From the NCBI GenBank assembly GCA_965117035.1, contig OZ220748.1:815992-879991 (forward strand): a stretch of DNA of 64,000 nt, given 5' to 3'. Shown here one piece after another: positions 1 to 64,000 of the stretch. Source of the stretch: Dehalococcoidia bacterium (lineage in GTDB: Bacteria > Chloroflexota > Dehalococcoidia > Lucifugimonadales > CAZENU01). Made by a program: the position numbers and the translations under genes. How positions within the stretch are numbered: position 1 is the first letter of the stretch; each line of letters begins with the position of its first letter. Below the pieces are notes generated by a model. It did not search any database. It saw only the letters and a list, made by a program, of their open reading frames with translations, and had not been told where the DNA came from.

Positions 1-570
1 GAGCTTTTCCGGATCACCGGCCTGCTCCACCCGGCCATCCCGATGCACTGGGTCGCCGGCAACCACGACATCGTCGGCGAGCTCACGCCCGAGTCGCTGG
101 CGACGTACCGGCAGCGCTTCGGCGACGACGATTACCTCTTCGACCACGGCGGCAGCAGGTTCGTCGTGCTGGACAGCAACATCGCCTACGACCCGACCCA
201 CGTCCCCGACGAGTGGGAGCGGCAGGTCGACTTCCTGCGCGACGCCCTCGCGGAGGCCCGGCGGCGAGACAGCGACCACGTGGTCGTCTTCACCCACCAC
301 CCGCTGTTCCTCAGCCAGCACGACGAGCCCGACGGTATCTTCGCCATCCCGCAGGTCCGCAGGCGCGTCCTGCTCGACCTGCTGACCTCCTACGGCGCCA
401 CGGCCATGTTCTCAGGCCACTACCACCGCAACAGCTACGCGTCGTACCAGGGATTCGAGATGGTGACCTCGGGCGCCGTCGGCTACCCGATGGGGGAAAG
501 CCAGTCCGGCTACCGTACGGTGCAGGTCCACGCCGACCGCCTGGAGCACGAGTATCACGCGCTGGAGTGA
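1..570 (+). CDS. calcineurin-like metallophosphoesterase, 5' end outside window
   Basis: Frame is open from base 1 into track ORF 43..570; GNHD, VVFTHHP and GHYH metal-ligand motifs of the metallophosphoesterase fold. Confidence 0.8.
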   Translation, partial: ELFRITGLLHPAIPMHWVAGNHDIVGELTPESLATYRQRFGDDDYLFDHGGSRFVVLDSNIAYDPTHVPDEWERQVDFLRDALAEARRRDSDHVVVFTHHPLFLSQHDEPDGIFAIPQVRRRVLLDLLTSYGATAMFSGHYHRNSYASYQGFEMVTSGAVGYPMGESQSGYRTVQVHADRLEHEYHALE

Positions 571-615
571 ACGCCGGTACCGTCAAACTACAATAGCGCC
601 CCTTTTTGGGCGGAC

Positions 616-760
616 GGTATCGAAGAACGGCCCCGGCGTTCGTGTGCGCCCCTCGTTACGCGCCGCTCAAGGCAGCGGCGCTACTCGGGGTGAACGGGCT
701 CGTTTGGGCGACGAGTCCCGAGAGCGGTGATGCCTGGGGTGAACGGGTCACCTCGGGGGG
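616..760 (+). repeat. degenerate copy of dispersed intergenic repeat family R3
   Basis: Shares blocks GTATCGAAG / GCGCCCCTCG(T/A)TACGC / CTACTCGGGGTGAACGGG with 16806-16875, 39111-39287(-) and 52394-52553; GGGGTGAACGGG occurs twice here (about 686 and 736). Confidence 0.5.
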
Positions 761-801
761 CGAGGTGGGGAAGGCAGGCGTATTGCGACCCTGAGCAGTG
801 G

Positions 802-1038
802 TCAGAACTGTGGACACGTCCTGTGCACCTGGAGCTCCTGCAGGTCCTTGAGCTCGCCCCTGGCCCTGGCCTCCAACGCCTCGGCTGCCAGGGCATCGAG
901 CTTGCCAGCCTTCACGTCCTCGTCGAACTCCATGTCCCATCGCTCCCAGTCCTCGTCCAGCAACCAGCCGCGCAACTCGGCGTACTCTGCCTCGGACAGG
1001 CCCATAATGACCTTTTGCAGATCAGACACGGTCGTCAT
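802..1038 (-). CDS. small acidic hypothetical protein (78 aa), antitoxin-like helical protein
   Basis: Track ORF 802..1071; internal ATG at 1038 is preceded by GGGGGAGGA-cact; sequence MTTVSDLQKVIMGLSEAEYAELRGWLLDEDWERWDMEFDEDVKAGKLDALAAEA... is acidic and coiled; no family motif I can name with certainty. Confidence 0.5.
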   Translation of the reverse strand: MTTVSDLQKVIMGLSEAEYAELRGWLLDEDWERWDMEFDEDVKAGKLDALAAEALEARARGELKDLQELQVHRTCPQF

Positions 1039-1080
1039 AGTGTCCTCCCCCAGACCCTCCCGAGACGGCACGGGCGCGGT

Positions 1081-1167
1081 ATTGCAGGGACAGGGCGGGA
1101 TGGAAACCCGCCCCTACGAGGTGATGGCGGTAGACATGACATTGAGTATGGAGGTGGGGAATCTGGG
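1081..1167 (+). repeat. dispersed ~87-nt element R2, copy A
   Basis: About 90% identical to 19617-19703: ATTGC(A/G)GGGAC(A/G)GGGCGGG(A/T)TGGAAACC(C)GCCCCTACGAGGTGATGGC(T)GGTAGA(C/T)ATGACATTGA(G/A)T(A/G)TGGAGGTGGGGAATC(T/C)GGG; contains hairpin GGGCGGG-loop-CCCGCCC. Confidence 0.8.
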
Positions 1168-1185
1168 TTCCCTCGTGTCATTGCC

Positions 1186-2241
1186 CTATGTCACGTCCGG
1201 CGTTGGGACTCCTAGCTCCGCTGCTACGTCGACGAGGGTCTGCCAGACCTCGTCGGGGATGGGGATGCCGTCGCGGGAGCGCTTTTGGCGGGCGCGGGCT
1301 TCGAGGTCGCCTGGGACGAGCACCTCGTCGACGCCCGCGGCGGGCGGGACGGCGTTGACCTGGCGCTTGAGCTCGTCGGCGCGGCGTGCGAAGTCGGCCA
1401 TCGGCTGGAACAGGTCGGCCCTGAAGACGATCATGGTGACGCCCTGGCGGCGCATCAGCGGCCCGCCGCGCTCGCCTTCGACGTAGTCGTCGGCGCCGGA
1501 CAGCACCCTGCCGATGAACTCGTTCGCCAGCATGAAGGCGTAGCCCTTGTGGCCGCCGAACGCGACCATGCCGCCGCGCTTCGGGTAGCCGATCGGGTTG
1601 GTCGTCGGCCGGCCCTCATCGTCGACGAGGGCGCCGGGCGGCACCTGCTCGCCCTTCAGCGCCGCGACCCGCGCCTTGGAGCCCGCGATGGTCGTCGTCG
1701 CGAAGTCCATGACCATGGGCGTCTCGTCGCCGGCCGGCACGCCTATGGAGATGGGGTTGGTGTGGAGCAGCGGCTTGCGTCCGCCGTACGGCACGGCGAC
1801 CGGCTCCTCGGAGCCGTAGCCGGACGCCCACACCATGGCGACCATGCCCTCCGCTACAGCCATCTCGGAGTACTCGCCCAGCCGGCCGATGTGCGTCGCC
1901 CGCACCATGCTTACCGTCGCCACGTTCTGCTCGCGCGCCTTGGCGATCGCCACGTCCATCGCGAACTTCGCGACGACGTGCCCGAACGCCCAGTTGCCGG
2001 AGACGAGCGCGGAGGTGGGCGTCTCTGAGACGATCTCCGGCCACGCGGTCGCGTCGCAGACGCCATCCCTGATCTCGGTCACGTAGCGCGGCAGGTGGAA
2101 GACGCCGTGGGTGTCGACGCCGCTGAGGTTGGACAGCACCAGCGCGTCGGCGACGCGGGCGGCGTTGCGCTCGTCGGCGCCGGCCGCGAGCAGCACGCGT
2201 CGCGTCAGGTCGTGAAGGTCGTCGGCGGCAATGGTCGGCAT
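1186..2241 (-). CDS. Ldh_2 family (malate/L-lactate/sulfolactate dehydrogenase-like) oxidoreductase
   Basis: Track ORF 1186..2271; ATG at 2241 preceded by GGGAGA; N-terminus MPTIAADDLHDLTRRVLLAAGADERNAARVADALVLSNLSGVDTHGVFHLPRYV is typical of the Ldh_2 family. Confidence 0.85.
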   Translation of the reverse strand: MPTIAADDLHDLTRRVLLAAGADERNAARVADALVLSNLSGVDTHGVFHLPRYVTEIRDGVCDATAWPEIVSETPTSALVSGNWAFGHVVAKFAMDVAIAKAREQNVATVSMVRATHIGRLGEYSEMAVAEGMVAMVWASGYGSEEPVAVPYGGRKPLLHTNPISIGVPAGDETPMVMDFATTTIAGSKARVAALKGEQVPPGALVDDEGRPTTNPIGYPKRGGMVAFGGHKGYAFMLANEFIGRVLSGADDYVEGERGGPLMRRQGVTMIVFRADLFQPMADFARRADELKRQVNAVPPAAGVDEVLVPGDLEARARQKRSRDGIPIPDEVWQTLVDVAAELGVPTPDVT

Positions 2242-2337
2242 GTCTCGTCTCCCGCGTGCGGCCGGTCTCAACGAGCCGGCCGTTGTGTTTCCGGCAAGGA
2301 TACAGGGTTTCCGGAGACGCCGCGCCGACGGCCGGCG

Positions 2338-3219
2338 TTACGACAGGCCGAGCAGCTCCAGGGAGTCCCGCTGGATGATCGCCTCGAGCGCGTCCGGGGG
2401 CACCTCCGGCAGGTGGTGCTGCGACGCGAACCTGTTGAAGTCCCGCAGGCTGACTATCGCCTCTTCGGGGTCGGTGACGGGCCAGTCGGACGCGTACAGC
2501 AGCTTGGGGAAGACCGACCACTCCCAGGCGAGGCGCAGACCGCTGTACATCGACCAGGGCCTGTAGAGCAGGCCCGACAGGTCGGCGTAGACGTTCGAGT
2601 GCTTGCGAATGACCGCGATGCAGTCGGCGAACCAGGGGTGCGCGAGGTGCGCCATCACGACGACCAAGTCCGGGAACGCCATGGCGATCTCGTCCATCGC
2701 CAGCGGATGGGCGAATCGCAGCGGGGCGGTTGGCGTCGGCGCGGTCCCCTGGTGGAAGACGATGGGCAGGCCGTTGCGCTGCGCGTAGTCGTACACGCGC
2801 TTCGCCGGCTCGCCCATCGGCTCGAAGGTCTGGTAGCTCGGCGCCAGCTTGATGCCACGCAGTCCCAGGTCGTGGACGCAGCGCTCCATCTCGTCCATGA
2901 CGTCTTCGGCCTCCGGGTGCACGGACATGAAGCCGATGACCTTCTCCGGGTACCGCGCGGCGAGCGCGGCCGCCACGTCGTTCATGCCCTTCCCGTAGGC
3001 GGGGCCGAGCCTGGCGAGTCTCTCCGTCTCCGGGCCCGGACGGGGCATGAGCCCGAACGCGATGGCCTTGTCGACCGGCTTCATCGCGCGGATGTAGTCC
3101 TCGAACCCGTGCTGCATGCGCACCGGCCGGTCTGGCCGTATCACGTCGTTGTACTCCGCCTCGTCGTCGGGAATTGCCTCGACGTGCGACGGCAGGTGCG
3201 TGTGCACGTCGACGATCAT
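2338..3219 (-). CDS. amidohydrolase-2 family metal-dependent hydrolase
   Basis: MIVDVHTHLP N-terminal HxH metal motif, TIM-barrel amidohydrolase-like length; GAGGAG RBS 6 nt upstream of ATG. Confidence 0.85.
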   Translation of the reverse strand: MIVDVHTHLPSHVEAIPDDEAEYNDVIRPDRPVRMQHGFEDYIRAMKPVDKAIAFGLMPRPGPETERLARLGPAYGKGMNDVAAALAARYPEKVIGFMSVHPEAEDVMDEMERCVHDLGLRGIKLAPSYQTFEPMGEPAKRVYDYAQRNGLPIVFHQGTAPTPTAPLRFAHPLAMDEIAMAFPDLVVVMAHLAHPWFADCIAVIRKHSNVYADLSGLLYRPWSMYSGLRLAWEWSVFPKLLYASDWPVTDPEEAIVSLRDFNRFASQHHLPEVPPDALEAIIQRDSLELLGLS

Positions 3220-3245
3220 GGCTGACTCCTCTCAGTCCCCGGCGG

Positions 3246-4283
3246 CTACGGGTCCGCCTGGAACTCCGCTATCGTCTCTCCCAAAGCGGCTGACCACCTC
3301 GCGGCCAGCGCGGTCTCCCTGGCGCGATGCTCGTAGTCGGCCGAGTCGCTGCCGGCGTACGACTGCCTGTACCAGTCGACCGTCTTCTTCATCCACGCGT
3401 CGACGGGCGTCGTCGTGAACCCGAAGTCGCGCTCCGCCTTGGACAGGTCGTGGACGTACGGGTAGGACTTGCACAGCGGCGGCAGGTAGCCCCTGAGCGC
3501 ATCGTCCTTGTCGATGACCGCGCGCGGCACCGAGGCTATCGACCCGGACGTCCCTGCCGCCTTCCACACGGCGTCCGCCCAGCGCTGCGGCGTCATGATC
3601 TCCTGCATGGCGATGTGGTACGTCTGGTTGGCGGCCGCCGGGCTTGCGATTGCGCGGAGCCAGTTGTCGGCCGCGTCCTCCGAGTAGAGCGTGCGGAAGG
3701 CCGAGTGCTCCTCGGCCGGCACGACGATGGGCCCGCCGTCGAGCGCGCGCTGGACCCACCACCACATGCGCAGCGTCTCGTCGTCCCAGCCCATCGTCGC
3801 GGGGATGCGCACTATCGTGTACGGCACCCTGCTGTTCTCGGTCAGCCACTTTTCGCAGTGGCGCTTGCCGACGCCGTACGGGTCCTCGCCCTCCGGGTAG
3901 TCGTAGCTTGTCGTCGACCAGTCGACGACATCCTCCCGGAACGGCACGTGGTCCCAGAAGTCCACGATGCCGCCCAGGTAAACCGAGCCGGTGCTGACGA
4001 ACAGGTAGCGGCCGGCGCTGCCCTCCAGGGCGCGCACGGCCGTCTCCACGTCCTCGCGCCTGTAGGCCTGCGTGTCGATCACGGCGTCGAAGCTCCTGCC
4101 GCGCAGCTTCGCCCGCAGGTCCGCAGCGTCGGTCCTGTCGCCGATGATGTGGTCGACGCGGTCCCACCAGCCGGGCCGGTTGTTGCCCCTGCTGTAGACG
4201 GTCACTTCGTCGCCGCGCCCGAGCAGGCGCTCGACGACGATGCGGCCTATGTAGCGGGTCCCGCCGATGACGAGGTATCTCAC
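3246..4283 (-). CDS. NAD-dependent epimerase/dehydratase family protein
   Basis: GTG start with AAGGAG RBS; N-terminal Rossmann motif VIGGTRYIGRIVVERLL (GxxGxxG). Confidence 0.85.
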   Translation of the reverse strand: MRYLVIGGTRYIGRIVVERLLGRGDEVTVYSRGNNRPGWWDRVDHIIGDRTDAADLRAKLRGRSFDAVIDTQAYRREDVETAVRALEGSAGRYLFVSTGSVYLGGIVDFWDHVPFREDVVDWSTTSYDYPEGEDPYGVGKRHCEKWLTENSRVPYTIVRIPATMGWDDETLRMWWWVQRALDGGPIVVPAEEHSAFRTLYSEDAADNWLRAIASPAAANQTYHIAMQEIMTPQRWADAVWKAAGTSGSIASVPRAVIDKDDALRGYLPPLCKSYPYVHDLSKAERDFGFTTTPVDAWMKKTVDWYRQSYAGSDSADYEHRARETALAARWSAALGETIAEFQADP

Positions 4284-4301
4284 TGCCGTGGCTCCTTGGT
4301 C

Positions 4302-5456
4302 TCAAGCAGTACGGCGAACGAGCGGCTGGCCGCTCCGGTAGGTGGCGACTCGCCACAGCCACTCCGCGGGACCGAACAGGAAGCGGCCCAGCCACGCCTG
4401 CGACCACCATAGCTGCAGCGCCCACACGGCGACCACGAACAGCAGCACCAGGCTCCGGTTTACGAAATCGACGTCGCCCAGCAGGGTCGTCAGGACGAGC
4501 ACGCCCAGCACCGTCTGCGCCAGGTAGTTTGTCAACGCCATCCGCCCGACCGCGCGCAGCCGCCGCTTCAGCCGGTCGTCCGGGCGGTTATTCCACAGGA
4601 TGATGAGGCTCATGTACCCCAGCGCGGCGGGAATCGTGCCGACCGTGTTGGGAATCTGGCCGACGAACGCGACTTCGCGCGAGTAGTCGTTCACCGCGGT
4701 GATGATGACGCCGGCGGCGGCGAGCGGCAGGCCTACGGCGAGACCGACGGCCGCGGTAAGGCGGTACGTCCTCGCCGAGAAGCCGCCGTTCATGAACCCG
4801 ACGCGGTACAGGCCGGCGCCGACGAGGATCAGCCCCAGCCCGCGCAGGAAGTAGCCTGCCAGGAAGGGCAGCCAGATGGGGTCCTCCACGTCGGCCTCGC
4901 CCGGCGTCCACAGGCCGGAGAGCGACCTCTCGGGCGCGTTGGCCATGTCCTGCATGACCAGTGTGAAGCCGATGGACAGCGCGAACACGGCGGCCCCTAC
5001 CGCGACAAGCATCCAGCTCGGCAGGCCTCGCAGCGCGATCAGGAAGAGCGACGACAGCGCGTAGACGGTGAGTACGTCGCCGTCCCAGAGCAGGAAGTGG
5101 AAGACTCCGATCACGAACAACAGCGCGTTGCGCCACAGGTTCAGCAGGACGGCGCGCGCCCCTTTTTCCCTGGCGCGGTCGATGAAGAGGACCATGCCCG
5201 CGCCGAACAGCAGCGAGAACAGCCCCATGAACTTCTGGTCGACGAACACCTCGCCGAAGATGCCGACGGCCCAGTCGAGCCACGTCTCCGAGCCGCCCGC
5301 GCTGAGGTTGAGGTACGGCGCGGTCTCGAACCTGATGGAGACGGCGTTCATCAGCAGGATGCCGAGCACCGCCACCCCGCGCACCAGGTCGAGGCTCGTT
5401 ATCCGCGCCGACTCGCGAACCGGCCCGGAATCGGGTCCCTGGGGACTTGCTGACAA
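4302..5456 (-). CDS. DUF418/YeiB-like polytopic membrane protein
   Basis: SLDLVRGVAVLGILLMN opening and many hydrophobic segments. The longest ORF (to 5606) would overlap the upstream gene by 98 nt; an in-frame TTG at 5456 preceded by GAGGAG (9 nt) is preferred. Confidence 0.75.
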   Translation of the reverse strand: MSASPQGPDSGPVRESARITSLDLVRGVAVLGILLMNAVSIRFETAPYLNLSAGGSETWLDWAVGIFGEVFVDQKFMGLFSLLFGAGMVLFIDRAREKGARAVLLNLWRNALLFVIGVFHFLLWDGDVLTVYALSSLFLIALRGLPSWMLVAVGAAVFALSIGFTLVMQDMANAPERSLSGLWTPGEADVEDPIWLPFLAGYFLRGLGLILVGAGLYRVGFMNGGFSARTYRLTAAVGLAVGLPLAAAGVIITAVNDYSREVAFVGQIPNTVGTIPAALGYMSLIILWNNRPDDRLKRRLRAVGRMALTNYLAQTVLGVLVLTTLLGDVDFVNRSLVLLFVVAVWALQLWWSQAWLGRFLFGPAEWLWRVATYRSGQPLVRRTA

Positions 5457-5508
5457 CTGGTCCGGCTCCTCGTGTAAAGGGCTCAGGACTGGAGAGGACC
5501 GGGCCCGA

Positions 5509-6561
5509 TCAGTGCAGGTCCATCTTGAAGCCGCGGTCCGCCTCGGGGATCGGGAGGGCCACGGGGCTGCCGCCCGCCTGCGACGACAGGTGGAAGCCGG
5601 TGACAATCTCCAGCGCTTTCATCCCGTCCTCGCCGGACGACGTGGGCTCCGCGCCGCTATCGATGCACTCCATCAGCTCGCGGTAGCCGATCATCTCGGC
5701 CTCGCCTATGACGAGCGGCGGCGTCTCGAGGGTGCGCGTGGTCACCGGACCGCTGCTGCGCATGTCGTTCGAGTCCTGGTCGCGCGCCCGGTACAGCACG
5801 TCGTCCTCGTCGATCTCGAACAGGTCGATCCGGCCGCGGGAGCCGCAGAACATGTGCGTGTGTGCGAGCAGCACGTCGGGCATGCAGTAGACCATGTGCC
5901 GGTAGCCGTTGGCGTATTTCACGTGCCCCAGGGCGCCGGGGTCCCTGCTCATCCGCAGCTCCAGCGACTCGTTGAAGGCGGTGTTCTCGCGGTCTGTGCC
6001 GTAGTGGACGGAGCCTGTCACCTCCACCGGCGCGCTGTCGATCACGAAGCCGATCATGTCGAAGAAGTGAGTGCCGTTGGAGCCGATGCGTCCGGCGGTC
6101 CAGTACGACAGGCCATGTGTCGGCCGGCCGATGGCGCCGTCCGCGATGGCGTCCCTGATGGCGATGAACCGTGGAGTCCAGCGGCGCTGGTGTCCGATGG
6201 CGAGCTTGGTGTTTCCCGCCCTGCACTGCTCGAGCATGGCGTCGGCCTCGACGAGCGAGTTGGCGATGGGCTTCTCCATGTAGATGCCGCGCACGCCGCT
6301 CGCCGCCACGTCGCGCACGATTGGCGGCCTGAACGAGGCGCCCGTGCCGATGACGACGATGTCCAGCTCCTCGGCGTCGAGCATCTCCTCGTGCCTGCCG
6401 TAGACGGAGATGCCCGGGAACTCCGTGCGGGCGTCCTCCAGGTGCTCGGGCACCATGTCGGCCATGGCGACCAACTCCGCCCCCTCCACGTCCGGCCAGT
6501 ACGAGGCGAGCTGTCGCCCGCGGCCCCTGTAGCCTACCTGCCCGACTCGAATCTCAGACAT
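5509..6561 (-). CDS. Gfo/Idh/MocA family oxidoreductase
   Basis: N-terminal Rossmann segment IRVGQVGYRGRG, 350 aa, GGAGGGGG RBS before the ATG at 6561. Confidence 0.9.
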   Translation of the reverse strand: MSEIRVGQVGYRGRGRQLASYWPDVEGAELVAMADMVPEHLEDARTEFPGISVYGRHEEMLDAEELDIVVIGTGASFRPPIVRDVAASGVRGIYMEKPIANSLVEADAMLEQCRAGNTKLAIGHQRRWTPRFIAIRDAIADGAIGRPTHGLSYWTAGRIGSNGTHFFDMIGFVIDSAPVEVTGSVHYGTDRENTAFNESLELRMSRDPGALGHVKYANGYRHMVYCMPDVLLAHTHMFCGSRGRIDLFEIDEDDVLYRARDQDSNDMRSSGPVTTRTLETPPLVIGEAEMIGYRELMECIDSGAEPTSSGEDGMKALEIVTGFHLSSQAGGSPVALPIPEADRGFKMDLH

Positions 6562-6664
6562 GCGGCACCCCCTCCGATGCGTGATTCAGTGCTGCCGGCC
6601 CCGGCGGCGGTTCGTGCCGCCTCGGACGAGAGGATATCCTGCCGGCCCGCCGCTGCCAAGCGCC
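6562..6664. promoter_or_regulatory. shared divergent-leader element R5, copy 1 (contains 10-bp palindrome AGGATATCCT)
   Basis: About 70% identical to 7484-7586; conserved blocks CCCCCTCC, GTGAT(T/A)CAGTGC, GGAC(G)AGAGGATATCC, GCCA(A)GCG; sits between Gfo/Idh/MocA (-) and RidA (+). Confidence 0.45.
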
Positions 6665-6797
6665 TGTAGGCCCCACGGCATTGCGGACCCGTGCCCCTGC
6701 TGGGACAATCTGCCCACGCCCTCACTTCGAGTCCATGCCAGGACGCCTGCCTGGCGCATGGCATGGCCGACTACAAAAGACAGGGCTGGAGGGACCG

Positions 6798-7193
6798 TTG
6801 CCAATCACCCGGAACAACCACGAGGAAATATATCCGGCACGTCCGCACTACGTCCGCGCGATTCGCGCGGGGAATACGCTATACCTCTCCGGATGCACCG
6901 CGCACAACTCCGACGCCGAGGGCGGTCCCATACTCGAGCAGCTCCGCGTCACCCTGGACCGCATCGTGCGCATCGTGGAGGCGGAAGGCGGCTCCGCCTC
7001 CAGCATCGTGGCCATGACGACCTACGTCACCGACATGGCCAGCATGTGGCCGGTCGAGGGCGAACAGCTGCGCATCTGGGAGCACTTCTTCAAGGGCGAC
7101 TGGCCGACGAACTCCTACATCGGGGTCACCGCGTTCGCCGAGCCGGGACTGGACGTCGAGATCACCGCCACCGCGGTCCTCGGAGACGAGTAG
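6798..7193 (+). CDS. RidA/YjgF/TdcF family reactive-intermediate deaminase
   Basis: GNTLYLSGCTA ... ITATAVL core typical of RidA. TTG at 6798 (GGAGGGA 3-4 nt upstream) gives a canonical 131 aa; alternative upstream starts at 6681 and 6735. Confidence 0.8.
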   Translation: MPITRNNHEEIYPARPHYVRAIRAGNTLYLSGCTAHNSDAEGGPILEQLRVTLDRIVRIVEAEGGSASSIVAMTTYVTDMASMWPVEGEQLRIWEHFFKGDWPTNSYIGVTAFAEPGLDVEITATAVLGDE

Positions 7194-7257
7194 CGGCAGT
7201 CTCGCGGCCGGAGTCGCCATAGTGGGGAAGCGCATCAACCCCGCACGGCGCAACTGT

Positions 7258-7485
7258 TCAGAGTTGGGACGCACGCGACCCTGCCGCCAGGGAACGTCTG
7301 AACCGTGATCCGTGTGATTCGGTGATTGGGATGAGAGGGAGACGACAGGCGGAATGGCCCGCGTTCCTCTCAGCAACTCCAAACGGCGACTCCACACCGA
7401 ATCGGAGATGCTGCGTGCACGCGCCCGACCGAGTCGTCCTCGAACCGAGGGCGACCTCGGGTTGGCGACGCTTCCTGGGTGACAC
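7258..7485 (-). other. 75-codon ORF behind the second R5 leader; possible gene remnant, coding status doubtful
   Basis: GTG start preceded by GGAGGGGGAG, in the same arrangement as the Gfo/Idh/MocA start; product is Arg/Ser-rich with no recognisable motif. Confidence 0.2.
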
Positions 7486-7586
7486 GGCTCCCCCTCCATT
7501 GTGTGATACAGTGCGGTCGCAGCGGCCGTCCCGGCAACCTGTGCCATATCGGACAGAGGATATCCCGCTGGCCCACTGCCAGGCGA
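7484..7586. promoter_or_regulatory. shared divergent-leader element R5, copy 2
   Basis: Homologous to 6562-6664 (AGGATATCCC here); lies 34 nt upstream of the first MDR paralog start. Confidence 0.45.
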
Positions 7587-7619
7587 CGCAGGCGTCGCAC
7601 CCATCGAGGAGGCACCAAC

Positions 7620-8642
7620 ATGGCAGAGACGGGCAGGATGCTGTCGGTGGTCGATGGCGAGCGGGTCGTCGTCGAGACGTACGATGTCCCGGAGCCGGGG
7701 CCCGGCGAGGTGCTGGTCAGGGTCAACCGCACCCAGGTCAGCGCCGGCAGCGAGAAGGGACGGTTCCGCGGCGCCTCCGCGCCCGACCCGCGGACGCCCC
7801 TCGGCTACTACCCGGAGCCGCCCGGATACACCGCCGCGGGACGCGTGCAGGCGGTCGGGCCCGGCGTGGAGGGATTCGAGACCGGCGACAGGGTGTTCGC
7901 CTTCGGCAGGCACCAGTCTCACCTGCTTGCACAGGTCGACCGCTACGGGGACGCCGGGTTGCGAAAGAACGTGCAGCGCATCGAATACGACGTCACCGAC
8001 GAGCAGGCGTGCCTGTCGCGGCTCGGAGACGTAGCGCTGCACAGCGTCAGGCGCGCGGAGCTGCAGCCCGACGAGGCGGTCGCTGTATTCGGACAGGGCG
8101 TCGTCGGACAGCTCATCGCGGCGTTCGCCCGCGTCTCCGGCGCGTACCCCATCATCGCGGTGGACCTGGACGACGGCAGGCTCGAGCTGTCGAAGACCAG
8201 CGGCGCGACGCACACCGTGAACGCCGCGAAGGAGAACGCCGTGGAGGCCGTGGAGGCGATCACGGGAGGCGGGGCCGAGTGCGTCTTCCACGCCAACAGG
8301 GAGGCGCAGGTGCTCGCAGAGTGCGTCGACGCGGCCGGCTACGGCGGCAAGGTCATTCTCGTCGGCGCGACGCGCGGGCCCGCCAGCATCTACCTGAACA
8401 AGCTGCTGGTGCGCGAGATAGACCTCCGCGGGTCGCACTTCGTCAGCGACGTCCAGCAGCGCTACTGGAAGTGGACGACATCCCGCGACCGCAACGCCAT
8501 CCTGCGCATGATCGCCCACGGCGACATCAGCGTGGACCACCTGATCAGCCACGTCCTCAGGCCCGAGCAGGGTGACGAGGCCTACCAGCGCATCGTCGCG
8601 GGCCCAGAGGGCTGGATGGGCGTATTCTTCGCCTGGGACTGA
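7620..8642 (+). CDS. MDR-superfamily (zinc-type alcohol dehydrogenase-like) oxidoreductase, paralog 1 of 3
   Basis: ATG at 7620 after GAGGAGG; GroES-like N-domain (PGPGEVLVRVNRTQVSAGSE), Rossmann GQGVVGQL, 340 aa; N-terminus MAETGRMLSVVDGERVV shared by all three paralogs. Confidence 0.9.
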   Translation: MAETGRMLSVVDGERVVVETYDVPEPGPGEVLVRVNRTQVSAGSEKGRFRGASAPDPRTPLGYYPEPPGYTAAGRVQAVGPGVEGFETGDRVFAFGRHQSHLLAQVDRYGDAGLRKNVQRIEYDVTDEQACLSRLGDVALHSVRRAELQPDEAVAVFGQGVVGQLIAAFARVSGAYPIIAVDLDDGRLELSKTSGATHTVNAAKENAVEAVEAITGGGAECVFHANREAQVLAECVDAAGYGGKVILVGATRGPASIYLNKLLVREIDLRGSHFVSDVQQRYWKWTTSRDRNAILRMIAHGDISVDHLISHVLRPEQGDEAYQRIVAGPEGWMGVFFAWD

Positions 8643-8724
8643 CGCCATACGGGCAGCCGGACGGCGACAGGACTGGATGCGTGGATCCCAGAGGACTGGA
8701 GGCGGCGGAGGCGACCCGGAAAGG

Positions 8725-9081
8725 TCAAATCGGCAGCTTGGGTGCGGGAATCAGCGTGTGATTGGTAGTGTCCGCGATCAGGCCGAGGACCTGGAGGGTC
8801 GTGGCGCCGATCAGGTACTGGTCCGATTCACCGAAGACCACTCGGTTCGTCGCTTCTCTGCCCTCGACGGTCAGGCGCGCCTCGCCGACCGGCAGCACCA
8901 CAGGTCTGCCATCGGCAAGAGTGAACTCGATCTGTTCGTTGGGCTCGACGCCCACCTGTTCCCGCAGAACGGAGTCGGGAAGTACCGTGTACGTGGCGCC
9001 TGTATCAACCAGCGCCTCGACCCAGCGAGTTGGCCCGCCGTTCCCGTCGCTCACGCCTACAGGGGCCGCGAATATACCCAT
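8725..9081 (-). CDS. retropepsin-like (clan AA) aspartic protease, 118 aa
   Basis: ALVDTGATYTVLP catalytic D-T-G-A motif, C-terminal IGATTLQVLGL flap-like segment, single-domain size expected to dimerise; AAGGAG RBS. Confidence 0.75.
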   Translation of the reverse strand: MGIFAAPVGVSDGNGGPTRWVEALVDTGATYTVLPDSVLREQVGVEPNEQIEFTLADGRPVVLPVGEARLTVEGREATNRVVFGESDQYLIGATTLQVLGLIADTTNHTLIPAPKLPI

Positions 9082-9188
9082 CCACAGAGTCTCCTTGCTC
9101 TCTATCGCATACTAGTCTAGCCTGAGGTGGCGTCGGCGTCCAACCCACTTTGGGCCTCAGGCGTCACCCCGATCCGAGGAGTCGAAAC

Positions 9189-10214
9189 ATGGCTGAGACG
9201 GGCAGGATGCTGTCGGTGGTCGACGGCGAGCGGGTCGTGGTCGAGACGTTCGAGGTCCCGGAGCCGGGGCCCGGCGAGCTGCTGATCAGGGTCAACCGCA
9301 CCCAGGTCAGCGCGGGCAGCGAGAAGGGGCGGTTCCGCGGCGCGTCTCCGCCGGACCCGAGGACGCCCCTCGGCTACTCGCCGAGGCCGCCGGGCTACAC
9401 CGCCGCCGGGCGCGTGCAGGCCGTCGGGCCTGGCGTCGAGGGATTCGAGATCGGTGACAGGGTGTTCGCCTACGGCAGACACCAGTCCCACCTGCTTTCG
9501 AGGCTCGAGGATCCTGACGCCGACTCCGGGACGCGAAAGAACGTGCAGCGCATCGAGTACGACGTCACCGACGAGCAGGCCTGCCTGTCGCGGCTCGGAG
9601 ACGTAGCGCTGCACAGCATCAGGCGCGCGGAGCTCCAGCCCGACGAGGCGGTCGCAATCTTCGGCCAGGGCGTCGTCGGACAGCTCATCGCGGCGTTCGC
9701 CCGCGTCTCCGGCGCGTACCCCATCATCGCGGTGGACCTCGACGACGGCCGGCTCGAGCTGTCGAAGACCAGCGGCGCGACGCACACCGTGAACGCATCG
9801 AAGGAGAACGCCGTCGAGGCCGTCGAGGCGATCACCGGAGGCGGGGCCGAGTGCGTGTTCCACGCGAACAGGGAGGCCCAGGTGCTCGCCGACTGCGTCG
9901 ACGCGGCCGGCTACGGCGGCAAGGTTGTGCTCGTAGGCGCGACGCGGGGGCCCGCCAGCATGTACCTGAACAAGCTGCTGGTGCGCGAGATAGACCTGCG
10001 CGGATCGCACTTCGTCAGCGACGTCCAGCAGCGCTACTGGAAGTGGACGACCTCCCGCGACCGCAACGCAATCCTGCGCATGATCGCCCACGGCGACATC
10101 AGCGTGGACCACCTGATCAGCCACGTCGTGGAGCCCGAGGAGGCCGACGACGCCTACCAGCGCATCGTCGCGGGCCCAGAGGGCTGGATGGGCGTATTCT
10201 TCGCCTGGGACTGA
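9189..10214 (+). CDS. MDR-superfamily oxidoreductase, paralog 2 of 3
   Basis: ATG at 9189 after GAGGAG; roughly 85-90% identical by eye to paralog 1 along the full length. Confidence 0.9.
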   Translation: MAETGRMLSVVDGERVVVETFEVPEPGPGELLIRVNRTQVSAGSEKGRFRGASPPDPRTPLGYSPRPPGYTAAGRVQAVGPGVEGFEIGDRVFAYGRHQSHLLSRLEDPDADSGTRKNVQRIEYDVTDEQACLSRLGDVALHSIRRAELQPDEAVAIFGQGVVGQLIAAFARVSGAYPIIAVDLDDGRLELSKTSGATHTVNASKENAVEAVEAITGGGAECVFHANREAQVLADCVDAAGYGGKVVLVGATRGPASMYLNKLLVREIDLRGSHFVSDVQQRYWKWTTSRDRNAILRMIAHGDISVDHLISHVVEPEEADDAYQRIVAGPEGWMGVFFAWD

Positions 10215-10270
10215 CGCGGGCCACTCCCGATTCGGACACACGAGTCGCACGAGACCAGGGAGCCTCGAAC

Positions 10271-11293
10271 ATGGCAGAGACGGGCAGGATGCTGTCGGTG
10301 GTCGACGGCGAACGGGTCGTCATAGAGACGTTCGAGGTCCCGGATCCGGGGCCCGGCGAGGTGCTCGTCAGGGTCAACCGGACGCAGGTCAGCGCGGGCA
10401 GCGAGAAGGGCCGGTTCCGCGGCGCGTCGCCGCCGGACCCACAGATCCCCCTCGGGTACTGGCAGATCCCGCCCGGCTACACCGCAGCGGGCCGCGTGCA
10501 GGCGGTCGGGCCGGGCGTGGAGGGCTTCGAATCCGGCGAGAGGGTGTTCTGCTCGGGGAGGCACGCGTCGCATCTGGTCTCCCGTCTCGAGGACAGGGAC
10601 GACGGCGGGATGCGAAAGCGGGTGCAGCGCATCGTGTTCGACGTCACGGACGAGCAGGCCTGCTTCTCGCGCCTCGGAGACGTCGCGCTGCACAGCGTCA
10701 GGCGGGCCGAGCTGCAGCCCGACGAGTCGGTCGCCATCTTCGGACAGGGCGTCGTCGGACAGCTCATCGCGGCGTTCGCCCGCATCTCGGGCGCGTACCC
10801 GATCATCGCCATCGACCTAGACGACGGCAGGCTCGAGCTCTCGAAGGCCAGCGGCGCGACGCACACCGTGAACGCCGCGAAGGAGAACGCCGTCGAGGCC
10901 GTGGAGGCGATCACCGGAGGCGGAGCGGAGTCGGTCTTCCACGCCAACAGGGAGGCCCAGTCGCTCGCCGACTGCGTAGACGCGGCCGGCTACGGCGGCA
11001 AGGTGGTGCTCGTTGGCGCGACGTACGGGCCGGTCAGCATGTACCTCACCAATCTGCTGAGACGGGAGATAAGCGTCCGGGGCTCCCACATGGTCAGCGA
11101 CGTCGAGCAGAGGTACTGGAAGTGGACCACCTCCCGCGACCGCGACGCCGTCATGCGGATGATCGCCCACGGCGACATCAGCGTCGACCACCTCATCAGC
11201 CACGTCCTGCGCCCGGAGCAGGCCGACGAGGCCTTCCAGCGCATCGTCGCGGGCCCCCAGGACTGGATGGGCGTCTTCTTCGCCTGGGACTGA
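10271..11293 (+). CDS. MDR-superfamily oxidoreductase, paralog 3 of 3
   Basis: ATG at 10271 after AGGGAG, only 56 nt after the paralog 2 stop; same architecture, the most diverged copy. Confidence 0.9.
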   Translation: MAETGRMLSVVDGERVVIETFEVPDPGPGEVLVRVNRTQVSAGSEKGRFRGASPPDPQIPLGYWQIPPGYTAAGRVQAVGPGVEGFESGERVFCSGRHASHLVSRLEDRDDGGMRKRVQRIVFDVTDEQACFSRLGDVALHSVRRAELQPDESVAIFGQGVVGQLIAAFARISGAYPIIAIDLDDGRLELSKASGATHTVNAAKENAVEAVEAITGGGAESVFHANREAQSLADCVDAAGYGGKVVLVGATYGPVSMYLTNLLRREISVRGSHMVSDVEQRYWKWTTSRDRDAVMRMIAHGDISVDHLISHVLRPEQADEAFQRIVAGPQDWMGVFFAWD

Positions 11294-11322
11294 CAAGGCG
11301 GCCTTTTGTAGACGCAACCTCC

Positions 11323-11371
11323 ACTCCCGACTCCCGACTCCCAACTATCCACTACTCACTATCCACTATTC
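11323..11371 (+). repeat. seven phased heptads ACTNNNN (ACTCCCG ACTCCCG ACTCCCA ACTATCC ACTACTC ACTATCC ACTATTC)
   Basis: Read directly; strongly strand-asymmetric pyrimidine-rich tract about 50 nt upstream of the M48 gene start, followed by TGTGTAGGAT (extended -10-like). Confidence 0.85.
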
Positions 11372-11418
11372 CCCCCGTGATTGTGTAGGATAGCCGCAGT
11401 CCCGGAGCGGGAGGCGAC

Positions 11419-12663
11419 TTGAACGAGTTCACGTTCATCATCCTGGCGGCGCTGGCGTTTGAGCTTGCTCTCGGCGTCGTGTCGGACTGGCTCAACCTGC
11501 GGGCGCTCGACCCCGAGATGCCGGCGGAGCTGTCCGACATCTACGAGTCCGACGAGTACCGCCGGTCCCAGGAGTACACCCGGACGAAGACCCGGTTCGG
11601 GTTCGTGACGGCGGCGTTCGACCTCGCCCTGCTGTTGGCATTCTGGTTCGCGGGCGGGTTCGACGCGCTGGACAGCGCCGCCGCGAGCGCCTGGGACCAC
11701 CCGGTCGGCACCGGGCTGCTCTACATCGGCGTCCTGGCTCTCGGGTACACGCTCGTGACGCTCCCGTTCGGCGTCTACGCCACATTCGGCATCGAGGAGC
11801 GGTTCGGGTTCAACAAGACGACGGCGCGGACCTTCGTCTTCGACAGGCTCAAGGGGCTGGGCCTCCTCCTCGCGCTGGGCGGCCCGCTTCTGGCCGTCGT
11901 GCTGGCCTTCTTCGAGTACGCCGGCGCCCTTGCCTGGGTCTACGGATGGTTGGCCGTCACCGTCTTCAGCCTCGTAATGGCGTTCGTCGCGCCGACCTGG
12001 ATCATGCCCCTCTTCAACAAGTTCACGCCCCTGGAGGCGGGCGAGCTGCGGGACTCGATCCTCGACTACGCCCGCTCGGTCGACTTCACCGTCTCGAACA
12101 TCTTGGTGATGGACGGCTCGAAGCGCTCCAGCAAGGCCAACGCCTTCTTCACCGGCTTCGGACGCAACAAGCGCATCGCGCTCTTCGATACCCTGATCGA
12201 GAAGCACACCACGGCGGAGCTGACGGCGGTCGTTGCCCACGAGATCGGCCACTACAAGCGGCGCCACGTGCCCCAGGGCATCGTTCTCGGAATCGCGACC
12301 ACCGGGCTGGTGTTCTTCCTGCTGTCGCTGGTGCTGAAAGCGGACGGCCTGTACGACGCCTTCTTCATGGAGCGCCAGTCGACGTACGCCGGGCTCGTCT
12401 TCTTCGGCCTGCTCTACTCGCCGGTGCAGCTCGTGCTGTCGACCGCCAGGAAGATGCTGTCGCGGCGCCACGAGTACGAGGCCGACCGCTGGTCGGTCGA
12501 CACGACGCACGACCCGCGGGCCCTCGCCGACGGGCTCAAACGCCTGGCGGCAGACAGCCTCGCCAACCTCCAGCCGCACCCGCTGCACTCGTTCCTCAAC
12601 GACACCCACCCGCCCCTGCTCCAGCGCGTCCACGCGATAGAGCGCCACGGGGCAGGGCGGTAG
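11419..12663 (+). CDS. M48 family zinc metalloprotease (Ste24/HtpX-like)
   Basis: TTG start after GGGAGG; multiple N-terminal TM segments, HEIGHYKRRH (HExxH) zinc site, downstream glutamate-containing helix. Confidence 0.9.
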   Translation: MNEFTFIILAALAFELALGVVSDWLNLRALDPEMPAELSDIYESDEYRRSQEYTRTKTRFGFVTAAFDLALLLAFWFAGGFDALDSAAASAWDHPVGTGLLYIGVLALGYTLVTLPFGVYATFGIEERFGFNKTTARTFVFDRLKGLGLLLALGGPLLAVVLAFFEYAGALAWVYGWLAVTVFSLVMAFVAPTWIMPLFNKFTPLEAGELRDSILDYARSVDFTVSNILVMDGSKRSSKANAFFTGFGRNKRIALFDTLIEKHTTAELTAVVAHEIGHYKRRHVPQGIVLGIATTGLVFFLLSLVLKADGLYDAFFMERQSTYAGLVFFGLLYSPVQLVLSTARKMLSRRHEYEADRWSVDTTHDPRALADGLKRLAADSLANLQPHPLHSFLNDTHPPLLQRVHAIERHGAGR

Positions 12664-12710
12664 CCGCGAGGAAATCGGCGGGCGCTCCACGGGTGACGAC
12701 GGTCGCCTGA

Positions 12711-13756
12711 TGTCGTCCCGAACGGAGTGAGGGACCTGGGGCGGGGGCCGGTCGACGCACGGTGCAGGTCGCGAAGACCCCGCCCCAGGTCCTTCGGCTT
12801 CGCTCAGGGCGACAGGGCTGCCGCAGCCGCTCCGGGGGGACCGTTCTTGACGAGGCGTCTAGCGGCCACCTGCAGTTGCGACGTGACCGCCAACAATGTC
12901 GTCCCGAACGGAGTGAAGGACCTGGGGCGGGGTCGACACGCGGCCTGGGTCGAGCGGCCCCCGCCCCAGGTCCTTCGGCTTCGCTCAGGACGACAGGGCT
13001 GCCGCGACCGCTCCGGGGGGTGGGCCGTTCTTGACGAGGCGTCTAGCGGCCACCTGTGATGGCTACATGCCCCGCACACAGTGTCGTCCCGAACGGAGTG
13101 AGGGACCTGGGGCGGGGGCCAGTCGACGCACGGTGCAGGTCGCGAAGACCCCGCCCCAGGTCCTTCGGCTTCGCTCAGGACGACAGGGCTGCCGCGACCG
13201 CTCCGGGGTTGCGCGCGATTCCTGATCAGGCATTTGGTGGCCCTGTGATGGCTGCGAGTCCGCCAACAATGTCGTCCCGAACGGAGTGAGGGACCTGGGG
13301 CGGGGGCCGGTCGACGCACGGTGCAGGTCGCGAAGACCCCGCCCCAGGTCCTTCGGCTCCGCTCAGGACGACAGCGCTGCCGCAGCCGCTCTTGGGGGAC
13401 CGTTCTTGACGAGGCGTCTAGCGGCCACCTGCAGTTGCGACGTGACCGCCAACAATGTCGTCCCGAACGGAGTGAAGGACCTGGGGCGGGGTCGACACGC
13501 GGCCTGGGTCGAGCGGCCCCCGCCCCAGGTCCTTCGGCTTCGCTCAGGACGACAGGGCTGCCGCGACCGCTCCGGGGTTGCGCGCGATTCCTGATCAGGC
13601 ATTTGGTGGCCCTGTGATGGCTGCGAGTCCACACACAATGTCGTCCCGAACGGAGTGAGGGACCTGGGGCGGGGTCGACACGCGGCTTGGGTCGAGCGGC
13701 CCCCGCCCCAGGTCCTTCGGCTTCGCTCAGGACGACAGGAAGCTGCCCGCGGCCTG
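12711..13756. repeat. tandem array of six 183-188-bp hairpin modules (unit starts 12711, 12897, 13082, 13270, 13456, 13639)
   Basis: Direct reading. Each unit starts TGTCGTCCCGAACGGAGTGA(G/A)GGACCTGGGGCGGGG, has one of two loops, then CCCCGCCCCAGGTCCTTCGGCTTCGCTCAGGACGAC, then one of two tails. Units 1-3 and 4-6 form a 559-bp super-repeat. Confidence 0.95.
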
Positions 13757-15154
13757 CTAGAGGCTCTTGACCTCGTTGACGAGATCGGTGAGGGACTGGC
13801 GGGCGTCGGCGAAGAGCATGAGCGTGTTCTCCTTGTAGAACAACTCGTTGTCGAGGCCCGCGAAGCCGGGGTTGAGGCTGCGTTTCAGCACGAGCACGTG
13901 GCCCGCGCGGTCGACGTTCAGGATGGGCATGCCGTAGATGGGGCTGCCCGCGTTGTCCCTCGCCGCCGGGTTGACGACGTCGTTGGCGCCCACGACGAGC
14001 ACCATCTCGGTCGAGTCGAACTCGTCGTTGACCTGGTCGAGGTCGTACAGCTTGTCGTACGGCACCTCGGCCTCCGCGAGCAGCACGTTCATGTGCCCCG
14101 GCATCCGGCCCGCCACCGGGTGGATCGCGTACTTGACCTCCACGCCCTTCTCCGCCATCAGGTCGCCAAGCTCCTTGAGCTGGTGCTGCGCCCGCGAGAC
14201 GGCGAGGCCGTAGCCCGGCACGAAGATCGCCTTGCGGGCGTAGGCGAGCGATATCGCCGCGTCCGAGGCCGTCACCTCGCGGACCGTCTGGGGGCCGCCG
14301 GAGTCGCCGGCCGACGACGACGGGGCCGCGCCGAAGGCGCCGAACATGACGTTGACTATCGACCGGTTCATGGCCTTGGTCATGATGAGCGTGAGGATCA
14401 TTCCCGCCGCGCCCACGAGCGCCCCGGCGACGATCAGGATCGGGTTGCCCAGCACGAACCCGGCGCTGGCAGCGGCGAGCCCTGAGTAGGAGTTCAGCAG
14501 CGAGATCACGACCGGCATGTCGCCGCCGCCTATCGGGATGACCAGCAGCACGCCCAGCAGCAGGCAGGCGGCCGCGAGACCGGCGAACACCTCCAGCCGC
14601 GGGTCCGCGATCGAGTAGCCCATCATCGCGAGCACGCCGAGGAACAGGAGGCCGCTGACGACGTTCTGCAGGGGGAAGGTGATGGGCCGGGTCGTCATCA
14701 CCTCCTGCAGCTTGCCGAAGGCGATCAGGCTGCCCGAGAAGGTCACCAGCCCGATCAGGGTGCCGAGCATGATGGTGACGGCCACGTCGTTGGGTATGCC
14801 GTCGGCCGTGTCGCGCAGCCTGACGAACTCGGCCGCCGCGATGAGCGCCGACGCCCCGCCGCCAAGGCCGTTGAAGACGGCGACCATCTGCGGCATCGCC
14901 GTCATCCTGATCGTACGCGCCAGGACCCCGCCGACGACCGCGCCGGCCACTATGCCCACGGCGATCAGCTCGTAGCTGACGATCGACTTGTCCAACAGCG
15001 TGACGACGACGGCCACGAGCATCCCCGCGGAGGCGAGGACGTTGCCCGAGCGCGCGGTGGCCGGCGAGCTGAGACGCTTGAGGCCAAGGAAGAAGAGCGC
15101 GGCTGAGACGAGATAGGCCCCGCCGATCAGCGTCTGGACGTCGAAGTCGATCAT
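13757..15154 (-). CDS. pntB: NAD(P) transhydrogenase subunit beta
   Basis: 465 aa, polytopic N-terminal domain plus C-terminal NADP(H)-binding domain (GYGLAVSRAQH, VVGANDVVNPAA); ATGA overlap with the upstream gene. Confidence 0.95.
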   Translation of the reverse strand: MIDFDVQTLIGGAYLVSAALFFLGLKRLSSPATARSGNVLASAGMLVAVVVTLLDKSIVSYELIAVGIVAGAVVGGVLARTIRMTAMPQMVAVFNGLGGGASALIAAAEFVRLRDTADGIPNDVAVTIMLGTLIGLVTFSGSLIAFGKLQEVMTTRPITFPLQNVVSGLLFLGVLAMMGYSIADPRLEVFAGLAAACLLLGVLLVIPIGGGDMPVVISLLNSYSGLAAASAGFVLGNPILIVAGALVGAAGMILTLIMTKAMNRSIVNVMFGAFGAAPSSSAGDSGGPQTVREVTASDAAISLAYARKAIFVPGYGLAVSRAQHQLKELGDLMAEKGVEVKYAIHPVAGRMPGHMNVLLAEAEVPYDKLYDLDQVNDEFDSTEMVLVVGANDVVNPAARDNAGSPIYGMPILNVDRAGHVLVLKRSLNPGFAGLDNELFYKENTLMLFADARQSLTDLVNEVKSL

Positions 15155-15453
15155 CGGTCGCGGTCTCCGGCGTCTCGCCTGAACATGCGCAGCATGCGGT
15201 CGGTGACCAGGAATCCGCCGACGACGTTGACCGTCGCCAGCGCCACGGCGAACACCCCGAGCGCGACGCTGAGGGCGCCGCCGTCCTGGCCGGCCACGAG
15301 CAGCGCGCCGATGACCGCGATTCCCGAAATGGCGTTCGCGCCGGACATCAGCGGCGTGTGCAGCGTCGGCGGCACCTTGGTTATCACCTCGAAGCCGGCG
15401 AAGGCCGCGAGCACGAAGATGTAGAGCTGGATCAGGAGCGCGCTGTCGATCAC
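15151..15453 (-). CDS. pntAB: NAD(P) transhydrogenase subunit alpha part 2 (membrane)
   Basis: 100-aa three-helix hydrophobic protein between the pntAA-like and pntB genes, 4-nt overlaps on both sides. Confidence 0.9.
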   Translation of the reverse strand: MIDSALLIQLYIFVLAAFAGFEVITKVPPTLHTPLMSGANAISGIAVIGALLVAGQDGGALSVALGVFAVALATVNVVGGFLVTDRMLRMFRRDAGDRDR

Positions 15454-16646
15454 GATGAGGCGTCCTTTCCGGCGTCGGCCTCGACTGGGGCCCCCCGCGG
15501 CTCCCTCGCCTGCCCGTCCGCGGGCACGCCGACGATATCGCCGGCGTGCGTTATGCAGCTAGCCATGGTGATGTCGTCGTCGAAGTCGAGCCCGGACCCG
15601 TCGCCGACCACGTGGACCAGGAAGTTGCCGATGTTGCGGGCGTACATCTGGCTGGCGTGGACCGGAATCGTGCTCGGCAAGCCCAGCGGTCCATGAATCG
15701 CCACGCCGTGCGCGTGCACCGTCTCGCCGGGCCTGGTCAGCTCGCAGTTGCCGCCGGTCTCGGCCGCTATGTCGACGATCACGGCGCCCTGCCGCATGCC
15801 CGCGACCATCGCCTCCGAGACGATCTTCGGGGCTGGGCGGCCTGGGACTGCCGCGGTCGTGATGACGAAGTCTACCGCGGCGACGTGCTCGGCCAGGATG
15901 TCGCTCTCCCGGTGCTGCGTCTCGGCCGATAGCTGCTTGGCGTATCCGCTGGCGTGCTCCGCCTCGGCGACGACGACCTGGGGCTCGACGAAGCTCGCGC
16001 CCAGGCTGCGCACCTGCTCGCCCACCGCGGGCCGGACGTCGTAGCCAAACATGACGGCGCCCGTGCGGCGCGCCGTGGCGATGGCCTGGAGTCCCGCGAC
16101 GCCCGCGCCGATCACCAGCCCCTTCGCGGGGGCGAGCGTGCCGGCGGCGGTGATCATCATCGGCATGAAGCGGTTGAGGGCGTTCGCGGCAATCAGCGCG
16201 GCCTTGTACCCGGCGAGCGACGCCATTGACGTAAGCGCGTCCATGCTCTGGGCGCGCGCGGTCCTGGGGACGGCGTCCATGCTGAAGGCGGTGATGCGGT
16301 TGTCGGCGAGCTTCCTGACCATCCCGGCGTCGCCCGACGGCCGGAGGAAACCGACGAGCAGCGCCCCCGGCTTCATCATATCGGCCTCGTGCCTGCCGAC
16401 CGCCTCGTTCATCATCGGGCGCTCGACCTTGAGCACCGCGTCGGCCGACTCGTAGAGCGTTACGGGGTCCCGCTCGATGGAGGCGCCAGCGTCGAGATAG
16501 TCGGAGTCGGAGACCAGGGCGCCTTCGCCCGCGCCCGACTCCACGGTGATCTCCATCCCGGCTTCGCGGAGCGTCGCCACGGCGTCGGGGACGAGCGCCA
16601 CACGGAGCTCGCCCGCGGCGATCTCTCTCGGGACGGCGACCTTCAA
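15450..16646 (-). CDS. pntAA: NAD(P) transhydrogenase subunit alpha part 1 (alanine dehydrogenase-like dI domain)
   Basis: LKVAVPREIAAGELRVALVPD opening, GAGVAGLQAIATA Rossmann motif; TTG at 16646 after GGAGGG preferred over the longest ORF start at 16700. Confidence 0.9.
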   Translation of the reverse strand: MKVAVPREIAAGELRVALVPDAVATLREAGMEITVESGAGEGALVSDSDYLDAGASIERDPVTLYESADAVLKVERPMMNEAVGRHEADMMKPGALLVGFLRPSGDAGMVRKLADNRITAFSMDAVPRTARAQSMDALTSMASLAGYKAALIAANALNRFMPMMITAAGTLAPAKGLVIGAGVAGLQAIATARRTGAVMFGYDVRPAVGEQVRSLGASFVEPQVVVAEAEHASGYAKQLSAETQHRESDILAEHVAAVDFVITTAAVPGRPAPKIVSEAMVAGMRQGAVIVDIAAETGGNCELTRPGETVHAHGVAIHGPLGLPSTIPVHASQMYARNIGNFLVHVVGDGSGLDFDDDITMASCITHAGDIVGVPADGQAREPRGAPVEADAGKDASS

Positions 16647-16805
16647 ACAAGCCCTCCAACAAGGGAGCGGCCGCTTGGGACACGCCGCTCCACCGCTCAC
16701 ATTCTAGCAAGTCCGGGCACGGCGATTGAAAGAGCCGGCCAGCCGATTTCGCCCGAAAGGCCGATCCCACGCCGTACGACGACCGGTCACTTCCCGTGAC
16801 GATCG

Positions 16806-16875
16806 GGCGCGCGCCCCTCGATACAGCCCGCCCGGAGCGGCGGCCCTGCCGAGCGTGAACGGGTCGTGTGCCCCA
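16806..16875 (+). repeat. partial copy (right half) of repeat family R3
   Basis: GCGCGCCCCTCGATACAGCCCGC ... GAGCGTGAACGGGTCGTGTGCC matches the GCGCCCCTCGATACGC ... GGGGTGAACGGGTTGTGCGG part of the other copies. Confidence 0.45.
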
Positions 16876-16971
16876 ACTCCCCGAGCAGTCGCGACGTCCG
16901 GGGCGGATGGCCGGACGCCCGCGTGGGTGGTACATTGGCCGAGACGCCAACATTCCCTCGGGAGGACGAAC

Positions 16972-18555
16972 ATGGCTTCTCAAACCGGAGTCGGCCACAA
17001 GACGACCGGGCCGCTATTGGACTGGTTTTACGTCAGCGCCGGATACGTCACGTTCCGCAGCGGAATCGCCGAGCAGTGGGACTCGCCCAGCGGCATCGAG
17101 ATCGAGGTGCAGCAGGCGGGGAAGTCGGACCCGATACTCGAACCCGACAGGGCCTGGGAGAAAGGCGGCATCGCCTCGGTCAAGGGGATTACCCGTCGCA
17201 ACGGCCGGTACGAGATGTACTACTCGACAATTTCGGGCTGCCAGTGTCTGGCGGTGAGCGAGGACGGCGCGGCCTGGACCAAACCGGAGCTTGGCGCCGT
17301 GGAGTTCGACGGCTCGACGCGCAACAACATCGTCGCCCGCGGCCCCGGGCTGACCGGCTACGTGTTCGAAGACCCGTCCGCGCCTCCTGGGGAGCGGTTC
17401 AAGATGACCTGCATGAGGGGCGGGGTATACGAGCCGGAGCTGACCGCAGACGGCTTGCCCGTGGAGCTGGGGCCGACGGCCTATGATAACTTCGAGCTCC
17501 AGGAGGAGCTGCGTGAGGGTTACACCGGGAAGTGGGGCCAGTTGAAGGGATTTCTCGTCGGCGCAGTGTCCCCGGACGGCCTTCGCTGGACCGCGATAGA
17601 CAGGCCGCTACTCGCCGAGTTCGTCGACGGCGACACGATAGCGCACTACGACGACTCCACCGGCGGTTACGTCGGCTACCTGCGGTTCCATACCGGCGAC
17701 CGCAGGACGGTCGGCCGCTCCGAGACGGCCGACTTCAGGCGGTTCGCCCCGGAGAAGGTGGTGCTGCAGCCCGATCCGCAGGACCCGCCGGACACGTCGT
17801 TCTACGGCCACGCCTACACGCCGTATCCGGGCCGGGACGACCTCCACCTCATGTTCGTGTCCGTGTACCACCACAACACGGACAACATCGACCTGCAGCT
17901 CGGCGTCAGCCACGACGGCGAGTACTGGTTCCGGCCCGACCGCCAGCGGCCCATCGTCCCCAACGGTCCCGCGGGGACGGACGACTCCGGGCAGATCCAC
18001 GCAGGCCCCGGCCTCGCCGAGATCGGAGACGACCGGTGGAGCCTGGCGTACGTCGGGTCTGACAGGCTGCACAACAACGACATCGACTGGTACCCGCCCG
18101 AGCCGGGAGAGCCCATGGGCCGGACGGTCCGCTACGCCGTCTGGCAGCGGGACCGCCTGGCCGGAATACGCGCGAGGGACCTGGGACAGCTCACCCTCAG
18201 GCAGGAGCGCGAACGGCCACCGGAGAACTGCCCGGACGCGATCGAGGCGCCGCCCCGCGGCGTATTCCCGCCCCTGCAGGACCCGGACGAGGCGCCACGC
18301 CAGCTTCGGCTGAACTACCGCACCGAGCCGGGTGGTTGGGTCGCGGTCGAGCTGATTCCCGTCGTCGGCACGATGACCTATCCGCAGGTGCCGGCGATCA
18401 GCGGCTACGGCTTCGGCGACTGTGATACTCTCACGGGAGACCACCTGGACCGCGTGGTGACGTGGGGTGAGCGCTCCAACGTCGCCGGCCTCTCCGACAC
18501 GCTGGCCGTGAGGATCAGGATGTACAGGGCCACGCTGTTCTCGTGGTCGCTGTAA
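16972..18555 (+). CDS. hypothetical protein, 527 aa; possibly a glycosidase-like beta-propeller with C-terminal beta-sandwich
   Basis: ATG at 16972 after GGAGGA. Repeated W/Y..D..G strand-like segments and a tail (LRLNYRTEPGGWVAVELI...LAVRIRMYRATLFSWSL) resemble the propeller-plus-sandwich layout of GH32/43-type enzymes; no catalytic motif identified. Confidence 0.7.
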   Translation: MASQTGVGHKTTGPLLDWFYVSAGYVTFRSGIAEQWDSPSGIEIEVQQAGKSDPILEPDRAWEKGGIASVKGITRRNGRYEMYYSTISGCQCLAVSEDGAAWTKPELGAVEFDGSTRNNIVARGPGLTGYVFEDPSAPPGERFKMTCMRGGVYEPELTADGLPVELGPTAYDNFELQEELREGYTGKWGQLKGFLVGAVSPDGLRWTAIDRPLLAEFVDGDTIAHYDDSTGGYVGYLRFHTGDRRTVGRSETADFRRFAPEKVVLQPDPQDPPDTSFYGHAYTPYPGRDDLHLMFVSVYHHNTDNIDLQLGVSHDGEYWFRPDRQRPIVPNGPAGTDDSGQIHAGPGLAEIGDDRWSLAYVGSDRLHNNDIDWYPPEPGEPMGRTVRYAVWQRDRLAGIRARDLGQLTLRQERERPPENCPDAIEAPPRGVFPPLQDPDEAPRQLRLNYRTEPGGWVAVELIPVVGTMTYPQVPAISGYGFGDCDTLTGDHLDRVVTWGERSNVAGLSDTLAVRIRMYRATLFSWSL

Positions 18556-18563
18556 CCCCGCCC

Positions 18564-19544
18564 ATGAGAACTCTCATTCGCGGCGGATGCACGCCGTTGC
18601 AATCGACGGTCCGAGCCACGCTGCTGGCCGTGCTCATCCTGGCCGGAGCGGGTGCGTCGGCCACGCCGTTCCTGGCCTGCGTTACGGCAGAGGATGAACG
18701 AATCGTCTTCCGGGCCAGCCGCGGCGGCAGCTCGGACATCTACGTCATGCAACCCGACGGCTCCGAGCAGATGCCGCTGCTCGAGGGCAACGCCACCCTG
18801 GAGTGGACGCCCGCGCTGTCGCCCGACGGCAAGAAGATCGCGTTCGCGAGAACGACGCGCCGCCGCGACCCGCACGCCGACATCTACGTGATGGGCTCCG
18901 ACGGCTCGAACGTGACCCGCCTGACCGATAGCCCGAGCGAGGAGGGCTTTCCGGCCTGGTCGCCCGATGGGCTCAGGATCGCCTTCCAGGCGGGCCGCAG
19001 GGGCCTTCCCGACCCGCCCTGGCCCAAGGACAGCGCCGCAAGGATACACGCGATGGATGCCGATGGCTCGAATCGGACCAGGCTGACCGGGAACGACGCG
19101 GGGGAGACGACCCCTCAATGGTCTCCGGACGGCGAGAGTATCCTGTTCGCCTCCGACCTTGCGGGCAACTGGGACATCTACGTCATCGGCGTCGATGGGA
19201 CAGGCCAGACGCGCCTGACCGATCATCCAGGCGACGACATCATGCCGATCTGGTCGCCAGGCGGGACGCGCATCGCCTTCGTGTCGGACAGGGGCGGAGC
19301 CCTGGACATCTTCGTGATGGTGTTGAACGGCGGTGAGCCTGAACGTCTCACGCAAGACTCGGGGATCTCGGAGCTTTCCGGCATGTCATGGTCGCCGGAC
19401 GGGCGGTCGATCGCGTTTGGCGCGACGCGCGACCGCGCCGCGGAGCTCTACGTCGTCACTGTGGCGGATGGCGCCGAGACCCGGTTGACGACCGAGCCGG
19501 GGGTCGACACCAGCCCTTCCTGGGGGCCTCCGTCGTGGCGTTAG
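18564..19544 (+). CDS. TolB-like WD40/PD40 beta-propeller repeat protein, secreted
   Basis: Signal peptide MRTLIRGGCTPLQSTVRATLLAVLILAGAGASA; repeated DIYVM..DGS....LT...E..P.WSPDG.(K/R)IAF units. Confidence 0.85.
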   Translation: MRTLIRGGCTPLQSTVRATLLAVLILAGAGASATPFLACVTAEDERIVFRASRGGSSDIYVMQPDGSEQMPLLEGNATLEWTPALSPDGKKIAFARTTRRRDPHADIYVMGSDGSNVTRLTDSPSEEGFPAWSPDGLRIAFQAGRRGLPDPPWPKDSAARIHAMDADGSNRTRLTGNDAGETTPQWSPDGESILFASDLAGNWDIYVIGVDGTGQTRLTDHPGDDIMPIWSPGGTRIAFVSDRGGALDIFVMVLNGGEPERLTQDSGISELSGMSWSPDGRSIAFGATRDRAAELYVVTVADGAETRLTTEPGVDTSPSWGPPSWR

Positions 19545-19616
19545 GCGCGCAGTCCGCCATTCCGCGATCTGCAAAGGCAAGCGGCCAATCCCCCACCCAA
19601 ATGGTAGGGGCGCAGC

Positions 19617-19703
19617 ATTGCGGGGACGGGGCGGGTTGGAAACCGCCCCTACGAGGTGATGGCTGGTAGATATGACATTGAATGTGGAGGTGGGGAATCC
19701 GGG
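19617..19703 (+). repeat. dispersed ~87-nt element R2, copy B
   Basis: See 1081-1167. A 1-nt indel (GGCGGTAGA vs GGCTGGTAGA) shifts every reading frame between the copies, so conservation is at nucleotide or RNA level. Confidence 0.8.
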
Positions 19704-19733
19704 AGGCGGCAGACGGTTGCGTTCGCGGGATGC

Positions 19734-20339
19734 ATGGCCGAACATGGAAGTGAGGCGGGCTGGACGACGCATCCGGGGAATCAGGCCTTGGACAATCTGA
19801 CCGACGAAGAGCGCAGGCAGATATACGAAGAGGAAGAGCAGAAGGAAGCCCAGCGCCAGCGCCGGCGGGGCCGCAGGCCGGACAAGCAGTGGCTGGCGGT
19901 TATCGCCTTCATCGTGGGCATGTTTCTCCTCATGGCGTACTTCGGAGACCCCGGAGCGTTCAGCCGCGCCCTCCAGCGCAACGAGGCCCAGATGCGGGAG
20001 GCCGGGATGATACCGACCGCGCCGCCGTCGCTGCTGCCAACGCCGGTACCGACGCCCGCAACCGGAGTCCGAACGGCCTTCGGCGACGGGGTGTGGCTGA
20101 TCGGGGAGCAGATCGCTCCGGGCACATACCGCGCCTCGACACCGTCTTCGGCCTGCTTCTGGGCGCGGCTGGCCGACTTCAGCGATCTATCCAGGCTCAA
20201 TGCCCGCTCCACCGCGGCGACCGATGCCGGGGCCTGGTCGGCGGGCCTGACGCCGCGCGTCGAGGTCGCCTGGGTCCGGGACACCGACGCGGCCTTCGAG
20301 ACGGTCGGCTGTGGAATCTGGCGGCGGCTCGCCGAGTGA
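19734..20339 (+). CDS. hypothetical single-pass membrane protein (201 aa)
   Basis: Charged N-terminus (EERRQIYEEEEQKEAQRQRRRGRR), one TM segment (WLAVIAFIVGMFLLMAYF), Pro-rich linker, C-terminal GDGVWLIGEQIAPGTYR...C.WARL domain; start uncertain (19656 to 19734). Confidence 0.55.
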   Translation: MAEHGSEAGWTTHPGNQALDNLTDEERRQIYEEEEQKEAQRQRRRGRRPDKQWLAVIAFIVGMFLLMAYFGDPGAFSRALQRNEAQMREAGMIPTAPPSLLPTPVPTPATGVRTAFGDGVWLIGEQIAPGTYRASTPSSACFWARLADFSDLSRLNARSTAATDAGAWSAGLTPRVEVAWVRDTDAAFETVGCGIWRRLAE

Positions 20340-20485
20340 CGCCGTTGGAAGCCACGCGCCGACACGCGTTGCCGGCAGGTCGCCGGTGTGGCCTCGTGAC
20401 GGCGTCGCCAACCGTCGATCGCCGATGAGCGGCCGTCCCTTCGTTCCCGGCCGCTCCGGGCCGCGTCTCGAGACCGGGCCGATAC

Positions 20486-21901
20486 ATGGCTGACGCCTCG
20501 CCCGACCACGCCGCGCCGGCGTCCAGAGGCAAGTGGGCGACCCTGGCGGTCGTGTCGATCGGCACGCTGATGTCGACGCTGGACGGCGGCATGGTGGGCG
20601 TTTCGTTCCCGGCGCTGTCGGAGGCGTTCGACACCGGCAGCTCGACGATCCTTTGGGTCAGCGTGGCCTTCTGGGGCACCAGCTTCGGCCTGCTTCCGAC
20701 GCTCGGATGGCTCGGCGACGTCCACGGGCGGAAGCGGGTGTACACGCTGGGCTCGCTGGTGTTCGCGTTCGGCATCGTCGCGGCGGCGGCGGCCCCGAAC
20801 GTTTGGGTGCTGATCGCCGTGAGGATCGTGCAGGCCGTCGGTTCGGCGATGGTGCTGTCGAACCTCAACGCGGTCATCGCCGCCGCCTTCCCGGCCGGCG
20901 AGCGCGGAAGGGCCATGGGCGTCTCCGGCGCCGTCGTTGGCGTCGGGCTGTCCGCCGGGCCGCTGATCGGGGGATTTCTGGTCGACGTCCTGGGATGGCA
21001 GTCGCTGTTCTACACCAGGGCGCCGCTGGGCTTCCTGGGAGCGTTCCTCGCGTGGCGGGTGCTGCCCGGCGACCGCGCGACGGGCGGGCGCGTCCACGTC
21101 GACCTGCTCGGCTCGGCGACGCTGTTCGTCACGCTGGCGGCGTTCCTGCTCATCATCAACCAGGGCGGGCGGCTCGGATTCGGCTCTCCGGTCGTGCTGG
21201 GCCTTGGGGTCGCGGCGGCCGCCCTGCTGCCGGTCCTTGTCTGGACGGAGTGGCGCTCGGCCCGCCCCATCCTGCAGGCATCGCTGTTCAGGAGCCGCGA
21301 CTACACTTTCGCGCTGCTGGTCCAGATCAGCCACTACCTGGGCCACGGGGGGATCATACTGGTGGCGCCGTACTTCTTCGTCGACTCGCTCGGCTTCTCG
21401 GCCACGAAGATGGGCGTGTTCATAGCGGCGTTCTACGCGGCCCGCGCCGTCGTGGCCTTCCCCGCCGGATGGCTGTCCGACACGTTCGGCCCGCGCGGGT
21501 TCCTGGTCTTCGGGAACGGGCTGTTCGCGCTGGCGCTGCTGTGGGTGGCCCTCGAGTGGACCGGCTCGAACGAGGTTGCGATCCTGGCCGCCATGCTGCT
21601 GGCCGGGGTGGGCTCCGCGTTCTTCGAGCCCGTGGTGACCTCGGTCATCATGGGCGCGGTGCCGACCGACAGGCTGGGCACGGCGTCGGCCCTCGTCGCG
21701 ATGGGACGCCACGTCGCGTTCTCCTCGGGCGTGGCGCTCGCCGGAGCCGTATTCGCGGTGCGCGAGCGCGCCCACCTGCGGGAGTTCGGCGAGGCCGAGG
21801 CCATCGGCCGCGGCTTCAGCGACACGATGCTCACCTGCGTCGTGCTGGCCGTGGCCGCGACCCTGTTCTCGACGATGATCAGGAGCCGCGGCCGGCGGTA
21901 G
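20486..21901 (+). CDS. MFS transporter, DHA2 (14-TMS drug:H+ antiporter)-like
   Basis: 471 aa, WATLAVVSIGTLMSTLDGGMVGVSFPAL opening and GWLGDVHGRKRV loop motif typical of EmrB/QacA-type MFS. Confidence 0.9.
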   Translation: MADASPDHAAPASRGKWATLAVVSIGTLMSTLDGGMVGVSFPALSEAFDTGSSTILWVSVAFWGTSFGLLPTLGWLGDVHGRKRVYTLGSLVFAFGIVAAAAAPNVWVLIAVRIVQAVGSAMVLSNLNAVIAAAFPAGERGRAMGVSGAVVGVGLSAGPLIGGFLVDVLGWQSLFYTRAPLGFLGAFLAWRVLPGDRATGGRVHVDLLGSATLFVTLAAFLLIINQGGRLGFGSPVVLGLGVAAAALLPVLVWTEWRSARPILQASLFRSRDYTFALLVQISHYLGHGGIILVAPYFFVDSLGFSATKMGVFIAAFYAARAVVAFPAGWLSDTFGPRGFLVFGNGLFALALLWVALEWTGSNEVAILAAMLLAGVGSAFFEPVVTSVIMGAVPTDRLGTASALVAMGRHVAFSSGVALAGAVFAVRERAHLREFGEAEAIGRGFSDTMLTCVVLAVAATLFSTMIRSRGRR

Positions 21902-21910
21902 TGGCGGACG

Positions 21911-22858
21911 TCAGAGCCTGCGGAGCTTCGTCAGGCTGCGCAGCTCGGTCGGCGGGTCCATGTGCATGCCGCGTATGGCGAACGACACCTCTCCGACGTA
22001 GATGTCGCCGCGGGAGTCGACGGCGACGCCGTGGGGCGCGATGAACTGCCCCGGGCCCTCACCCTCCTCGGGATCGCCGAACCGCGCGAGCATCTCGCCG
22101 TCCGGGCCGTAGACGCCGATCCGGTGGCCGAGACCCGGCGCGTCGTCGACGCCCGACATGCCGTTGAGCTCGCCGACGTACAGGTTGCCGTCCGGGCCGA
22201 TGCAGATGCCGTCCGGCCGGTGGATGTTGTTCCACATCGTGATGAAGCCGCCGTCCGCGTCGAATACCTGTACACGGTGGCACTCCCGGTCGGCGACGTA
22301 CACCCGGTCCTGGGAGTCGACCGCGATGTTGTGCGGGCGGATGAACTGCCCCGCGTCTATTCCCGGCTCGCCCCAGGACAGGACGTAGCGGCCCTCGCCG
22401 TCGTACTTGTGGACGCGTGAGTTGCCGTAGCCGTCGGAGATGTAGATGTCGCCCGTGTTCGGGGAAGCGGCCGCGTGCGTCGGCGCGTTGAACGGCTCTC
22501 CGCTCCACTTCTCGGCCGGCCGGTCGGGAGCACCGATCGTCATCAGGAGCTCGCCATCCGGGGTGAACTTGCGTATCGCGTGCCGGCCGTCGTCCGTGCA
22601 GAACACGGAGTCGTCCGGCCCGATGAAGATGCCGTGCGTGCGCCTGCTGAACAGGCCGCCGCCGAACGAGCGCAGGAAGTTCCCGTCCCGGTCGAACACC
22701 ATGACCGGGTGATCGGTATTCCGGGTCAGCGCAAAGACCTCGTCGCGCGAGTTGACCGCCACGCCGGGGGTCTCCATGAGGTTGATGCCGTCGGGGAGCC
22801 TGACCCAGTCGACGATGGGCTCGTAACGATAGTCGCCCTGCCCCACTACGATTCCCAT
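21911..22858 (-). CDS. NHL-repeat six-bladed beta-propeller protein (peptidyl-alpha-hydroxyglycine amidating lyase-like)
   Basis: ATG at 22858 after GAGGAGGAG; recurring G.F..P(H)G(I/V)AVD....(I/V)YV(A/G)D NHL units. Confidence 0.85.
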   Translation of the reverse strand: MGIVVGQGDYRYEPIVDWVRLPDGINLMETPGVAVNSRDEVFALTRNTDHPVMVFDRDGNFLRSFGGGLFSRRTHGIFIGPDDSVFCTDDGRHAIRKFTPDGELLMTIGAPDRPAEKWSGEPFNAPTHAAASPNTGDIYISDGYGNSRVHKYDGEGRYVLSWGEPGIDAGQFIRPHNIAVDSQDRVYVADRECHRVQVFDADGGFITMWNNIHRPDGICIGPDGNLYVGELNGMSGVDDAPGLGHRIGVYGPDGEMLARFGDPEEGEGPGQFIAPHGVAVDSRGDIYVGEVSFAIRGMHMDPPTELRSLTKLRRL

Positions 22859-23034
22859 CTCGTCTCCTCCTCGCTCCGGGCCTGGTCCGATGCCCATCTT
22901 CGCGGCGAGGCGAAGTGTACGAGCGGCCCTGGGACGTGTCAACAGCGGCGCCGCCGCCAGCCGGACCGGCGGTCTGGACACCCCGACGAAGCGTACGCTA
23001 TGCTACCTTCGGGACGGCGCGAACGGAGGAGCCA

Positions 23035-24069
23035 TTGCCGCAGTTCACGGTAGTCACCGCGAGTACGGGTAAGCCGACGACCTATGAGTACGAGATGGAG
23101 GCGCTGAGGCCCATCGGCGCCGAGATCGTAGAGGTCGCGGCCGCGAGCGATGAAGAGTTCCTGGAGGCCGCGCGCCACGCCGACGCCATCATCGGCGGCG
23201 GCGTACCGATGACCCGCAGCGTCATCGAGGGCCTCGAGAACTGCAAGGTCATCGCCTTCGGCAGCGTCGGCACCGACCAGGTCGACGTGGACGCCGCTAC
23301 CGAGCGCGGCATTCCGGTGACCAACGTGCCCGACACCTTCATAGACGAGGTGGCGGACCACACCATGTCGCTGATACTCGGCACGTACCGTCGGCTGACG
23401 CTGATGGACGACATGGTCCGCGACGGCAGGTGGAGGGAGGGCCGTCCCTACCTCTACCAGTTCCCGCGGCTGAGGGGACAGACCCTGGGGCTCATATCGT
23501 TCGGGCACGTCGCGCGGGCCGTCTCGGAGAGGGCGGCGCCGTTCGGTTTCAGGATGATGGCCTTCGACCCGTACATCGAAGAGCTGACGATTTCGAGCTA
23601 CGGCGTCGAGCCCGTCGAGCTGAACGAGTTGCTGCGGGCGTCGGACATCGTTTCGATGCACGCCCCCGGCATGCCCGATACCGAGAAGATGCTCGGCGAG
23701 GAGCAGTTCAGGCTGATGAAGCCGACGGCGCTGTTCATCAACAACGGACGCGGGTCTACGGTAGACGAGGCGGCGCTGATCAGGGCTCTCGAGGAGGGCC
23801 GAATCGCCGCGGCCGGGCTGGACGTTCTCGCCAAGGAGCCGCCCGACCCGGAGAACCCGCTTCTGCACATGGACAACGTGGTCCTGACTCCCCACGCGGC
23901 GTCGGCGTCGGCCCGGTTCGACGTGCAGCGCCTGACGAGGGTCGGCCGGGAGGTCGCGCTCGTGCTCACGGGAAGGTGGCCGCGCGCCTGCGTCAATCCG
24001 ACCGTGCTGGAGCGCTCCGAGCTGAAGCGCTGGCAACCCTACTCCATGGAACGAGGGCCCGCCAGATAG
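23035..24069 (+). CDS. D-isomer-specific 2-hydroxyacid dehydrogenase family protein
   Basis: TTG at 23035 after GGAGGAG; GTDQVDVDAATERGIPVTNVP, nucleotide-binding GLISFGHVARAV, and C-terminal VVLTPHAAS catalytic-His segment. Confidence 0.85.
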   Translation: MPQFTVVTASTGKPTTYEYEMEALRPIGAEIVEVAAASDEEFLEAARHADAIIGGGVPMTRSVIEGLENCKVIAFGSVGTDQVDVDAATERGIPVTNVPDTFIDEVADHTMSLILGTYRRLTLMDDMVRDGRWREGRPYLYQFPRLRGQTLGLISFGHVARAVSERAAPFGFRMMAFDPYIEELTISSYGVEPVELNELLRASDIVSMHAPGMPDTEKMLGEEQFRLMKPTALFINNGRGSTVDEAALIRALEEGRIAAAGLDVLAKEPPDPENPLLHMDNVVLTPHAASASARFDVQRLTRVGREVALVLTGRWPRACVNPTVLERSELKRWQPYSMERGPAR

Positions 24070-24091
24070 CACCACTTTGGGGACGACCTCG

Positions 24092-25252
24092 ATGAAGATC
24101 GCCCTGGTGTCGCCCTACGACTACGCGTTCCCCGGCGCCGTCGCCGACCATGTGCGCCACCTCGCGGCGCAGCTCGGCAGCCGCGGCCACGACGTGCGGG
24201 TCATCGCCCCGTGCTCCGATCTCTCCCGCGTGTCGGACGAGCGGTTCATACCCATGGGCCGGCCCGTCCCGATACCAAGCGGCGGATCGGTCGCGCGCGT
24301 CTCCCTGTCGGTCTGGCTGGCGCCGAAGACGAGGGCCCTGCTGCGCGAGGAGGCGTTCGACGTGGTGCACCTGCACGAGCCCTTCTCCGGCGTGCTGCCG
24401 CTCACCGTCCTGGAGCTGTCGGACGCGGCGAACGTCGCGACGTTCCACAGCTTCCACGGCACGCGGTTGTGGACACGGGCGACGGTCTCCCTGGCGCGAC
24501 GCTACTTCAACAGGCTGCATGGGTGCATAGCGGTCTCGGAGCCGGCGCGCGACTTCATAAGCAGCCACTTCCCGGGCGGCTACGAGATCATCCCGAACGG
24601 GGTGCACGTCGGGACTTACTCGAACGGCGCGCTGCCCTACGCCCATCTCCGCGACGGGAAGGTCAACATCCTGTTCGTCGGAAGGCTCGAGCGGCGCAAG
24701 GGCCTCAAGTACCTGCTTGGCGCCTTCGCCAGGCTGAAGTGGTCATGGCCCAACGTCAGGCTGCTGGTCGTCGGACCCGGCAGCCTGGACGAGGACTCGG
24801 CGAGGATGCTCGGCGAGCGCAGGATCGAGGACGTGCTGTTCACGGGCGCCGTATCCGAGGAAGAGAAGGTCCGCTACTACGAGACCGCCGACATCTTCTG
24901 CACGCCGGCGACGGGCCACGAGAGCTTCGGGGTCGTCCTGCTGGAGGCGATGGCCGCGGGCAAACCCATAGTCGCCACCGAGATCGAGGGCTACTCCAGC
25001 GTCATCACTCACGGCAGGGAGGCGCTGCTGGTACCGCCGAAGAGCGAGGAGGGTCTCGCCGACGCCATAGCCACCCTGCTGAAGGACCCCGGTCTCGCAC
25101 GTCGGCTGGGAGAGAGCGGACGCGTCAGGGTGCGCGAGTTCGACTGGGACATGGTTGCCGGCCGCGTGGAGGACTTCTACGTGTCGCTGCTGCGCGAGGC
25201 CGGGGCCCGGCCCGCCTTCGGGCGTCTCCAGGTCTCCGATCCGAGCCCTTGA
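24092..25252 (+). CDS. GT4 family glycosyltransferase (PimA-like)
   Basis: MKIALVSPYDYAFPGAVADHV opening and HESFGVVLLEAMAAGKPIVATEIEGY (E-x7-E) GT-B/GT4 signature. Confidence 0.9.
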   Translation: MKIALVSPYDYAFPGAVADHVRHLAAQLGSRGHDVRVIAPCSDLSRVSDERFIPMGRPVPIPSGGSVARVSLSVWLAPKTRALLREEAFDVVHLHEPFSGVLPLTVLELSDAANVATFHSFHGTRLWTRATVSLARRYFNRLHGCIAVSEPARDFISSHFPGGYEIIPNGVHVGTYSNGALPYAHLRDGKVNILFVGRLERRKGLKYLLGAFARLKWSWPNVRLLVVGPGSLDEDSARMLGERRIEDVLFTGAVSEEEKVRYYETADIFCTPATGHESFGVVLLEAMAAGKPIVATEIEGYSSVITHGREALLVPPKSEEGLADAIATLLKDPGLARRLGESGRVRVREFDWDMVAGRVEDFYVSLLREAGARPAFGRLQVSDPSP

Positions 25253-25866
25253 AGACCGACACGGCCCGCAGACTGTTCTCCACGTATCTCGAGGCCCCGG
25301 TCGCGTCCGCGCTGATCGCGCTGCGCCTCTCGCCCAACGTATTGACGATGTCGGGCATCGTGTTCGCCTCCGCGAGCGCGGTGCTGCTCGGGATGGGGCA
25401 CCTGGCGATCGGGGGCGCCGTCATGCTCGGCGCGTCGGCGTTCGACACGCTCGACGGCGCGGTGGCGAGGGCCACGGGACGGGTGTCCGCCTTCGGCGCG
25501 CTGCTCGACTCCGCGGTCGACAGGGTCTCGGAGTCGATCATCCTGCTCGGCCTGCTCGTGTTCTACGCGGAGCGTGGAGCGCAGTGGGAGTCGGCGCTGG
25601 TGCTGGCGACGGCCGCCGCCTCGTACATGGTCAGCTACGTTCGCGCCCGCGCGGAGGGCCTCGGCGTGGACTGCGAGGTCGGGCTGATGCAGCGCCCGCA
25701 GCGCGTCGTGCTGCTGGGCGCGGGCATGATCGCCGGTCAGTGGTGGTTGCCCGCCGTCTGGCTCGTGCTGGCGGTCGTCGCGGCGCTGTCGGCCGTCACC
25801 GCGGTACACCGCGTCATCCACGCCCATCGAGCGCTGGGAGCCCAGGAGCCCGACTCCGGGAAGTAG
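25249..25866 (+). CDS. CDP-alcohol phosphatidyltransferase
   Basis: TTG start overlaps the GT4 stop (cTTGAag); exact motif D-G-x2-A-R-x8-G-x3-D-x3-D in DTLDGAVARATGRVSAFGALLDSAVD; several TM segments. Confidence 0.8.
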   Translation: MKTDTARRLFSTYLEAPVASALIALRLSPNVLTMSGIVFASASAVLLGMGHLAIGGAVMLGASAFDTLDGAVARATGRVSAFGALLDSAVDRVSESIILLGLLVFYAERGAQWESALVLATAAASYMVSYVRARAEGLGVDCEVGLMQRPQRVVLLGAGMIAGQWWLPAVWLVLAVVAALSAVTAVHRVIHAHRALGAQEPDSGK

Positions 25867-25956
25867 GCTGTGCGACGGCGGGCTCATATCGGCTAGAATG
25901 AGAGTAGTCGTCGGCCGGACCCGACTCGATTGCCGACTACATCGCAGAGCCCGCCG

Positions 25957-26703
25957 ATGCCCGTGCTTCAAGAGCGATCCAGGAACGCCATCCGCCAGCG
26001 GTTCGAGACCGAGCTGAAGCGCGACGTCTCGATCCGGCTGTACACGCGGCTGAACAACCTGCTCTACATCCCCGGCCGGGAGTGCGCGGGCTGCGAGCCG
26101 ACCAGGCAGCTGCTCGAGGAGGTATGCGAGCTCTCCGACCGCGTCGACCTCGAGGTGATCGACTTCTACGGAGACACCGAGGGCGCCCTTGCGCTGGGCG
26201 TCGACAGAATCCCGGCGGTGCTTATCGGCGAGCCGGGAAGAGACAACGTACGTTATTTCGGGATGCCGTCGGGCTACGAGATGCAGACGCTGCTCGACAC
26301 GATCACGGCATCGGCGACGAGCAACAGCAGTCTCCGGATCGAGACGCGGCGCCAGCTCAGGCGGCTCCGGGAGGACGTGCACGTCAAGGTGTTCGTCACC
26401 CCCTCCTGCCACTACTGCCCGGCCGTCGCGGGGCTGGCCCATCTCCTGGCCCTGGAATCCGATCGGGTCACCGCAGACGTAATAGAAGTAGGGGAGTTTC
26501 CCGATCTGGCACGCGCGTACAACGTAATGAGCGTGCCCAGGACGGTCATCAACGACCGCGTGCAGTTCGTTGGGACGGTAACGGAAGAGGTGATGATGGA
26601 GCGCATTCTGGAGGCCGTAGGCGAGTCCGTCGCCGCTGACGACGGTGCCGGGGGAGCGTCAGACGAGGTGACCGCGATCGGCCGGGAGGAATGCGCCAGA
26701 TGA
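25957..26703 (+). CDS. two-domain thioredoxin-fold protein disulfide oxidoreductase (PDO/glutaredoxin-like)
   Basis: Two CXXC sites (CAGC at the N-domain, CHYC at the C-domain), C-terminal VMSVPRTVIND cis-Pro loop. Confidence 0.8.
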   Translation: MPVLQERSRNAIRQRFETELKRDVSIRLYTRLNNLLYIPGRECAGCEPTRQLLEEVCELSDRVDLEVIDFYGDTEGALALGVDRIPAVLIGEPGRDNVRYFGMPSGYEMQTLLDTITASATSNSSLRIETRRQLRRLREDVHVKVFVTPSCHYCPAVAGLAHLLALESDRVTADVIEVGEFPDLARAYNVMSVPRTVINDRVQFVGTVTEEVMMERILEAVGESVAADDGAGGASDEVTAIGREECAR

Positions 26704-26717
26704 ACCGGGGAGCGCAA

Positions 26718-28139
26718 ATGAGCAAGAAGATTCTCAGGGTCGCGGCGCAGGCCGCCGTCCTGGCGTTCGCGGCGGCGTCGCTGTTCGCGACGTCCGACGG
26801 TCTGCGCGCCGAGGATGGAATCGAGCTGGTGTCCACGACGTTCGTGACCGAGTTCCCGGACGGGTTCCGCGTGACCGCGCAGTTCGAGGGACCCAGCGAG
26901 ATAGAGAACATAGCGGCAAGGGTCAGGATCGGGCAGCAGACGGCCGGCTCCTACGACTACCTCGACTTCGACAAGGGCAAGCAGGTGGAGGGAGAGCTGT
27001 TCTGGCGCACCAACACGCGCTCCACGTACATACCACCCGGCACGATCATAACGCTGAGCTTCGAGGTGGAGGACGTCGAGGGCAACGAGCTCAAGACCGA
27101 GCCGTCCGAGCACGTCTACGAGGACCCGAACTACGAGTGGTCCGAGATCAGCGAGAGCTCGATCACCGTGGCCTATCACGGGCCGGTCGAGTCGAGGGCG
27201 CAGCTCGTCCTGGACGCGATGGTCGAAACGGTGGCGATCATGGCGCCGCTGCTTGGCGCCGAGACCGAGTCGCCCATCCGCGTGACGATGTACAACAACC
27301 GCCTGGAGATGGTGCGCGCTCAGCCTCCGCGCAGCGCGGAGATAGCGCGCAATACCACGACCCTCGGGCAGGCGTTCTCGGAGGAGGGCGTGCTGCTCGT
27401 CCTGGGCAACAGCCAGGCAAGGGGGACCGCCTCCCACGAGGTCACGCACATTCTCGTCCACCGAGCGGCCGACAGCCCAGGCCAGTTGATCCCGTCCTGG
27501 CTGAACGAGGGGCTGGCCGAGTACGGCAACCTGGAGGAGGGGCCCGAGTACGAGATCGCGTTGGAGTTCGCGGTCGCGACCGGTGTGCTCCAGTCGACGC
27601 TCAACATGGTCGCCCCGCCGGGCAATCCCGACGACCTGATCATCTTCTACGGCCAGTCGCGCAGCATCGTCGAGTTCATGATCGAGCGCTTCGGCGCGGA
27701 CAAGATGACCGAGCTGATGGCCACGATGAAGAAGGGAATCGGGACACCGGAAGCGATCGAGCGCGTATACGGCGTTACGCAGATCGAGCTCGAGAACCTG
27801 TGGCGCGACAAGATAGGAGCGGACCCGTACGTGCCGCCGGACACGGACCAGGCCAAGCCGACGCCCGAGCCGCGGCGCAAGATCGGGCTCTACAGCCTGA
27901 CCCCTCAACCCGAAACCGAGACGATCTCGGCGGCCAGCGAGACCCCGACGCCTCTACCGGAGCGGAGCGTCTCCGAGCCGAGCGACACGCCGACAGCCGC
28001 GGCGGAGGCCACGGAGCCGGAAGAGCCGGCTGCGGGATCCGGATGCGGCGCACCTCTCCCAGGCGGCGCGAGGGACGCATCGGCCGCCGCGCTGCTCCTG
28101 GGCCTGGTAGGGCTCCGGTTCAGGCCGGGGCGACGCTAG
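26718..28139 (+). CDS. secreted MA-clan (gluzincin) metallopeptidase with C-terminal Cys-hydrophobic-Arg anchor
   Basis: Signal peptide MSKKILRVAAQAAVLAFAAASLFA; HEVTHILVH zinc site plus WLNEGLAEY third-ligand helix; tail GSGCGAPLPGGARDASAAALLLGLVGLRFRPGRR. Confidence 0.8.
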   Translation: MSKKILRVAAQAAVLAFAAASLFATSDGLRAEDGIELVSTTFVTEFPDGFRVTAQFEGPSEIENIAARVRIGQQTAGSYDYLDFDKGKQVEGELFWRTNTRSTYIPPGTIITLSFEVEDVEGNELKTEPSEHVYEDPNYEWSEISESSITVAYHGPVESRAQLVLDAMVETVAIMAPLLGAETESPIRVTMYNNRLEMVRAQPPRSAEIARNTTTLGQAFSEEGVLLVLGNSQARGTASHEVTHILVHRAADSPGQLIPSWLNEGLAEYGNLEEGPEYEIALEFAVATGVLQSTLNMVAPPGNPDDLIIFYGQSRSIVEFMIERFGADKMTELMATMKKGIGTPEAIERVYGVTQIELENLWRDKIGADPYVPPDTDQAKPTPEPRRKIGLYSLTPQPETETISAASETPTPLPERSVSEPSDTPTAAAEATEPEEPAAGSGCGAPLPGGARDASAAALLLGLVGLRFRPGRR

Positions 28140-28167
28140 CCGGCGACGCGCCGGTCCCGGGCGGCAC

Positions 28168-29607
28168 CTAGCCGATCAGGACGTTGTCGCTAGGGTACCG
28201 GAACGGGTGGCCCCCGGTCTGCGGCGACATCGCGACGCGCAGGACCATGGGCGGTACGAGCCGGCCAACGAACATGGCGGCCACCAGCAGCAGCTTTCCG
28301 GCGACGGACAGGTCGGGCGTTATGCCCGCGCTGAAGCCGACGGTGCCAAACGCCGACACCGTCTCGAACAGCAGCTCGATGAGCGGGAATCCGTCCTCGA
28401 TGGCAGCGAGCGTGAGCGCGACTGCCGACGCGGCCAGAAAGGCCACGAAGGTCAGCGCGAAGGCCCATCGGACCTGGTGGTCCGGTATACGCCTGCCGAA
28501 GGCCGTCGGCCTGTCTCTTCCCCGGATCGACGCGGCTACGGCGATCACGACTATCGCCACCGTGTTGACCTTGATGCCGCCCGCAACGGACGCCGCGGCC
28601 CCGCCGACGAACATCAGGATCATGTAGAAGGCGTTCGTTTCATCGCCCGTCGCGCCGAAGTCGACGGTGGAGAACCCGGACGTCCGGTTGACGGACTGGA
28701 ACACGGACGTGAAGGCCCTGTCGGCCGCGGACAGTCCTCCCATCGTGGCCTCGTTGTCGGACTCGAAGGCGAAGAAGAGCGCGGCCCCCGCCGCGAGGAG
28801 CACACCGGTCCAGAACAGCACCAGTTTGGAGTTGAGCGACAGTCTCCGGAAGCGCCTCTGCCTGAGGACGTCGGCGGCCACCCAGAATCCGGTGCTGCCG
28901 ATGACTATCAGCACGGCGATGGTGCCGACAATCAGGTAGTCGGTCTGAAACGCGAGCAGGCTCGCGCTATCGGCCAGGGAGGTAAACCCCGCGTTGTTGA
29001 ACCCGGAAACGGCCTGGAAGAGCGCATGCCACAGGGCCTCGACCGTCGGATAGGTGCGGGCGAAGCCGGCCAGCAGCACGAGGAACCCGACGACCTGCAC
29101 GGCCACGGCCCAGACCAACAGCAAGAGTGTCATCCTGGCGATGTTGGCGAAGTCCGCGGCGCCGGTCGTCTCCCCCATGACCATGCGATGTGTCAGCGAC
29201 GCCCGGTGTCCGGCGAGTACCAGCAGCGCGCTCGCTATCGTCATGATTCCGAGGCCGCCCACGAACATCAACAGCAGGATCACGATCTGCCCGGGAACGG
29301 TCCAGTAGGTGGCGGTCTCCACCACCACGAGTCCTGTGACGGTGGCCGCGGACGTCGCCGTGAAGAGCGCGTCTTCGAGGGGCGCCAAGCCCTCGCCGCT
29401 GTGGGCCATGGGGAGCGTCAACAGCAGCGTCCCGACCGCGATCAGGAGGCCGAACGCGTACACCATGATCAGCGGCGGGCTGACCGCGGGCGACTTGACG
29501 CGGGGGGCCGGGACCTCCATCCGGACCGGCAGTATCCCCGCCATGCGTGGCCGCCGGACGACCTTGTCCGCGGGCTTGGGCGCCCACGTTTCGTCGTGTC
29601 TGTTCAA
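28168..29607 (-). CDS. TrkH/KtrB family cation (K+) transporter
   Basis: 479 aa polytopic protein with repeated membrane-pore-membrane segments (SAATVTGL, GFNNAGF, NRTSGFSTVD, SAFGTVGFS selectivity-filter-like glycines). Confidence 0.9.
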   Translation of the reverse strand: MNRHDETWAPKPADKVVRRPRMAGILPVRMEVPAPRVKSPAVSPPLIMVYAFGLLIAVGTLLLTLPMAHSGEGLAPLEDALFTATSAATVTGLVVVETATYWTVPGQIVILLLMFVGGLGIMTIASALLVLAGHRASLTHRMVMGETTGAADFANIARMTLLLLVWAVAVQVVGFLVLLAGFARTYPTVEALWHALFQAVSGFNNAGFTSLADSASLLAFQTDYLIVGTIAVLIVIGSTGFWVAADVLRQRRFRRLSLNSKLVLFWTGVLLAAGAALFFAFESDNEATMGGLSAADRAFTSVFQSVNRTSGFSTVDFGATGDETNAFYMILMFVGGAAASVAGGIKVNTVAIVVIAVAASIRGRDRPTAFGRRIPDHQVRWAFALTFVAFLAASAVALTLAAIEDGFPLIELLFETVSAFGTVGFSAGITPDLSVAGKLLLVAAMFVGRLVPPMVLRVAMSPQTGGHPFRYPSDNVLIG

Positions 29608-29784
29608 GACCTGTCTCCCCGGCTGTGGCGGGCGCGACAGTCAGGACCCGCCGGGACCGCTCGACCGCAATGATATAGCGGGAGACGGTCGCGGCGAAAG
29701 GCGCAACGGGCATGAGGCGACTGTCCGGCCGCCGGAGACGCGGCCCGTCCCGGTCGACTTGGGACTACCCGGCCCAAGCCCGGC

Positions 29785-30789
29785 TCACCGAGTACGCGGG
29801 TTCAGGACATCGTTCAGGGCATCGCCGAGCAGGTTCCACGCCAGCACCATCAGCCAGGATGCGATGCCCGGTGCGAGCAGTATCCAGGGCCAGTTGCGCA
29901 GGATGCTCAGATTCACCCCGCCCTCGAAGAGCATGAGGCCCAGGCTGGGCCGGGGGGGCTGTATGCCGATGCCGAGCCAGCTCAGGATGATCTCCACACC
30001 GACCATGGAGCCCATCCCCATGGACACCGACACGACTATGGGGCTTATCGCGTTGGGCAGCAGATGGCGGAACAGGATGCGGGGCGTCGATGCGCCTATC
30101 GCCCTTGCCGCCTCCACGTGCTGGGTCGCCCTCAGCGCGAGTATCTGCCCCCTGACGAGGCGCGCCATGCCGATCCATCCGAAGCTGACCAGCGCCAGGG
30201 ATATGACGACGTAGTCCGCGACCCCTGACTTGACCAGGCCGTCCAGGAACGAGTTGTCCTCGATCCACCTGACCCACTCGACGACCCGCGGCCGGAGAGT
30301 AGCGGCCAGGATGATGGCCAGCAGTATGTCCGGGAAGGAGGTGAATATCTCGCCGGTGCGCATGATTATGGCGTCGGTCCGGCCTCCGTAGTACCCGCTG
30401 ACCAAGCCCAGCGTGACGCCGATGACGAGCCCGCCGGTCAGCATCGCGACGACGGTCAGGATGACGGTGTTCTGGATGCCCCAGAGGACGCGGGTGAACA
30501 TGTCCCTCCCGAACCGGTCGGTCCCCGCCAGGTGCGACTCCGTCCAGAACCCCAGGGGCCCCTGGTCGAAGACGAAGCTGGGGCCCTTGTTGATCAGGCT
30601 GTAGTCCTGGAATTCGTAGTCGTGAGGCGCAATCAAGCCCGCAAAGACGCCGCCGGAGTAGACGACGACCAGGGCGACGATGCAGGCGACGGCGATCTTC
30701 TTTCGCATGAGGCGGTAGGCCGCCCGCGCGAAGTGGCCCCTCCGCGGCCGCGTCCGCAGATCGAACGCATCCTGTACTGCTGTCGCCAC
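29785..30789 (-). CDS. ABC transporter permease, peptide/nickel type (DppC/OppC-like)
   Basis: BPD_transp_1-type core with EAARAIGAS..ILFRHLLPN EAA loop. Confidence 0.9.
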   Translation of the reverse strand: MATAVQDAFDLRTRPRRGHFARAAYRLMRKKIAVACIVALVVVYSGGVFAGLIAPHDYEFQDYSLINKGPSFVFDQGPLGFWTESHLAGTDRFGRDMFTRVLWGIQNTVILTVVAMLTGGLVIGVTLGLVSGYYGGRTDAIIMRTGEIFTSFPDILLAIILAATLRPRVVEWVRWIEDNSFLDGLVKSGVADYVVISLALVSFGWIGMARLVRGQILALRATQHVEAARAIGASTPRILFRHLLPNAISPIVVSVSMGMGSMVGVEIILSWLGIGIQPPRPSLGLMLFEGGVNLSILRNWPWILLAPGIASWLMVLAWNLLGDALNDVLNPRTR

Positions 30790-30802
30790 CGGTCGATCTC
30801 CC

Positions 30803-31732
30803 CTACCGGTACCTGATGCGAGGGTCGAAGTAGGCGTACGTGAGGTCCGCCAGCAGATTGGCCAGGACGAAGAAGATCGCGCCGATCAGCGTGATCGCCA
30901 TCGTGACCGGGAAGTCCCTCTGGAATATCGAATCGAGGAAGAAGCCTCCGATACCCGGTATGCCCACTATCCGCTCGACGATGAACGAGCCGCCGATCAG
31001 CCCGGCCAGCGAGAAGGCCAGGATGGTGACGATGGGGATCATGGCGTTCTTGAAGACGTGGCGCCGGTCGACCTGCACGGGAGAGAGTCCCTTGGCGTGC
31101 GCGGTGCGGATGAAGTCCTGGCCGAGGACGTCCAGTGTGCTGGCGCGCATCAGGCGGGCCAGCGCCGCTATGCCGATCACGCCCATCCCCACGGCGGGGA
31201 TGAGGATCTTGGTGTCGAAGCCGCCGGTCCAGCCGGAACACGGCACCCAGTGCAGCTTGGTGCAGAAGGTCAGCAGCAATACCGGGAGCGTCACCATGAT
31301 GGGTATGGACATGACGACGAGCGTGATGGTCACGATGGCCGGATCGATCCAGGAGCCCTGCTTGTGGGCGATGAAGAAGCCGAGCGGCAGGCCGATCGTC
31401 AGGCTGATCGCCATGGCCGCCGCGGACAGGCGCGCCGAGAGCCACATCTTCGGCAGGATCAGGTCCCGGACGGGCACGCCCCGCTTCGTGAAGCTCGTCC
31501 CGAAGTCGCCCCGGACGAAGTTCCACATGTAGTCGGCATACTGGACCAGGAACGGGCGATTGAGTCCCAGCTCTTCCCGAAGCCGCTCGGCGACCTCGGG
31601 GCGGTTCTTGGGCCCGAGCATCACGACTACGGGATCGCCCGGGATTATCCGGAACAGTGTGAAGGTGATGAAGGAGACGAAGAACAGGACTACCGGGAGA
31701 AAGAGCAGCCGACGCACTATGTAACCTGTCAC
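30803..31732 (-). CDS. ABC transporter permease, peptide/nickel type (DppB/OppB-like)
   Basis: MTGYIVRRLLFLPVVLF opening, RTAHAKGLSP..V..RHVFKNA EAA loop. Confidence 0.9.
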   Translation of the reverse strand: MTGYIVRRLLFLPVVLFFVSFITFTLFRIIPGDPVVVMLGPKNRPEVAERLREELGLNRPFLVQYADYMWNFVRGDFGTSFTKRGVPVRDLILPKMWLSARLSAAAMAISLTIGLPLGFFIAHKQGSWIDPAIVTITLVVMSIPIMVTLPVLLLTFCTKLHWVPCSGWTGGFDTKILIPAVGMGVIGIAALARLMRASTLDVLGQDFIRTAHAKGLSPVQVDRRHVFKNAMIPIVTILAFSLAGLIGGSFIVERIVGIPGIGGFFLDSIFQRDFPVTMAITLIGAIFFVLANLLADLTYAYFDPRIRYR

Positions 31733-31846
31733 GGCTTCACTCCTTCACACGACGCGACGCGCGCTCGGCGCGCGAAGCCGCGGGCCGCCGCGCTGGTGAC
31801 GCGCCGACGGCCCGCGGCCCAAGACGGTCCGCTCCTCGGTTGGCAA

Positions 31847-33610
31847 CTACTGGATGGCGACTTCCTTCAGCTTGGGAACGATCATCGGCGTCAGCCTGTA
31901 GCCGGATACGTGCGGCTTGATCAGCACGTACTGCTCGCCCGAGAACCAGCGCGGCAGCCACGCGGCATCGTTCACGATCATCTGCTCGGCCTGATGGTAC
32001 AACTCAATGCGCCTGGCCGGGTCCGGCTCCGTCCGAGCCTCCTCGAGCACGGCATCGACCGCCGGGTTCGAGTAGTTGCTGTGGTTGATTCCGCTGTCCG
32101 TGTGGAACAGTATGTCCAGGAAGTCCTGCGGGTCCGGGTAGTCGGCCTGCCAGCCGGACGTGTATGCCTGGAATTTCTTCCTGTCCAGGTCGTCCAGGAA
32201 GGTGGCCCACTCCACCTGCTCGATGTCCACCTCGACCCCGAGCACCTGTCTCCACATCTGCAGGATCACCTCGACGTCCAGGCCGACGGTGCCGCCGGTG
32301 CCGGGTACCGATAGCGTGATCCTCGGCAGGTCGTCGGGGCTGCCGGAGACGCCTTCCAGGTAGTCCTGCGCCGACGCGTAGTGCGGGCTGTCCGGGTCCA
32401 CCCGCGTCAGGAACGCCCCGTACTTCGACTCGGCCATGAGCCGCTGTGCCTTGTCCGGGTCGTATCTGAGGCCGACGAGATCGGGGTTGTAACCGGGGAA
32501 GTCGGGCGGCAGGATGCCGTACGCGGGATACACGAGGTTGGACAGCACGTCGCGCGCGATCAGCTCCTTGTTGACGGCGTGGTTGAGCGCCTGGCGGACG
32601 CGAACGTCGTCGAACGGCGGCCGCGTGGGGTTGAAGCCGATGTAGGAGATGTCGAAGCCGGGCGGGGCGACGCGCAGGTCCTTGTTCCTGGGGTCGCTCT
32701 CGTCCAGGACCGCGTCCAGGTCGAAGAGGCCGACGCCGGTGATGTCTATCTCGTCGTTGTCGTACATGGCCATCGACTGGCCGCCGGCGAGGTTCATGTG
32801 TATCACGTCGACCTTGGCCGGCTCCCTGTAGTATTCGGCAAAGCGCTCCAGGATGAGCCGGTCTCCGATCCGGTATTCGCGGACCTTGAAGGGCCCGGTG
32901 CCCACGGCATCGTCTACCCACCAGTCGCTCCCGCCGGTCTCGACGGTCTCGCGGTCGACGACGAACGCCGTGGGGTACGACATCTTGGCGAGGAAGTACG
33001 CGACGGGCGCGTCGATGGTCAGCTGGAGCGTCAGGTCGTCGATCACTGTGATGCCGACGATTTCAGAGGCGCGTCCCTCGACGTAGTCATCGAAGCCCTT
33101 GAGGTCGTTGAGATACGTATCGGCGACGGGCGAAGCCGTTTCGGGATTCGCCGCCCGCTCCATCGACCACTTGAAGTCGTGCGCCGTGACGGGCGTGCCG
33201 TTGTGGAACGTGACGCCCTCCCTGAGCTTGAACGTGTAGACGACGCCGTCGTCGATGCTCCAGCTCTCGGCAATGTCGGGGACCAGCTTCAGGTCCGTGT
33301 CGAGGGCGACCAGTCCGCTGAAGACCTCGACGACTATCCCCGCTGACGTCGTGTCCGACGTGAGGTGCGGGTCCATCGTCGGCGGGTCGCTCCACAGCCT
33401 TCGGAAGACACCGCCCTCGGGCGGCGCGGTGATCCCGCCGCCGTCGTCCGCTCGCGCGGAAGGCGTATCGGCCTGTTCGGCGGCTGGCTCGGCGGCGGCC
33501 TCTGACGGCGCGGGTGTCGGATCGGCGCCGTCGCCGCAGGCTGCCGCCGCCACCGCGAACGCGATCAACAGTATCGGCAGAAGCGCGATCATAGCCTTCG
33601 TCTTGTACAT
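31847..33610 (-). CDS. ABC transporter substrate-binding lipoprotein, family 5
   Basis: Lipobox signal (LLIAFAVAAAAC), Ala/Pro/Glu linker, then SBP_bac_5-type body; heads the two permease genes. Confidence 0.9.
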   Translation of the reverse strand: MYKTKAMIALLPILLIAFAVAAAACGDGADPTPAPSEAAAEPAAEQADTPSARADDGGGITAPPEGGVFRRLWSDPPTMDPHLTSDTTSAGIVVEVFSGLVALDTDLKLVPDIAESWSIDDGVVYTFKLREGVTFHNGTPVTAHDFKWSMERAANPETASPVADTYLNDLKGFDDYVEGRASEIVGITVIDDLTLQLTIDAPVAYFLAKMSYPTAFVVDRETVETGGSDWWVDDAVGTGPFKVREYRIGDRLILERFAEYYREPAKVDVIHMNLAGGQSMAMYDNDEIDITGVGLFDLDAVLDESDPRNKDLRVAPPGFDISYIGFNPTRPPFDDVRVRQALNHAVNKELIARDVLSNLVYPAYGILPPDFPGYNPDLVGLRYDPDKAQRLMAESKYGAFLTRVDPDSPHYASAQDYLEGVSGSPDDLPRITLSVPGTGGTVGLDVEVILQMWRQVLGVEVDIEQVEWATFLDDLDRKKFQAYTSGWQADYPDPQDFLDILFHTDSGINHSNYSNPAVDAVLEEARTEPDPARRIELYHQAEQMIVNDAAWLPRWFSGEQYVLIKPHVSGYRLTPMIVPKLKEVAIQ

Positions 33611-33670
33611 CCCTGGCCTCCTGGGTGCTTTGATTCTACAGGTTAGACGTCGGTCCGGCCCCGCGCGGTT

Positions 33671-34805
33671 CTAGCGATCAGCCGGCGTCCCTTCCTTGCT
33701 CCCGGTATCTCTGCCCATCGTGTGAGCGAGATAGGCGTTCACGAAGCCGTCCAGCGCGCCGTCCAGCACGCCGTCGGCGTCCGATGTTTCGAATTCTGTC
33801 CTGTGGTCCTTCACCAGTTTGTACGGCTGCAGGACATAGCTGCGGATCTGGTTGCCCCACTCCGCCGAGACGTGGGCGCCCTTGAGCCTTGCCACGTCCT
33901 CGGCCCTCTGCTTCATTTCGAGCTCCATCAGCCGGGCCAGCAGTATCTTCATCGCGATGGCCTTGTTCTGGTACTGCGACCTCTCGTTCTGGCAGCTCAC
34001 CTTGATGCCGGTCGGCACGTGGGTTATCCGGACGGCCGTCGAGTTCTTCTGTACGCTCTGGCCTCCCGCGCCCCCGGCTCGGAATACGTCGATCTTGAGG
34101 TCTCCGGGGTCGACCGCCACGTCGCCCTCCTCGTCCGCTTCGGGCAGCACCTCTACGAGGGCGAAGGACGTGTGCCTGGCGTGGTCGGCGTCGAACGGCG
34201 AGAGCCTGACGAGCCTGTGCACGCCCCTCTCGCCCTTCAGGTACCCGTAGGCGTAGTCCCCCGATACCTGGAGGACGGCGCTCTTGAAGCCGGCTTCCTC
34301 GCCCGGCGATATGTCGAGGGTTCGCGCCTCGTATCCCCTGCTCTCTGCCCACCTGACGTACATGCGCGCGAGCATCTCGGCCCAGTCCTGCGACTCTATC
34401 CCGCCGGCGCCGGAGTGCAGCGCCATAATCGCGTCGCGCCGGTCGTGCCGCCCGGAGAGCACCAGCTTGAACTCCAGCTCCTCGAGCCGGGCGGTTACCC
34501 TGTCGAGGTCGGCCGCGAGGGTGTCCCCAAGCGATTCGTCCTGCTCTTCAGAGGCCAGGTCGATCAGCTCGCCGATGGAGCCGACCTCCCTCTCGAGCGA
34601 TCTCCATTCGTCGACCTCGGTCTTGAGTCCGGCCAACGTCCGCATCTTGTCCTGGGCCCGATGGGCGTCGTCCCAGAACGCCGGAGCGGCGCTCTCTCGC
34701 TCCAGGGTCGCGATATGTCGTTCCTTGGAGTCCACGTCAAAGACGCACCATTATCTTCGAGATGCGGTCGGCGATTTCGGCCACTGTGGCTCTCATCTCA
34801 TACAT
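33671..34805 (-). CDS. prfB: peptide chain release factor 2, programmed +1 frameshift at CTT TGA C (34742-34736)
   Basis: Frame 0 reads ATG(34805) MYEMRATVAEIADRISKIMVRL then TGA (34739-34737); +1 frame continues DVDSKERHIATLE... through track ORF 33671..34735, which carries SPF and GGQ motifs. Confidence 0.9.
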
Positions 34806-34969
34806 AGTTATACGACATATCTCCGTGTTCGGATTTCGAGGTGTGCAACAACGCTGTCGACGGCCGCGAGAAAGCCCCTCCGGCATCTCGCGAAGCGCTG
34901 CCCGGATTATATCAGGGCGGGCCGCCCGCCCGTCGGCGCCGGGTAGCCGACGGGCGGAGTCCGGGCGGG

Positions 34970-36793
34970 CTATGCGCGCTGCAGCGGCAGCACCACGTGT
35001 GACGGCCGCTTCGCGTCGTGGAAGACGCTCTGGACGGCAACCTGGTAGGAGCGTTCGAGGCCCAGCGGCCCCCCGGTGTTGGGATTGACGTCGAACCGCG
35101 GCCAGTTGCTGCTGCTGATATCGAGGCGAACACGGTGCCCGGCTCTGAACACATACGAGGTCGGATACAGCTCGAAGACGAACTCGTACGGCTCGCCCGG
35201 CGCCATCATCTCGGGGCTCTCCCAGCCGTTGCGGTACCGGGCCCGGATGATCGAGTCCGTGATGTTGATCGCCAGCCCCCCGGCGTAGTCTCCGCCCGAC
35301 GGGTAGACGTCGAGCAGCTTCGCGGTGAAGTCTGTGTCCACGGCGGAGGAGGCCGCCCACAGGTGCATCTCGATCGGCCCCGTCGCCTCGACGTCCTCCT
35401 CCAGCACGGGCGTCAGGAAGGACAGTACGTCGGCCCTGGAGTTGAGCGGCAGGGTGTCCTCGAAGCCGTGGAAGTCGAGCCTGCCCTTCTGGTCGTAGGC
35501 GCCGGCCCTCATGATGACGTCCGCGGCCGAGAGACCGCCCCCCATCGTTGGCACCGGGTCTTTGGGGTCGAACGTGTAGGTTGTGGGAGCGGACGCGCCG
35601 TCCCCGGGCCGGTCGGGGGACAGCGACCCGTCGCCGTGGATGTAGTACGGCGTGAACTCGGTGCCGGGCAGCGGCCAGTCCGGCTCGCCGCGCCACCGGC
35701 CTCCGTGCGACAGCCGGCCCGCGTCGTTGCGGTCCTGTCGGTCGCCGGGGTCCATGGTGAAGATCGTAACCGGGGACCACCCCGCGACGGGCGTGTGCAG
35801 CCCCTTGAGATAGTGGTCGAACCACTGCAGCCTGAAGTCGTTCAGGTGAACGTGGGACTCGGTGCCAAAGTCGACTTCTCCCGCAAAGGTGACCTCCCAC
35901 CCGCCGTGCGTCCACGGGCCCATGACGAGCCTCTGGTCGGTCTTCTTCATCTTGCTCAGGGCAACGAAGTTCTCGCAGGTGGCCCTCGCGTACGAGTCGT
36001 ACCATCCTCCTATGTACATCGTCGGCACGTCGGCGTGCTCCTCGTAGTACTCGGAGATGGCGTAGCCCCGCTGCTTCCAGTAGTCGTCGTAGTCGCCGCG
36101 GGTGAGGATGTCGATGGCCCACCGCTCGTACGAGGGCAGTCGACTCAGGATCGTCGCGCCCTCGCGCAACGGGTACCGGTCTACGATCTGGGGCATGTCC
36201 TCGTTGAAGGCCTTCTCCAGAGCGGCGCGCAGGTCCGGGTCTGCCTGGGCCTCTTTGCTGGTGCACGCCATCCGGAAGACGTAGACGTGGAACCGCTGCT
36301 CGAGAGCGCCGTTCTGCCTCATCGAGCAGTGGTAGTAGTTCGAGGCGCCGACGCCGACGATCATCGTAGCGAGCCCGGGCGGGTCCAGCGTCGCCAGGGC
36401 GGACTGGTCGCTGCCGGAGTAGGAGCTTCCCAGGGTCCCGACCTGGCCGTCGCTCCACGGCTGCCCGGCGATCCACTGGACCGTGTCGTAGCCGTCGGGC
36501 GCCTCCTTCGCGAAGGCGTACCACTCGCCCTCCGAGTCGAACCTGCCCCTGACGTCCTGTATCGCGCAGACGTAGCCGCGGCGGGCGAAGTACTTGCCGT
36601 TCGTGACGGCGCTGGGATTTCTCCTGTTGTAGGGCGTGCGTTCCAGGAGGACGGGAAATCTGCCGGGGACGCGGCGGCCGCCGACCGCGGGATAGTAGAT
36701 GTCCGTCGCCAGCCTGGCGCCGTCCCGCATCGGCATCATCACGCGCTGGTCGCAGACGACTTCGTACTCCTGGTGAGAACCCTCGTAGCTCAT
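34970..36793 (-). CDS. CocE/NonD family hydrolase (S15 X-Pro dipeptidyl-peptidase-like)
   Basis: ATG at 36793 after GGAGG; VMMPMRDGARLATDIYYP...PVLLERTPYNRR opening, GSSYSG nucleophile elbow, C-terminal jelly-roll domain length. Confidence 0.9.
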   Translation of the reverse strand: MSYEGSHQEYEVVCDQRVMMPMRDGARLATDIYYPAVGGRRVPGRFPVLLERTPYNRRNPSAVTNGKYFARRGYVCAIQDVRGRFDSEGEWYAFAKEAPDGYDTVQWIAGQPWSDGQVGTLGSSYSGSDQSALATLDPPGLATMIVGVGASNYYHCSMRQNGALEQRFHVYVFRMACTSKEAQADPDLRAALEKAFNEDMPQIVDRYPLREGATILSRLPSYERWAIDILTRGDYDDYWKQRGYAISEYYEEHADVPTMYIGGWYDSYARATCENFVALSKMKKTDQRLVMGPWTHGGWEVTFAGEVDFGTESHVHLNDFRLQWFDHYLKGLHTPVAGWSPVTIFTMDPGDRQDRNDAGRLSHGGRWRGEPDWPLPGTEFTPYYIHGDGSLSPDRPGDGASAPTTYTFDPKDPVPTMGGGLSAADVIMRAGAYDQKGRLDFHGFEDTLPLNSRADVLSFLTPVLEEDVEATGPIEMHLWAASSAVDTDFTAKLLDVYPSGGDYAGGLAINITDSIIRARYRNGWESPEMMAPGEPYEFVFELYPTSYVFRAGHRVRLDISSSNWPRFDVNPNTGGPLGLERSYQVAVQSVFHDAKRPSHVVLPLQRA

Positions 36794-37048
36794 GCGTAAA
36801 CCTCCACGTTGCTGCCGGGCCGACCGCGGGCGGCGGCGCCGATTCTTGCCCGGATTCTGACCTATGCTACCGATTGCCTGGCCCGTTGCCAAATGGTAGG
36901 CTCCAGATGCCGGCCCTTTCCGCGCCGACCGGTTGGGGCGGCTCCCATGGACCGTGCCCGCATCCGTTCGCGCCCATGGGCCGACGCGTGGAGTCGGGGC
37001 CGGCGAGGGCCCGCCGGAAGGCGGCACGCGCCCGGCGAATTTCGACGG

Positions 37049-37077
37049 TTGCAGGGCGCCGCATTTCGTGGTATGCT
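37049..37077 (+). promoter_or_regulatory. candidate sigma-70-type promoter upstream of rpoD (TTGCAG-17-TGgTATGCT)
   Basis: -35 TTGCAG at 37049-37054, 17-nt spacer, extended -10 TGG TATGCT at 37069-37077; implies a leader of about 220 nt. Confidence 0.3.
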
Positions 37078-37304
37078 TCGGCTAGGATTGTGGAAATCGG
37101 CGCGCCCCAAATCGCGGACTGCCATGCGGAGGGGGAGTTCCCCAAGCCGCAGGCCGCTCACCTGCGGCCGCCGCGGTCGACCTCGCCGACACCCGTTTCG
37201 ACGATACCGCAAGGATCGCCAATCCGTCGCATCCGATCCGCGCTCGAGTCCCCAACGTTGTGACAGCCGCCCCTTTGACATAGCAAAGGATTGGAACCCA
37301 AGTA

Positions 37305-38822
37305 ATGGAATCACAGGTTACCGACGAGAGGGCAGACATCGACGTCATGGAGGACGAGTCAACACCACGGGAGCAGTTGGAGACTCTGTGGGACGCCCGG
37401 CCTCGGAGCAACGACGCGTACGGGAGCGTCGAAGAGGAGTCCGCGGGGTACTTCGTCCAGCGCGCCGACGGCGAGCTGGAGTACCGGTCCGGCATGGACG
37501 GGGAGCGCCAGGCTGTCCCGCAGCCCGACCCCTCCGCTGCCGACGGTACCGACGACACGATAAGGATGTACCTCCGCGACATCGGCAAGGTCGCTCTCCT
37601 TACCAAGCCGGAGGAGCGGACGCTGGCGCGCCAGATCGAGGCTGCCAAGCACATCACGACCATCGAAGACGAGCTTGCGGACGAAGGCGCGGAGGCCAGC
37701 GCCGCGGGCGTCGCCAAGCGCATGATCGAACGTCTCTCCGCGTCGGAGGAGCTCGCCGGAGCGGTATCCGCCCACCTCGGTCTCGGCAAAGAGCCGACGA
37801 TCATGGAGCTCGTATACGACCCCGACATCAGGGAGACGCTCGACGGCGATCTGCCGGAGGAACTGGTCAACGCGATCGCCGACTCGGTCAATCGCGACCC
37901 CAAGGAGGTCCGGGACGAGATGGTCGGCCTGTCGCTCGACTGCCGACTGCTGCCGCCCGAAGCCGTGGGCGCCCTCGGCGGGGGCCTGACCCTGAGCGAG
38001 CTGGCGCAGCAGCGGGACTCCGGCGACCTCGCCGAGCGGCTGCAGGACAACGAGCCGCTGCTCACCCGGTACTTCACCCGCACCAAGGACGAGGGCGCGG
38101 CGGCGCAGCGCCACCTGGCGGAGGCCAATCTCCGGCTCGTCGTGAGCGTCGCCAAGAAGTATCTCGGCCGCGGTCTCGGCCTGCTCGACCTGATCCAGGA
38201 GGGCAACATCGGTCTCATGCGCGGCGTCGAGAAGTTCGACTACCGCAGGGGCTACAAGTTCAGCACGTACGCGCACTGGTGGATACGGCAGGCGGTGACC
38301 CGGTCCATCGCGGACCAGTCCCGCACGATCAGGATCCCGGTCCACATGACCGAGATCATGAACAAGCTGCAGCAGGTCACCCGGCGCCTCGTGCAGGAGT
38401 ACGGCCGCGAGCCGACGACCCAGGAGATCGGCGAGCGCATGGAGGTGACGCCGGAGCGCGTCAGGGAGATCATCCAGTACTTCCAGATACCGGCGTCGCT
38501 GGAGACGCCGATAGGCGACGAGACCGAGACCCACCTGGGCGACTTCATCGAGGACAAGAACACCCCGGGCCCCTCGGACGCCGCCACCTACCAGCTGCTG
38601 AAGGAGCAGATCGAGGACACGCTCCACACGCTCAGTGAGCGCGAGGCGCAGGTGCTTCAGCTCCGGTTCGGCCTGATCGACGGCCGGATTCGCACCCTCG
38701 AGGAGGTCGGATCGGTCTTCGGCGTCACGCGAGAGCGGATCCGCCAGGTCGAGGCGATGGCGCTTCGCAAGCTGCGCCACCCCAGCCGCTCGAAGAAGCT
38801 CAGGGACTTCCTCGACGACTAG
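37305..38822 (+). CDS. rpoD: RNA polymerase primary sigma factor (sigma-70)
   Basis: Acidic region 1.1, region 2 (YLRDIG..., [48 protein letters not shown]), regions 3 and 4.2 ([28 protein letters not shown]). Confidence 0.95.
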
Positions 38823-38895
38823 CGGCGCGTCCGCGGAGTTCCCCACTCAGCCGCATCAGTGTCAGGGAGCAGCGCCGGCCTGGCGCAGCTGCCGA

Positions 38896-39418
38896 GTTCC
38901 CTGCTCCGCCGCGTCGATCCCCGGCCGCGTCCTCCGTCTATCGTCGAATCACGCCAGCCGGAGGACGCACGGTAACCCCTTGACACCCAGGGGCTGCGTC
39001 GACCTGGGCGGCCGCGGAAGTCCCCTGCTCTGCCGCCGTCGATCCGCGCTGGCATCCAGCCGGCCGCTTCCTCCGTCCATCGTCGAGTCACGCCGGTCGG
39101 CGGGCGCACGGTAACTGTTCAGACTCGAGGTGTCCGCACAACCCGTTCACCCCGAGTAGCGAAGCGTATCGAGGGGCGCACGCAGCCTTGCCGCCAATAC
39201 TCGTCTCGGCCCCGCCAGGAGACTCGGTTGTGCCGGCCCTTCGATACACCCCGACGAAGCGTCGGGCCACCCAGGGCGAACGGGGTCCGCTGCGGCATCC
39301 CGCCGGGCCGCTTCCTCCGCGGGTGGGATCGTCGAATCACGCCAGCCGGAGGCCGCACGAGAGCGCCTTGACTCCCAAGGGAGGAGCAACCGACCTGGCG
39401 GGGCCGCCCGGAAGGCGG
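38896..39418. repeat. mosaic of three copies of a 60-95-bp unit (R4: about 38896-38977, 39019-39116, 39293-39367) interrupted by an R3 element
   Basis: Shared core CCGGCCGC(G/T)TCCTCCGTC(T/C)ATCGTCGA(A/G)TCACGCC(A/G)G(C/T)CGG(A/C)GG(A/G)CGCACGGTAAC; copies 1 and 3 also share the tail CCTTGAC(A/T)CCCA(A)GGG..GACCTGG(G)CGG. Confidence 0.75.
39111..39287 (-). repeat. repeat family R3, full-length copy (inverted orientation)
   Basis: Reverse complement aligns at about 90% with 52394-52553, with a 16-nt insertion (CCCTCGATACGCTTCG); imperfect terminal inverted repeats ACCCCGTTCGCC / GGTGAACGGGT; internal hairpin CCCGACGCTTCGTCGGG. Confidence 0.8.
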
Positions 39419-40534
39419 CTACGAGGAGCGGTACGGGTCCAGCCAGCCGCGGAGGCCGATGCCGAACAGGTTGAAGCCGAGGATGGCTACCAGGAACGCC
39501 AGGGCCGGCATCAGCGGCAGCCACGGCTTGTTGAACAGCAGCAACCGTGAGCCCGACAGCATGCCGCCCCACTCCGCCGCCTGCACGACTCTCAGCGACT
39601 GGGGGACGCTCGAAGGGGCACGCTCCCCGAACACGATGCCGATGAACCCCAGTTCGGCCAGGATCAGCGTCGCCGCGCTGAGCTCGAGGGCGAACGCGGG
39701 CAGCAACTGAGGCGCGAGGTTCGGGAACACGTGCCGTCGAATCAGGTGGCCGGGCGTAGAACCCAGCGTACGGGCGCCCTCCATGTAGGGTTGCGCCTTG
39801 ATCCACGCGATTGCGCCATTGACGAGGTTTGTCAGCTCGGCCCAGCCGGTCAGCGCGAGGCCGAGCAGGAAGACGCCGAATCCCTGCTGCGGTCCGATCG
39901 ATACGATGAACAGGTATGCGAACAGCAGGCTGGGCACGGAGGCCGATACCTGCGCCAGCGACAGTATCTGCTGGCTGACGCCGCTCTGCCTCCAGCCCGC
40001 GACCCCTCCCAGCCCGACACCGATCGTCAGCCTGAGCACCGTCGCCGCGAGGGCCAGCCCCAGGGTCAGGCGCGTGCCGTAGATGATCTGGGTGAGCACG
40101 TCGCGGCCTTCGTGGTCGGTGCCGAGCGGATAGGGCGGGCTCGGCGGAATGGGCGGCGCCATCAGCTCGCCCTGGATCATCTGGAGAAAACGGCCTATGT
40201 CCAGGTCCTTCTCATACGGCGCCAACACCTGTGGCGTGAACGCCGCCACGATGAGAACGAGGACTATGACACTGCCCAATACGAGGGAAGTGTTCGAGAG
40301 AAACCGCACGCCGCCGGTGACGACCCGCTCCGTCAAGCTCCTTCCGAGCCTGATCTCGGTCCGCTCTCGGAGGGCCCGCCGCCTCATCCAGGCAGACACC
40401 TTGACGTGCGGTAGCCACTGCCGGAGCACCTGGCTGAGCACAACCAGGGCGATGACCAGGGCGATCAGCACCCAGGAGAACCTCATCCACCAGACGCTCA
40501 CCGGCGGGGGCGTAGGAGCCCTTAGCTGCATCAC
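39419..40534 (-). CDS. ABC transporter permease (DppC-like) with long N-terminal extension
   Basis: EAA loop MEGARTLGSTPGHLIRRHVFPN; about 100 extra N-terminal residues with an additional TM segment. Confidence 0.85.
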   Translation of the reverse strand: MMQLRAPTPPPVSVWWMRFSWVLIALVIALVVLSQVLRQWLPHVKVSAWMRRRALRERTEIRLGRSLTERVVTGGVRFLSNTSLVLGSVIVLVLIVAAFTPQVLAPYEKDLDIGRFLQMIQGELMAPPIPPSPPYPLGTDHEGRDVLTQIIYGTRLTLGLALAATVLRLTIGVGLGGVAGWRQSGVSQQILSLAQVSASVPSLLFAYLFIVSIGPQQGFGVFLLGLALTGWAELTNLVNGAIAWIKAQPYMEGARTLGSTPGHLIRRHVFPNLAPQLLPAFALELSAATLILAELGFIGIVFGERAPSSVPQSLRVVQAAEWGGMLSGSRLLLFNKPWLPLMPALAFLVAILGFNLFGIGLRGWLDPYRSS

Positions 40535-40562
40535 TTTGCCACGTCCCTGTCTCTACCCAGCC

Positions 40563-41447
40563 TCAAGTCGTCCCCGTTTCCAACGCGGCCATTCGCTTGT
40601 CGATCTGGCGGATGGCCAGCCTGATGAGTACGTTCACCACGAACAGCGTCGCGGCGATCGACACGAGCAGGTAGGCAGCCTGGATGCTGTCCCGCCCCAG
40701 GACCGCCTGCAGCAGATAGTAGCCGACGCCCGCCCAGTTGAAGAGCCACTCGATCACGAAGACGCTGCTCAGCGCGAAGAAGAAGGAGGAGTTGACCGCC
40801 GTCAGCACCGGAAGGGCTATGTTCGGCAGGATGTGCCACCCGAGGATGCCGCGGTAACGCAAACCCTTCGCGTATGCCGTCCGCACGTAGTCGCGATGGA
40901 TCACCTCCTGGAGCGCTCCGATCGTCACCTGCGCCATGTAGGCCATGGGGCGGACCGAGAGCACGAGTGCGGGCGCGATCAACCGCCGGGGATCCAGGAT
41001 CTCCACGCTTGGATCGAGGAGCACGAACCGTATCCCGAAGAACGGGCTGATATACCGCACGAAGGCGAGCAGAACGAAGATGCCGAGCAGGAAGCTCGGA
41101 GTCAACACTCCGAGGAAGCTGATGTACGACGCGACGCCGGCGATCCTGGAGCCGGGCCTGAGTCCGCTGATCAGGCCGAGGCCGATCCCGATCAGCGAGC
41201 CCAGCGCCACCGAGGTCAGCAGCAGCAGCATCGTCCGCAGATAGGCCTCGCCCACGAACGACCACGTGTCCGTGTGCTCGTGGATGCTGGTCAGGAAGTC
41301 GTAGTAGCTCTTGAACGTGTCGCGCAGCGCCTCGAACGACGCGTACAAGGTCCGCAGGACCGGATGATCAAGGGTCGCGAAGGCGAAGAACGTTACTAGC
41401 AGGACTACCAGCGCCAGCCGGTAGCCGACGATCAGAAAGGTTCGCAG
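40563..41447 (-). CDS. ABC transporter permease (DppB-like), probable CTG start
   Basis: Track ORF starts at TTG 41348, but the frame stays open to 41459 and encodes the expected first TM helix (LRTFLIVGYRLALVVLLVTFFAFATL); CTG at 41447 lies 6 nt after AGAGGT. Confidence 0.7.
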   Translation of the reverse strand: MRTFLIVGYRLALVVLLVTFFAFATLDHPVLRTLYASFEALRDTFKSYYDFLTSIHEHTDTWSFVGEAYLRTMLLLLTSVALGSLIGIGLGLISGLRPGSRIAGVASYISFLGVLTPSFLLGIFVLLAFVRYISPFFGIRFVLLDPSVEILDPRRLIAPALVLSVRPMAYMAQVTIGALQEVIHRDYVRTAYAKGLRYRGILGWHILPNIALPVLTAVNSSFFFALSSVFVIEWLFNWAGVGYYLLQAVLGRDSIQAAYLLVSIAATLFVVNVLIRLAIRQIDKRMAALETGTT

Positions 41448-41463
41448 TGCGGGACCTCTCTAG

Positions 41464-42468
41464 CTAGACTAGCTGGCAAGCGACCCAGTGGCCGTCGGCG
41501 ACCTCGCGCAGCGGAGGCACCTCGTCCGCGCATGACGGGATCGCGATCGGGCAGCGCGTCCGGAAACGGCAGCCGCTCGGCGGATCGATCGGGCTCGGGA
41601 CGTCGCCCTCCAGCGCTATGCGGACTTTCTCCTTGGCCTCGGCCGGGTCTCCGGCGGGCACCGCGGAAAGCAGCGCTCGCGTGTACGGGTGCAGGGGATT
41701 GTCGTAGAGTTCGTCCGTCTCGGAGAACTCGACGAGCTTCCCAAGGTACATCACGGCCACGCGGTCGCTGATGTGCCGGACCACGCGGAGGTCGTGAGAG
41801 ATGAACAGGTACGTCAGCCCGAACCGGTCCTGCAGCTCCTCCAGAAGATTGATGATCTGCGCCTGAATCGACACGTCGAGGGCGGAGATCGGCTCGTCGC
41901 AGACGATGAAGATCGGCTCCAGCGACAGCGCCCGCGCGATCACGATTCGCTGCAGCTGACCACCGCTGAACTCGTGCGGGTACCTGTTGCGCATGTAGGG
42001 GTTGAGGCCCACGGTCGCCAGCAGGTCCACGACGCGGTCGTCGATCTCGTCCTCGGGTACGATCTCGTGCACCCTGATCGGCTCGGCGATCGCGTCGCCG
42101 ATCGTCATCCGCTGGTCAAGCGCCGACTGCGGGTCCTGGAAGATGATCTGCAGCCGCCGCCGGATCCTCTGGAGCTGGCCGCGCGACACGCCGGCCATGT
42201 CCTCACCTTCGAAGAAGATCTTGCCCCCGGTCGGGCGCTCCAGCTGTACGAGGTTGTAGCCGAGGGTAGACTTGCCGCAGCCGCTCTCCCCCACCAGGCC
42301 CATCGTCTCGCCCTGCCGGATCTTCAGGCTGACTCCGTCGACCGCGCGCACCGTCTTGCGATCGGCCATGATTCCGAGGACGATGCCTTTCGTGCCGACC
42401 TCGAAGTAGGTCTCGAGATCCTGGATATCGACGAGGTCCTCGGTCTGGGCGTCGTTCGTTGCCACCAT
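41464..42468 (-). CDS. ABC transporter ATP-binding protein (DppF/OppF-like)
   Basis: Walker [10 protein letters not shown], signature SGGQLQR, Walker [10 protein letters not shown]-terminal oligopeptide-type extension with Cys cluster. Confidence 0.95.
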
Positions 42469-42515
42469 CAGGTCTGTCCTTTCGACATTTGAATTGGGGG
42501 CCGCCGATGTTGCGG

Positions 42516-43529
42516 CTAAGCCTGTGCCGCCGCCACCTCGGCTTCAGTCGGCGGATTCCAGCACGCGGCGATATGGCCTCCGCCCATGTCCGTGAGCGTC
42601 GGGTTTTCTTCCCAGCAGCGGTCCACCGGTCCGGAGCACCGCGGAGCGAAGGGACATCCCGCGTCCAGATTCGCAAGGCTCGGCGGCATGCCGCCGATGG
42701 CTGTCAGGACATTGCCCTTCCGCTCGACCTTCGGCAGGGACTCCAGGAGCGCCGCGGTGTACCGGTGCTTCGGGCGGAAGAAAATATCGTCCACCGGGCC
42801 CTCTTCCACGATGTACCCCGCGTACATCACGGCCACGCGGTCGGCCAGCTCGGCTACGACGCCGAGGTCGTGGGTGATCCAGATGACCGACATGCCGCGC
42901 TCCGCCTTGAGCTCCCTGACCAGGTCCAGCAGCTGCGCCTGGACGGAAACGTCGAGCGCCGTCGTCGGCTCATCGGCGATCAGCAACAGGGGATCGCAGC
43001 ACAGGGCGATGGCGATCATCACGCGTTGCCGCATTCCACCGCTGAACTGGAAGGGATAGTCGTAGTACCGAGACGCGGCGGACGGCACGCCGACCCTGTC
43101 CATCAGTCGAACGGCCCGGCTGCGGGCGGTCTTCTCGTCGACACCCAGGTGCACCTGCATCGTCTCCGCGATCTGCGGTCCGATCTTGACCGTGGGATTC
43201 AGGGAGTTTTCGGGGTCCTGGAAGATCATCCCCATCTTCGTGCTGCGCCGCTGCCTGATCTGCGTGTCGGTCAGCGACAGGATGTCCTCTCCGTCAAGGA
43301 TGATCTTGCCCGTCATCAGCTCCAGAGGCGGGCTGGGCACCAGTCCCATGATCGACAGCGCCGTCATCGTCTTGCCGCTGCCGCTCTCGCCCACGATACA
43401 AAGCGTCTCCGCCTTGTCGACCGTGAAGTTGCTGCCGTTCACGGCCTTGATCACACCCTCTCGGGAGCCGAGGTGGGTCTCCAGGCCCTCTACTGCTAGA
43501 ACGTTTTCGGTGGTCATGCCCCTGTTCAC
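42516..43529 (-). CDS. ABC transporter ATP-binding protein (DppD/OppD-like)
   Basis: Walker A GESGSGKT, signature SGGMRQR, Walker [13 protein letters not shown]. Confidence 0.95.
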
Positions 43530-43536
43530 CGTACCT

Positions 43537-44535
43537 CTATCGTTGTATGGCCCGCGGGTTCAGGGCGTCGTTCAGCCCGTCTCCCAGGAAGTTGAACCCG
43601 AACACCGCGACTGCCAGGACCATCCCAGGCATCACGACCAGGTGTGGATCGTAGCGCCAGCGCGTCAGATTCTCCGAGACCATGTTGCCCCAGCTCGCCG
43701 CGGGCGGCTGGATTCCAAGGCCCAGGAAGCTCAGCGTAGATTCGGTGAGCATGACGCCGCCGACACCGGCCGATACGGACACCACGATCGGGGATATCGC
43801 GTTCGGCACCAGGTGCTTGGTGATGATCATCCGCTGGGGGACGCCGAGGGCTTTTTCCGCCCTGATGAACCCCATCTCCTTGAGCGAGAGCACCTGTCCT
43901 CGCACCAGCCTCGCGTAGCCCACCCACTCGGTGGCGGAGATCGCGCCGAACATCATGAAGTAGTCGATGTATATCCGCTGGTTGAGGATGCCCCACTCGG
44001 TCTTCGAGTAGATGTCCGCGAGGAAGATCGTCACCGGCTCACGCATGGTGACGCTGAGGAACGCCGCCATCAGGATGTTGGGGAACGCGGACAACAGCTC
44101 CCCGATCCTTATGATGACGTCGTCGACCCATCTGCCCACGAACCCTGCCGTCGCCCCCAGGGTGACACCTATGGTCACGCTGATGACCAGCACGACCACG
44201 GCCACGAAGACCGCCGTCCTGGCGCCGTTCAGGATCCGGCTCGTGAAGTCGCGCCCAAGCACGTCGGTCCCCATCCAATGGTCCCAGCTCGGCGCTTCCG
44301 CGATGCGGCTGAAGTCGTTTCGGAGGTAGTCGTAAGGGGCGATATACGGGCCCACGACCGCCATCAGGATGATGGCGATAGCGATGATCGACCCGACGAC
44401 GGCGGCCTTGTTGCGCACGAGCCGCTCCAGCGCGTCCATCCACAGGCTGCGCTGCTTGACGGCCTCGAACTCCGTCGCCAGGGACCGCCTCTCGGCGGCT
44501 GGTTGGACTCCAGACTCTTCTACGGTGTCAGCCAT
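43537..44535 (-). CDS. ABC transporter permease (DppC-like)
   Basis: EAA loop IRAEKALGVPQRMIITKHLVPN, six TM pattern. Confidence 0.9.
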   Translation of the reverse strand: MADTVEESGVQPAAERRSLATEFEAVKQRSLWMDALERLVRNKAAVVGSIIAIAIILMAVVGPYIAPYDYLRNDFSRIAEAPSWDHWMGTDVLGRDFTSRILNGARTAVFVAVVVLVISVTIGVTLGATAGFVGRWVDDVIIRIGELLSAFPNILMAAFLSVTMREPVTIFLADIYSKTEWGILNQRIYIDYFMMFGAISATEWVGYARLVRGQVLSLKEMGFIRAEKALGVPQRMIITKHLVPNAISPIVVSVSAGVGGVMLTESTLSFLGLGIQPPAASWGNMVSENLTRWRYDPHLVVMPGMVLAVAVFGFNFLGDGLNDALNPRAIQR

Positions 44536-44580
44536 GGCACAATCCTACCCTTTCAGATTGTCGGCGGCTCTCGTCGCCGC

Positions 44581-45552
44581 CTATTCGTACCTGACCCGCG
44601 GGTCCAGCACCCCGTACAGCAGGTCGACCACCAGGTTAGAGACGATCCACATCGCCGTGCCCAGCATCGTGCCTGCCAGGATCATCGGGAAGTCACGGCC
44701 CTGGAAGGCGGAGATGAATGCGTTGGAGAAGCCGGGTATGCCGAACACGAGCTCGACGAGGAATGCCCCCGTCAGGAAGCCCGCGAGCGTCGGCCCGAAG
44801 CCTGTCAGCACCGGGGTCAGGGCGTTGCGCAGGATGTGGCGGCTGATGACCATCCGCTCCTTCAGGCCCTTCGCCCGCGCCGTCCGCACGTAGCCCTGTC
44901 TCACGACTTCCAGGATACCCGCGCGGGTCATCCGCACGATGCCCAGGGCGCCGCCGAGCGACATCAACGCCACCGGGAGGATCGAGTTCGTAGTGAACAG
45001 CCCCTCCCACCCGACGGGCGTATCCATGATCTGCAGCTTGAGGACCACCACGATCATGACCATCGGGCCCAGCACGAACACCGGCACGGAGTTGACCGCG
45101 ATCGACCCTGCCACAATCCAGTAGTCGATCCACGTGTTCTGTTTGACCGCCGCGAGGATCCCTAAGGGGACGAAGACGGTGTACAGGATGATAAACGAAG
45201 CCAGGCCGAGCTGCGCCGAGATCGGGAGCGAGGCCTGGATGATGTCCGCGATGTCCCGCTGCGAGCGCAGCGACTTGCCCCAGTCGCCGCGGATGATGCC
45301 CTCGTTCCTCGCATCCGGCACGCACAGGCTGCCGCAGACGTAGTCTCCGAACTGGATCATGAAGGGTCGGTCGAGGCCGTAGATCTTGCGCAGGCGCGCC
45401 AGGATCTCAGGGTCGTTCTCGTAGTCGTCCTCGCCGAACATGATCGACAGCGGATCGCCCGGTCCGTAGTGGATGAAGGCGAAGGTGCCTATGAGCACGC
45501 CGAACAACACCGGAAAGAACAGCAGTATTCGTCTGACCACAAAAACAAACAT
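44581..45552 (-). CDS. ABC transporter permease (DppB-like)
   Basis: MFVFVVRRILLFFPVLFGVLIGTFAF opening; RTARAKGLKERMVISRHILRNA EAA loop. Confidence 0.9.
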   Translation of the reverse strand: MFVFVVRRILLFFPVLFGVLIGTFAFIHYGPGDPLSIMFGEDDYENDPEILARLRKIYGLDRPFMIQFGDYVCGSLCVPDARNEGIIRGDWGKSLRSQRDIADIIQASLPISAQLGLASFIILYTVFVPLGILAAVKQNTWIDYWIVAGSIAVNSVPVFVLGPMVMIVVVLKLQIMDTPVGWEGLFTTNSILPVALMSLGGALGIVRMTRAGILEVVRQGYVRTARAKGLKERMVISRHILRNALTPVLTGFGPTLAGFLTGAFLVELVFGIPGFSNAFISAFQGRDFPMILAGTMLGTAMWIVSNLVVDLLYGVLDPRVRYE

Positions 45553-45815
45553 GAACTGCCTCCAGATCCGCCCGTGCTATCCCTGCCGTCGCCGCGAAGA
45601 TAACCTCAGGCCCCGTTGGGGTTTCCTCCAGCCTGGACGCTGCATAGGGCAGATAGCTCTCTTCCGTCGCACCATCGCCCCCACGCGCCCCTTGCGAGCG
45701 CCCCGTTCGTGCAGGGTTTCACAATTGGCTGACCGCATTATACATGAACTTGCAAGCGGCGGGAAGTCCCGTCTTCCAGGGTGCCGCAGAGCCGCGGCCA
45801 CTGACCCTCGTCCGG

Positions 45816-45862
45816 CCCCCGAAAACGCCGGGGCCCCGGGAGCGAATCGTTCCCGGGGCCCC
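45816..45862 (-). terminator. GC-rich hairpin terminator after SBP-1
   Basis: GGGGCCCCGGGA (45830-45841) / TCCCGGGGCCCC (45851-45862) 12-bp stem; on the minus strand it is followed by GGCGTTTTCGGGG. Confidence 0.6.
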
Positions 45863-45872
45863 AGTTCTATCA

Positions 45873-47482
45873 ACTCCGTTGTCCTCACGCCGGCTCAGAC
45901 CGGCGTCGGAACCGCTCTATTCGAAGTGACTCGCCTAGTGCTTCGCGATGTACGCCGTCGTCAGCGTGTTGAAGTCCAGGTTGCTCGTGCTCTCGAATCC
46001 GATGAGCCACGGCTGCACCACCCACTTGACTCCCTGCACCTCGGTGAACGGGATCATGTAGACCTTCTCGAGGTACTCCTGTTCGACGGCCTGGAACGCG
46101 GCGCAGCGGTCCGGGTGGTCCAGCGGCAGCGACCGGGCGTACTCGACCATGGCGTCCAGCACCGGGTAGCCGCCCGGTATGTTGCTCAGCGACTCGATCG
46201 AGTCCTTGCGAGTCAGGTTGCTCACGATCTGGATCGGGTCGGGAATCCACGAACCCAGGCTGATGCGGTAGAACTGCGAGTTCTCGCGCCTGGGCATGCC
46301 CGACTCGCGTCGGAGGATATCCAGCTCCACGTCCAGGTTGTCCTTCCAGTACTCCTTCATCGCGACGCCCATGGCGATGGTCGTCGGGTGCGCCAGGTCG
46401 ATCAGCAGCAGGGGCAGGTTGTCGCCGCTGCCGTAGGTCGACTCGGACAGGGCCTGTCGGGCCAGGTCTGGATCGTAGTACTGGGGATCGGAGTCCGGGT
46501 TGTGACATGGGATCAGGCTGGATATCAGGCCCTTGGCCCTGGTTGCCGTGGAGCCCCATACGGCCTTGACGATCGTCTCCATGTCCTGGCCGTGGGCCAG
46601 CGCCTTGCGGACCAGCAGGTCCTCCAGCGGCGCCATGTCGATCTTCAGCTTGGTGAACCCAAGGCCGCCGTACGGCGAAATGTACAGCAGCGGGTTGAAC
46701 GGATGGCTCGGGTTCAGCGCCGCCTCGTACGTCGTCGAATCGATCGACATCACGTCCAGCTCGCCGTTCTCGAACATGATCACCTGGACCTGGCGGTCCG
46801 GAATCACCGGCAGCGAGAGCTTCTCGATTATGGGCGTGGCGTGCGGCCCGTTCCACTGCTTGCCGGCCAGGTCGACCCTGGTGACCTCGGTGAGGCCGCT
46901 GTCAGGATCGTAGCTCAGGCTGAAGGGGCCCGCCGAGATCGGGGCGTTGCCCCAGTCGTCGTCGGCCTTCACCTGGTCGAGCTTCGAGATGCCGACATGC
47001 CATGCGGCCATGTTCAGCGGCCAGGTGGCCAACGGGATCACCGTCGAAACCTCCAGCGTCTGGTCGTCGATCACGACCAGGCCGTCGGACTCGGTCACCT
47101 CCCCAGCGCGCAACTCTTCCCAGCCCGCGATGTCGCCAAGGGTCAGGCTCGCGCCGCCCCACGCGACGATGTTCTCGGGCTTCGCGCCGTGCTCCCAGTA
47201 AGCCTTGAAGTCGGCCGCCGTGATCGGGGTCCCGTCCTGGAAGACGGCATCCTCACGTATCTTCAGCGTCCAGACGTCCAGCGAGTCGTTGGAGGTGATA
47301 CCCGTCGCGATCCACGGCAGCACGTCTCCCTTCTGGTTGATGATGAAGGGCGGGCCGAAGACCTGCGTCGAGAATATCCTGTTTCCGCCGCCATCGCGCC
47401 ACGGGGCCATCGTGCTCCGGAAGCGGCCCACGGACATCGCGACCTGCGAGTCGTGGAGCTGCGGCCCGCCGCCCTCCGGTCC
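45873..47482. repeat. 1610-bp block apparently identical to 48059-49668 (offset 2186)
   Basis: Boundaries found by direct comparison (first mismatch 47483 C vs 49669 T). All overlapping track ORFs in several frames are letter-identical between the two copies (for example 45885..46856 = 48071..49042). Confidence 0.9.
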
Positions 47483-47776
47483 CGTCCTCGTCTCTACCCT
47501 CGCTCGGGGTCCGCTCGGACCCGCGTCCGCCGCCTGGGGCGCGTCGGGGTCCGCAGCCGCCTGGGCGGGGAGCGGCGTGTCCGCCGCCATAGCCGCCCGC
47601 GGGGCCGCGGGACCGCCCGTGGCCGCCTGCGGCTGCGCCGGGTCTACCGGCTGCGCGGCAGCCTGCGGCGCGACCGGCTCGGCCGCCTCCTCGGCGGCAC
47701 AAGCCGCGACGACTGCCATAGCCGCGATCGCTGCCACAACGAGCAGCAATACTCTCGATTTCAGAACGTTACTCAT
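45935..47776 (-). CDS. ABC substrate-binding lipoprotein, family 5, SBP-1
   Basis: ATG at 47776 after AGAGGT; lipobox (AMAVVAAC), about 95-aa Ala/Pro/Gln linker, SBP_bac_5 body; the C-terminal ~515 aa are identical to SBP-2. Confidence 0.9.
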   Translation of the reverse strand: MSNVLKSRVLLLVVAAIAAMAVVAACAAEEAAEPVAPQAAAQPVDPAQPQAATGGPAAPRAAMAADTPLPAQAAADPDAPQAADAGPSGPRARVETRTGPEGGGPQLHDSQVAMSVGRFRSTMAPWRDGGGNRIFSTQVFGPPFIINQKGDVLPWIATGITSNDSLDVWTLKIREDAVFQDGTPITAADFKAYWEHGAKPENIVAWGGASLTLGDIAGWEELRAGEVTESDGLVVIDDQTLEVSTVIPLATWPLNMAAWHVGISKLDQVKADDDWGNAPISAGPFSLSYDPDSGLTEVTRVDLAGKQWNGPHATPIIEKLSLPVIPDRQVQVIMFENGELDVMSIDSTTYEAALNPSHPFNPLLYISPYGGLGFTKLKIDMAPLEDLLVRKALAHGQDMETIVKAVWGSTATRAKGLISSLIPCHNPDSDPQYYDPDLARQALSESTYGSGDNLPLLLIDLAHPTTIAMGVAMKEYWKDNLDVELDILRRESGMPRRENSQFYRISLGSWIPDPIQIVSNLTRKDSIESLSNIPGGYPVLDAMVEYARSLPLDHPDRCAAFQAVEQEYLEKVYMIPFTEVQGVKWVVQPWLIGFESTSNLDFNTLTTAYIAKH

Positions 47777-47817
47777 TGGTTCGACCTCTATCACTTAAGG
47801 TTCAACGCGTCCTTGCA

Positions 47818-47846
47818 ATAATAGGGAGCGCTCCGATAGCTGTCAA
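47818..47846 (-). promoter_or_regulatory. sigma-70-type promoter of SBP-1 (TTGACA-17-TATTAT)
   Basis: Minus-strand TTGACA at 47846-47841, 17-nt spacer, TATTAT at 47823-47818, about 40 nt upstream of the start codon. Confidence 0.55.
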
Positions 47847-48004
47847 GACCGCCCCGGCGGCGGCGGGAGGCCTCTGAATTCCGCGAAGCCGCGCCCCACA
47901 GGTCGTGTTCGGCCGTATCCGCAAACTCGCAAGGGCAACCCCACCGGTTCAGCCTTCCTGCCGGAGCATTCCGCAGAATGTCCCGCCTGATCGCCCCATC
48001 CATT

Positions 48005-48049
48005 CCCCGGCAACACACGTGGGCCCCGGGATCGCTCCCGGGGCCCCAC
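48005..48049 (-). terminator. GC-rich hairpin terminator after SBP-2
   Basis: GTGGGCCCCGGGA / TCCCGGGGCCCCAC stem (one bulge) with 4-nt loop, 70 nt past the stop codon. Confidence 0.5.
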
Positions 48050-48058
48050 GTTCTGTCG

Positions 48059-49668
48059 ACTCCGTTGTCCTCACGCCGGCTCAGACCGGCGTCGGAACCG
48101 CTCTATTCGAAGTGACTCGCCTAGTGCTTCGCGATGTACGCCGTCGTCAGCGTGTTGAAGTCCAGGTTGCTCGTGCTCTCGAATCCGATGAGCCACGGCT
48201 GCACCACCCACTTGACTCCCTGCACCTCGGTGAACGGGATCATGTAGACCTTCTCGAGGTACTCCTGTTCGACGGCCTGGAACGCGGCGCAGCGGTCCGG
48301 GTGGTCCAGCGGCAGCGACCGGGCGTACTCGACCATGGCGTCCAGCACCGGGTAGCCGCCCGGTATGTTGCTCAGCGACTCGATCGAGTCCTTGCGAGTC
48401 AGGTTGCTCACGATCTGGATCGGGTCGGGAATCCACGAACCCAGGCTGATGCGGTAGAACTGCGAGTTCTCGCGCCTGGGCATGCCCGACTCGCGTCGGA
48501 GGATATCCAGCTCCACGTCCAGGTTGTCCTTCCAGTACTCCTTCATCGCGACGCCCATGGCGATGGTCGTCGGGTGCGCCAGGTCGATCAGCAGCAGGGG
48601 CAGGTTGTCGCCGCTGCCGTAGGTCGACTCGGACAGGGCCTGTCGGGCCAGGTCTGGATCGTAGTACTGGGGATCGGAGTCCGGGTTGTGACATGGGATC
48701 AGGCTGGATATCAGGCCCTTGGCCCTGGTTGCCGTGGAGCCCCATACGGCCTTGACGATCGTCTCCATGTCCTGGCCGTGGGCCAGCGCCTTGCGGACCA
48801 GCAGGTCCTCCAGCGGCGCCATGTCGATCTTCAGCTTGGTGAACCCAAGGCCGCCGTACGGCGAAATGTACAGCAGCGGGTTGAACGGATGGCTCGGGTT
48901 CAGCGCCGCCTCGTACGTCGTCGAATCGATCGACATCACGTCCAGCTCGCCGTTCTCGAACATGATCACCTGGACCTGGCGGTCCGGAATCACCGGCAGC
49001 GAGAGCTTCTCGATTATGGGCGTGGCGTGCGGCCCGTTCCACTGCTTGCCGGCCAGGTCGACCCTGGTGACCTCGGTGAGGCCGCTGTCAGGATCGTAGC
49101 TCAGGCTGAAGGGGCCCGCCGAGATCGGGGCGTTGCCCCAGTCGTCGTCGGCCTTCACCTGGTCGAGCTTCGAGATGCCGACATGCCATGCGGCCATGTT
49201 CAGCGGCCAGGTGGCCAACGGGATCACCGTCGAAACCTCCAGCGTCTGGTCGTCGATCACGACCAGGCCGTCGGACTCGGTCACCTCCCCAGCGCGCAAC
49301 TCTTCCCAGCCCGCGATGTCGCCAAGGGTCAGGCTCGCGCCGCCCCACGCGACGATGTTCTCGGGCTTCGCGCCGTGCTCCCAGTAAGCCTTGAAGTCGG
49401 CCGCCGTGATCGGGGTCCCGTCCTGGAAGACGGCATCCTCACGTATCTTCAGCGTCCAGACGTCCAGCGAGTCGTTGGAGGTGATACCCGTCGCGATCCA
49501 CGGCAGCACGTCTCCCTTCTGGTTGATGATGAAGGGCGGGCCGAAGACCTGCGTCGAGAATATCCTGTTTCCGCCGCCATCGCGCCACGGGGCCATCGTG
49601 CTCCGGAAGCGGCCCACGGACATCGCGACCTGCGAGTCGTGGAGCTGCGGCCCGCCGCCCTCCGGTCC
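48059..49668. repeat. second copy of the apparently identical 1610-bp block
   Basis: See 45873-47482. Confidence 0.9.
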
Positions 49669-49965
49669 TGTCCTCGTCTCTACCTTCGCGCGGGGTCCGC
49701 TCGGACCCGCGTCCGCTGCCTGGGGCGCGTCGGGGTCCGCAGCCGCCTGGGCGGGCAGCGGCGTGTCCGCCGCCATCGCGGCCCGCGGCGCCGCGGGCCC
49801 GCCGGTGGCCGCCTGCGGCTGGGCCGGGTCTACAGGCTGCGACGCAGCTTGGGGCGCAACCGGCTCCGCTGCCTCCTCCGCCGCGCAGGACGCGATCGCG
49901 ACCAGCGAGATGATGGATGCGGCCATCAAGAGCAGAATTCCTGATTTCGCCATTTTACGCACCAT
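48121..49965 (-). CDS. ABC substrate-binding lipoprotein, family 5, SBP-2
   Basis: ATG at 49965 after GGGAG (alternative start 49953); lipobox (LVAIASC); differs from SBP-1 only in the signal peptide and a few linker residues. Confidence 0.9.
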   Translation of the reverse strand: MVRKMAKSGILLLMAASIISLVAIASCAAEEAAEPVAPQAASQPVDPAQPQAATGGPAAPRAAMAADTPLPAQAAADPDAPQAADAGPSGPRAKVETRTGPEGGGPQLHDSQVAMSVGRFRSTMAPWRDGGGNRIFSTQVFGPPFIINQKGDVLPWIATGITSNDSLDVWTLKIREDAVFQDGTPITAADFKAYWEHGAKPENIVAWGGASLTLGDIAGWEELRAGEVTESDGLVVIDDQTLEVSTVIPLATWPLNMAAWHVGISKLDQVKADDDWGNAPISAGPFSLSYDPDSGLTEVTRVDLAGKQWNGPHATPIIEKLSLPVIPDRQVQVIMFENGELDVMSIDSTTYEAALNPSHPFNPLLYISPYGGLGFTKLKIDMAPLEDLLVRKALAHGQDMETIVKAVWGSTATRAKGLISSLIPCHNPDSDPQYYDPDLARQALSESTYGSGDNLPLLLIDLAHPTTIAMGVAMKEYWKDNLDVELDILRRESGMPRRENSQFYRISLGSWIPDPIQIVSNLTRKDSIESLSNIPGGYPVLDAMVEYARSLPLDHPDRCAAFQAVEQEYLEKVYMIPFTEVQGVKWVVQPWLIGFESTSNLDFNTLTTAYIAKH

Positions 49966-50007
49966 TATTGCTCCCAATCACTAAAGGGCGTAGTCCAGTG
50001 GGCCCAA

Positions 50008-50035
50008 TTATAGAGGCGCCCGAATCGCTGTCAAT
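50008..50035 (-). promoter_or_regulatory. sigma-70-type promoter of SBP-2 (TTGACA-16-TATAAT)
   Basis: Minus-strand TTGACA 50035-50030, 16-nt spacer, TATAAT 50013-50008. Confidence 0.6.
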
Positions 50036-50189
50036 ACCTCGGAGTCCGAGGCGGCGGACCGTCGATCTCCGGCATCCGTGATCCGGGTCCACTGCTTCAG
50101 TCGGACCGCGCCCGTTGCGTTTGGCCGGGGCGGCCGGCGCCTTGGTTCGCAAGAACTCGACGCACGTCCGCCGGCGCCGTGGGCCTACC

Positions 50190-50233
50190 GTGGGGAACGA
50201 CAAAGGGCCCCGGGCAGTTGCCCCGGGGCCCTT
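50190..50233 (-). terminator. GC-rich hairpin terminator after SBP-3
   Basis: AAGGGCCCCGGGC / GCCCCGGGGCCCTT stem, AGTT loop, followed on the minus strand by TTTGTCGTT. Confidence 0.6.
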
Positions 50234-50261
50234 CGACTTATCGTCGGTTATGCGGTCCGGT

Positions 50262-52070
50262 CTAGTGCTTCAGGATGTACATCCAGGGCATCGTGTTGAT
50301 TTCTTTGTTGCTTGTGCTCTCGAAGCCAACCGCCCACGGCTGCACGATCCACTTCGAGCCGCCGACCCACCGGATAGGCATGAAGTACACCTTGTCCATG
50401 TACTCTTCCTCGACCGCCTGCCACGCCGCGCAGCGCTCTGGATCGTCCAGCGCCAGCGACCGCGCGTGCTCTACCAGCGCGTCCATCACCGGGTAACCGC
50501 CCGGAATGTTGCTCAGACCCTCGATCGAGTCCTTACGGGTCAGGTTGCTTACGATCTGGATCGGGTCCGGTATCCACGAACCCAGGCTGATGCGGTAGAA
50601 CTGCGACGCCTCTCGCCGAGGCATGCCGCTCTCGCGCTTCAGGATGTCGAGATCGATGCCGAGGTTGTCCTTCCAGTACTCCTTGACCGCGACGCCCATG
50701 TTGACCATGAGCGGACGGGCCAGGTCGATCAGCAGCGGCGGTAGGTTGTCCGCACTGCCGTACGAGGACGTGGTCAACTCCTGGCGGGCCAGGTCAGGAT
50801 CGTAGATGTGACCCTGGGCATCCGGGTTGTGGCAAGGAATCAGCGGCGAGATCAGTCCCGTCGCGAAGTCCTCGGTCACGCCCCAGACCGCCTTGACGAT
50901 CGAGCGCATGTCCGCGCCGTGCGCCAGCGCCTTGCGGACCAGCAGGTCCTCCAGCGGCGCCATGTCGATCTTGTTCTTGATGAACCACAGGCCGCCGTAC
51001 GGGGTTACCACCAGCAGCGGGTTGAACGGATGGCTCGGGTCCAGCGCAGCCTCGTAGGTCGCGCTGTCGATCGCCATCAGGTCGAGCTCGCCGTTCTCGA
51101 ACGCGATCACCTTGACCTGGTTGTCGGTGATGTTCAGGCCGTGCAGCACCTTGATGTTAGGCGAGGGGCCCCAGAACTCGGCAACGTCGGCCGTAGCCGT
51201 GTACACTTTCGTGTCAGGATCCGTCTCCCACTTGTACGGGCCAGCGCCGATCGGCTTGGTGAACCACTCTTCGTCAGACTGGACCTGGTCGAGCTTCGAG
51301 ATGCCCGAGTGCCAGGACGCCATGGCCAGCGGCCAGGTCGGGAACGGGATGGCCGTCGTGATCTCGAGGGTGTGGTCGTCGACAGCGACCAGGCCCTCGG
51401 CCTCGGTCACGTCGCCCGCGCGCAGCTCTTCCCAGCCCGCGATGTCGCCCAGGGACAGGCTCGCGCCGCCCCACGCAACGATATTCTCAGGCTTCGCGCC
51501 GTGCTCCCAGTAGGCCTTGAAGTCGGCCGCCGTGATCGGAGTGCCGTCCTGGAAGACAGCGTCCTCACGCAGCTTGACCGTCCAGACCGTCTCGTCCTCG
51601 TTGACCGTGTGGCTGATGCCAATGTACGGCCGGATCACGCCGAACTTGTCGACCTGGTAGATCATGCCGTATACCCACGGCGAGAAGATCCGCTGTCCGC
51701 CGCCGTCACGCCAGGGGGCTACCCCACCATGACCGTTCGGGATCCTGATCTCCTGCGGGTCGTGCAGCTCGGTGCCCGCCGGGACGACCGTCGTCGGGTC
51801 GACCGGGAAGACATCCGGCAGCTTCATCATCCCCGTGTCCGCCGGCATCGCCGCGGTTGGCGCAGCCGTCGCCGCGGCAGGCGCCGCGGTCGGCGCCATC
51901 GCTGCCGTCGTCGGCGCGGCCGGTGCCGTCGTCGGCGCGGCTGGCGCCGTCGTCGGCGCGGCCATTGCCGCCGTCGGAGCCGGCTCCGCCGCTTCTTCAT
52001 CTGTGCCGCACGCCAGCGCAGCCACCAGCACAATCGACACCAACATGACCAATAGCAGCTTGAGCTTCAT
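50262..52070 (-). CDS. ABC substrate-binding lipoprotein, family 5, SBP-3
   Basis: ATG at 52070 after AAGGGGGA; MKLKLLLVMLVSIVLVAALAC lipobox; Ala/Pro/Thr linker with 3 x 21-bp repeat; body clearly diverged from SBP-1/2, with conserved blocks. Confidence 0.9.
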   Translation of the reverse strand: MKLKLLLVMLVSIVLVAALACGTDEEAAEPAPTAAMAAPTTAPAAPTTAPAAPTTAAMAPTAAPAAATAAPTAAMPADTGMMKLPDVFPVDPTTVVPAGTELHDPQEIRIPNGHGGVAPWRDGGGQRIFSPWVYGMIYQVDKFGVIRPYIGISHTVNEDETVWTVKLREDAVFQDGTPITAADFKAYWEHGAKPENIVAWGGASLSLGDIAGWEELRAGDVTEAEGLVAVDDHTLEITTAIPFPTWPLAMASWHSGISKLDQVQSDEEWFTKPIGAGPYKWETDPDTKVYTATADVAEFWGPSPNIKVLHGLNITDNQVKVIAFENGELDLMAIDSATYEAALDPSHPFNPLLVVTPYGGLWFIKNKIDMAPLEDLLVRKALAHGADMRSIVKAVWGVTEDFATGLISPLIPCHNPDAQGHIYDPDLARQELTTSSYGSADNLPPLLIDLARPLMVNMGVAVKEYWKDNLGIDLDILKRESGMPRREASQFYRISLGSWIPDPIQIVSNLTRKDSIEGLSNIPGGYPVMDALVEHARSLALDDPERCAAWQAVEEEYMDKVYFMPIRWVGGSKWIVQPWAVGFESTSNKEINTMPWMYILKH

Positions 52071-52084
52071 CGAATTCCCCCTTT

Positions 52085-52189
52085 TCACTTTTTCCGAATC
52101 TCGCGAAACGCTACCGGCCACTTTAACGACCGGTTTTCGGATGCGGCCATCAAGAGCAGAATTCCTAGTTTCGACGTCTTACGCGGCAT
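52085..52189 (-). pseudogene. fossil SBP-1/2-type signal-peptide start embedded in the SBP-3 leader
   Basis: ATG CCG CGT AAG ACG TCG AAA CTA GGA ATT CTG CTC TTG ATG GCC GCA TCC (MPRKTSKLGILLLMAAS) parallels SBP-2 MVRKMAKSGILLLMAAS. It then runs into SBP-3/4-type 5' UTR sequence and stops 15 nt before the SBP-3 ATG. The SD-bearing 16 nt of the SBP-2 leader are deleted. Confidence 0.6.
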
Positions 52190-52214
52190 TAAAGGGCGTA
52201 ATCCAGTGGGCTCC

Positions 52215-52242
52215 ATTATAGAGGCGCCCGAACCGTTGTCAA
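52215..52242 (-). promoter_or_regulatory. sigma-70-type promoter upstream of SBP-3 (TTGACA-16-TATAAT)
   Basis: Minus-strand TTGACA 52242-52237, 16-nt spacer, TATAAT 52220-52215; leader of about 140 nt containing the fossil start. Confidence 0.55.
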
Positions 52243-52393
52243 TACCTCGGAATCCGAGTACGTGTTCAGCGTCAAGGGGACGAATGCTCCCAAGCTCTGG
52301 ACACCGGCGCGCCTTCACGGGTGTGGGCTCTTCGCGGGTGTGACGGCGTTGTGGTCAATGGAATCTGGCAGGCGTGGGGCCAGACGCCAACGC

Positions 52394-52553
52394 AACCCCG
52401 TTCGCCGTGAGTGCCCCGACGCTTCGTCGGGGTGTATCGAAGGGCCGGCGCAACCCGGTCTCCTGGCGGGGCCGAGACGAGTATTGGCGGCAAAGCCGCG
52501 TGCGCTACTCGGGGTGAACGGGTTGTGGGGACACCTCGAGTCTGAACAGCTAC
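52394..52553 (+). repeat. repeat family R3, full-length copy
   Basis: AACCCCGTTCGCCGTGAGTGCCCCGACGCTTCGTCGGGGTGTATCGAAGGGCCGGCGCAACCCGGTCTCCTGGCGGGGCCGAGACGAGTATTGGCGGCAAAGCCGCGTGCGCTACTCGGGGTGAACGGGTTGTGGGGACACCTCGAGTCTGAACAGCTAC; aligns with 39111-39287(-). Confidence 0.8.
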
Positions 52554-52625
52554 GAGTCCGACGCAGCAGACCGGCGACCTCGGGCCTCCGAGCCCATGCA
52601 TCGGATATCGGACGCCCCGTTTCGC

Positions 52626-52789
52626 CGTCGGACCCGGCCCGTTGCGTTTGGCCGGAGAGGCCGGCGCCTGTTCGCAAAACTCGACGTCCGTCCGCCGCCG
52701 TAGGCCTGCTGTGCGGAACGACAAAGGGCCCCGGGTTAAACTGCCGGGCCCTTTAACTCATCGTCCGTTATTCGATCCAGTGCTTCAGT
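52626..52789 (-). repeat. orphan duplicate of the SBP 3'-UTR/terminator module ending in a fossil gene end (CCAGTGCTTCAG)
   Basis: Aligns with 52790-52958 and 50093-50275; carries its own hairpin (AAAGGGCCCCGG / CCGGGCCCTTT, about 52723-52754); CTGAAGCACTGG here vs CTGAAGCACTAG (LKH-stop) at real gene ends. Confidence 0.7.
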
Positions 52790-52877
52790 CGGACCCGGCC
52801 CGTTGCGTTTGGCCGGAGAGGCCGGCGCCCCGTTCGCAATACTCGACGGCCGTCCGCCGCCGCCGTATGTCTGATGT

Positions 52878-52918
52878 GCGGAACGACAAAGGGCCCCGGG
52901 CAGTTGCCCGGGGCCCTT
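52878..52918 (-). terminator. GC-rich hairpin terminator after SBP-4
   Basis: Perfect 13-bp stem AAGGGCCCCGGGC / GCCCGGGGCCCTT, AGTT loop, followed on the minus strand by TTTGTCGTTC. Confidence 0.65.
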
Positions 52919-52946
52919 CGACTTATCGTCGGTTATGCGGTCCGGT

Positions 52947-54755
52947 CTAGTGCTTCAGGATGTACATCCAGGGCATCGTGTTGATGTCGAGGTTGCTTGT
53001 GCTCTCGAAGCCAACCGCCCACGGCTGCACGATCCACTTCACGCCGCCGACCCAGCGGATAGGCATGAAGTACACCTTGTCCATGTACTCTTCCTCGACC
53101 GCCTGCCACGCCGCGCAGCGCTCCGGATCGTCCAGCGCCAGCGACCGCGCGTGCTCTACCAGCGCGTCCATCACCGGGTAACCGCCCGGAATGTTGCTCA
53201 GACCCTCGATCGAGTCCTTACGGGTCAGGTTGCTTACGATCTGGATCGGGTCCGGTATCCACGAACCCAGGCTGATGCGGTAGAACTGCGACGCCTCTCG
53301 CCGAGGCATGCCGCTCTCGCGCTTCAGGATGTCGAGATCGATGCCGAGGTTGTCCTTCCAGTACTCCTTGACCGCGACGCCCATGTTGACCATGAGCGGA
53401 CGGGCCAGGTCGATCAGCAGCGGCGGCAGGTTGTCCGCACTGCCGTACGAGGACGTGGACAGCTCCTGGCGGGCCAGGTCAGGATCGTAGATGTGACCCT
53501 GGGCATCCGGGTTGTGGCAAGGAATCAGCGGCGAGATCAGTCCCGTCGCGAAGTCCTCGGTCACGCCCCAGACCGCCTTGACGATCGAGCGCATGTCCGC
53601 GCCGTGCGCCAGCGCCTTGCGGACCAGCAGGTCCTCCAGCGGCGCCATGTCGATCTTGTTCTTGATGAACCACAGGCCGCCGTACGGGGTTACCTTCAGC
53701 AGCGGGTTAAACGGATGGCTCGGGTCCAGCGCAGCCTCGTAGGTCGCGCTGTCGATCGACATCAGGTCGAGCTCGCCGTTCTCGAACGCGATCACCTTGA
53801 CCTGGTTGTCCCTGATGTTCAGGCCGTGCAGCACCTTGATGTTAGGCGAGGGGCCCCAGAACTCGGCAACGTCGGCCGTAGCCGTGTACTCGCTCGTGTC
53901 CGGGTCGGTCACCCACTGGTACGGGCCAGCGCCGATCGGCTTGGTGAACCACTCTTCGTCAGACTGGACCTGGTCGAGCTTCGAGATGCCCGAGTGCCAG
54001 GACGCCATGGCCAGCGGCCAGGTCGGGAACGGAATGGCCGTCGTGATCTCGAGGGTGTGGTCGTCGATGACCGTCAGGCCCTCGGCCTCGGTCACGTCGC
54101 CCGCGCGCAGCTCTTCCCAGCCCGCGATGTCGCCCAGGGACAGGCTCGCGCCGCCCCACGCAACGATGTTCTCAGGCTTCGCGCCGTGCTCCCAGTAGGC
54201 CTTGAAGTCGGCCGCCGTGATCGGAGTGCCGTCCTGGAAGACAGCGTCCTCACGCAGCTTGACCGTCCAGACCGTCTCGTCCTCGTTGACCGTGTGGCTG
54301 ATGCCAATGTATGGCCGGATGACGCCGAACTTGTCGATCTGGTAGACCGTGCCGTATACCCACATCGAGAAGATCCGCTGTCCGCCACCGTCACGCCAGG
54401 GGGCTACCCCACCATGACCGTTCGGGACCCTGATCTCCTGCGGGTCGTGCAGATCGGTGCCCGCCGGGACGACCGTCGTCGGGTCGACCGGGAAGACATC
54501 CGGCAGCTTCGGCATCGTGTCCACCATCGCCGCGGTTGGCGCAGCCGTAGGAGCGGCCGGTGCCGCCGTAGGCGCCATCGCTGCCGTCGTCGGCGCGGCT
54601 GGTGCCGTCGTCGGCGCGGCCGGCGCCGTCGTCGGCGCGGCCATTGCCGCCGTCGGAGCCGGAGCCGTCTCCGTCTCTTCTTCATCTGTGCCGCACGCCA
54701 GCGCCGCCACCAGCGCAATCGACACCAACATGACCAATAGCAACTTAAGCTTCAT
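52947..54755 (-). CDS. ABC substrate-binding lipoprotein, family 5, SBP-4
   Basis: ATG at 54755 after GGGGGA; MKLKLLLVMLVSIALVAALAC lipobox; roughly 95% identical by eye to SBP-3. Confidence 0.9.
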   Translation of the reverse strand: MKLKLLLVMLVSIALVAALACGTDEEETETAPAPTAAMAAPTTAPAAPTTAPAAPTTAAMAPTAAPAAPTAAPTAAMVDTMPKLPDVFPVDPTTVVPAGTDLHDPQEIRVPNGHGGVAPWRDGGGQRIFSMWVYGTVYQIDKFGVIRPYIGISHTVNEDETVWTVKLREDAVFQDGTPITAADFKAYWEHGAKPENIVAWGGASLSLGDIAGWEELRAGDVTEAEGLTVIDDHTLEITTAIPFPTWPLAMASWHSGISKLDQVQSDEEWFTKPIGAGPYQWVTDPDTSEYTATADVAEFWGPSPNIKVLHGLNIRDNQVKVIAFENGELDLMSIDSATYEAALDPSHPFNPLLKVTPYGGLWFIKNKIDMAPLEDLLVRKALAHGADMRSIVKAVWGVTEDFATGLISPLIPCHNPDAQGHIYDPDLARQELSTSSYGSADNLPPLLIDLARPLMVNMGVAVKEYWKDNLGIDLDILKRESGMPRREASQFYRISLGSWIPDPIQIVSNLTRKDSIEGLSNIPGGYPVMDALVEHARSLALDDPERCAAWQAVEEEYMDKVYFMPIRWVGGVKWIVQPWAVGFESTSNLDINTMPWMYILKH

Positions 54756-54804
54756 CGATTCCCCCATTTCACTTTTTTCCGAATTTCGCGAAACGCTACC
54801 GGCC

Positions 54805-54832
54805 ATTATAATGACCGGTTCCCGGCTGTCAA
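54805..54832 (-). promoter_or_regulatory. sigma-70-type promoter of SBP-4 (TTGACA-16-TATAAT)
   Basis: Minus-strand TTGACA 54832-54827, 16-nt spacer, TATAAT 54810-54805, about 45 nt upstream of the start codon. Confidence 0.6.
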
Positions 54833-54965
54833 GACCTCGGACTCCGATGTACTCACCCAACTTGGCCCATCGCATCCTCGGCCCGGCGGGGATTATAGCC
54901 GCCGAAACCCGGATGTCAAGGGGCGGAGCACAAGCCGTAGTCCACGTCCACCGCCGGACTGCTCC

Positions 54966-55154
54966 CTAGGGCGTGGTGGTCGTCGCACTCGCCGGCGTCG
55001 GCGTCTCCCGGCGCTGCTGCTCCGGCATTGGAGGCGGCCTCAACTCATCCGGCGGGACTCGTTCCAACCCTTCGCAGGCCACGGCGGCGAGTCCGGCCAT
55101 CACCGCGACCAGAAAGAACGTCAACACGCTTCTCTTGAGTCCCGACCAGTTCAA
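54966..55154 (-). CDS. small Pro-rich putative lipoprotein (62 aa)
   Basis: TTG start 7 nt after AAGGGG; signal-like LTFFLVAVMAGLAAVAC then Pro/Thr-rich tail; 27 nt downstream of the preceding lipoprotein gene. Confidence 0.4.
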   Translation of the reverse strand: MNWSGLKRSVLTFFLVAVMAGLAAVACEGLERVPPDELRPPPMPEQQRRETPTPASATTTTP

Positions 55155-55181
55155 GTTTGTGCCCCTTTCTCGTTCAGGAAT

Positions 55182-55754
55182 CTATTCGTTCGGGAAAGTG
55201 TACTGGTGCCAGTAGTTGGCGTTGATCGAAGGCTTGCCCTTGTAGAGCTCGATCCGGCCTTCGACGCAGAGTTTCCTGCCGTTGAAGTAGGTCGTCAGGT
55301 CGATCGAGCGGTCCGCCTTGTCGGGCCACACGCCGATGCGCAGCGGATCGTCCCAGAAGTAGACGAAGAAATCAGGGTCTTCCGCCTTGTCGAAGTTCAG
55401 AACGGTGATCTTGAAGCTGTGCTCCGGATCGTGGTCCGAGAACATCACGGTCCCGCAGACCTGGCCACTCTTGCCGACCGACTCGACCGCCTCCGCGACG
55501 GTCAGCGGTTCGGTCTGCGTGGTCCCTCCATAGCCGCCCTGGTACTGGATTATCGATGCCTGCGTCGCCTCTGCCTCGGCGGCCGCCTTCGTCGGTGTCG
55601 CCTGCGGAGCCCTGCCGGTGAACTCGGTGCTGGGCGCGGCCCCTCCGGACGACACGGCCTGGCCGTCGCCTCCGTCGTCTCCACCGCCGCACGCGGCTGC
55701 GAGGGCGGCGAGCGCGCCCAAGACGGCAACCACGCTCCATCTTCGCAATTGCAT
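55182..55754 (-). CDS. hypothetical lipoprotein, paralog A (190 aa)
   Basis: ATG at 55754 after GGAGGT; lipobox LAALAAAC, Gly/Ala-rich linker, conserved two-Cys C-terminal domain shared with 55845..56414. Confidence 0.7.
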   Translation of the reverse strand: MQLRRWSVVAVLGALAALAAACGGGDDGGDGQAVSSGGAAPSTEFTGRAPQATPTKAAAEAEATQASIIQYQGGYGGTTQTEPLTVAEAVESVGKSGQVCGTVMFSDHDPEHSFKITVLNFDKAEDPDFFVYFWDDPLRIGVWPDKADRSIDLTTYFNGRKLCVEGRIELYKGKPSINANYWHQYTFPNE

Positions 55755-55844
55755 GTTCTGAAGACCTCCGGGATTCGCCGGCGGACCCGGCCGGAGCACG
55801 GCCGCGTCATCCGCGCAGGTTGCGATTCGGCCCTCGGGCCTCTC

Positions 55845-56414
55845 CTACTGCTCGCGCACTTCCAGCTGGTGCCAGAAGCCTGCGTTGATTCCCGGCTTCT
55901 CGCGGTACTTCTGGATGAGTCCCTCGGCGCAGACGGTCTTGCCGTCGAACCACGTCGTCAGGTCGATCGACGGGTCCGCGATGTCGGGCCAGTCCCCGAT
56001 CCGCTTGCCCGAGTGCCAGAAGTAGACGAAGAAGTCCGGGTCCTCGGCCTTGTCGATGTTGAGGAAGGTCACCTTGTACTGGTGCTCGGGCTCGTAGTCG
56101 GTGGACATCACCGTCCCGCACACCTTGGCCTGCTTGCCGACGTAGTCCACCGCCTCCGCGGCCGTCAGCTCGTCGGTGTCCAGACCGCCGCCGCCGTAGC
56201 CACCGCCATACTGCGGGGCGGCCGCCTTTGTAGCCTCGACGGCCGCGGGCGGAATGGTCGGCGTCGGGGGCGGCACTCGGCCGGAGAACTGCGCCCCACC
56301 ACCGCCACCGCCGCCGGTCGTGCCGGAGTCATCGCCGTTGTCGCCGCCGCAGGCCATCGCCGCGACTATGGTTACCGCCAGGAAGACTGTCCAGGCCACG
56401 CTGCGAAGTCGCAT
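55845..56414 (-). CDS. hypothetical lipoprotein, paralog B (189 aa)
   Basis: ATG at 56414 after GGGAGGT; lipobox IVAAMAC, poly-Gly linker (GGGGGGG, GGGYGGGG), then C.TVM..DYEPEH.YKVTFLN.DKAEDPDFFVYFW...DLTT.F.GK..C.EG.I..Y..KP.INA domain. Confidence 0.7.
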   Translation of the reverse strand: MRLRSVAWTVFLAVTIVAAMACGGDNGDDSGTTGGGGGGGAQFSGRVPPPTPTIPPAAVEATKAAAPQYGGGYGGGGLDTDELTAAEAVDYVGKQAKVCGTVMSTDYEPEHQYKVTFLNIDKAEDPDFFVYFWHSGKRIGDWPDIADPSIDLTTWFDGKTVCAEGLIQKYREKPGINAGFWHQLEVREQ

Positions 56415-56708
56415 CTCAACCAACCTCCCAAAACGTAGTAAGCGGACGCGCCGCAGCGACAGCAGCGACACGCCCACGAGCGCCCCTTTAGAGGTGTTGT
56501 AAGGTTAATCACGGCCCGTCTGTTTGTCAACGTGACCCGGCCCACCCCGCCCCCATCGCCCGCGTTCGACGTTCGATTCGCGTTCCGGCTCCCCGGCGGG
56601 CCGAGCGGGCGTCGTCCCGCCCGGCGATTCTCTTGACAGGGGAATGGGCTGCCCTTAGCCTGATTCGGACAGAGCCCTAACATCTCGTCCAAATGCCCGG
56701 GAGGACCC

Positions 56709-57200
56709 ATGCCCACAGTCAGGCGGTTGCAATTCATAACAGTGTCGTTGTTGACGTGCGTCCTGCTCTTGTCATGCGGCGAGCCGAGCGGCGACGACCG
56801 ATACGAGGCGGGTCTGGCACTGATGGCGGACGGGGCGTGGGAAGAGGCCATCGTCGAGTTCGAAACGGCGGGCGCCGCGTTCGAGAGCACCGCCGGCTAT
56901 CGGAGACTCAGCGGGGACTTCGACGAGGCCAGGGAGATCACGGCCAAGCACACCGACGCCCTCATACAGATCAGCGTGGCGCGCACGGAGCTTGGACAGG
57001 ACCGGCTGGCGCTGCAGGCCCTCAGCAGCGCGATCGTCGTCGACCCGAAGCACGCGCCCTCGTACGCGCGCCGGGCCCTTCTGCATACCCGACTCGGCAT
57101 GGACGGCGAGGCGGAGAAGGACATCGCCAAGGCCGAGGAGCTCGGATACGACATCGCCCAACTGAAGAGTGACGTCGAGGCCGCCAAGCAGGCCCGGTAG
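56709..57200 (+). CDS. TPR-repeat lipoprotein
   Basis: ATG after GGGAGGA; lipobox VLLLSC; helical A..Y..A repeats (YARRALLHTRLGMDGEAEKDIAKAEELG). Confidence 0.75.
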   Translation: MPTVRRLQFITVSLLTCVLLLSCGEPSGDDRYEAGLALMADGAWEEAIVEFETAGAAFESTAGYRRLSGDFDEAREITAKHTDALIQISVARTELGQDRLALQALSSAIVVDPKHAPSYARRALLHTRLGMDGEAEKDIAKAEELGYDIAQLKSDVEAAKQAR

Positions 57201-57281
57201 TTCCCCTTCAGGTCTTCGCGGGGCGACTCCGGCGGCGCGCCGCACCGGCGCTGGAGTACGGCAAGGTCCGGGACCGGCCCG

Positions 57282-58898
57282 TCAGGCCGTTGCGTTCCCG
57301 CGGGCCCGACGTCGGATCCACACGGCGGCCAGCACGCCAACCGCCAGCACCTCCGCGGCGCCGACGCCGGCCAGTATCCAGACGGTCAGGTCGCGGTCTC
57401 CGGCCACCTCGCCCTCGGTGACGACAAGCTCGGTGCTGCCCTCCGGAAGGACCTGGAGCGTCTTGAGGAACTCCACTACCGCGGCCTGGTCGTCCTGGGG
57501 AAGGTCCGCGAAGGCGTCCCGCGACGCCTGCCCCTCCCCGCCGTGCGCCAGAATCGCCTCAGACATCAGCGTCGCCCGGCCGTGGTGCAGGAACGGCGGC
57601 TCGCTGGCCACGCTCCACAGCTTGCGCGTCAGCCACATGTTCGTGGGAACGCCAGCCACGACCAGCGTCTCGTTGTCCAGCATCTCGCCCATGTCGTGCC
57701 GCTTCAGGTCGGTGAAGACGGGCACCATGACCGTCCCGTCGTCCAGCCGGCGCAGCCGCGACGCGGGCCCGTCGGCGGTCAGGTCGACCGCGAACGGCTC
57801 CGAGACCTCGGATAGCTGCAGCTTGCCTGTCGGGTTGAATGGGCTCGGCTCGGTGAATATCGGGCTCGCCAACGGCAGCTCGGGGACGTGGCAGACCGCG
57901 CACCCGATCTCGCTGAAGAGTGTCTCGCCTCTCTCCACCGCCGCGACCGCCTCGGGATGAGACGGCATCACGCGGCCGGGCGGCTCCAGCGTCGCCATGA
58001 ACACGACCAGCGCCGTCACGTCTCCGGAGGTCAGCTCGTTCAGCACTCCGTCCCCGTCGGCGTCGGCTCCGAAGCGCTCGACGGCCTGGATGCCGAAGTG
58101 GGAGTTCATCGCCTTTACCACGAACTCCCGCAGCGAGACGATGTGGCCCTTGGACTGTATCGGCTTGATGATGAAGTCGTCGTCGACGCCCTCGACCTCG
58201 CTCGTGTCGACGGTGCCGTTTGGCCGTGCCGTCACCCTGCCGAAGCCGATGCCCTTCGCAACGAGGTCCCTGGTTACCGGCGCGCCCGCGGCCCTGGACT
58301 CCTCGGTCGCCTCGTCCACGATGCCCTGGAGCTCCACCGTCATCTCCCGGGCGAGCAGCTCCACCAGCCCGATGCCGAATATCCCGGCCGTGTTCCGCTC
58401 GTTGCCGACGCTCCGCAGCGTCTGCGCCTGCAGGCCGTCGCCCTCTCCGCCGTCGAAATTCACGAAGGGAAGCCGCTCCGCGTCCGTGAAGACGTTCACG
58501 GCGTTGTCGCCGCCACCGCCGAGGCGGGGAAGGTGGTGGCAGACGGAGCAGGTGTTGGCGTCCGGCCCGGAGATGCGGTTGAAGTTGTCCGGGAACATCC
58601 GCGGCGGCCTCGTGTTGCTGTCGCCCACGTCCGTCGTCTCGGGCCTGCCGGCGCCGTCCAGCGTGTTGAACGAGACGACGAAGAGCTCCCGGCCCCGGTC
58701 GACGATCTCGTCGAGCTCCAACCTGCCGCTCTCGATGTCGCCCTGGTCGGTGTGGAGGCTCAGCGCAGGCGCGTCCCCGATGACGACCTGGTCGGCGGCC
58801 TCGGCTCCACCGTCGCAGCCGACCGCCAGCAGCGCCGCCACCACAGCCGCCGCCGTCACAATTGTCCGCGGTCTACGCATAGTCGCGAGAACGTTCAT
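57282..58898 (-). CDS. di-haem cytochrome c protein, DUF1111/cytochrome-c-peroxidase-like, with lipobox signal and C-terminal TM anchor
   Basis: Two CXXCH sites (CSVCHH, CAVCHV); N-terminal MRRPRTIVTAAAVVAALLAVGC; C-terminal VWILAGVGAAEVLAVGVLAAVWIRRRAR; start ambiguous (58985, 58898 or 58880). Confidence 0.8.
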   Translation of the reverse strand: MNVLATMRRPRTIVTAAAVVAALLAVGCDGGAEAADQVVIGDAPALSLHTDQGDIESGRLELDEIVDRGRELFVVSFNTLDGAGRPETTDVGDSNTRPPRMFPDNFNRISGPDANTCSVCHHLPRLGGGGDNAVNVFTDAERLPFVNFDGGEGDGLQAQTLRSVGNERNTAGIFGIGLVELLAREMTVELQGIVDEATEESRAAGAPVTRDLVAKGIGFGRVTARPNGTVDTSEVEGVDDDFIIKPIQSKGHIVSLREFVVKAMNSHFGIQAVERFGADADGDGVLNELTSGDVTALVVFMATLEPPGRVMPSHPEAVAAVERGETLFSEIGCAVCHVPELPLASPIFTEPSPFNPTGKLQLSEVSEPFAVDLTADGPASRLRRLDDGTVMVPVFTDLKRHDMGEMLDNETLVVAGVPTNMWLTRKLWSVASEPPFLHHGRATLMSEAILAHGGEGQASRDAFADLPQDDQAAVVEFLKTLQVLPEGSTELVVTEGEVAGDRDLTVWILAGVGAAEVLAVGVLAAVWIRRRARGNATA

Positions 58899-58987
58899 GC
58901 TCAGGGCTCGGGACGCGGCGCAGGGTATCGGCTGGCGCGCGTCCGACCAAGGCTGAATTATACCACGCGCCAGTCTGCGCCCCACCG

Positions 58988-59764
58988 TCAGTCGCCCCCC
59001 GCGAGGTCGGCCTTGAGACGGACGAGCCTGCCGGGGTCGTCCGTCATGACGCCGTCGATCCCGACGAACGCGGAGGGAGCGGCCACGTCGACGTCCCAGG
59101 CGAGCACGCGCCGACCCAGGCGGTGGAAGCCTTCCAGCAGGCGGCCGTCGAAGGAGTCCTCCGACGGCGCGATCCAGTGGGCGTCCGGCACGGTCCTGAA
59201 CCGCCGCGTCCGCAGGGGCCAGGGGTGGCTTGCGCCCCAGACGTAACCGCGCGTCACGTCGGGATAGTCCCGGCGAAGATGGCGCACCGCCAGCGGGTTG
59301 TGGCTCTTCACCAGCGTCGTCTCGACCCTGCCGCCCGCGCGGACGGCCTCGACAACGACGCCTGTCAGAGCGCCGACCGCCGGGCTTCTCACCTTCAGCT
59401 CGACGTCGACCAGGAAGGAGGCTGGGAGCGCGTCGAACACCGCCCGCAGGGTCGGGAGCGTGGCCAGGCCGGCCCGAGACCGCATATCGTTCAACTCGGC
59501 CAGCGCCATGCGGCCCACGACCGCCCTGCCGCCACCCCCGACGTCGATCGCCCGGTCGTGGACGACGGCCGCCTGCCCGTCGCCCGTCATCCTCACGTCC
59601 AGCTCGACGCCGTCTGCGCCCATCGCGAGAGCGGCCTCGAAAGCCTCGATCGTGTTCTCCGGGCAGTCCGAGTGCGCCCCCCGATGGGCTATGACAAGCG
59701 GAAACTCGAGGCTGCCGGGCTCGAACATCCAGCCCGCTGCCGCTCCCGCCATTCCCTCCTCCAT
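58988..59764 (-). CDS. glycerophosphodiester phosphodiesterase
   Basis: VIAHRGA..CPENT..AF..A...GADGVELDV GDPD signature; ATG at 59752 (after GGAGGAGG) is an alternative start. Confidence 0.85.
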   Translation of the reverse strand: MEEGMAGAAAGWMFEPGSLEFPLVIAHRGAHSDCPENTIEAFEAALAMGADGVELDVRMTGDGQAAVVHDRAIDVGGGGRAVVGRMALAELNDMRSRAGLATLPTLRAVFDALPASFLVDVELKVRSPAVGALTGVVVEAVRAGGRVETTLVKSHNPLAVRHLRRDYPDVTRGYVWGASHPWPLRTRRFRTVPDAHWIAPSEDSFDGRLLEGFHRLGRRVLAWDVDVAAPSAFVGIDGVMTDDPGRLVRLKADLAGGD

Positions 59765-59926
59765 ACCTGTTCGAGCTTCGAACCGGAGTCTAGAAGCACC
59801 CGCTTTCGAGTGTCAACGAGCTTGACATTCCCGGCTGCCGGCAGTACACCTCAACGGAACGGGACCGCAGGACGGCGCCCTCGGAGCGGCCGCGACGCTC
59901 CTTACCCTATGAACAGGAGATAGCAA

Positions 59927-61156
59927 ATGGAGCCCCTGGGAACCACGACCGAGCTGGCCGAGTATCGAGGTTACGCGCCGAACACCCTTGTATCGGAGGT
60001 CGACGAAGACCGCCTCATAGCGATCGCCGAGGGCATGACCGGAAGCATCTCCACCGACTGCGGACGGACGTGGGGCCCCGCGTTCCAGATGACGCAGGAC
60101 GGCGCCCCCATGGAGCCGTCGCTCAACAAGGGCCACATACTGCGCCTCGAGGACGGCCGCCTCGCGACCGTTTACAGCAGGCAGGAGGACCATCCCAGCG
60201 CGGGCTACACGACCAAGACCTGGTACTTCGCCACCTCGGAAGACGAGGGCAGAAGCTGGAGCAGCGGCAACCAGATCGACATACCGGCGATGTACGACAT
60301 CGACAAGGGCTTCTTCGTCAACTTCATCTGGGGCAACCTGCTGCAGCTCAGGACCGGCCGCATCATCGTGCCGGCGTACTGGGAGATCGCCGGACGCCAC
60401 CCGGGCATGCCTCCCGCCGGCGACGACCCGGTTGCGGCGACGATCCAGGGCGTGCGCCGAACCAGGATCGCCGACGGCCACCTGTACGAGGCCGCGATGG
60501 GCGGCTGCTACAACTACTACTCGGACGACTCCGGCGCAACCTGGAATATCTGCACCGGCTCAATGATGGTCTGGCCCCTGCCTTCCGAGGGCGGCATGGG
60601 CGGGTTCGGCGTCTGCTGGGAGCCGGTCGTCGCGGAGCTGAAGGACCGCCGCGTGCTGATGTTCCACAGGACGAACGTCGGGCGCCTCTACCAGAGCTTC
60701 TCCAGCGACGGCGGGGCCTCCTGGACGCTGCCCGAGGCCACCGGGCTCGCCTCGGGAGACGTCCCATGCTGGCTCGGCCGGCTCAGGACCACCGGCGACC
60801 TCGTCGTCGTCTGGAACCAGTCCTCCAGGGAGGACATCGAACGGGGCTACTCCAGGGGCCGGCTGTCGATCGCGGTATCGACCGACGAGGCCGCGACCTG
60901 GGGCACCCCGATCACCCTGGAGCTGAGCGGCGGCCTGGACGACGTCGACCAGGTCGAGCTGCCGCAGGTCGCCCACGTCCGCGCCGCGGAAGACCTGGGA
61001 ACGCTGCCGGACAACTTCACCCGGTCACACTATCCGAGGCTGTCGTTCGTCCAGGGCAACGTCGTCGTGACCTTCCAATACGACACCTGGGTGAACGGTA
61101 CGATGCGACGCGACTCCGGCCTGCTCGTGGTGCCGGAATCGAGACTGCACGCGTAG
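59927..61156 (+). CDS. BNR/Asp-box repeat protein (sialidase-like six-bladed propeller)
   Basis: Five Asp-boxes: STDCGRTW, SEDEGRSW, SDDSGATW, SSDGGASW, STDEAATW; AGGAGA RBS. Confidence 0.85.
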   Translation: MEPLGTTTELAEYRGYAPNTLVSEVDEDRLIAIAEGMTGSISTDCGRTWGPAFQMTQDGAPMEPSLNKGHILRLEDGRLATVYSRQEDHPSAGYTTKTWYFATSEDEGRSWSSGNQIDIPAMYDIDKGFFVNFIWGNLLQLRTGRIIVPAYWEIAGRHPGMPPAGDDPVAATIQGVRRTRIADGHLYEAAMGGCYNYYSDDSGATWNICTGSMMVWPLPSEGGMGGFGVCWEPVVAELKDRRVLMFHRTNVGRLYQSFSSDGGASWTLPEATGLASGDVPCWLGRLRTTGDLVVVWNQSSREDIERGYSRGRLSIAVSTDEAATWGTPITLELSGGLDDVDQVELPQVAHVRAAEDLGTLPDNFTRSHYPRLSFVQGNVVVTFQYDTWVNGTMRRDSGLLVVPESRLHA

Positions 61157-61157
61157 C

Positions 61158-63173
61158 CTATGGCCCAGTCAGTTCCCCGGCGAGCTTCACGAAGACGTCG
61201 AGGGACGCGGGGTTGCTCATCGCGTCCGGGCTGATCGTCTCGGCGACCGGATCGCCGGCGAGGATTCTCCGGACGGGCACCTCGACCTTCTTGCCGTTCA
61301 GGGTCCGCGGCACCTCCGGTATCGCGAGGATCTCGTCCGGAGCGTGTCGCGGCGACAGCTGCTCGCGCAGGCGGCGCGCCACGCTCGCCTTCAGCGGGTC
61401 GTCGAGCGTGACCCCGTCCCGCAGGACCAGGAACAGCAGGAGCCGCCCCTCCCTTCCAGCCACGCCGGTGTCGACGACCAGGCTGTCGACCACCTCGTCC
61501 ATCTCGTCCACGACGCGGTAGAACTCGCTCGTCCCCATGCGCACGCCGCCCCGGTTGAGCGTCGAGTCGGACCGGCCGTAGATGACGCACGAGCCGCGGT
61601 CGGTGACCTTGATCCAGTCGCCGTGGCGCCACACGCCCGGGAACATGTCGAAGTAGCTCTCCCGGTACCGGAACCCCTCCGGGTCGTTCCACAGAAACAG
61701 CGGCATCGAGGGCATCGGCCGGGTGAGCACGAGCTCGCCGACCTCACCGACCAGCGCCCTGCCCGACTCGTCGTAGGCCTCGACGCGGGCGCCGAGACAC
61801 GCGCACTGCAGCTCGCCCGCCCGGACCGGCAGCAGCGGGCACGGGCCGATGAAGCCGGTGCACAGGTCGGTCCCGCCGCTGAACGATCCGAGCAGCGCGG
61901 TCGCGCTGACCTCGTCGTAGACCCAGCGAAAGCCCTCCGGGGTCAACGGCGCCCCAGTCGAGCCAATCCCCTTCAGCATCTCGAGGCCGTACTGTTCGGC
62001 CGGCCGCACGCCCGCGTTCATGCACGCCTGGATGTAGGGAGCGCTGGCGCCAAAGTAGGTGACTCCGGCCTCGCGCGCGTACTTCCATAGGGTACCCATG
62101 TCCGGGTACGCCGGGTCGCCGTCGAACAGCGCGACCGTGGAGCCGACCAGCAGGCCGCCGATCAGCAGGTTCCACATCATCCATCCCGTCGTCGTGAACC
62201 AGAAGAACCGGTCGTCCGGCTTCAGGTCCATGTGGAGCGACAGCACCTTGACGTGCTCCAGCAGGATGCCTCCGTGACCCTGGACGATGGGCTTCGGCAG
62301 GCCCGTGGTGCCCGAGGAGTACAGCACCCACAGCGGATGATCGAAGGCAACCTGCTCGAAGACGAGCCGATGCCCCTCCACCGGGAGCTCATCCCATGGC
62401 AACACCTTTGGGCTGCCGTCGATCGCGGGCTCGGCCTCCAGGTACGGGACAATCACGGTCCGCTCGACCGACGGCAGGCCCTCCTCGATCTCGGAGACGG
62501 CGCCGACGCGGTCGAAACGTCGGCCGCCGTACACGTAGCCGTCCACCGCGATGAGGACTTTCGGCTCGATCTGCCGGAACCGGTCCACGACCGTGCGCGT
62601 TCCGAACTCCGGCGAGCAGACCGACCACACGGCCCCGATGCTGGAGGTCGCGAGGAACGCGATCAGCGTCTCGGGGATGTTGGGCATGTACGCCGCCACC
62701 CTGTCGCCCGGGCCGACGCCGAGCCGCCTGAGGCCTTCCGCGACGGCGGCCACCCGCTCGCGCAGCTGCCCGAAGGTCAGGACCTCGAGCGGACGCAGCT
62801 CGGAGCGGGACACGACCGCCGGCCGGTCGCCCGGCCGCGCGAGGGCGTTCTCGGCGTAGTTGAGCGTCGCGCCGGGAAACCACCTCGCCCCCGGCATGCG
62901 CCCGTCAGCCAGGACGCGGCCGGGGCCGGTCCCGGACCGGATGCCGAAGAAGTCCCAGACGGCGCCCCAGAAGCCCTCCAGGTCGTCCGTGGACCACCGC
63001 CACAGCGCCTGGTAGCCGTCGAAGCGCAGGCCCTTCTCGGCGTCGAGCCATCGCATGAACCGCGTCAAGTTCGCCGCGGCCACGGTTTCCGGTGAGGGCT
63101 CCCAGAGCAGGTCGCCTTCCTTTACCGGGGAATGCGCAGCGTCTGGATTGTCCGCTTCACGCCCGTCGTCCAT
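61158..63173 (-). CDS. acetoacetate-CoA ligase (acetoacetyl-CoA synthetase)
   Basis: 671 aa adenylate-forming enzyme; LLWEPS...LTRFMRWL...F..Y..LW.WS opening typical of acetoacetyl-CoA synthetases; YSSGTTGLPKPI AMP-binding motif. Confidence 0.9.
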   Translation of the reverse strand: MDDGREADNPDAAHSPVKEGDLLWEPSPETVAAANLTRFMRWLDAEKGLRFDGYQALWRWSTDDLEGFWGAVWDFFGIRSGTGPGRVLADGRMPGARWFPGATLNYAENALARPGDRPAVVSRSELRPLEVLTFGQLRERVAAVAEGLRRLGVGPGDRVAAYMPNIPETLIAFLATSSIGAVWSVCSPEFGTRTVVDRFRQIEPKVLIAVDGYVYGGRRFDRVGAVSEIEEGLPSVERTVIVPYLEAEPAIDGSPKVLPWDELPVEGHRLVFEQVAFDHPLWVLYSSGTTGLPKPIVQGHGGILLEHVKVLSLHMDLKPDDRFFWFTTTGWMMWNLLIGGLLVGSTVALFDGDPAYPDMGTLWKYAREAGVTYFGASAPYIQACMNAGVRPAEQYGLEMLKGIGSTGAPLTPEGFRWVYDEVSATALLGSFSGGTDLCTGFIGPCPLLPVRAGELQCACLGARVEAYDESGRALVGEVGELVLTRPMPSMPLFLWNDPEGFRYRESYFDMFPGVWRHGDWIKVTDRGSCVIYGRSDSTLNRGGVRMGTSEFYRVVDEMDEVVDSLVVDTGVAGREGRLLLFLVLRDGVTLDDPLKASVARRLREQLSPRHAPDEILAIPEVPRTLNGKKVEVPVRRILAGDPVAETISPDAMSNPASLDVFVKLAGELTGP

Positions 63174-63185
63174 GGCGCCGGTCGC

Positions 63186-63371
63186 TCACTCACCCGTGCT
63201 CTCGAGCGCCGTCAGCAGCCGGCTCGCCCAGTCCCTGAGCACGTCCTCCAGGTCCCCGCCGCAGTGGGGACATTCGTAGACGCCGAATCGGACCGTCATC
63301 CCGCACTCTCCGCACGCCTCGACGCTCGTGACGTGGTCCAGCACGACCTGTATTTCGTCCTCTGTAGCCAT
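63186..63371 (-). CDS. small zinc-ribbon protein (61 aa)
   Basis: ATG at 63371 after GGGGAGA; CGEC...17 aa...CPHC four-Cys ribbon; stop is 13 nt before the acetoacetyl-CoA synthetase start. Confidence 0.6.
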   Translation of the reverse strand: MATEDEIQVVLDHVTSVEACGECGMTVRFGVYECPHCGGDLEDVLRDWASRLLTALESTGE

Positions 63372-63467
63372 CCGATCTCCCCGGGCGCGCCCGCGCCCTC
63401 CGCCGGAGGTCGCCCCGTGGGCGCGCCTCGGCGTCCGAAGCGGGACGCTTTCGATCTGCGATGCCGG

Positions 63468-63550
63468 TGCCCAGGGAGGGACTCGAACCCCCACTCCCTG
63501 ACGGGAAGCGGATTTTAAGTCCGCCGCGTCTACCGTTTCGCCACCTGGGC
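63468..63550 (-). tRNA. tRNA-Leu (anticodon UAA)
   Basis: Folded by hand: acceptor GCCCAGG/CCTGGGC, anticodon stem GCGGA/TCCGC with loop CUUAAAA, long variable arm CCCGTCAGGG, T-arm GGGGG-TTCGAGT-CCCTC, discriminator A; CCA not encoded. Confidence 0.9.
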
Positions 63551-63840
63551 CCACTACGCCACTTATGGTACAACTTTCCGGTGGCTTCTCCCCATCCCCC
63601 TCTTGCGGACGGGCCGCTTTTCTTGCGGGCTGGTGTACCGGATGGTACAAAGGAGGTAGTGGAGAGCGGCCGGGCGGACAGGCGCGAGACCCAGGACCGC
63701 CACCGGCGCAGTCCTCCACAAGGTCACTCCCCCGCAGGACTCATGGCGAAACGCCGGCGCCCAGCAGCAGTCCCACTGACGACCGCGCGCCTCCGGGCGA
63801 CCGGGGGCGGACGCCGGCGCGCGGCGATGGGCACGGCGCC

Positions 63841-64000
63841 TTGGTAGGCCGGATTTGCGTTCTCGCCGCGGCCCTGCTGCTCCTCGCGGCGGCCGTGTCG
63901 GCCCCAAAGGCCGCGCATGCGAACGGGAGCGTCGTGCGCCTACAGATGCTGCGGGCCGGGCCGTACGAGGTCTCCGTCGGCACCGTTCCGAGCACCCCGC
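63841..64000 (+). CDS. 5' part of a secreted protein, runs off the window
   Basis: TTG at 63841 opens a frame with no stop to the window end: MVGRICVLAAALLLLAAAVSAPKAAHA/NGSVVRLQMLRAGPYEV; signal-peptide-like with AHA cleavage site. Confidence 0.35.
   Translation, partial: MVGRICVLAAALLLLAAAVSAPKAAHANGSVVRLQMLRAGPYEVSVGTVPSTP

Follow-up and report, generated by a model that had tools for sequence, protein, structure and literature searches.

A probable BIME-like cluster of six REP-type hairpin doublets, built from a small tagged palindrome, between an M48 protease gene and pntB in a Dehalococcoidia bacterium

The gap between an M48 protease gene and a converging pntB gene in an uncultured Dehalococcoidia bacterium is filled by six long hairpins arranged head to tail, which raises the question of what kind of element they are and how they came to lie there in six copies. 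The window, i.e., the whole 64-kb stretch of DNA that was analyzed, carries the array at 12711–13739 as 5.6 head-to-tail units of 183–188 bp, each composed of a hairpin of approximately 100 nt followed by a spacer of approximately 83 nt. Tandem Repeats Finder delimits the array as 12710–13739 and reports two periods, 181 (5.6 copies) and 369 (2.8 copies). A sequence-only reading that preceded this analysis had placed the unit starts at 12711, 12897, 13082, 13270, 13456, and 13639, and these positions hold; Pfam also agrees with its naming of the flanking genes as M48 protease (11419–12663, +) and pntB (13757–15154, −). Its statement that the last unit ends 16 nt before the pntB stop was wrong: hairpin 6 ends at 13737, 19 nt before 13757, which is the first base of the pntB stop codon. 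At the other end of the array, 47 nt separate the M48 protease stop codon from hairpin 1. The features, in order, are these.

11419–12663, + strand: M48 (CAAX/Ste24-type) metalloprotease, upstream flank (Pfam PF16491, PF01435; ORF list)
12664–12710: unique pre-array spacer, ~91% identity with relative L120
12711–12814: hairpin 1, loop A; arms 12711–12738 (+) and 12786–12814 (−); covariance model 43.6 and 32.8 bits
12815–12896: spacer ("tail") 1, type T1; no significant fold
12897–12995: hairpin 2, loop B; arms 12897–12924 (+) and 12967–12995 (−); covariance-model matches
12996–13081: spacer 2, T1/T2 intermediate; similarity to T1 and to the L120 spacers roughly equal (about 77–82%)
13082–13185: hairpin 3, loop A; arms 13082–13109 (+) and 13157–13185 (−); covariance-model matches
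13186–13269: spacer 3, type T2, the most diverged type; 68–75% identity with the L120 spacers
13270–13373: hairpin 4, loop A; arms 13270–13297 (+) and 13345–13373 (−); covariance-model matches
13374–13455: spacer 4, type T1 (by alignment)
13456–13554: hairpin 5, loop B; arms 13456–13483 (+) and 13526–13554 (−); covariance-model matches
13555–13638: spacer 5, type T2 (by alignment)
13639–13737: hairpin 6, loop B; arms 13639–13666 (+) and 13709–13737 (−); covariance-model matches
13738–13756: remainder between hairpin 6 and the pntB stop codon, 19 nt
13757–15154, − strand: pntB (NAD(P) transhydrogenase beta), oriented toward the array (Pfam PF02233, PF12769, PF01262, PF05222; pntB/pntA region)
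15151–16700: pntA parts, beyond pntB

The hairpin that had been recognized in each unit is borne out by folding, at −73 to −74 kcal/mol with z = −7 to −8 (hairpin 1, −73.3 kcal/mol, z = −7.0; hairpin 2, −73.9 kcal/mol, z = −8.1). The complementary strand folds about equally well, giving a range of −68 to −74 kcal/mol over both strands; the strands are equal in unit 2 and stand at −73.3 (+) versus −67.8 kcal/mol (−) in unit 1. Both arm sequences occur six times in the array and nowhere else in the window, as had been noticed from the letters, and the 15-mer GGACCTGGGGCGGGG has 12 exact occurrences, every one within the array, where shuffles give 0.87 matches. No ORF in the array passes the codon-position GC filter that picked the 45 window genes. 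A coding role was considered for the 276-aa ORF that crosses the array on the − strand and was rejected; the unit periods are not multiples of three.

The informative element of the array is the 28–29-nt arm rather than the long hairpin. An arm consists of TGTC, a 5-bp stem, GA, (G/A)CGNAG(C/T), GA, and the complement of the stem, and it folds as ....(((((..((...))..)))))..., with an unpaired TGTC tag, a tandem G·A/A·G step, a 2-bp stem, and a GNA triloop. In the long hairpin, two such arms stand inverted with their tags outward, about 15 more bases extend the complementarity, and a loop of 26–31 nt closes it; about 47–52 nt lie between the two arms of the window doublets. All 12 window arms carry the TGTC tag. 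Across the wider family the tag is TGTC or CGTC (18 and 7, respectively, among arms found by the loop motif alone), and 29 of 52 arms retrieved solely by that motif have all five stem positions in Watson–Crick pairs, with at least six different stem pairs represented. Over 63 distinct arms, pairing holds in 96% of cells, six of the seven pairs change on both sides, and none of 500 shuffles reached their covariation score. Many stems of the family begin with AT (ATCCT, ATTCT, ATCCC); those of the window begin G-C, T-A.

At its core the arm reads GCGAAGC, GCGGAGC, or the covarying ACGRAGT, and the 5-bp stem carries a GAA or GGA triloop. This core belongs to the class of d(GCGNAGC) sequences, which form a very stable DNA mini-hairpin; a Tm of ~76 °C is published for the DNA and far lower stability for the RNA form (PMC13037366). 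With standard DNA nearest-neighbor energies, the isolated arm comes to −3.3 kcal/mol, no better than shuffles, under parameters that do not model GNA triloops or sheared G·A pairs; support for the small hairpin therefore comes from the covariation and from the published mini-hairpin chemistry. Such mini-hairpins occur at the phage G4 origin, at ssiA, and at the promoters of the phage N4 virion RNA polymerase (PMC13037366). The arm core on its 5-bp stem resembles these sites in its GAA/GGA triloop, whereas they are single functional sites in the single-stranded DNA of phages and plasmids. We know of no described link between d(GCGNAGC) initiation sites and either repeats or a GIY-YIG gene.

Comparison with relatives indicates how the array behaves over time. 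The lineage-specific pattern CCCGAACGGAGTGAGGGNNCTGGGG has zero matches in the metagenome scan, and the relatives come from ENA assemblies instead. Metagenome contig L120 matches the window at this site, with six hairpins in 5.6 units, and contig L121 has a single hairpin at the pntB end, in the position of hairpin 6. A GTAG-type REP pair occupies the site instead in L119, L122, and L123, and L124 and L127 have no repeat there. These states show no tree-like agreement with M48 protease identity. Judged from these alignments, repeat turnover at the M48–pntB site is fast among related metagenome contigs.

The arms behave differently from the rest of the array. At fourfold sites, identity between the window and L120 is 0.70–0.74 (~27% differ), and their arm consensus is identical, with seven changes in ~756 nt over 12 units. 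The loops and tails vary between the two, and L120 has uncompensated mismatches in its inner upper stems with the arms intact. Over this distance the arms stay almost unchanged, and the loops and spacers drift and recombine. Because the inner stems of L120 are mismatched and its arms kept, selection would not be acting on the long hairpin; as read from these sequences, the constraint is on the small arm palindromes. Their constancy may be maintained by selection or by repeated conversion from a master copy.

Within the array, the assignment of loop A to units 1, 3, and 4 and loop B to units 2, 5, and 6 is reproduced, as is that of tail T1 to units 1 and 4 and T2 to units 3 and 5, with unit 2 intermediate. 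There are two types of each, as had been proposed, but they are not unrelated alternatives: A and B, and likewise T1 and T2, are alignable, diverged versions, and the array spacers are mutually homologous at 64–96% identity. The description of the loops and tails as combinatorially shuffled was overstated, since what is seen is two diverged unit types plus crossovers. A suggested 559-bp higher-order repeat is present only in part. Positions 12710–13009 match 13269–13568 over 300 nt at 98%; beyond that stretch the spacing becomes 369 bp, and 184 nt match at 93%. The coexistence of 559- and 369-bp registers and the alternation of L120 tails between two subtypes support the unequal recombination that had been put forward. 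As a test of whether loop A is loop B flipped between the inverted arms, an inverted alignment of the two scores above 98% of shuffles, and a direct alignment to the L121 loop is equally good; both alignments fail against the L120 loop, and the loops are quasi-palindromic. As possible origins for the ~83-nt spacers, the DNA upstream of the single L121 hairpin, the pre-array spacer, and the L119 gap were each compared with them, and local alignments stay at shuffle level (z < 1.3).

Beyond this lineage, the arm pattern GTCGTCCYGARCGRAGN{1,2}GARGGACC matched more than 118 stretches, spread over a dozen phyla or more. Among the hosts are Gemmatimonadota, Alphaproteobacteria, Acidobacteriota, Chloroflexota, Nitrospirota, Armatimonadota, Bacteroidota, and Legionella. 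The matches are mostly intergenic, and inverted pairs 50–100 nt apart are frequent. No transposase family recurs near the arms among the 118 loci listed. Close to home the picture is sparser: the arm has no copy beyond the array, either in the 64-kb window or across ~66 kb of sequence from seven related contigs. Two units compared by BLASTN in distant mode with plasmid and phage collections gave no match, and the arm sequence searched as text in the literature returned chance primer matches alone. An exact look-up of the PntB protein encoded in the window found no record.

With these properties the array is probably a BIME-like cluster, in which REP doublets follow the REPIN/BIME layout. REPs are short (20–40 nt) imperfect palindromes with a stem-loop, a size range that includes the 28–29-nt arms, and the foot of the palindrome bears an unpaired tetranucleotide that is TGTC here rather than the classical GTAG. 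Six doublets, each of one + arm and one − arm, lie in tandem. As in E. coli BIMEs (BIME-2) and REPINs, inverted doublet hairpins are joined head to tail by linkers between converging or co-directional genes, and copy number differs between relatives. BIMEs are known to bind gyrase or IHF. The well-known REP and REPIN families, found in Pseudomonas and Enterobacteria, carry the GTAG tag and have a Y1 (HUH) transposase, RAYT. They are high-copy and lineage-specific, whereas the present arm hardly changes from phylum to phylum and, within the DNA sampled here, is confined to one locus. A cognate RAYT (Y1/HUH) was not found among the 45 window genes, and no transposase recurs near the 118 arm loci listed; the window genes also include no Y1_Tnp, other transposase, or GIY-YIG gene, and the dispersed same-genome copies typical of REPs are absent within the 64-kb window. 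A conserved tetranucleotide at the palindrome foot has been described for REPs (PMC6006769). Of the three options offered by the sequence-only reading, the REP/BIME-like one thus gains support from the tagged short palindromes, the inverted doublets, the many-phyla family, and a layout that matches the one in PMC3733652.

That source describes CGTC/TGTC-tagged REPs (Di Nocera, De Gregorio and Rocco 2013, PMC3733652) and provides the nearest comparison. It gives these repeats as mostly head-to-head dimers with 20–100-bp spacers, allows CGTC, TGTC, or CCTC as the terminal motif, and mentions clusters in which dimers and flanking DNA are repeated in tandem, which are called rare. The paper reports families with 8–9-bp Watson–Crick stems beginning A-T, T-A, loops of 4–5 nt, and a 3-nt tail that is mostly CCA, in five phyla but mostly in Alphaproteobacteria, and states that no associated transposase was found. 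With the superfamily as described there, the arms share an unpaired (C/T)GTC tag at one end and a short unpaired tail at the other, an extragenic location in several phyla, and tags-outward inverted dimers that fold as one hairpin. In most members of the arm family the stem appears to begin A-T, T-A; in the window it begins G-C. The arms differ from that description in their build, where the tandem G·A step separates 5 bp from 2 bp, the triloop is GNA, and the tail reads CCT/CTC. Their stem has nine positions, two of them G·A/A·G, the loop is 3 nt instead of 4–5, and the tail is CCT/CTC instead of CCA. The arm also occurs in at least a dozen phyla and elsewhere brackets a GIY-YIG gene. The REP-encoded peptides in the supplementary table of PMC3733652 (VIPAKAGIQ, VIPGLDPGIH, and RHSELVSGS) imply cores other than that of the arm. 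By the published description, the GAGCGAAGCGA-core family is closest to the CGTC/TGTC REPs and appears to fit none of CGTC-1 to CGTC-4 exactly.

A search of neighboring genes around the 118 arm loci listed brought a cluster of GIY-YIG genes to the surface. When 80 loci are picked by protein alone, for a small UPF0213/Slx1-like GIY-YIG gene, arms are present in 48 of them. Within 200 bp of the gene there are 3.3 arms per kb, against 0.19 per kb at distances above 400 bp, a 17-fold difference, and arms flank the gene on both sides in 24 of 63 loci. The arms are ordered with tags outward: 30 of 37 upstream arms are on the + strand, and 27 of 33 downstream arms are on the − strand. The resulting arm–GIY-YIG–arm units measure 360–500 bp and have extended terminal inverted repeats around a gene of ~90 aa. 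Tandem arm arrays are found at nine of the 80 loci, mostly inside or abutting the bracketed unit and in a few cases several hundred bp off.

From this arrangement, the GIY-YIG nuclease may be the partner enzyme of the palindrome. A broader proposal, which we advance tentatively as a possibility, is that the arm is the terminal inverted repeat of a 360–500-bp selfish unit spread across many phyla, whose sole gene is the UPF0213/Slx1-like GIY-YIG nuclease; the arm–loop–arm hairpins would be its non-autonomous derivatives and tandem arm arrays a typical by-product. If so, CGTC/TGTC-tagged REP-like repeats would gain a dedicated enzyme that earlier work could not find, and bacterial UPF0213 proteins (PDB 1zg2 and 1ywl) would gain a function. 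No NCBIfam model covers the GIY-YIG proteins, and an incomplete literature collection yielded no paper linking the arm repeats with UPF0213 GIY-YIG proteins. The earlier judgment that the array is not an obvious MITE needs qualification in this light, given that the hairpins resemble a gene-less form of the bracketed unit. MITEs are insertion-sequence derivatives that have lost their gene; those of DDE transposons combine terminal inverted repeats with a target-site duplication and have a related full-length insertion sequence. Like a MITE, each array hairpin is a pair of terminal inverted repeats (the arm plus ~15 nt) around a short loop, and a longer form with the same ends and one small gene exists elsewhere. 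Unlike in MITEs, that gene encodes a GIY-YIG nuclease and not a DDE, serine, or Y1 transposase, and each end is itself palindromic. No target-site duplication is apparent by eye in the flanks inspected.

It is unlikely that the hairpins are instead a host-selected bidirectional terminator or insulator and mRNA 3′-end stabilizer, with six copies kept to block read-through or exonucleases. Their stability on both strands and their position between converging genes, close to both stop codons, would suit such a role, and REPs are reported (background in PMC3733652) to stabilize mRNA and to affect termination. The array is also kept in two diverged genomes, and in L121 the M48 protease strand reads TTTTCTT after the hairpin, as at an intrinsic terminator. 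Intrinsic (Rho-independent) terminators are GC-rich hairpins directly followed by a U-tract, but no U-tract follows any window hairpin, and a consensus scan of 12400–14000 is empty. One hairpin would be enough, close relatives have a different repeat or none here, and the inner stems of L120 have lost pairing without compensation while its arms stay intact. A host role would also leave the same arm sequence in a dozen phyla unexplained. An array of structured small RNA genes, paralogs expressed from one strand, is very improbable, even with a strong and significant fold, arms conserved beyond neutral expectation, and a slight strand asymmetry in which the + strand has G·U where the − strand has A·C (visible in the unit 1 energies). 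Its loops and tails are unconserved, unit 2 folds equally on both strands, no promoter consensus was found, and the triloop core is stable as DNA, not as RNA. The covariation backs the small palindrome within each arm, a fold in competition with the long hairpin. An Rfam search, run at gathering and permissive thresholds, finds one tRNA in the window and assigns no family to the array, which gives sub-threshold microRNA-precursor matches as any long hairpin does.

Tandem repeats of ~185 bp assemble poorly, and an alternation of repeats and spacers looks superficially like CRISPR, but an assembly artifact, a collapsed or expanded repeat, or a CRISPR- or integron-like array is scarcely credible here. 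In L120, an independent contig from another sample, this site again holds the six-hairpin array, with substitutions of its own. CRISPR arrays have repeats of 24–48 bp, unique spacers, and cas genes nearby. In this array the repeats are ~100 nt and fully palindromic and the "spacers" are homologous to each other, and the 64 kb hold no cas domains and no integrase or reverse-transcriptase genes, in keeping with the earlier view that this is not a CRISPR.

For the preferred reading, a BIME-like cluster of REP doublets, the relatives suggest a course of events. One hairpin would originally have adjoined the pntB stop codon, and this founder, together with ~83 bp of adjoining DNA, would have been amplified head to tail to six copies as the repeated arms recombined unequally or slipped during replication. 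The mosaic of loops and tails would have come later, from crossovers and gene conversion involving two diverged types of unit. The arms are probably recognized, as extruded or single-stranded hairpins, by a structure-specific nuclease acting in trans, for which the UPF0213/Slx1-like GIY-YIG protein is the candidate. At the RNA level, the 3′ ends of the converging mRNAs would contain hairpins 1 and 6, which could serve as 3′-end barriers or as a terminator–insulator; the extra copies would most probably be a neutral by-product.

Taken as a locus, this is a modest case: two housekeeping genes with a cluster of repeats between them, a local pile-up of a known selfish or structural kind of repeat. 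For annotation, it is a repeat that looks unique to the window and is built from a palindrome near-identical in a dozen phyla, one that annotators meet as spurious small ORFs or odd hairpins. To our knowledge, CGTC-type REPs have no dedicated enzyme, and their mode of spread has been in question since 2013; the GIY-YIG bracketing supplies a specific, testable candidate for their partner enzyme. The orthologous M48–pntB sites hold one copy, six copies, another repeat, or none.

The array between the M48 protease gene and pntB consists of six REP-type doublets with spacers, and its arms are members of a covarying palindrome family spread over many phyla. Each arm is a 28-29-nt TGTC-tagged palindrome, and each doublet is two inverted arms, tags outward, that can form one long hairpin. 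The six units and their starts, already described in the sequence-only reading, are borne out by Tandem Repeats Finder and the arm positions, and the flanking genes by Pfam.

Features of the array and its flanks
11419-12663, + strand, M48 (Ste24/CAAX-type) protease gene (Pfam)
12710-13739, array, 5.6 copies of a 181-bp unit or 2.8 copies of a 369-bp unit (Tandem Repeats Finder)
12711, 12897, 13082, 13270, 13456 and 13639, starts of the six units
13757-15154, - strand, pntB (Pfam), convergent with the M48 protease gene across the array gap

The repeat content is far above chance. There are 12 exact copies of GGACCTGGGGCGGGG, all within the array, where 0.87 would be expected, and both arm sequences occur in six copies each and nowhere else in the 64 kb. 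A covariance model of the arm recovers all 12 window arms, 12 in the related contig L120 and two in L121, with no other match in 130 kb (the next best, at 14.7 bits, lies inside pntB). A structural regex scan agrees, finding no further arms, in line with the earlier remark that the arm sequence was not spotted elsewhere in the window. The ~100-nt hairpin that starts every unit folds at -73 to -74 kcal/mol (z = -7 to -8). The both-strand check that had been proposed gives hairpins of about equal strength on the opposite strand (-68 to -74 kcal/mol). No significant fold was found in the ~83-nt tails.

Alignment of the units reproduces the loop and tail assignments made by eye: loop A in units 1, 3 and 4 and loop B in units 2, 5 and 6; tail T1 in units 1 and 4 and T2 in units 3 and 5, with the tail of unit 2 intermediate. 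The idea of shuffled alternative modules needs amending, since loops A and B can be aligned with each other, as can tails T1 and T2, so that each pair represents one segment that has diverged and not two unrelated modules. Likewise, the proposed 559-bp higher-order repeat extends over only 300 nt (98% identity), after which the register becomes 369 bp (184 nt, 93%). This switch is a signature of crossovers within the array.

Tagged palindromes in inverted doublets, with tags outward and a short spacer, are the REP/BIME/REPIN layout. The doublets can fold as two small hairpins or one long one, and they are reiterated in tandem with adjoining DNA. Among the three readings offered from the sequence, a REP/BIME-like cluster is thus the one supported. 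Among published descriptions, the CGTC-tagged REP superfamily reported by Di Nocera and colleagues (PMC3733652) comes closest; it has a short unpaired tail, occurs mostly as head-to-head dimers with 20-100-bp spacers and is said there to have "no dedicated transposase." In the present arms, 5 bp are followed by a tandem G.A step and 2 bp, the loop has 3 nt and the tail is CCT/CTC, whereas the four published families combine 8-9-bp stems with 4-5-nt loops and a CCA tail. The supplementary table of that paper lists REP-encoded peptides that also point to cores unlike those of the present arms. On these published features, the arms work like the superfamily and are probably related to it, with no family membership assigned. 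A search of the array against Rfam gave no family, plasmid and phage collections held no match to the units, and the arm sequence as text was not found in the literature searched.

As a doublet cluster, the array is unremarkable. More unusual are the arm's extreme conservation across phyla, its DNA mini-hairpin core, its constraint relative to synonymous sites and its link to a small GIY-YIG gene of Slx1-like type; this last feature reaches beyond the window as a computational association only.

The left arm reads TGTC-GTCCC-GA-ACGGAGT-GA-GGGAC-CTG and the right arm, as its reverse complement, TGTC-GTCCT-GA-GCGAAGCC-GA-AGGAC-CTG; their differences yield one C.A mismatch and one G.U pair in the long hairpin. 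Within arms, 10 of the 12 window copies have a perfect 5-bp stem; in units 2 and 5, the left arm has one C.A mismatch. A degenerate pattern that takes in both arms was run against one genome per species, and more than 118 stretches are among the matches listed. Their hosts include Gemmatimonadota, Alphaproteobacteria (Reyranella, Vineibacter and others), Acidobacteriota, Chloroflexota, Nitrospirota, Armatimonadota, Bacteroidota, Synergistota, Melainabacteria, Verrucomicrobiota, Legionella and one Solirubrobacterales genome. The listed matches are typically intergenic, often directly 3' of a stop codon, and many are inverted pairs 50-100 nt apart.

To guard against circularity, arms in these loci were re-collected by the 11-nt loop motif alone. 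Stems were 5/5 Watson-Crick in 29 of 52 arms outside the search pattern, with at least six stem pairs (ATCCT/AGGAT, GTCCT/AGGAC, ATTCT/AGAAT, ATCCC/GGGAT, ATGCT/AGCAT and ATTCC/GGAAT); the upstream tetranucleotide of such arms was TGTC in 18 and CGTC in seven. Placing the structure ....(((((..((...))..)))))... on 63 distinct arms leaves 96% of cells paired. Six of the seven pairs change on both sides, including the inner pair (GC...GC to AC...GT), and none of 500 shuffles matches the observed covariation score. Sliding one strand along as a control drops pairing to ~40%. The core is GCGAAGC or GCGGAGC, i.e., GCGNAGC, a published "mini-hairpin" class whose DNA form melts near 76 C and whose RNA form is much less stable (PMC13037366). 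Standard nearest-neighbour parameters give the isolated arm -3.3 kcal/mol, not better than shuffles; these parameters miss mini-hairpin stability, so the case for the small hairpin rests on covariation and the published chemistry. Thermomicrobiales contigs L084 (about 184-304), L087 and L101 carry TGTC-arm flanks with other hairpin-like variants (AGCTTGTCGAAGGA) and a further TGTCATCCCGAGCGC arm, a hint that tagged palindromes with a common outer stem form a wider superfamily.

Comparison of orthologous loci shows that the arms are constrained while the rest of the array drifts and recombines, and that the site turns over fast. ENA metagenome assemblies supply the closest homologues of the M48 protease (70-95% identity). 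Among named genomes, the best matches for this protease and for RpoD are Chloroflexi/Chloroflexota at ~56-63%, which points to an uncultured host lineage with a probable relationship to that phylum.

Contents of the M48-pntB gap in seven related metagenome contigs, with M48 protease identity
L120, 93%, array as in the window, with six hairpins (5.6 units of 182 bp)
L121, 86%, single hairpin adjoining the pntB stop, then TTTTCTT
L119 (94%), L122 (95%) and L123 (84%), GTAG-type palindrome pair GTAGGGGCGGGTTTGGAACCCGCCC ... GGCGGGTTTGAAACCCGCCTCTAC, without array-type hairpin; inverted partners ~190 bp apart at L119 7262-7470, L122 1525-1735 and L123 4263-4475
L124 (78%) and L127 (70%), acetyltransferase gene, without repeat

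The GTAG-type pair means that two unrelated REP classes occupy one site in closely related genomes, and the differing gap contents mark the site as a hot spot with rapid turnover. These contents follow no simple tree-like pattern with protease identity. Fourfold-degenerate identity between the window and L120 is 70% in the M48 protease gene and 74% in pntB, and the consensus of both arms is identical. Over all 12 units of the two arrays, the arms hold seven changes in ~756 nt, with loops and tails far more variable, and upper-stem changes in L120 are uncompensated (e.g., a T.T mismatch). It is the arm that is maintained, not the long hairpin. The L120 units group together (87-99% identity), their tails alternating between two subtypes to give a two-unit higher-order period. 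Window B-type hairpins are 87-94% identical to L120 compared with 84-86% to window A-type, which makes B-type likely the older form; a comparison of loop A with inverted loop B was ambiguous. Gene identity has no local peak beside the array, and thus there is no sign of recent transfer of the region. The neighbourhood upstream of the M48 protease gene is structurally fluid as a whole: relatives L119-L121 carry two to four zinc-dependent alcohol dehydrogenase paralogues in tandem there (9851-11293 and 7479-8642 in the window), their number differs among contigs, and some also have insertions of toxin-antitoxin-like genes (Gp49/HigB families).

Recurrent genes near arms were sought in the 118 listed arm loci. 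No transposase recurs there; a small GIY-YIG ORF does. A profile search finds six such ORFs, three with arms within 190 bp on both sides. They belong to PF01541 (Pfam), and among solved structures the "hypothetical UPF0213" proteins 1zg2 and 1ywl come nearest to them; UPF0213 proteins are a bacterial Slx1-like group (PMC1564403). For an unbiased test, 80 metagenome loci were chosen solely for encoding a relative of the GIY-YIG protein, and the arm model makes 165 matches in their 215 kb.

Arms in the protein-selected loci
At least one arm, 48 of 80 loci
Arm within 200 bp upstream of the GIY-YIG gene, 37 of 73 loci, 30 on the + strand
Arm within 200 bp downstream, 33 of 70 loci, 27 on the - strand
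Arms flanking the gene on both sides, 24 of 63 loci
Arm density, 3.3 per kb within 200 bp of the gene versus 0.19 per kb beyond 400 bp (17-fold)

The typical unit (360-500 bp) is an arm with ~15-20 inverted-repeat bases, a ~90-100-aa ORF and an inverted arm, tags outward. Arm-bracketed examples among L128-L207 are L155 1937-2344, L145 1942-2317, L201 130-488 and L168 1013-1376; others lie at L018 15-700 and L114 850-1400. The L195 unit has the CGAACGGAGTGA core of the window left arm. The two arms of L145 differ in their stems, each internally complementary, a further case of compensation within arms.

Tandem arrays of an arm or doublet plus spacer occur in nine of the 80 loci (L131, L137, L138, L148, L149, L156, L184, L190 and L199; periods 73-279 bp, 2-5.7 copies), most inside or directly adjoining an arm-bracketed unit, with those of L156 and L190 further from the gene. 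Seven arrays in other phyla resemble that of the window (periods 79-177 bp, 2.5-5.7 copies).

Arrays resembling that of the window
Protein-selected: L131 1458-1906, L137 1268-1918, L149 2285-2819, L156 908-1393, L184 563-970
Arm-selected: L030 2227-2610, L076 5517-5802

Those of L131, L137, L149 and L184 lie no more than ~100-140 bp from a GIY-YIG gene or within the arm-bracketed unit; no GIY-YIG gene was detected in L030 or L076. Arm-selected loci have doublet arrays of smaller size as well, e.g., in Legionella maceachernii (90 bp, 4.3 copies). No GIY-YIG ORF was found in the window or the relatives' contigs, and no report linking GIY-YIG or UPF0213 proteins to REP-like repeats was found in literature of incomplete coverage.

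These observations suggest how the array may have arisen. It could have begun with one doublet at its pntB end, the state seen in L121, that was amplified along with ~83 bp of neighbouring DNA when arms recombined unequally or slipped; a test of whether the ~83-nt spacer derives from the ancestral flank gave no support. The "re-assorted" loops and tails would then stem from crossovers and conversion involving two unit types that had diverged. Every doublet would be the gene-less counterpart of an arm-GIY-arm unit, and the elements may owe their creation or upkeep to a candidate structure-specific GIY-YIG nuclease that works in trans on arm hairpins in extruded or single-stranded form. The terminal hairpins probably serve, as RNA, as putative 3'-end barriers for the two converging mRNAs. 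Neither a sigma-70-type promoter nor a U-tract terminator was found in 12400-14000. A 276-aa ORF across the array was rejected as a gene on two grounds: it does not pass a codon-position GC filter, and three does not divide the unit periods.

The 45 window genes are ordinary chromosomal ones (dehydrogenases, peptide ABC transporters including four tandem substrate-binding paralogues, release factor, RpoD and acetyl-CoA synthetase). No transposase, cas, integrase or reverse transcriptase gene is among them, and the search for a RAYT that had been advised found none in this set. Between two of the four tandem SBP_bac_5 (peptide-binding protein) paralogues (45935-54875) lies a 165-bp unit in 1.9 copies (52627-52943, 85% match) with GC-rich hairpins AAGGGCCCCGGG...CCCGGGGCCCTT; these look like intergenic terminator-like hairpins duplicated along with the genes. 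GC-rich tandem repeats of 21, 42 and 63 bp (GCCGTCGGCGCGGCCGGTGCC and similar) at 51840-51991 and 54527-54656 fall in the 5' parts of two of these paralogues on the - strand, where they probably code for low-complexity linkers, rich in Gly/Ala/Thr, that follow the signal peptide.

Follow-up and report, generated by a model that had tools for sequence, protein, structure and literature searches.

The copies of tuf are near-identical and lie far apart on the chromosome. In Salmonella, tufA and tufB undergo non-reciprocal conversion that runs until it is bounded by homology, with tracts in either direction, and the resulting concerted evolution leaves the paralogues more alike than the orthologues (Paulsson, El Karoui, Lindell & Hughes 2017, PMC5485169). 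Recombination also homogenises the repeated genes of a genome in bacterial multigene families, rRNA operons among them (PMC6002687), and in these families the process is continuous and nearly universal. For Mycobacterium tuberculosis, a preprint reports that long-read assemblies expose paralogue conversion tracts that short reads collapse, and that conversion drives diversity hotspots in antigen and virulence-associated loci (PMC13061034). Concerning substrate-binding proteins (SBPs), in Borrelia burgdorferi several OppA proteins serve one Opp permease, an arrangement thought to widen the ligand repertoire; that work deals with the functional specialisation of OppA, and gene conversion enters it only via a cited vls reference (PMC7822543). 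We searched the literature for conversion between SBP paralogues of Chloroflexota and found no such report.

Here we describe a tandem pair of SBP genes, S1 and S2, of an uncultured Dehalococcoidia bacterium, in a window of 64,000 nucleotides (the whole stretch of DNA that was analysed). As in B. burgdorferi, several family-5 substrate-binding lipoproteins are encoded beside one Opp-type permease/ATPase set. As in tufA/tufB, the transfer was most probably non-reciprocal, between two protein-coding paralogues of one chromosome; unlike the tuf genes, S1 and S2 form a tandem at a distance of 2.2 kb, and the core that was overwritten had diverged by about 15-16%. Moreover, whereas two equivalent copies of tuf are maintained, conversion here would erase a paralogue whose conservation suggests a distinct function. 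Compared with rRNA-type families, homogenisation of the SBP array is sporadic, with recent events in 2 of 15 loci, and, in contrast to the loci described in the tuberculosis preprint, it affects a nutrient-uptake gene pair. Gene conversion is an ordinary and well-known mechanism, and no new mechanism is involved; the case is unusually clear, and related genomes directly reveal which gene was the donor and which the recipient, where the two breakpoints lie and what the state before conversion was.

Organization of the importer locus

The minus strand carries an operon for an ABC importer of the Opp/Dpp type. Its four SBP_bac_5 lipoprotein genes, S4, S3, S2 and S1, form a tandem array upstream of the genes for two permeases and two ATPases. 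The importer genes and the two SBP genes nearest to them are:

44581-45552 and 43537-44535, minus strand: importer permeases (Pfam BPD_transp_1, OppC_N)
42516-43529 and 41464-42468, minus strand: importer ATPases (Pfam ABC_tran, oligo_HPY)
45935..47776, minus strand: S1, SBP_bac_5 lipoprotein gene adjoining the permease genes (Pfam PF00496, E = 7e-47)
48121..49965, minus strand: S2, SBP_bac_5 lipoprotein gene and probable conversion donor (Pfam PF00496)

All eight genes have Pfam hits above the gathering score, which places the importer in the Opp/Dpp type (family 5 SBP). The equivalog models did not assign a ligand class, the best NCBIfam matches (OppA, Opp4A and NikA) scoring 56-79 bits against cut-offs of 393-947. 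The best PDB match was OppA/MppA (E ~1e-23), and the solved structures are only distant relatives. The permease/ATPase segment (41464..45552, minus strand) is syntenic in all related loci. In the public collection the product of S1 matches protein P0121 exactly, and that of S2 is identical to P0001, on a 3.79-Mb contig.

A block of exact identity in S1 and S2

An earlier note on this DNA had reported an apparently identical block in the two genes, covering about 515 codons and the start of the 3' UTR. Direct string comparison bears this out at 1610 of 1610 positions:

45873..47482, minus strand: putative recipient copy of the block, within S1, apparently the most recent conversion tract (exact identity to 48059-49668)
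48059..49668, minus strand: putative donor copy of the block, within S2 (type-2 diagnostic sites in the S2 flanks and body; groups with type-2 orthologues)

The two copies, at an offset of 2186, show 0 differences over 1610 nt, as counted in one metagenome assembly. This is the maximal exact run, and an independent repeat scan recovered the same block. In S1 and S2 alike it takes in codons 99-613 with the stop codon and reaches 62 nt into the 3' UTR. The differences between the genes are not evenly spread: over the full homologous stretch 33 of 1880 aligned columns differ, and all 33 are outside the block; with random placement of the differences, an uninterrupted run of 1610 columns or more would occur with a probability of only about 5e-27.

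The two ends of the block are not alike. On the 3' side identity stops abruptly at 45872, immediately ahead of a terminator-like hairpin. On the 5' side an abrupt end had also been claimed, at 47483/49669; instead, a single mismatch at 47483 is followed by 87-98% identity through the linker, and identity does not collapse before the signal peptide.

Regions flanking the block

Around the block we identified the following elements:

47483..47698, minus strand: Ala/Pro/Gln-rich linker of S1, partly homogenised (22 substitutions vs S2 49669-49884)
47699..47776, minus strand: signal peptide and lipobox Cys of S1 (MSNVLKSRVLLLVVAAIAAMAVVAAC), type-1 and unconverted (nearest L027_1 and L039_1)
49885..49965, minus strand: signal peptide and lipobox Cys of S2 (MVRKMAKSGILLLMAASIISLVAIASC), type-2 (clusters with type-2 5' ends)
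47818..47846, minus strand: S1's own promoter-like site, TTGACA-17-TATTAT (11/12 matches)
50007..50034, minus strand: S2's own promoter-like site, TTGACA-16-TATAAT (12/12 matches)
45887..45906, minus strand: first 3'-UTR hairpin (CGCCGG-UCUGAG-CCGGCG), in the identical block (predicted by folding; twin at 48073-48092)
45828..45864, minus strand: GC-rich terminator-like hairpin of S1, just beyond the block (predicted by folding; diverged from the S2 hairpin at 48017-48051)

Signal peptides and leaders differ between S1 and S2, as the earlier note had observed, and so do the promoters; the S1 promoter-like site is kept in L027_1 and L039_1. The scattered linker substitutions which it had also mentioned number 22 (47483-47699), and 20 fall on third codon positions. 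The two linkers of the window have common derived states that are absent from L039 and L027, which points to an older exchange. We considered whether the linker differences could be type-1 alleles left by patchy repair, and rejected this reading: most of them are new singletons on a background common to both copies.

On the 3' side, the first hairpin is conserved between paralogues in the relatives. A simple scan gave no terminators on the minus strand, because the T-runs are short, whereas folding found strong GC hairpins there. At the gathering threshold, Rfam gave no riboswitch or known sRNA that would explain the leaders or the 3' UTRs, and permissive hits in the array region were far below it. 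The sole Rfam match at this threshold is a tRNA at 63468-63550.

S1 and S2 as old paralogues

For comparison we used 15 syntenic loci from related Dehalococcoidia assemblies. The tandem pair is present in all the related genomes examined, and each SBP position is an old orthologue group distinct from the others. In relatives that escaped conversion, the bodies of S1 and S2 are only about 82-85% identical; over the tract the two genes differ at 254 sites in L039 and 241 in L027, that is, about 15-16% of sites. Type-1 orthologue proteins are 97.7% identical among themselves and 83-84% identical to type 2, a conservation that suggests functional divergence between the two types.

In the window, the body of S1 departs from this pattern. 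Over the same 1610 columns, S1 shows 0 differences to S2, 82 to L039_2 and 262 to L039_1, while S2 also shows 82 to L039_2; thus, over a bounded tract, the paralogues are closer to each other than to their orthologues, and the trees agree. The DNA tree of the mature domain, built on the 15 syntenic loci, has four clean positional clades, with the exception of the window's S1, which is placed beside S2 within the type-2 clade. In the tree of the 200 nt ahead of the lipobox Cys, S1 instead falls among the type-1 genes, and S2 among those of type 2. We then scored 201 diagnostic sites, which are fixed differences of type 1 from type 2 in L039 and L027, both unconverted. In S1 the state is type-1 at 31 of the 34 sites of the 5' flank, type-2 at 130 of the 136 sites of the tract and again type-1 at all 30 sites of the 3' flank, whereas S2 has type-2 states in flanks and body alike. 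This pattern shows S1 to be a chimera with a 1-2-1 structure, its type-1 5' end being joined to a type-2 binding domain, and shows that the transfer ran from S2, whose donor copy is intact, to S1, whose body was overwritten.

The earlier note had suggested either recent gene conversion or a very recent duplication with older 5' ends. The latter would require that one SBP gene was duplicated in tandem and that its 5' end then diverged or was replaced. The pair is indeed tandem and near-identical, and a genuine duplication of like kind adjoins it (S3/S4, see below). However, all related genomes have old genes that correspond by position to S1 and to S2, down to the separate promoter, signal peptide and 3' flank of each; the number of S1/S2 genes is the same in L027 and in the closest relative, L039 (about 92-94% DNA identity across the locus), and the S2-S1 order is unchanged in these and other loci. 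The pair has no duplication junction, and the flanks of S1 are type-1 on both sides. This comparison with orthologues refutes a recent duplication of S1/S2. The first suggestion agrees with type-1 flanks around a type-2 body, in a family whose unconverted bodies are clearly diverged, and with both S1 flanks being positionally orthologous at unchanged copy number. We therefore consider it very probable that the block results from a very recent non-reciprocal (ectopic) conversion of old tandem paralogues, with S2 as donor and S1 as recipient.

An independent event in a second lineage

Converted S1/S2 pairs were found in 2 of the 15 loci, while in most lineages the four SBP types are distinct. 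The second case is L001, which has an exact repeat of 1656 bp with 0 differences, again in the S2-to-S1 direction. Its close relatives (L030, L033-L037) are unconverted, and the event is independent of that in the window. Copy 2 of L001 carries short type-1-like patches, reciprocal to the main transfer and in the linker only, which would be the expected trace of a real heteroduplex exchange. Conversion from S2 to S1 very probably took place on two occasions, each in its own lineage of an uncultured clade of soil or sediment.

The second case also bears on the reliability of the first. The window belongs to a metagenome-assembled genome, and an assembly or polishing artefact might have written the sequence of one paralogue into both places while the genes truly differ. 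In the public collection these proteins occur on one contig only, and a second assembly of the same strain was not found; moreover, L001 may share the window's sequencing project, in which case a common pipeline artefact is conceivable. Such an error is nevertheless highly improbable. The flanks of S1 and S2 are distinct and each is orthologous to its proper position in 14 other loci, and about 250 of the 1610 sites would be different in a true type-1 body, far beyond consensus merging. The contigs, of 3.4-3.8 Mb, imply long reads spanning the 2.2-kb repeat, and like assemblies have resolved diverged S1/S2 pairs in L002, L027, L030-L031 and L033-L040. The linker, besides, carries a graded history of real substitutions, and L001 provides an independent identical block in another assembly. 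Polishing could have erased at most a handful of true differences. For annotators and binning pipelines this means that an identical block within the tandem SBP array of a long-read MAG can be genuine, and that paralogue counts overstate the functional repertoire.

Proposed course of the conversion

We propose that S1 suffered a break or gap, and that homologous recombination, probably of the RecA type, mended it with S2 as template, 2186 bp off on the same or the sister chromosome. The exchange would have been anchored at its 5' side in the Ala/Pro linker and at its 3' side in the last ~370 nt of the gene and the first 3'-UTR hairpin, where the paralogues were presumably already almost identical, and the diverged core between the anchors would have been copied from S2 to S1. 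The repair would have taken place with no crossover, and gene number and flanks would thus have remained unchanged. It speaks against this course that, in E. coli-like systems with active mismatch repair, conversion over a core with about 15-16% divergence would be strongly disfavoured. The tract ends coincide with the edges of the sole near-identical regions of unconverted paralogues, namely the linker and the 3' end of the gene with the first hairpin, and in unconverted pairs the linker and the 3' end contain identity islands (25-108 nt) of the size of minimal efficient processing segments (MEPS), adjoining the tract ends. These islands fit the tuf model, in which conversion is bounded by the extent of homology (PMC5485169).

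As a consequence, S1 has retained its own promoter, leader and lipoprotein signal peptide, with a binding domain exactly that of S2; about 86 of its 515 residues were replaced. The type-1 binding domain would have been lost from the genome, and the type-2 domain would be expressed from two separate transcription units. A single recombination event may therefore have removed one transporter specificity and doubled the transcription units for another.

The same chimera might also have been formed by two successive unequal crossovers, through a transient triplication followed by deletion of a copy, and the end product would be identical in sequence to that of conversion. The copy number of the SBP array does vary by recombination, as the S3/S4 duplication with its visible junction indicates, and related genomes have arrays of 3 or 4 SBP genes. 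We regard this route as very unlikely, since two rare events would both have had to break precisely in the two anchors without leaving a junction scar, and L001 reached the same outcome independently. One conversion event is the more parsimonious account. It should be noted that the two routes have the recombination machinery in common and lead to the same consequence.

Returning to conversion, both events run toward the permease-proximal gene and each has zero later differences. On this basis one could speculate that the linker and the 3' end with its hairpin are fixed recombination 'handles', that the binding domain is a swappable cassette among separately promoted SBP genes, and that recurrent S2-to-S1 conversion is selected. 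We consider this very unlikely; if it were true, conversion would be a selected re-tuning of which binding domain is made, and how much, and not an occasional accident later removed by selection.

Segmental duplication of S3 and S4

The other two SBP genes have a different history:

50262..52070, minus strand: S3, type-3 SBP gene, the copy on the downstream side of the segmental tandem duplication (with a captured promoter of the S2 type ahead of it)
52947..54767, minus strand: S4, type-3 SBP gene, upstream parent-like copy (= public protein P0072; alternative start 54755)
52139..52258, minus strand: duplication junction, where the S2 promoter and leader recur with the first ~17 codons (joined at ~52139-52143 to the type-3 promoter spacer)

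Over 2076 bp the units of S4 and S3 share 94.8% identity, and S4 is nearer than S3 to the single type-3 gene of L039 (53 vs 19 sites). The window has two type-3 genes, while L039, L027 and L040 have one each. With an extra copy relative to close relatives and a novel junction, S3/S4 is a true segmental tandem duplication, unlike S1/S2. We also considered whether S4 could be a converted type-4 gene. This was ruled out by its type-3 promoter and signal peptide and by the duplication junction, and L039, L027 and L040 are without any type 4. The S4-S3 spacer matches the type-4/type-3 spacer of L029 through a dispersed repeat only.

Locus organization and orthologous arrays

The array comprises four tandem SBP lipoprotein genes (S4 to S1), followed on the same strand by permease and ATPase genes, in this order:

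52947-54767, minus, S4, SBP_bac_5 (Pfam)
50262-52070, minus, S3, SBP_bac_5 (Pfam)
48121-49965, minus, S2, SBP_bac_5 (Pfam)
45935-47776, minus, S1, SBP_bac_5 (Pfam)
44581-45552 and 43537-44535, minus, two permease genes (Pfam)
42516-43529 and 41464-42468, minus, two ATPase genes with oligo_HPY domain (Pfam)

In every SBP a lipoprotein-type signal peptide with a terminal Cys precedes an Ala/Pro-rich linker. A promoter-like site with 11 or 12 of 12 consensus matches lies ahead of each SBP gene (5 such sites found, 1.2 expected by chance), and folding gives two 3' hairpins each at S1 and S2. The products are only distant relatives of the characterised OppA, MppA and NikA proteins; the presence of several OppA genes per operon is already known. 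All close relatives come from MAGs of Dehalococcoidia, the host itself being an uncultured Dehalococcoidia bacterium, and the S2 product is identical to a public protein (P0001) encoded on a 3.79-Mb contig.

The array was compared with 15 syntenic loci fetched from related assemblies (L001-L003, L027-L031, L033-L039) plus L040. In all syntenic loci the operon is the same, with 3 or 4 SBP genes ahead of it. A neighbour-joining tree of mature-domain DNA gave four clean clades corresponding to array positions, types 4, 3, 2 and 1, type 1 being the position adjoining the permeases. Some SBP genes of relatives are broken: the type-1 genes of L030 (~12200-14046, a 1-nt deletion in the linker) and L040 (12186-14043, three ORFs) and the type-2 gene of L039 (9234-11077, two ORFs). 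These could be pseudogenes or low-coverage errors, the name of the L039 contig suggesting ~6x.

A second BPD_transp_1/OppC-like permease gene pair, without an SBP or ATPase of its own, follows the ATPase genes (39419-41265), an arrangement conserved in related loci. Downstream of the S1 terminator hairpin, at 45740-45775, there is a conserved extended -10-like motif (TGTATAAT), present in L027 and L039 as well, which may serve the permease genes as a promoter of their own.

The identical block of S1 and S2

Positions 45873-47482 (in S1) and 48059-49668 (in S2), at an offset of 2186, show 0 differences at 1610 positions by direct comparison. This is the maximal exact run, and an independent exact-repeat scan recovered the same 1610-bp block. 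All 33 differences among the 1880 alignable columns of S1 and S2 fall outside it; were they placed randomly, a run this long would have p ~5e-27. In both genes the block contains codons 99-613, the stop codon and 62 nt of 3' UTR. An earlier note had described just this, a block without differences covering about 515 codons and the start of the 3' UTR, with identity stopping abruptly. The abrupt end holds on the 3' side, just ahead of a GC-rich terminator-like hairpin; on the 5' side identity instead falls off gradually in the Ala/Pro linker and collapses only at the signal peptide. Of the 22 S1/S2 substitutions at 47483-47699, 20 are at third codon positions.

Comparison with the relatives shows the S1/S2 paralogy to be old. 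Gene-unit identity between S1 and S2 is 81.8% in L002 and 83.1% in L003, against 96.0% in L001 and 98.5% in the window, and over the block columns the unconverted pairs of L039 and L027 differ at 254 and 241 positions (~15-16%). The body is 1479 nt long in type 1 and 1470 nt in type 2; that of the window S1 is 1470 nt.

We regard an assembly artefact as a very improbable source of the identical block. The flanks of both copies are distinct and syntenic, the linker has a graded substitution history, and ~250 real differences would have to be overwritten. The contigs are megabases long, and diverged pairs were resolved normally in many comparable assemblies. At most, polishing could have erased a few true differences.

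Gene conversion from S2 to S1

In the body tree the window S1 stands beside S2, within the type-2 clade. A second tree, built from the 200 nt preceding the lipobox Cys, places S1 among type-1 genes and S2 among those of type 2. The same picture emerged from 201 diagnostic sites, fixed between types 1 and 2 in two unconverted relatives, L039 and L027. The closest relative is L039 (~92-94% DNA identity over the locus), whose array is 3-2-1 and unconverted.

Diagnostic sites by region
5' flank: S1 type-1 at 31/34; S2 type-2 at 30/34
Identical block: S1 type-2 at 130/136; S2 type-2 at 130/136
3' flank: S1 type-1 at 30/30; S2 type-2 at 24/30

Within the block S1 shows 262 differences from its positional orthologue L039_1 (the type-1 gene of L039) and only 82 from the type-2 gene, L039_2. 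Site states and difference counts together show a non-reciprocal transfer from S2 to S1, that is, gene conversion, with a type-2 body placed between type-1 flanks. Recent gene conversion had been the main interpretation of the earlier note, and the orthologue comparison bears it out. The type-1 flanks of S1 in this 1-2-1 structure and the unchanged number of S1/S2 genes rule out the note's alternative, a recent duplication in which the 5' ends are older. The observation is real and the mechanism a known one: bacterial paralogues, tuf genes and rRNA operons for example, are well known to undergo ectopic gene conversion and concerted evolution. We did not find conversion in SBP arrays of Chloroflexota reported in the literature.

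S1 and S2 differ at 0 positions of the block and S2 and L039_2 at 82 over the same columns. Setting the upper 95% Poisson limit for a zero count (3) against these 82, we roughly estimate that the conversion is at most ~4% as old as the divergence from the L039 lineage. In the linker, the four sequences (both paralogues, window and L039) are about equidistant, and each genome's paralogue pair has derived states of its own in common. The linker thus bears traces of earlier exchange and has been homogenised repeatedly in both lineages.

In unconverted pairs, long exact paralogue matches (25-108 nt) occur in three places:

47656-47526, linker
47251-47090, conserved internal zone
46249-45864, gene 3' end and first 3'-UTR hairpin

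The 5' breakpoint is confined to the interval from 47483 to 47475, where the first diagnostic site lies, and the 3' breakpoint, at 45872-45873, borders the last of these identity islands. In tuf genes, experiments indicate that conversion can proceed either way and stops where homology ends (PMC5485169), and the tract ends in the window fit this picture. We propose that recombination would be anchored in the identity islands, the diverged core being carried along.

The mature domain of S1 has 83.3% protein identity to type-1 orthologues and 96.1% to L027_2, the type-2 product of L027, while type-1 orthologues share 97.7% among themselves. Thus ~86 of 515 residues were altered in one event, and a conserved paralogue was lost that presumably had a distinct function. 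As read from the sequence, one binding domain would now be produced from two transcription units with different promoters, leaders and signal peptides, and the doubled domain could mean a dosage gain, be neutral or be mildly harmful.

A second conversion in L001

In L001, 7988-9643 equals 10184-11839 exactly (1656 bp, offset 2196), and both copies have type-2 bodies. Their 5' ends are again those of the positional orthologues: L001_1 shares 90% identity with L003_1, and for L001_2 the figure against the L030 type-2 gene is 97%. Since a normal type-1 body is retained in the related loci L030 and L033-L037, the L001 event is independent of that in the window, with the same direction, S2 to S1. 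Two events would share a direction by chance in 50% of cases, so no bias is concluded. The L001 linker has type-2 sequence in copy 1 and short type-1-like patches in copy 2; this looks like bidirectional heteroduplex repair, and is not something that an assembler would invent. Neither conversion shows later substitutions, and most lineages retain type 1; in this small sample, that is compatible with converted lineages being short-lived.

Another related genome carries, at a different locus retrieved around a related SBP gene (L009), an exact direct repeat of 715 bp (6379-7093, copy 9643 nt downstream) and shorter ones at the same offset, which may represent further recent recombination between paralogues.

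Duplication of the type-3 unit

Unlike the S1/S2 event, S3/S4 (50075-54828) is a segmental tandem duplication of a type-3 SBP unit. The S4 and S3 units, both type-3, are 94.8% identical over 2076 bp; L039, L027 and L040 each have one type-3 gene and lack type 4, and the segment 6997-8954 of L039 is present twice in the window. Upstream of S3, 52258-52139 duplicates the promoter, leader and first ~17 codons of S2, with the captured S2-type promoter at 52242-52215. At the junction (~52139-52143) the S2 fragment runs into the type-3 promoter spacer; the -35 box of that promoter is lost and its -10 box degraded. Such a junction is expected if the unit duplicated in tandem began in the type-3 promoter spacer and ended at codon 17 of S2. 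The single L039 type-3 gene resembles S4 more closely than S3 (53 vs 19 sites), hence the downstream copy, S3, diverged faster. In our own reading of the sequence, the S2 fragment ahead of S3 forms a 33-codon upstream ORF.

An element of ~165 nt (hairpin GGGCCCCGGG...CCCGGGGCCC plus flanks) follows type-3 SBP genes and is tandemly doubled downstream of S4 within 52627-52958:

52958-52788 and 52788-52627, copies after S4, 84% identical
50273-50100, third copy, after S3

A dispersed intergenic repeat of ~110-180 nt lies in the S4-S3 spacer (52380-52560) and, inverted, at 39111-39286. It gave 29 BLAST matches over the window and fetched loci, the query itself counted, and is also present in L004-L006, L010, L012, L017, L018, L020, L021, L023, L025 and L029; this clade may thus have a MITE- or REP-like element of its own.

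Other observations in the window

Tandem paralogous small ORFs of 205 and 210 aa (55182-55799 and 55845-56477; 73-78% DNA identity in patches) had no match in Pfam or NCBIfam, and most related loci reaching that far upstream of the SBP array have, at the corresponding place, 2-3 similar-sized ORFs without Pfam match. A non-coding cluster of direct and inverted repeats at 12710-13740, with periods of ~186, 373 and 559 nt, includes an exact 184-bp repeat (12835-13018 and 13394-13577); ORFs overlapping the cluster look spurious. Cumulative GC skew (~26000-35000) climbs until it peaks near 32-33 kb and declines steadily from there to the window end, which may mark a terminus-like change of replication strand or only a change in gene orientation.
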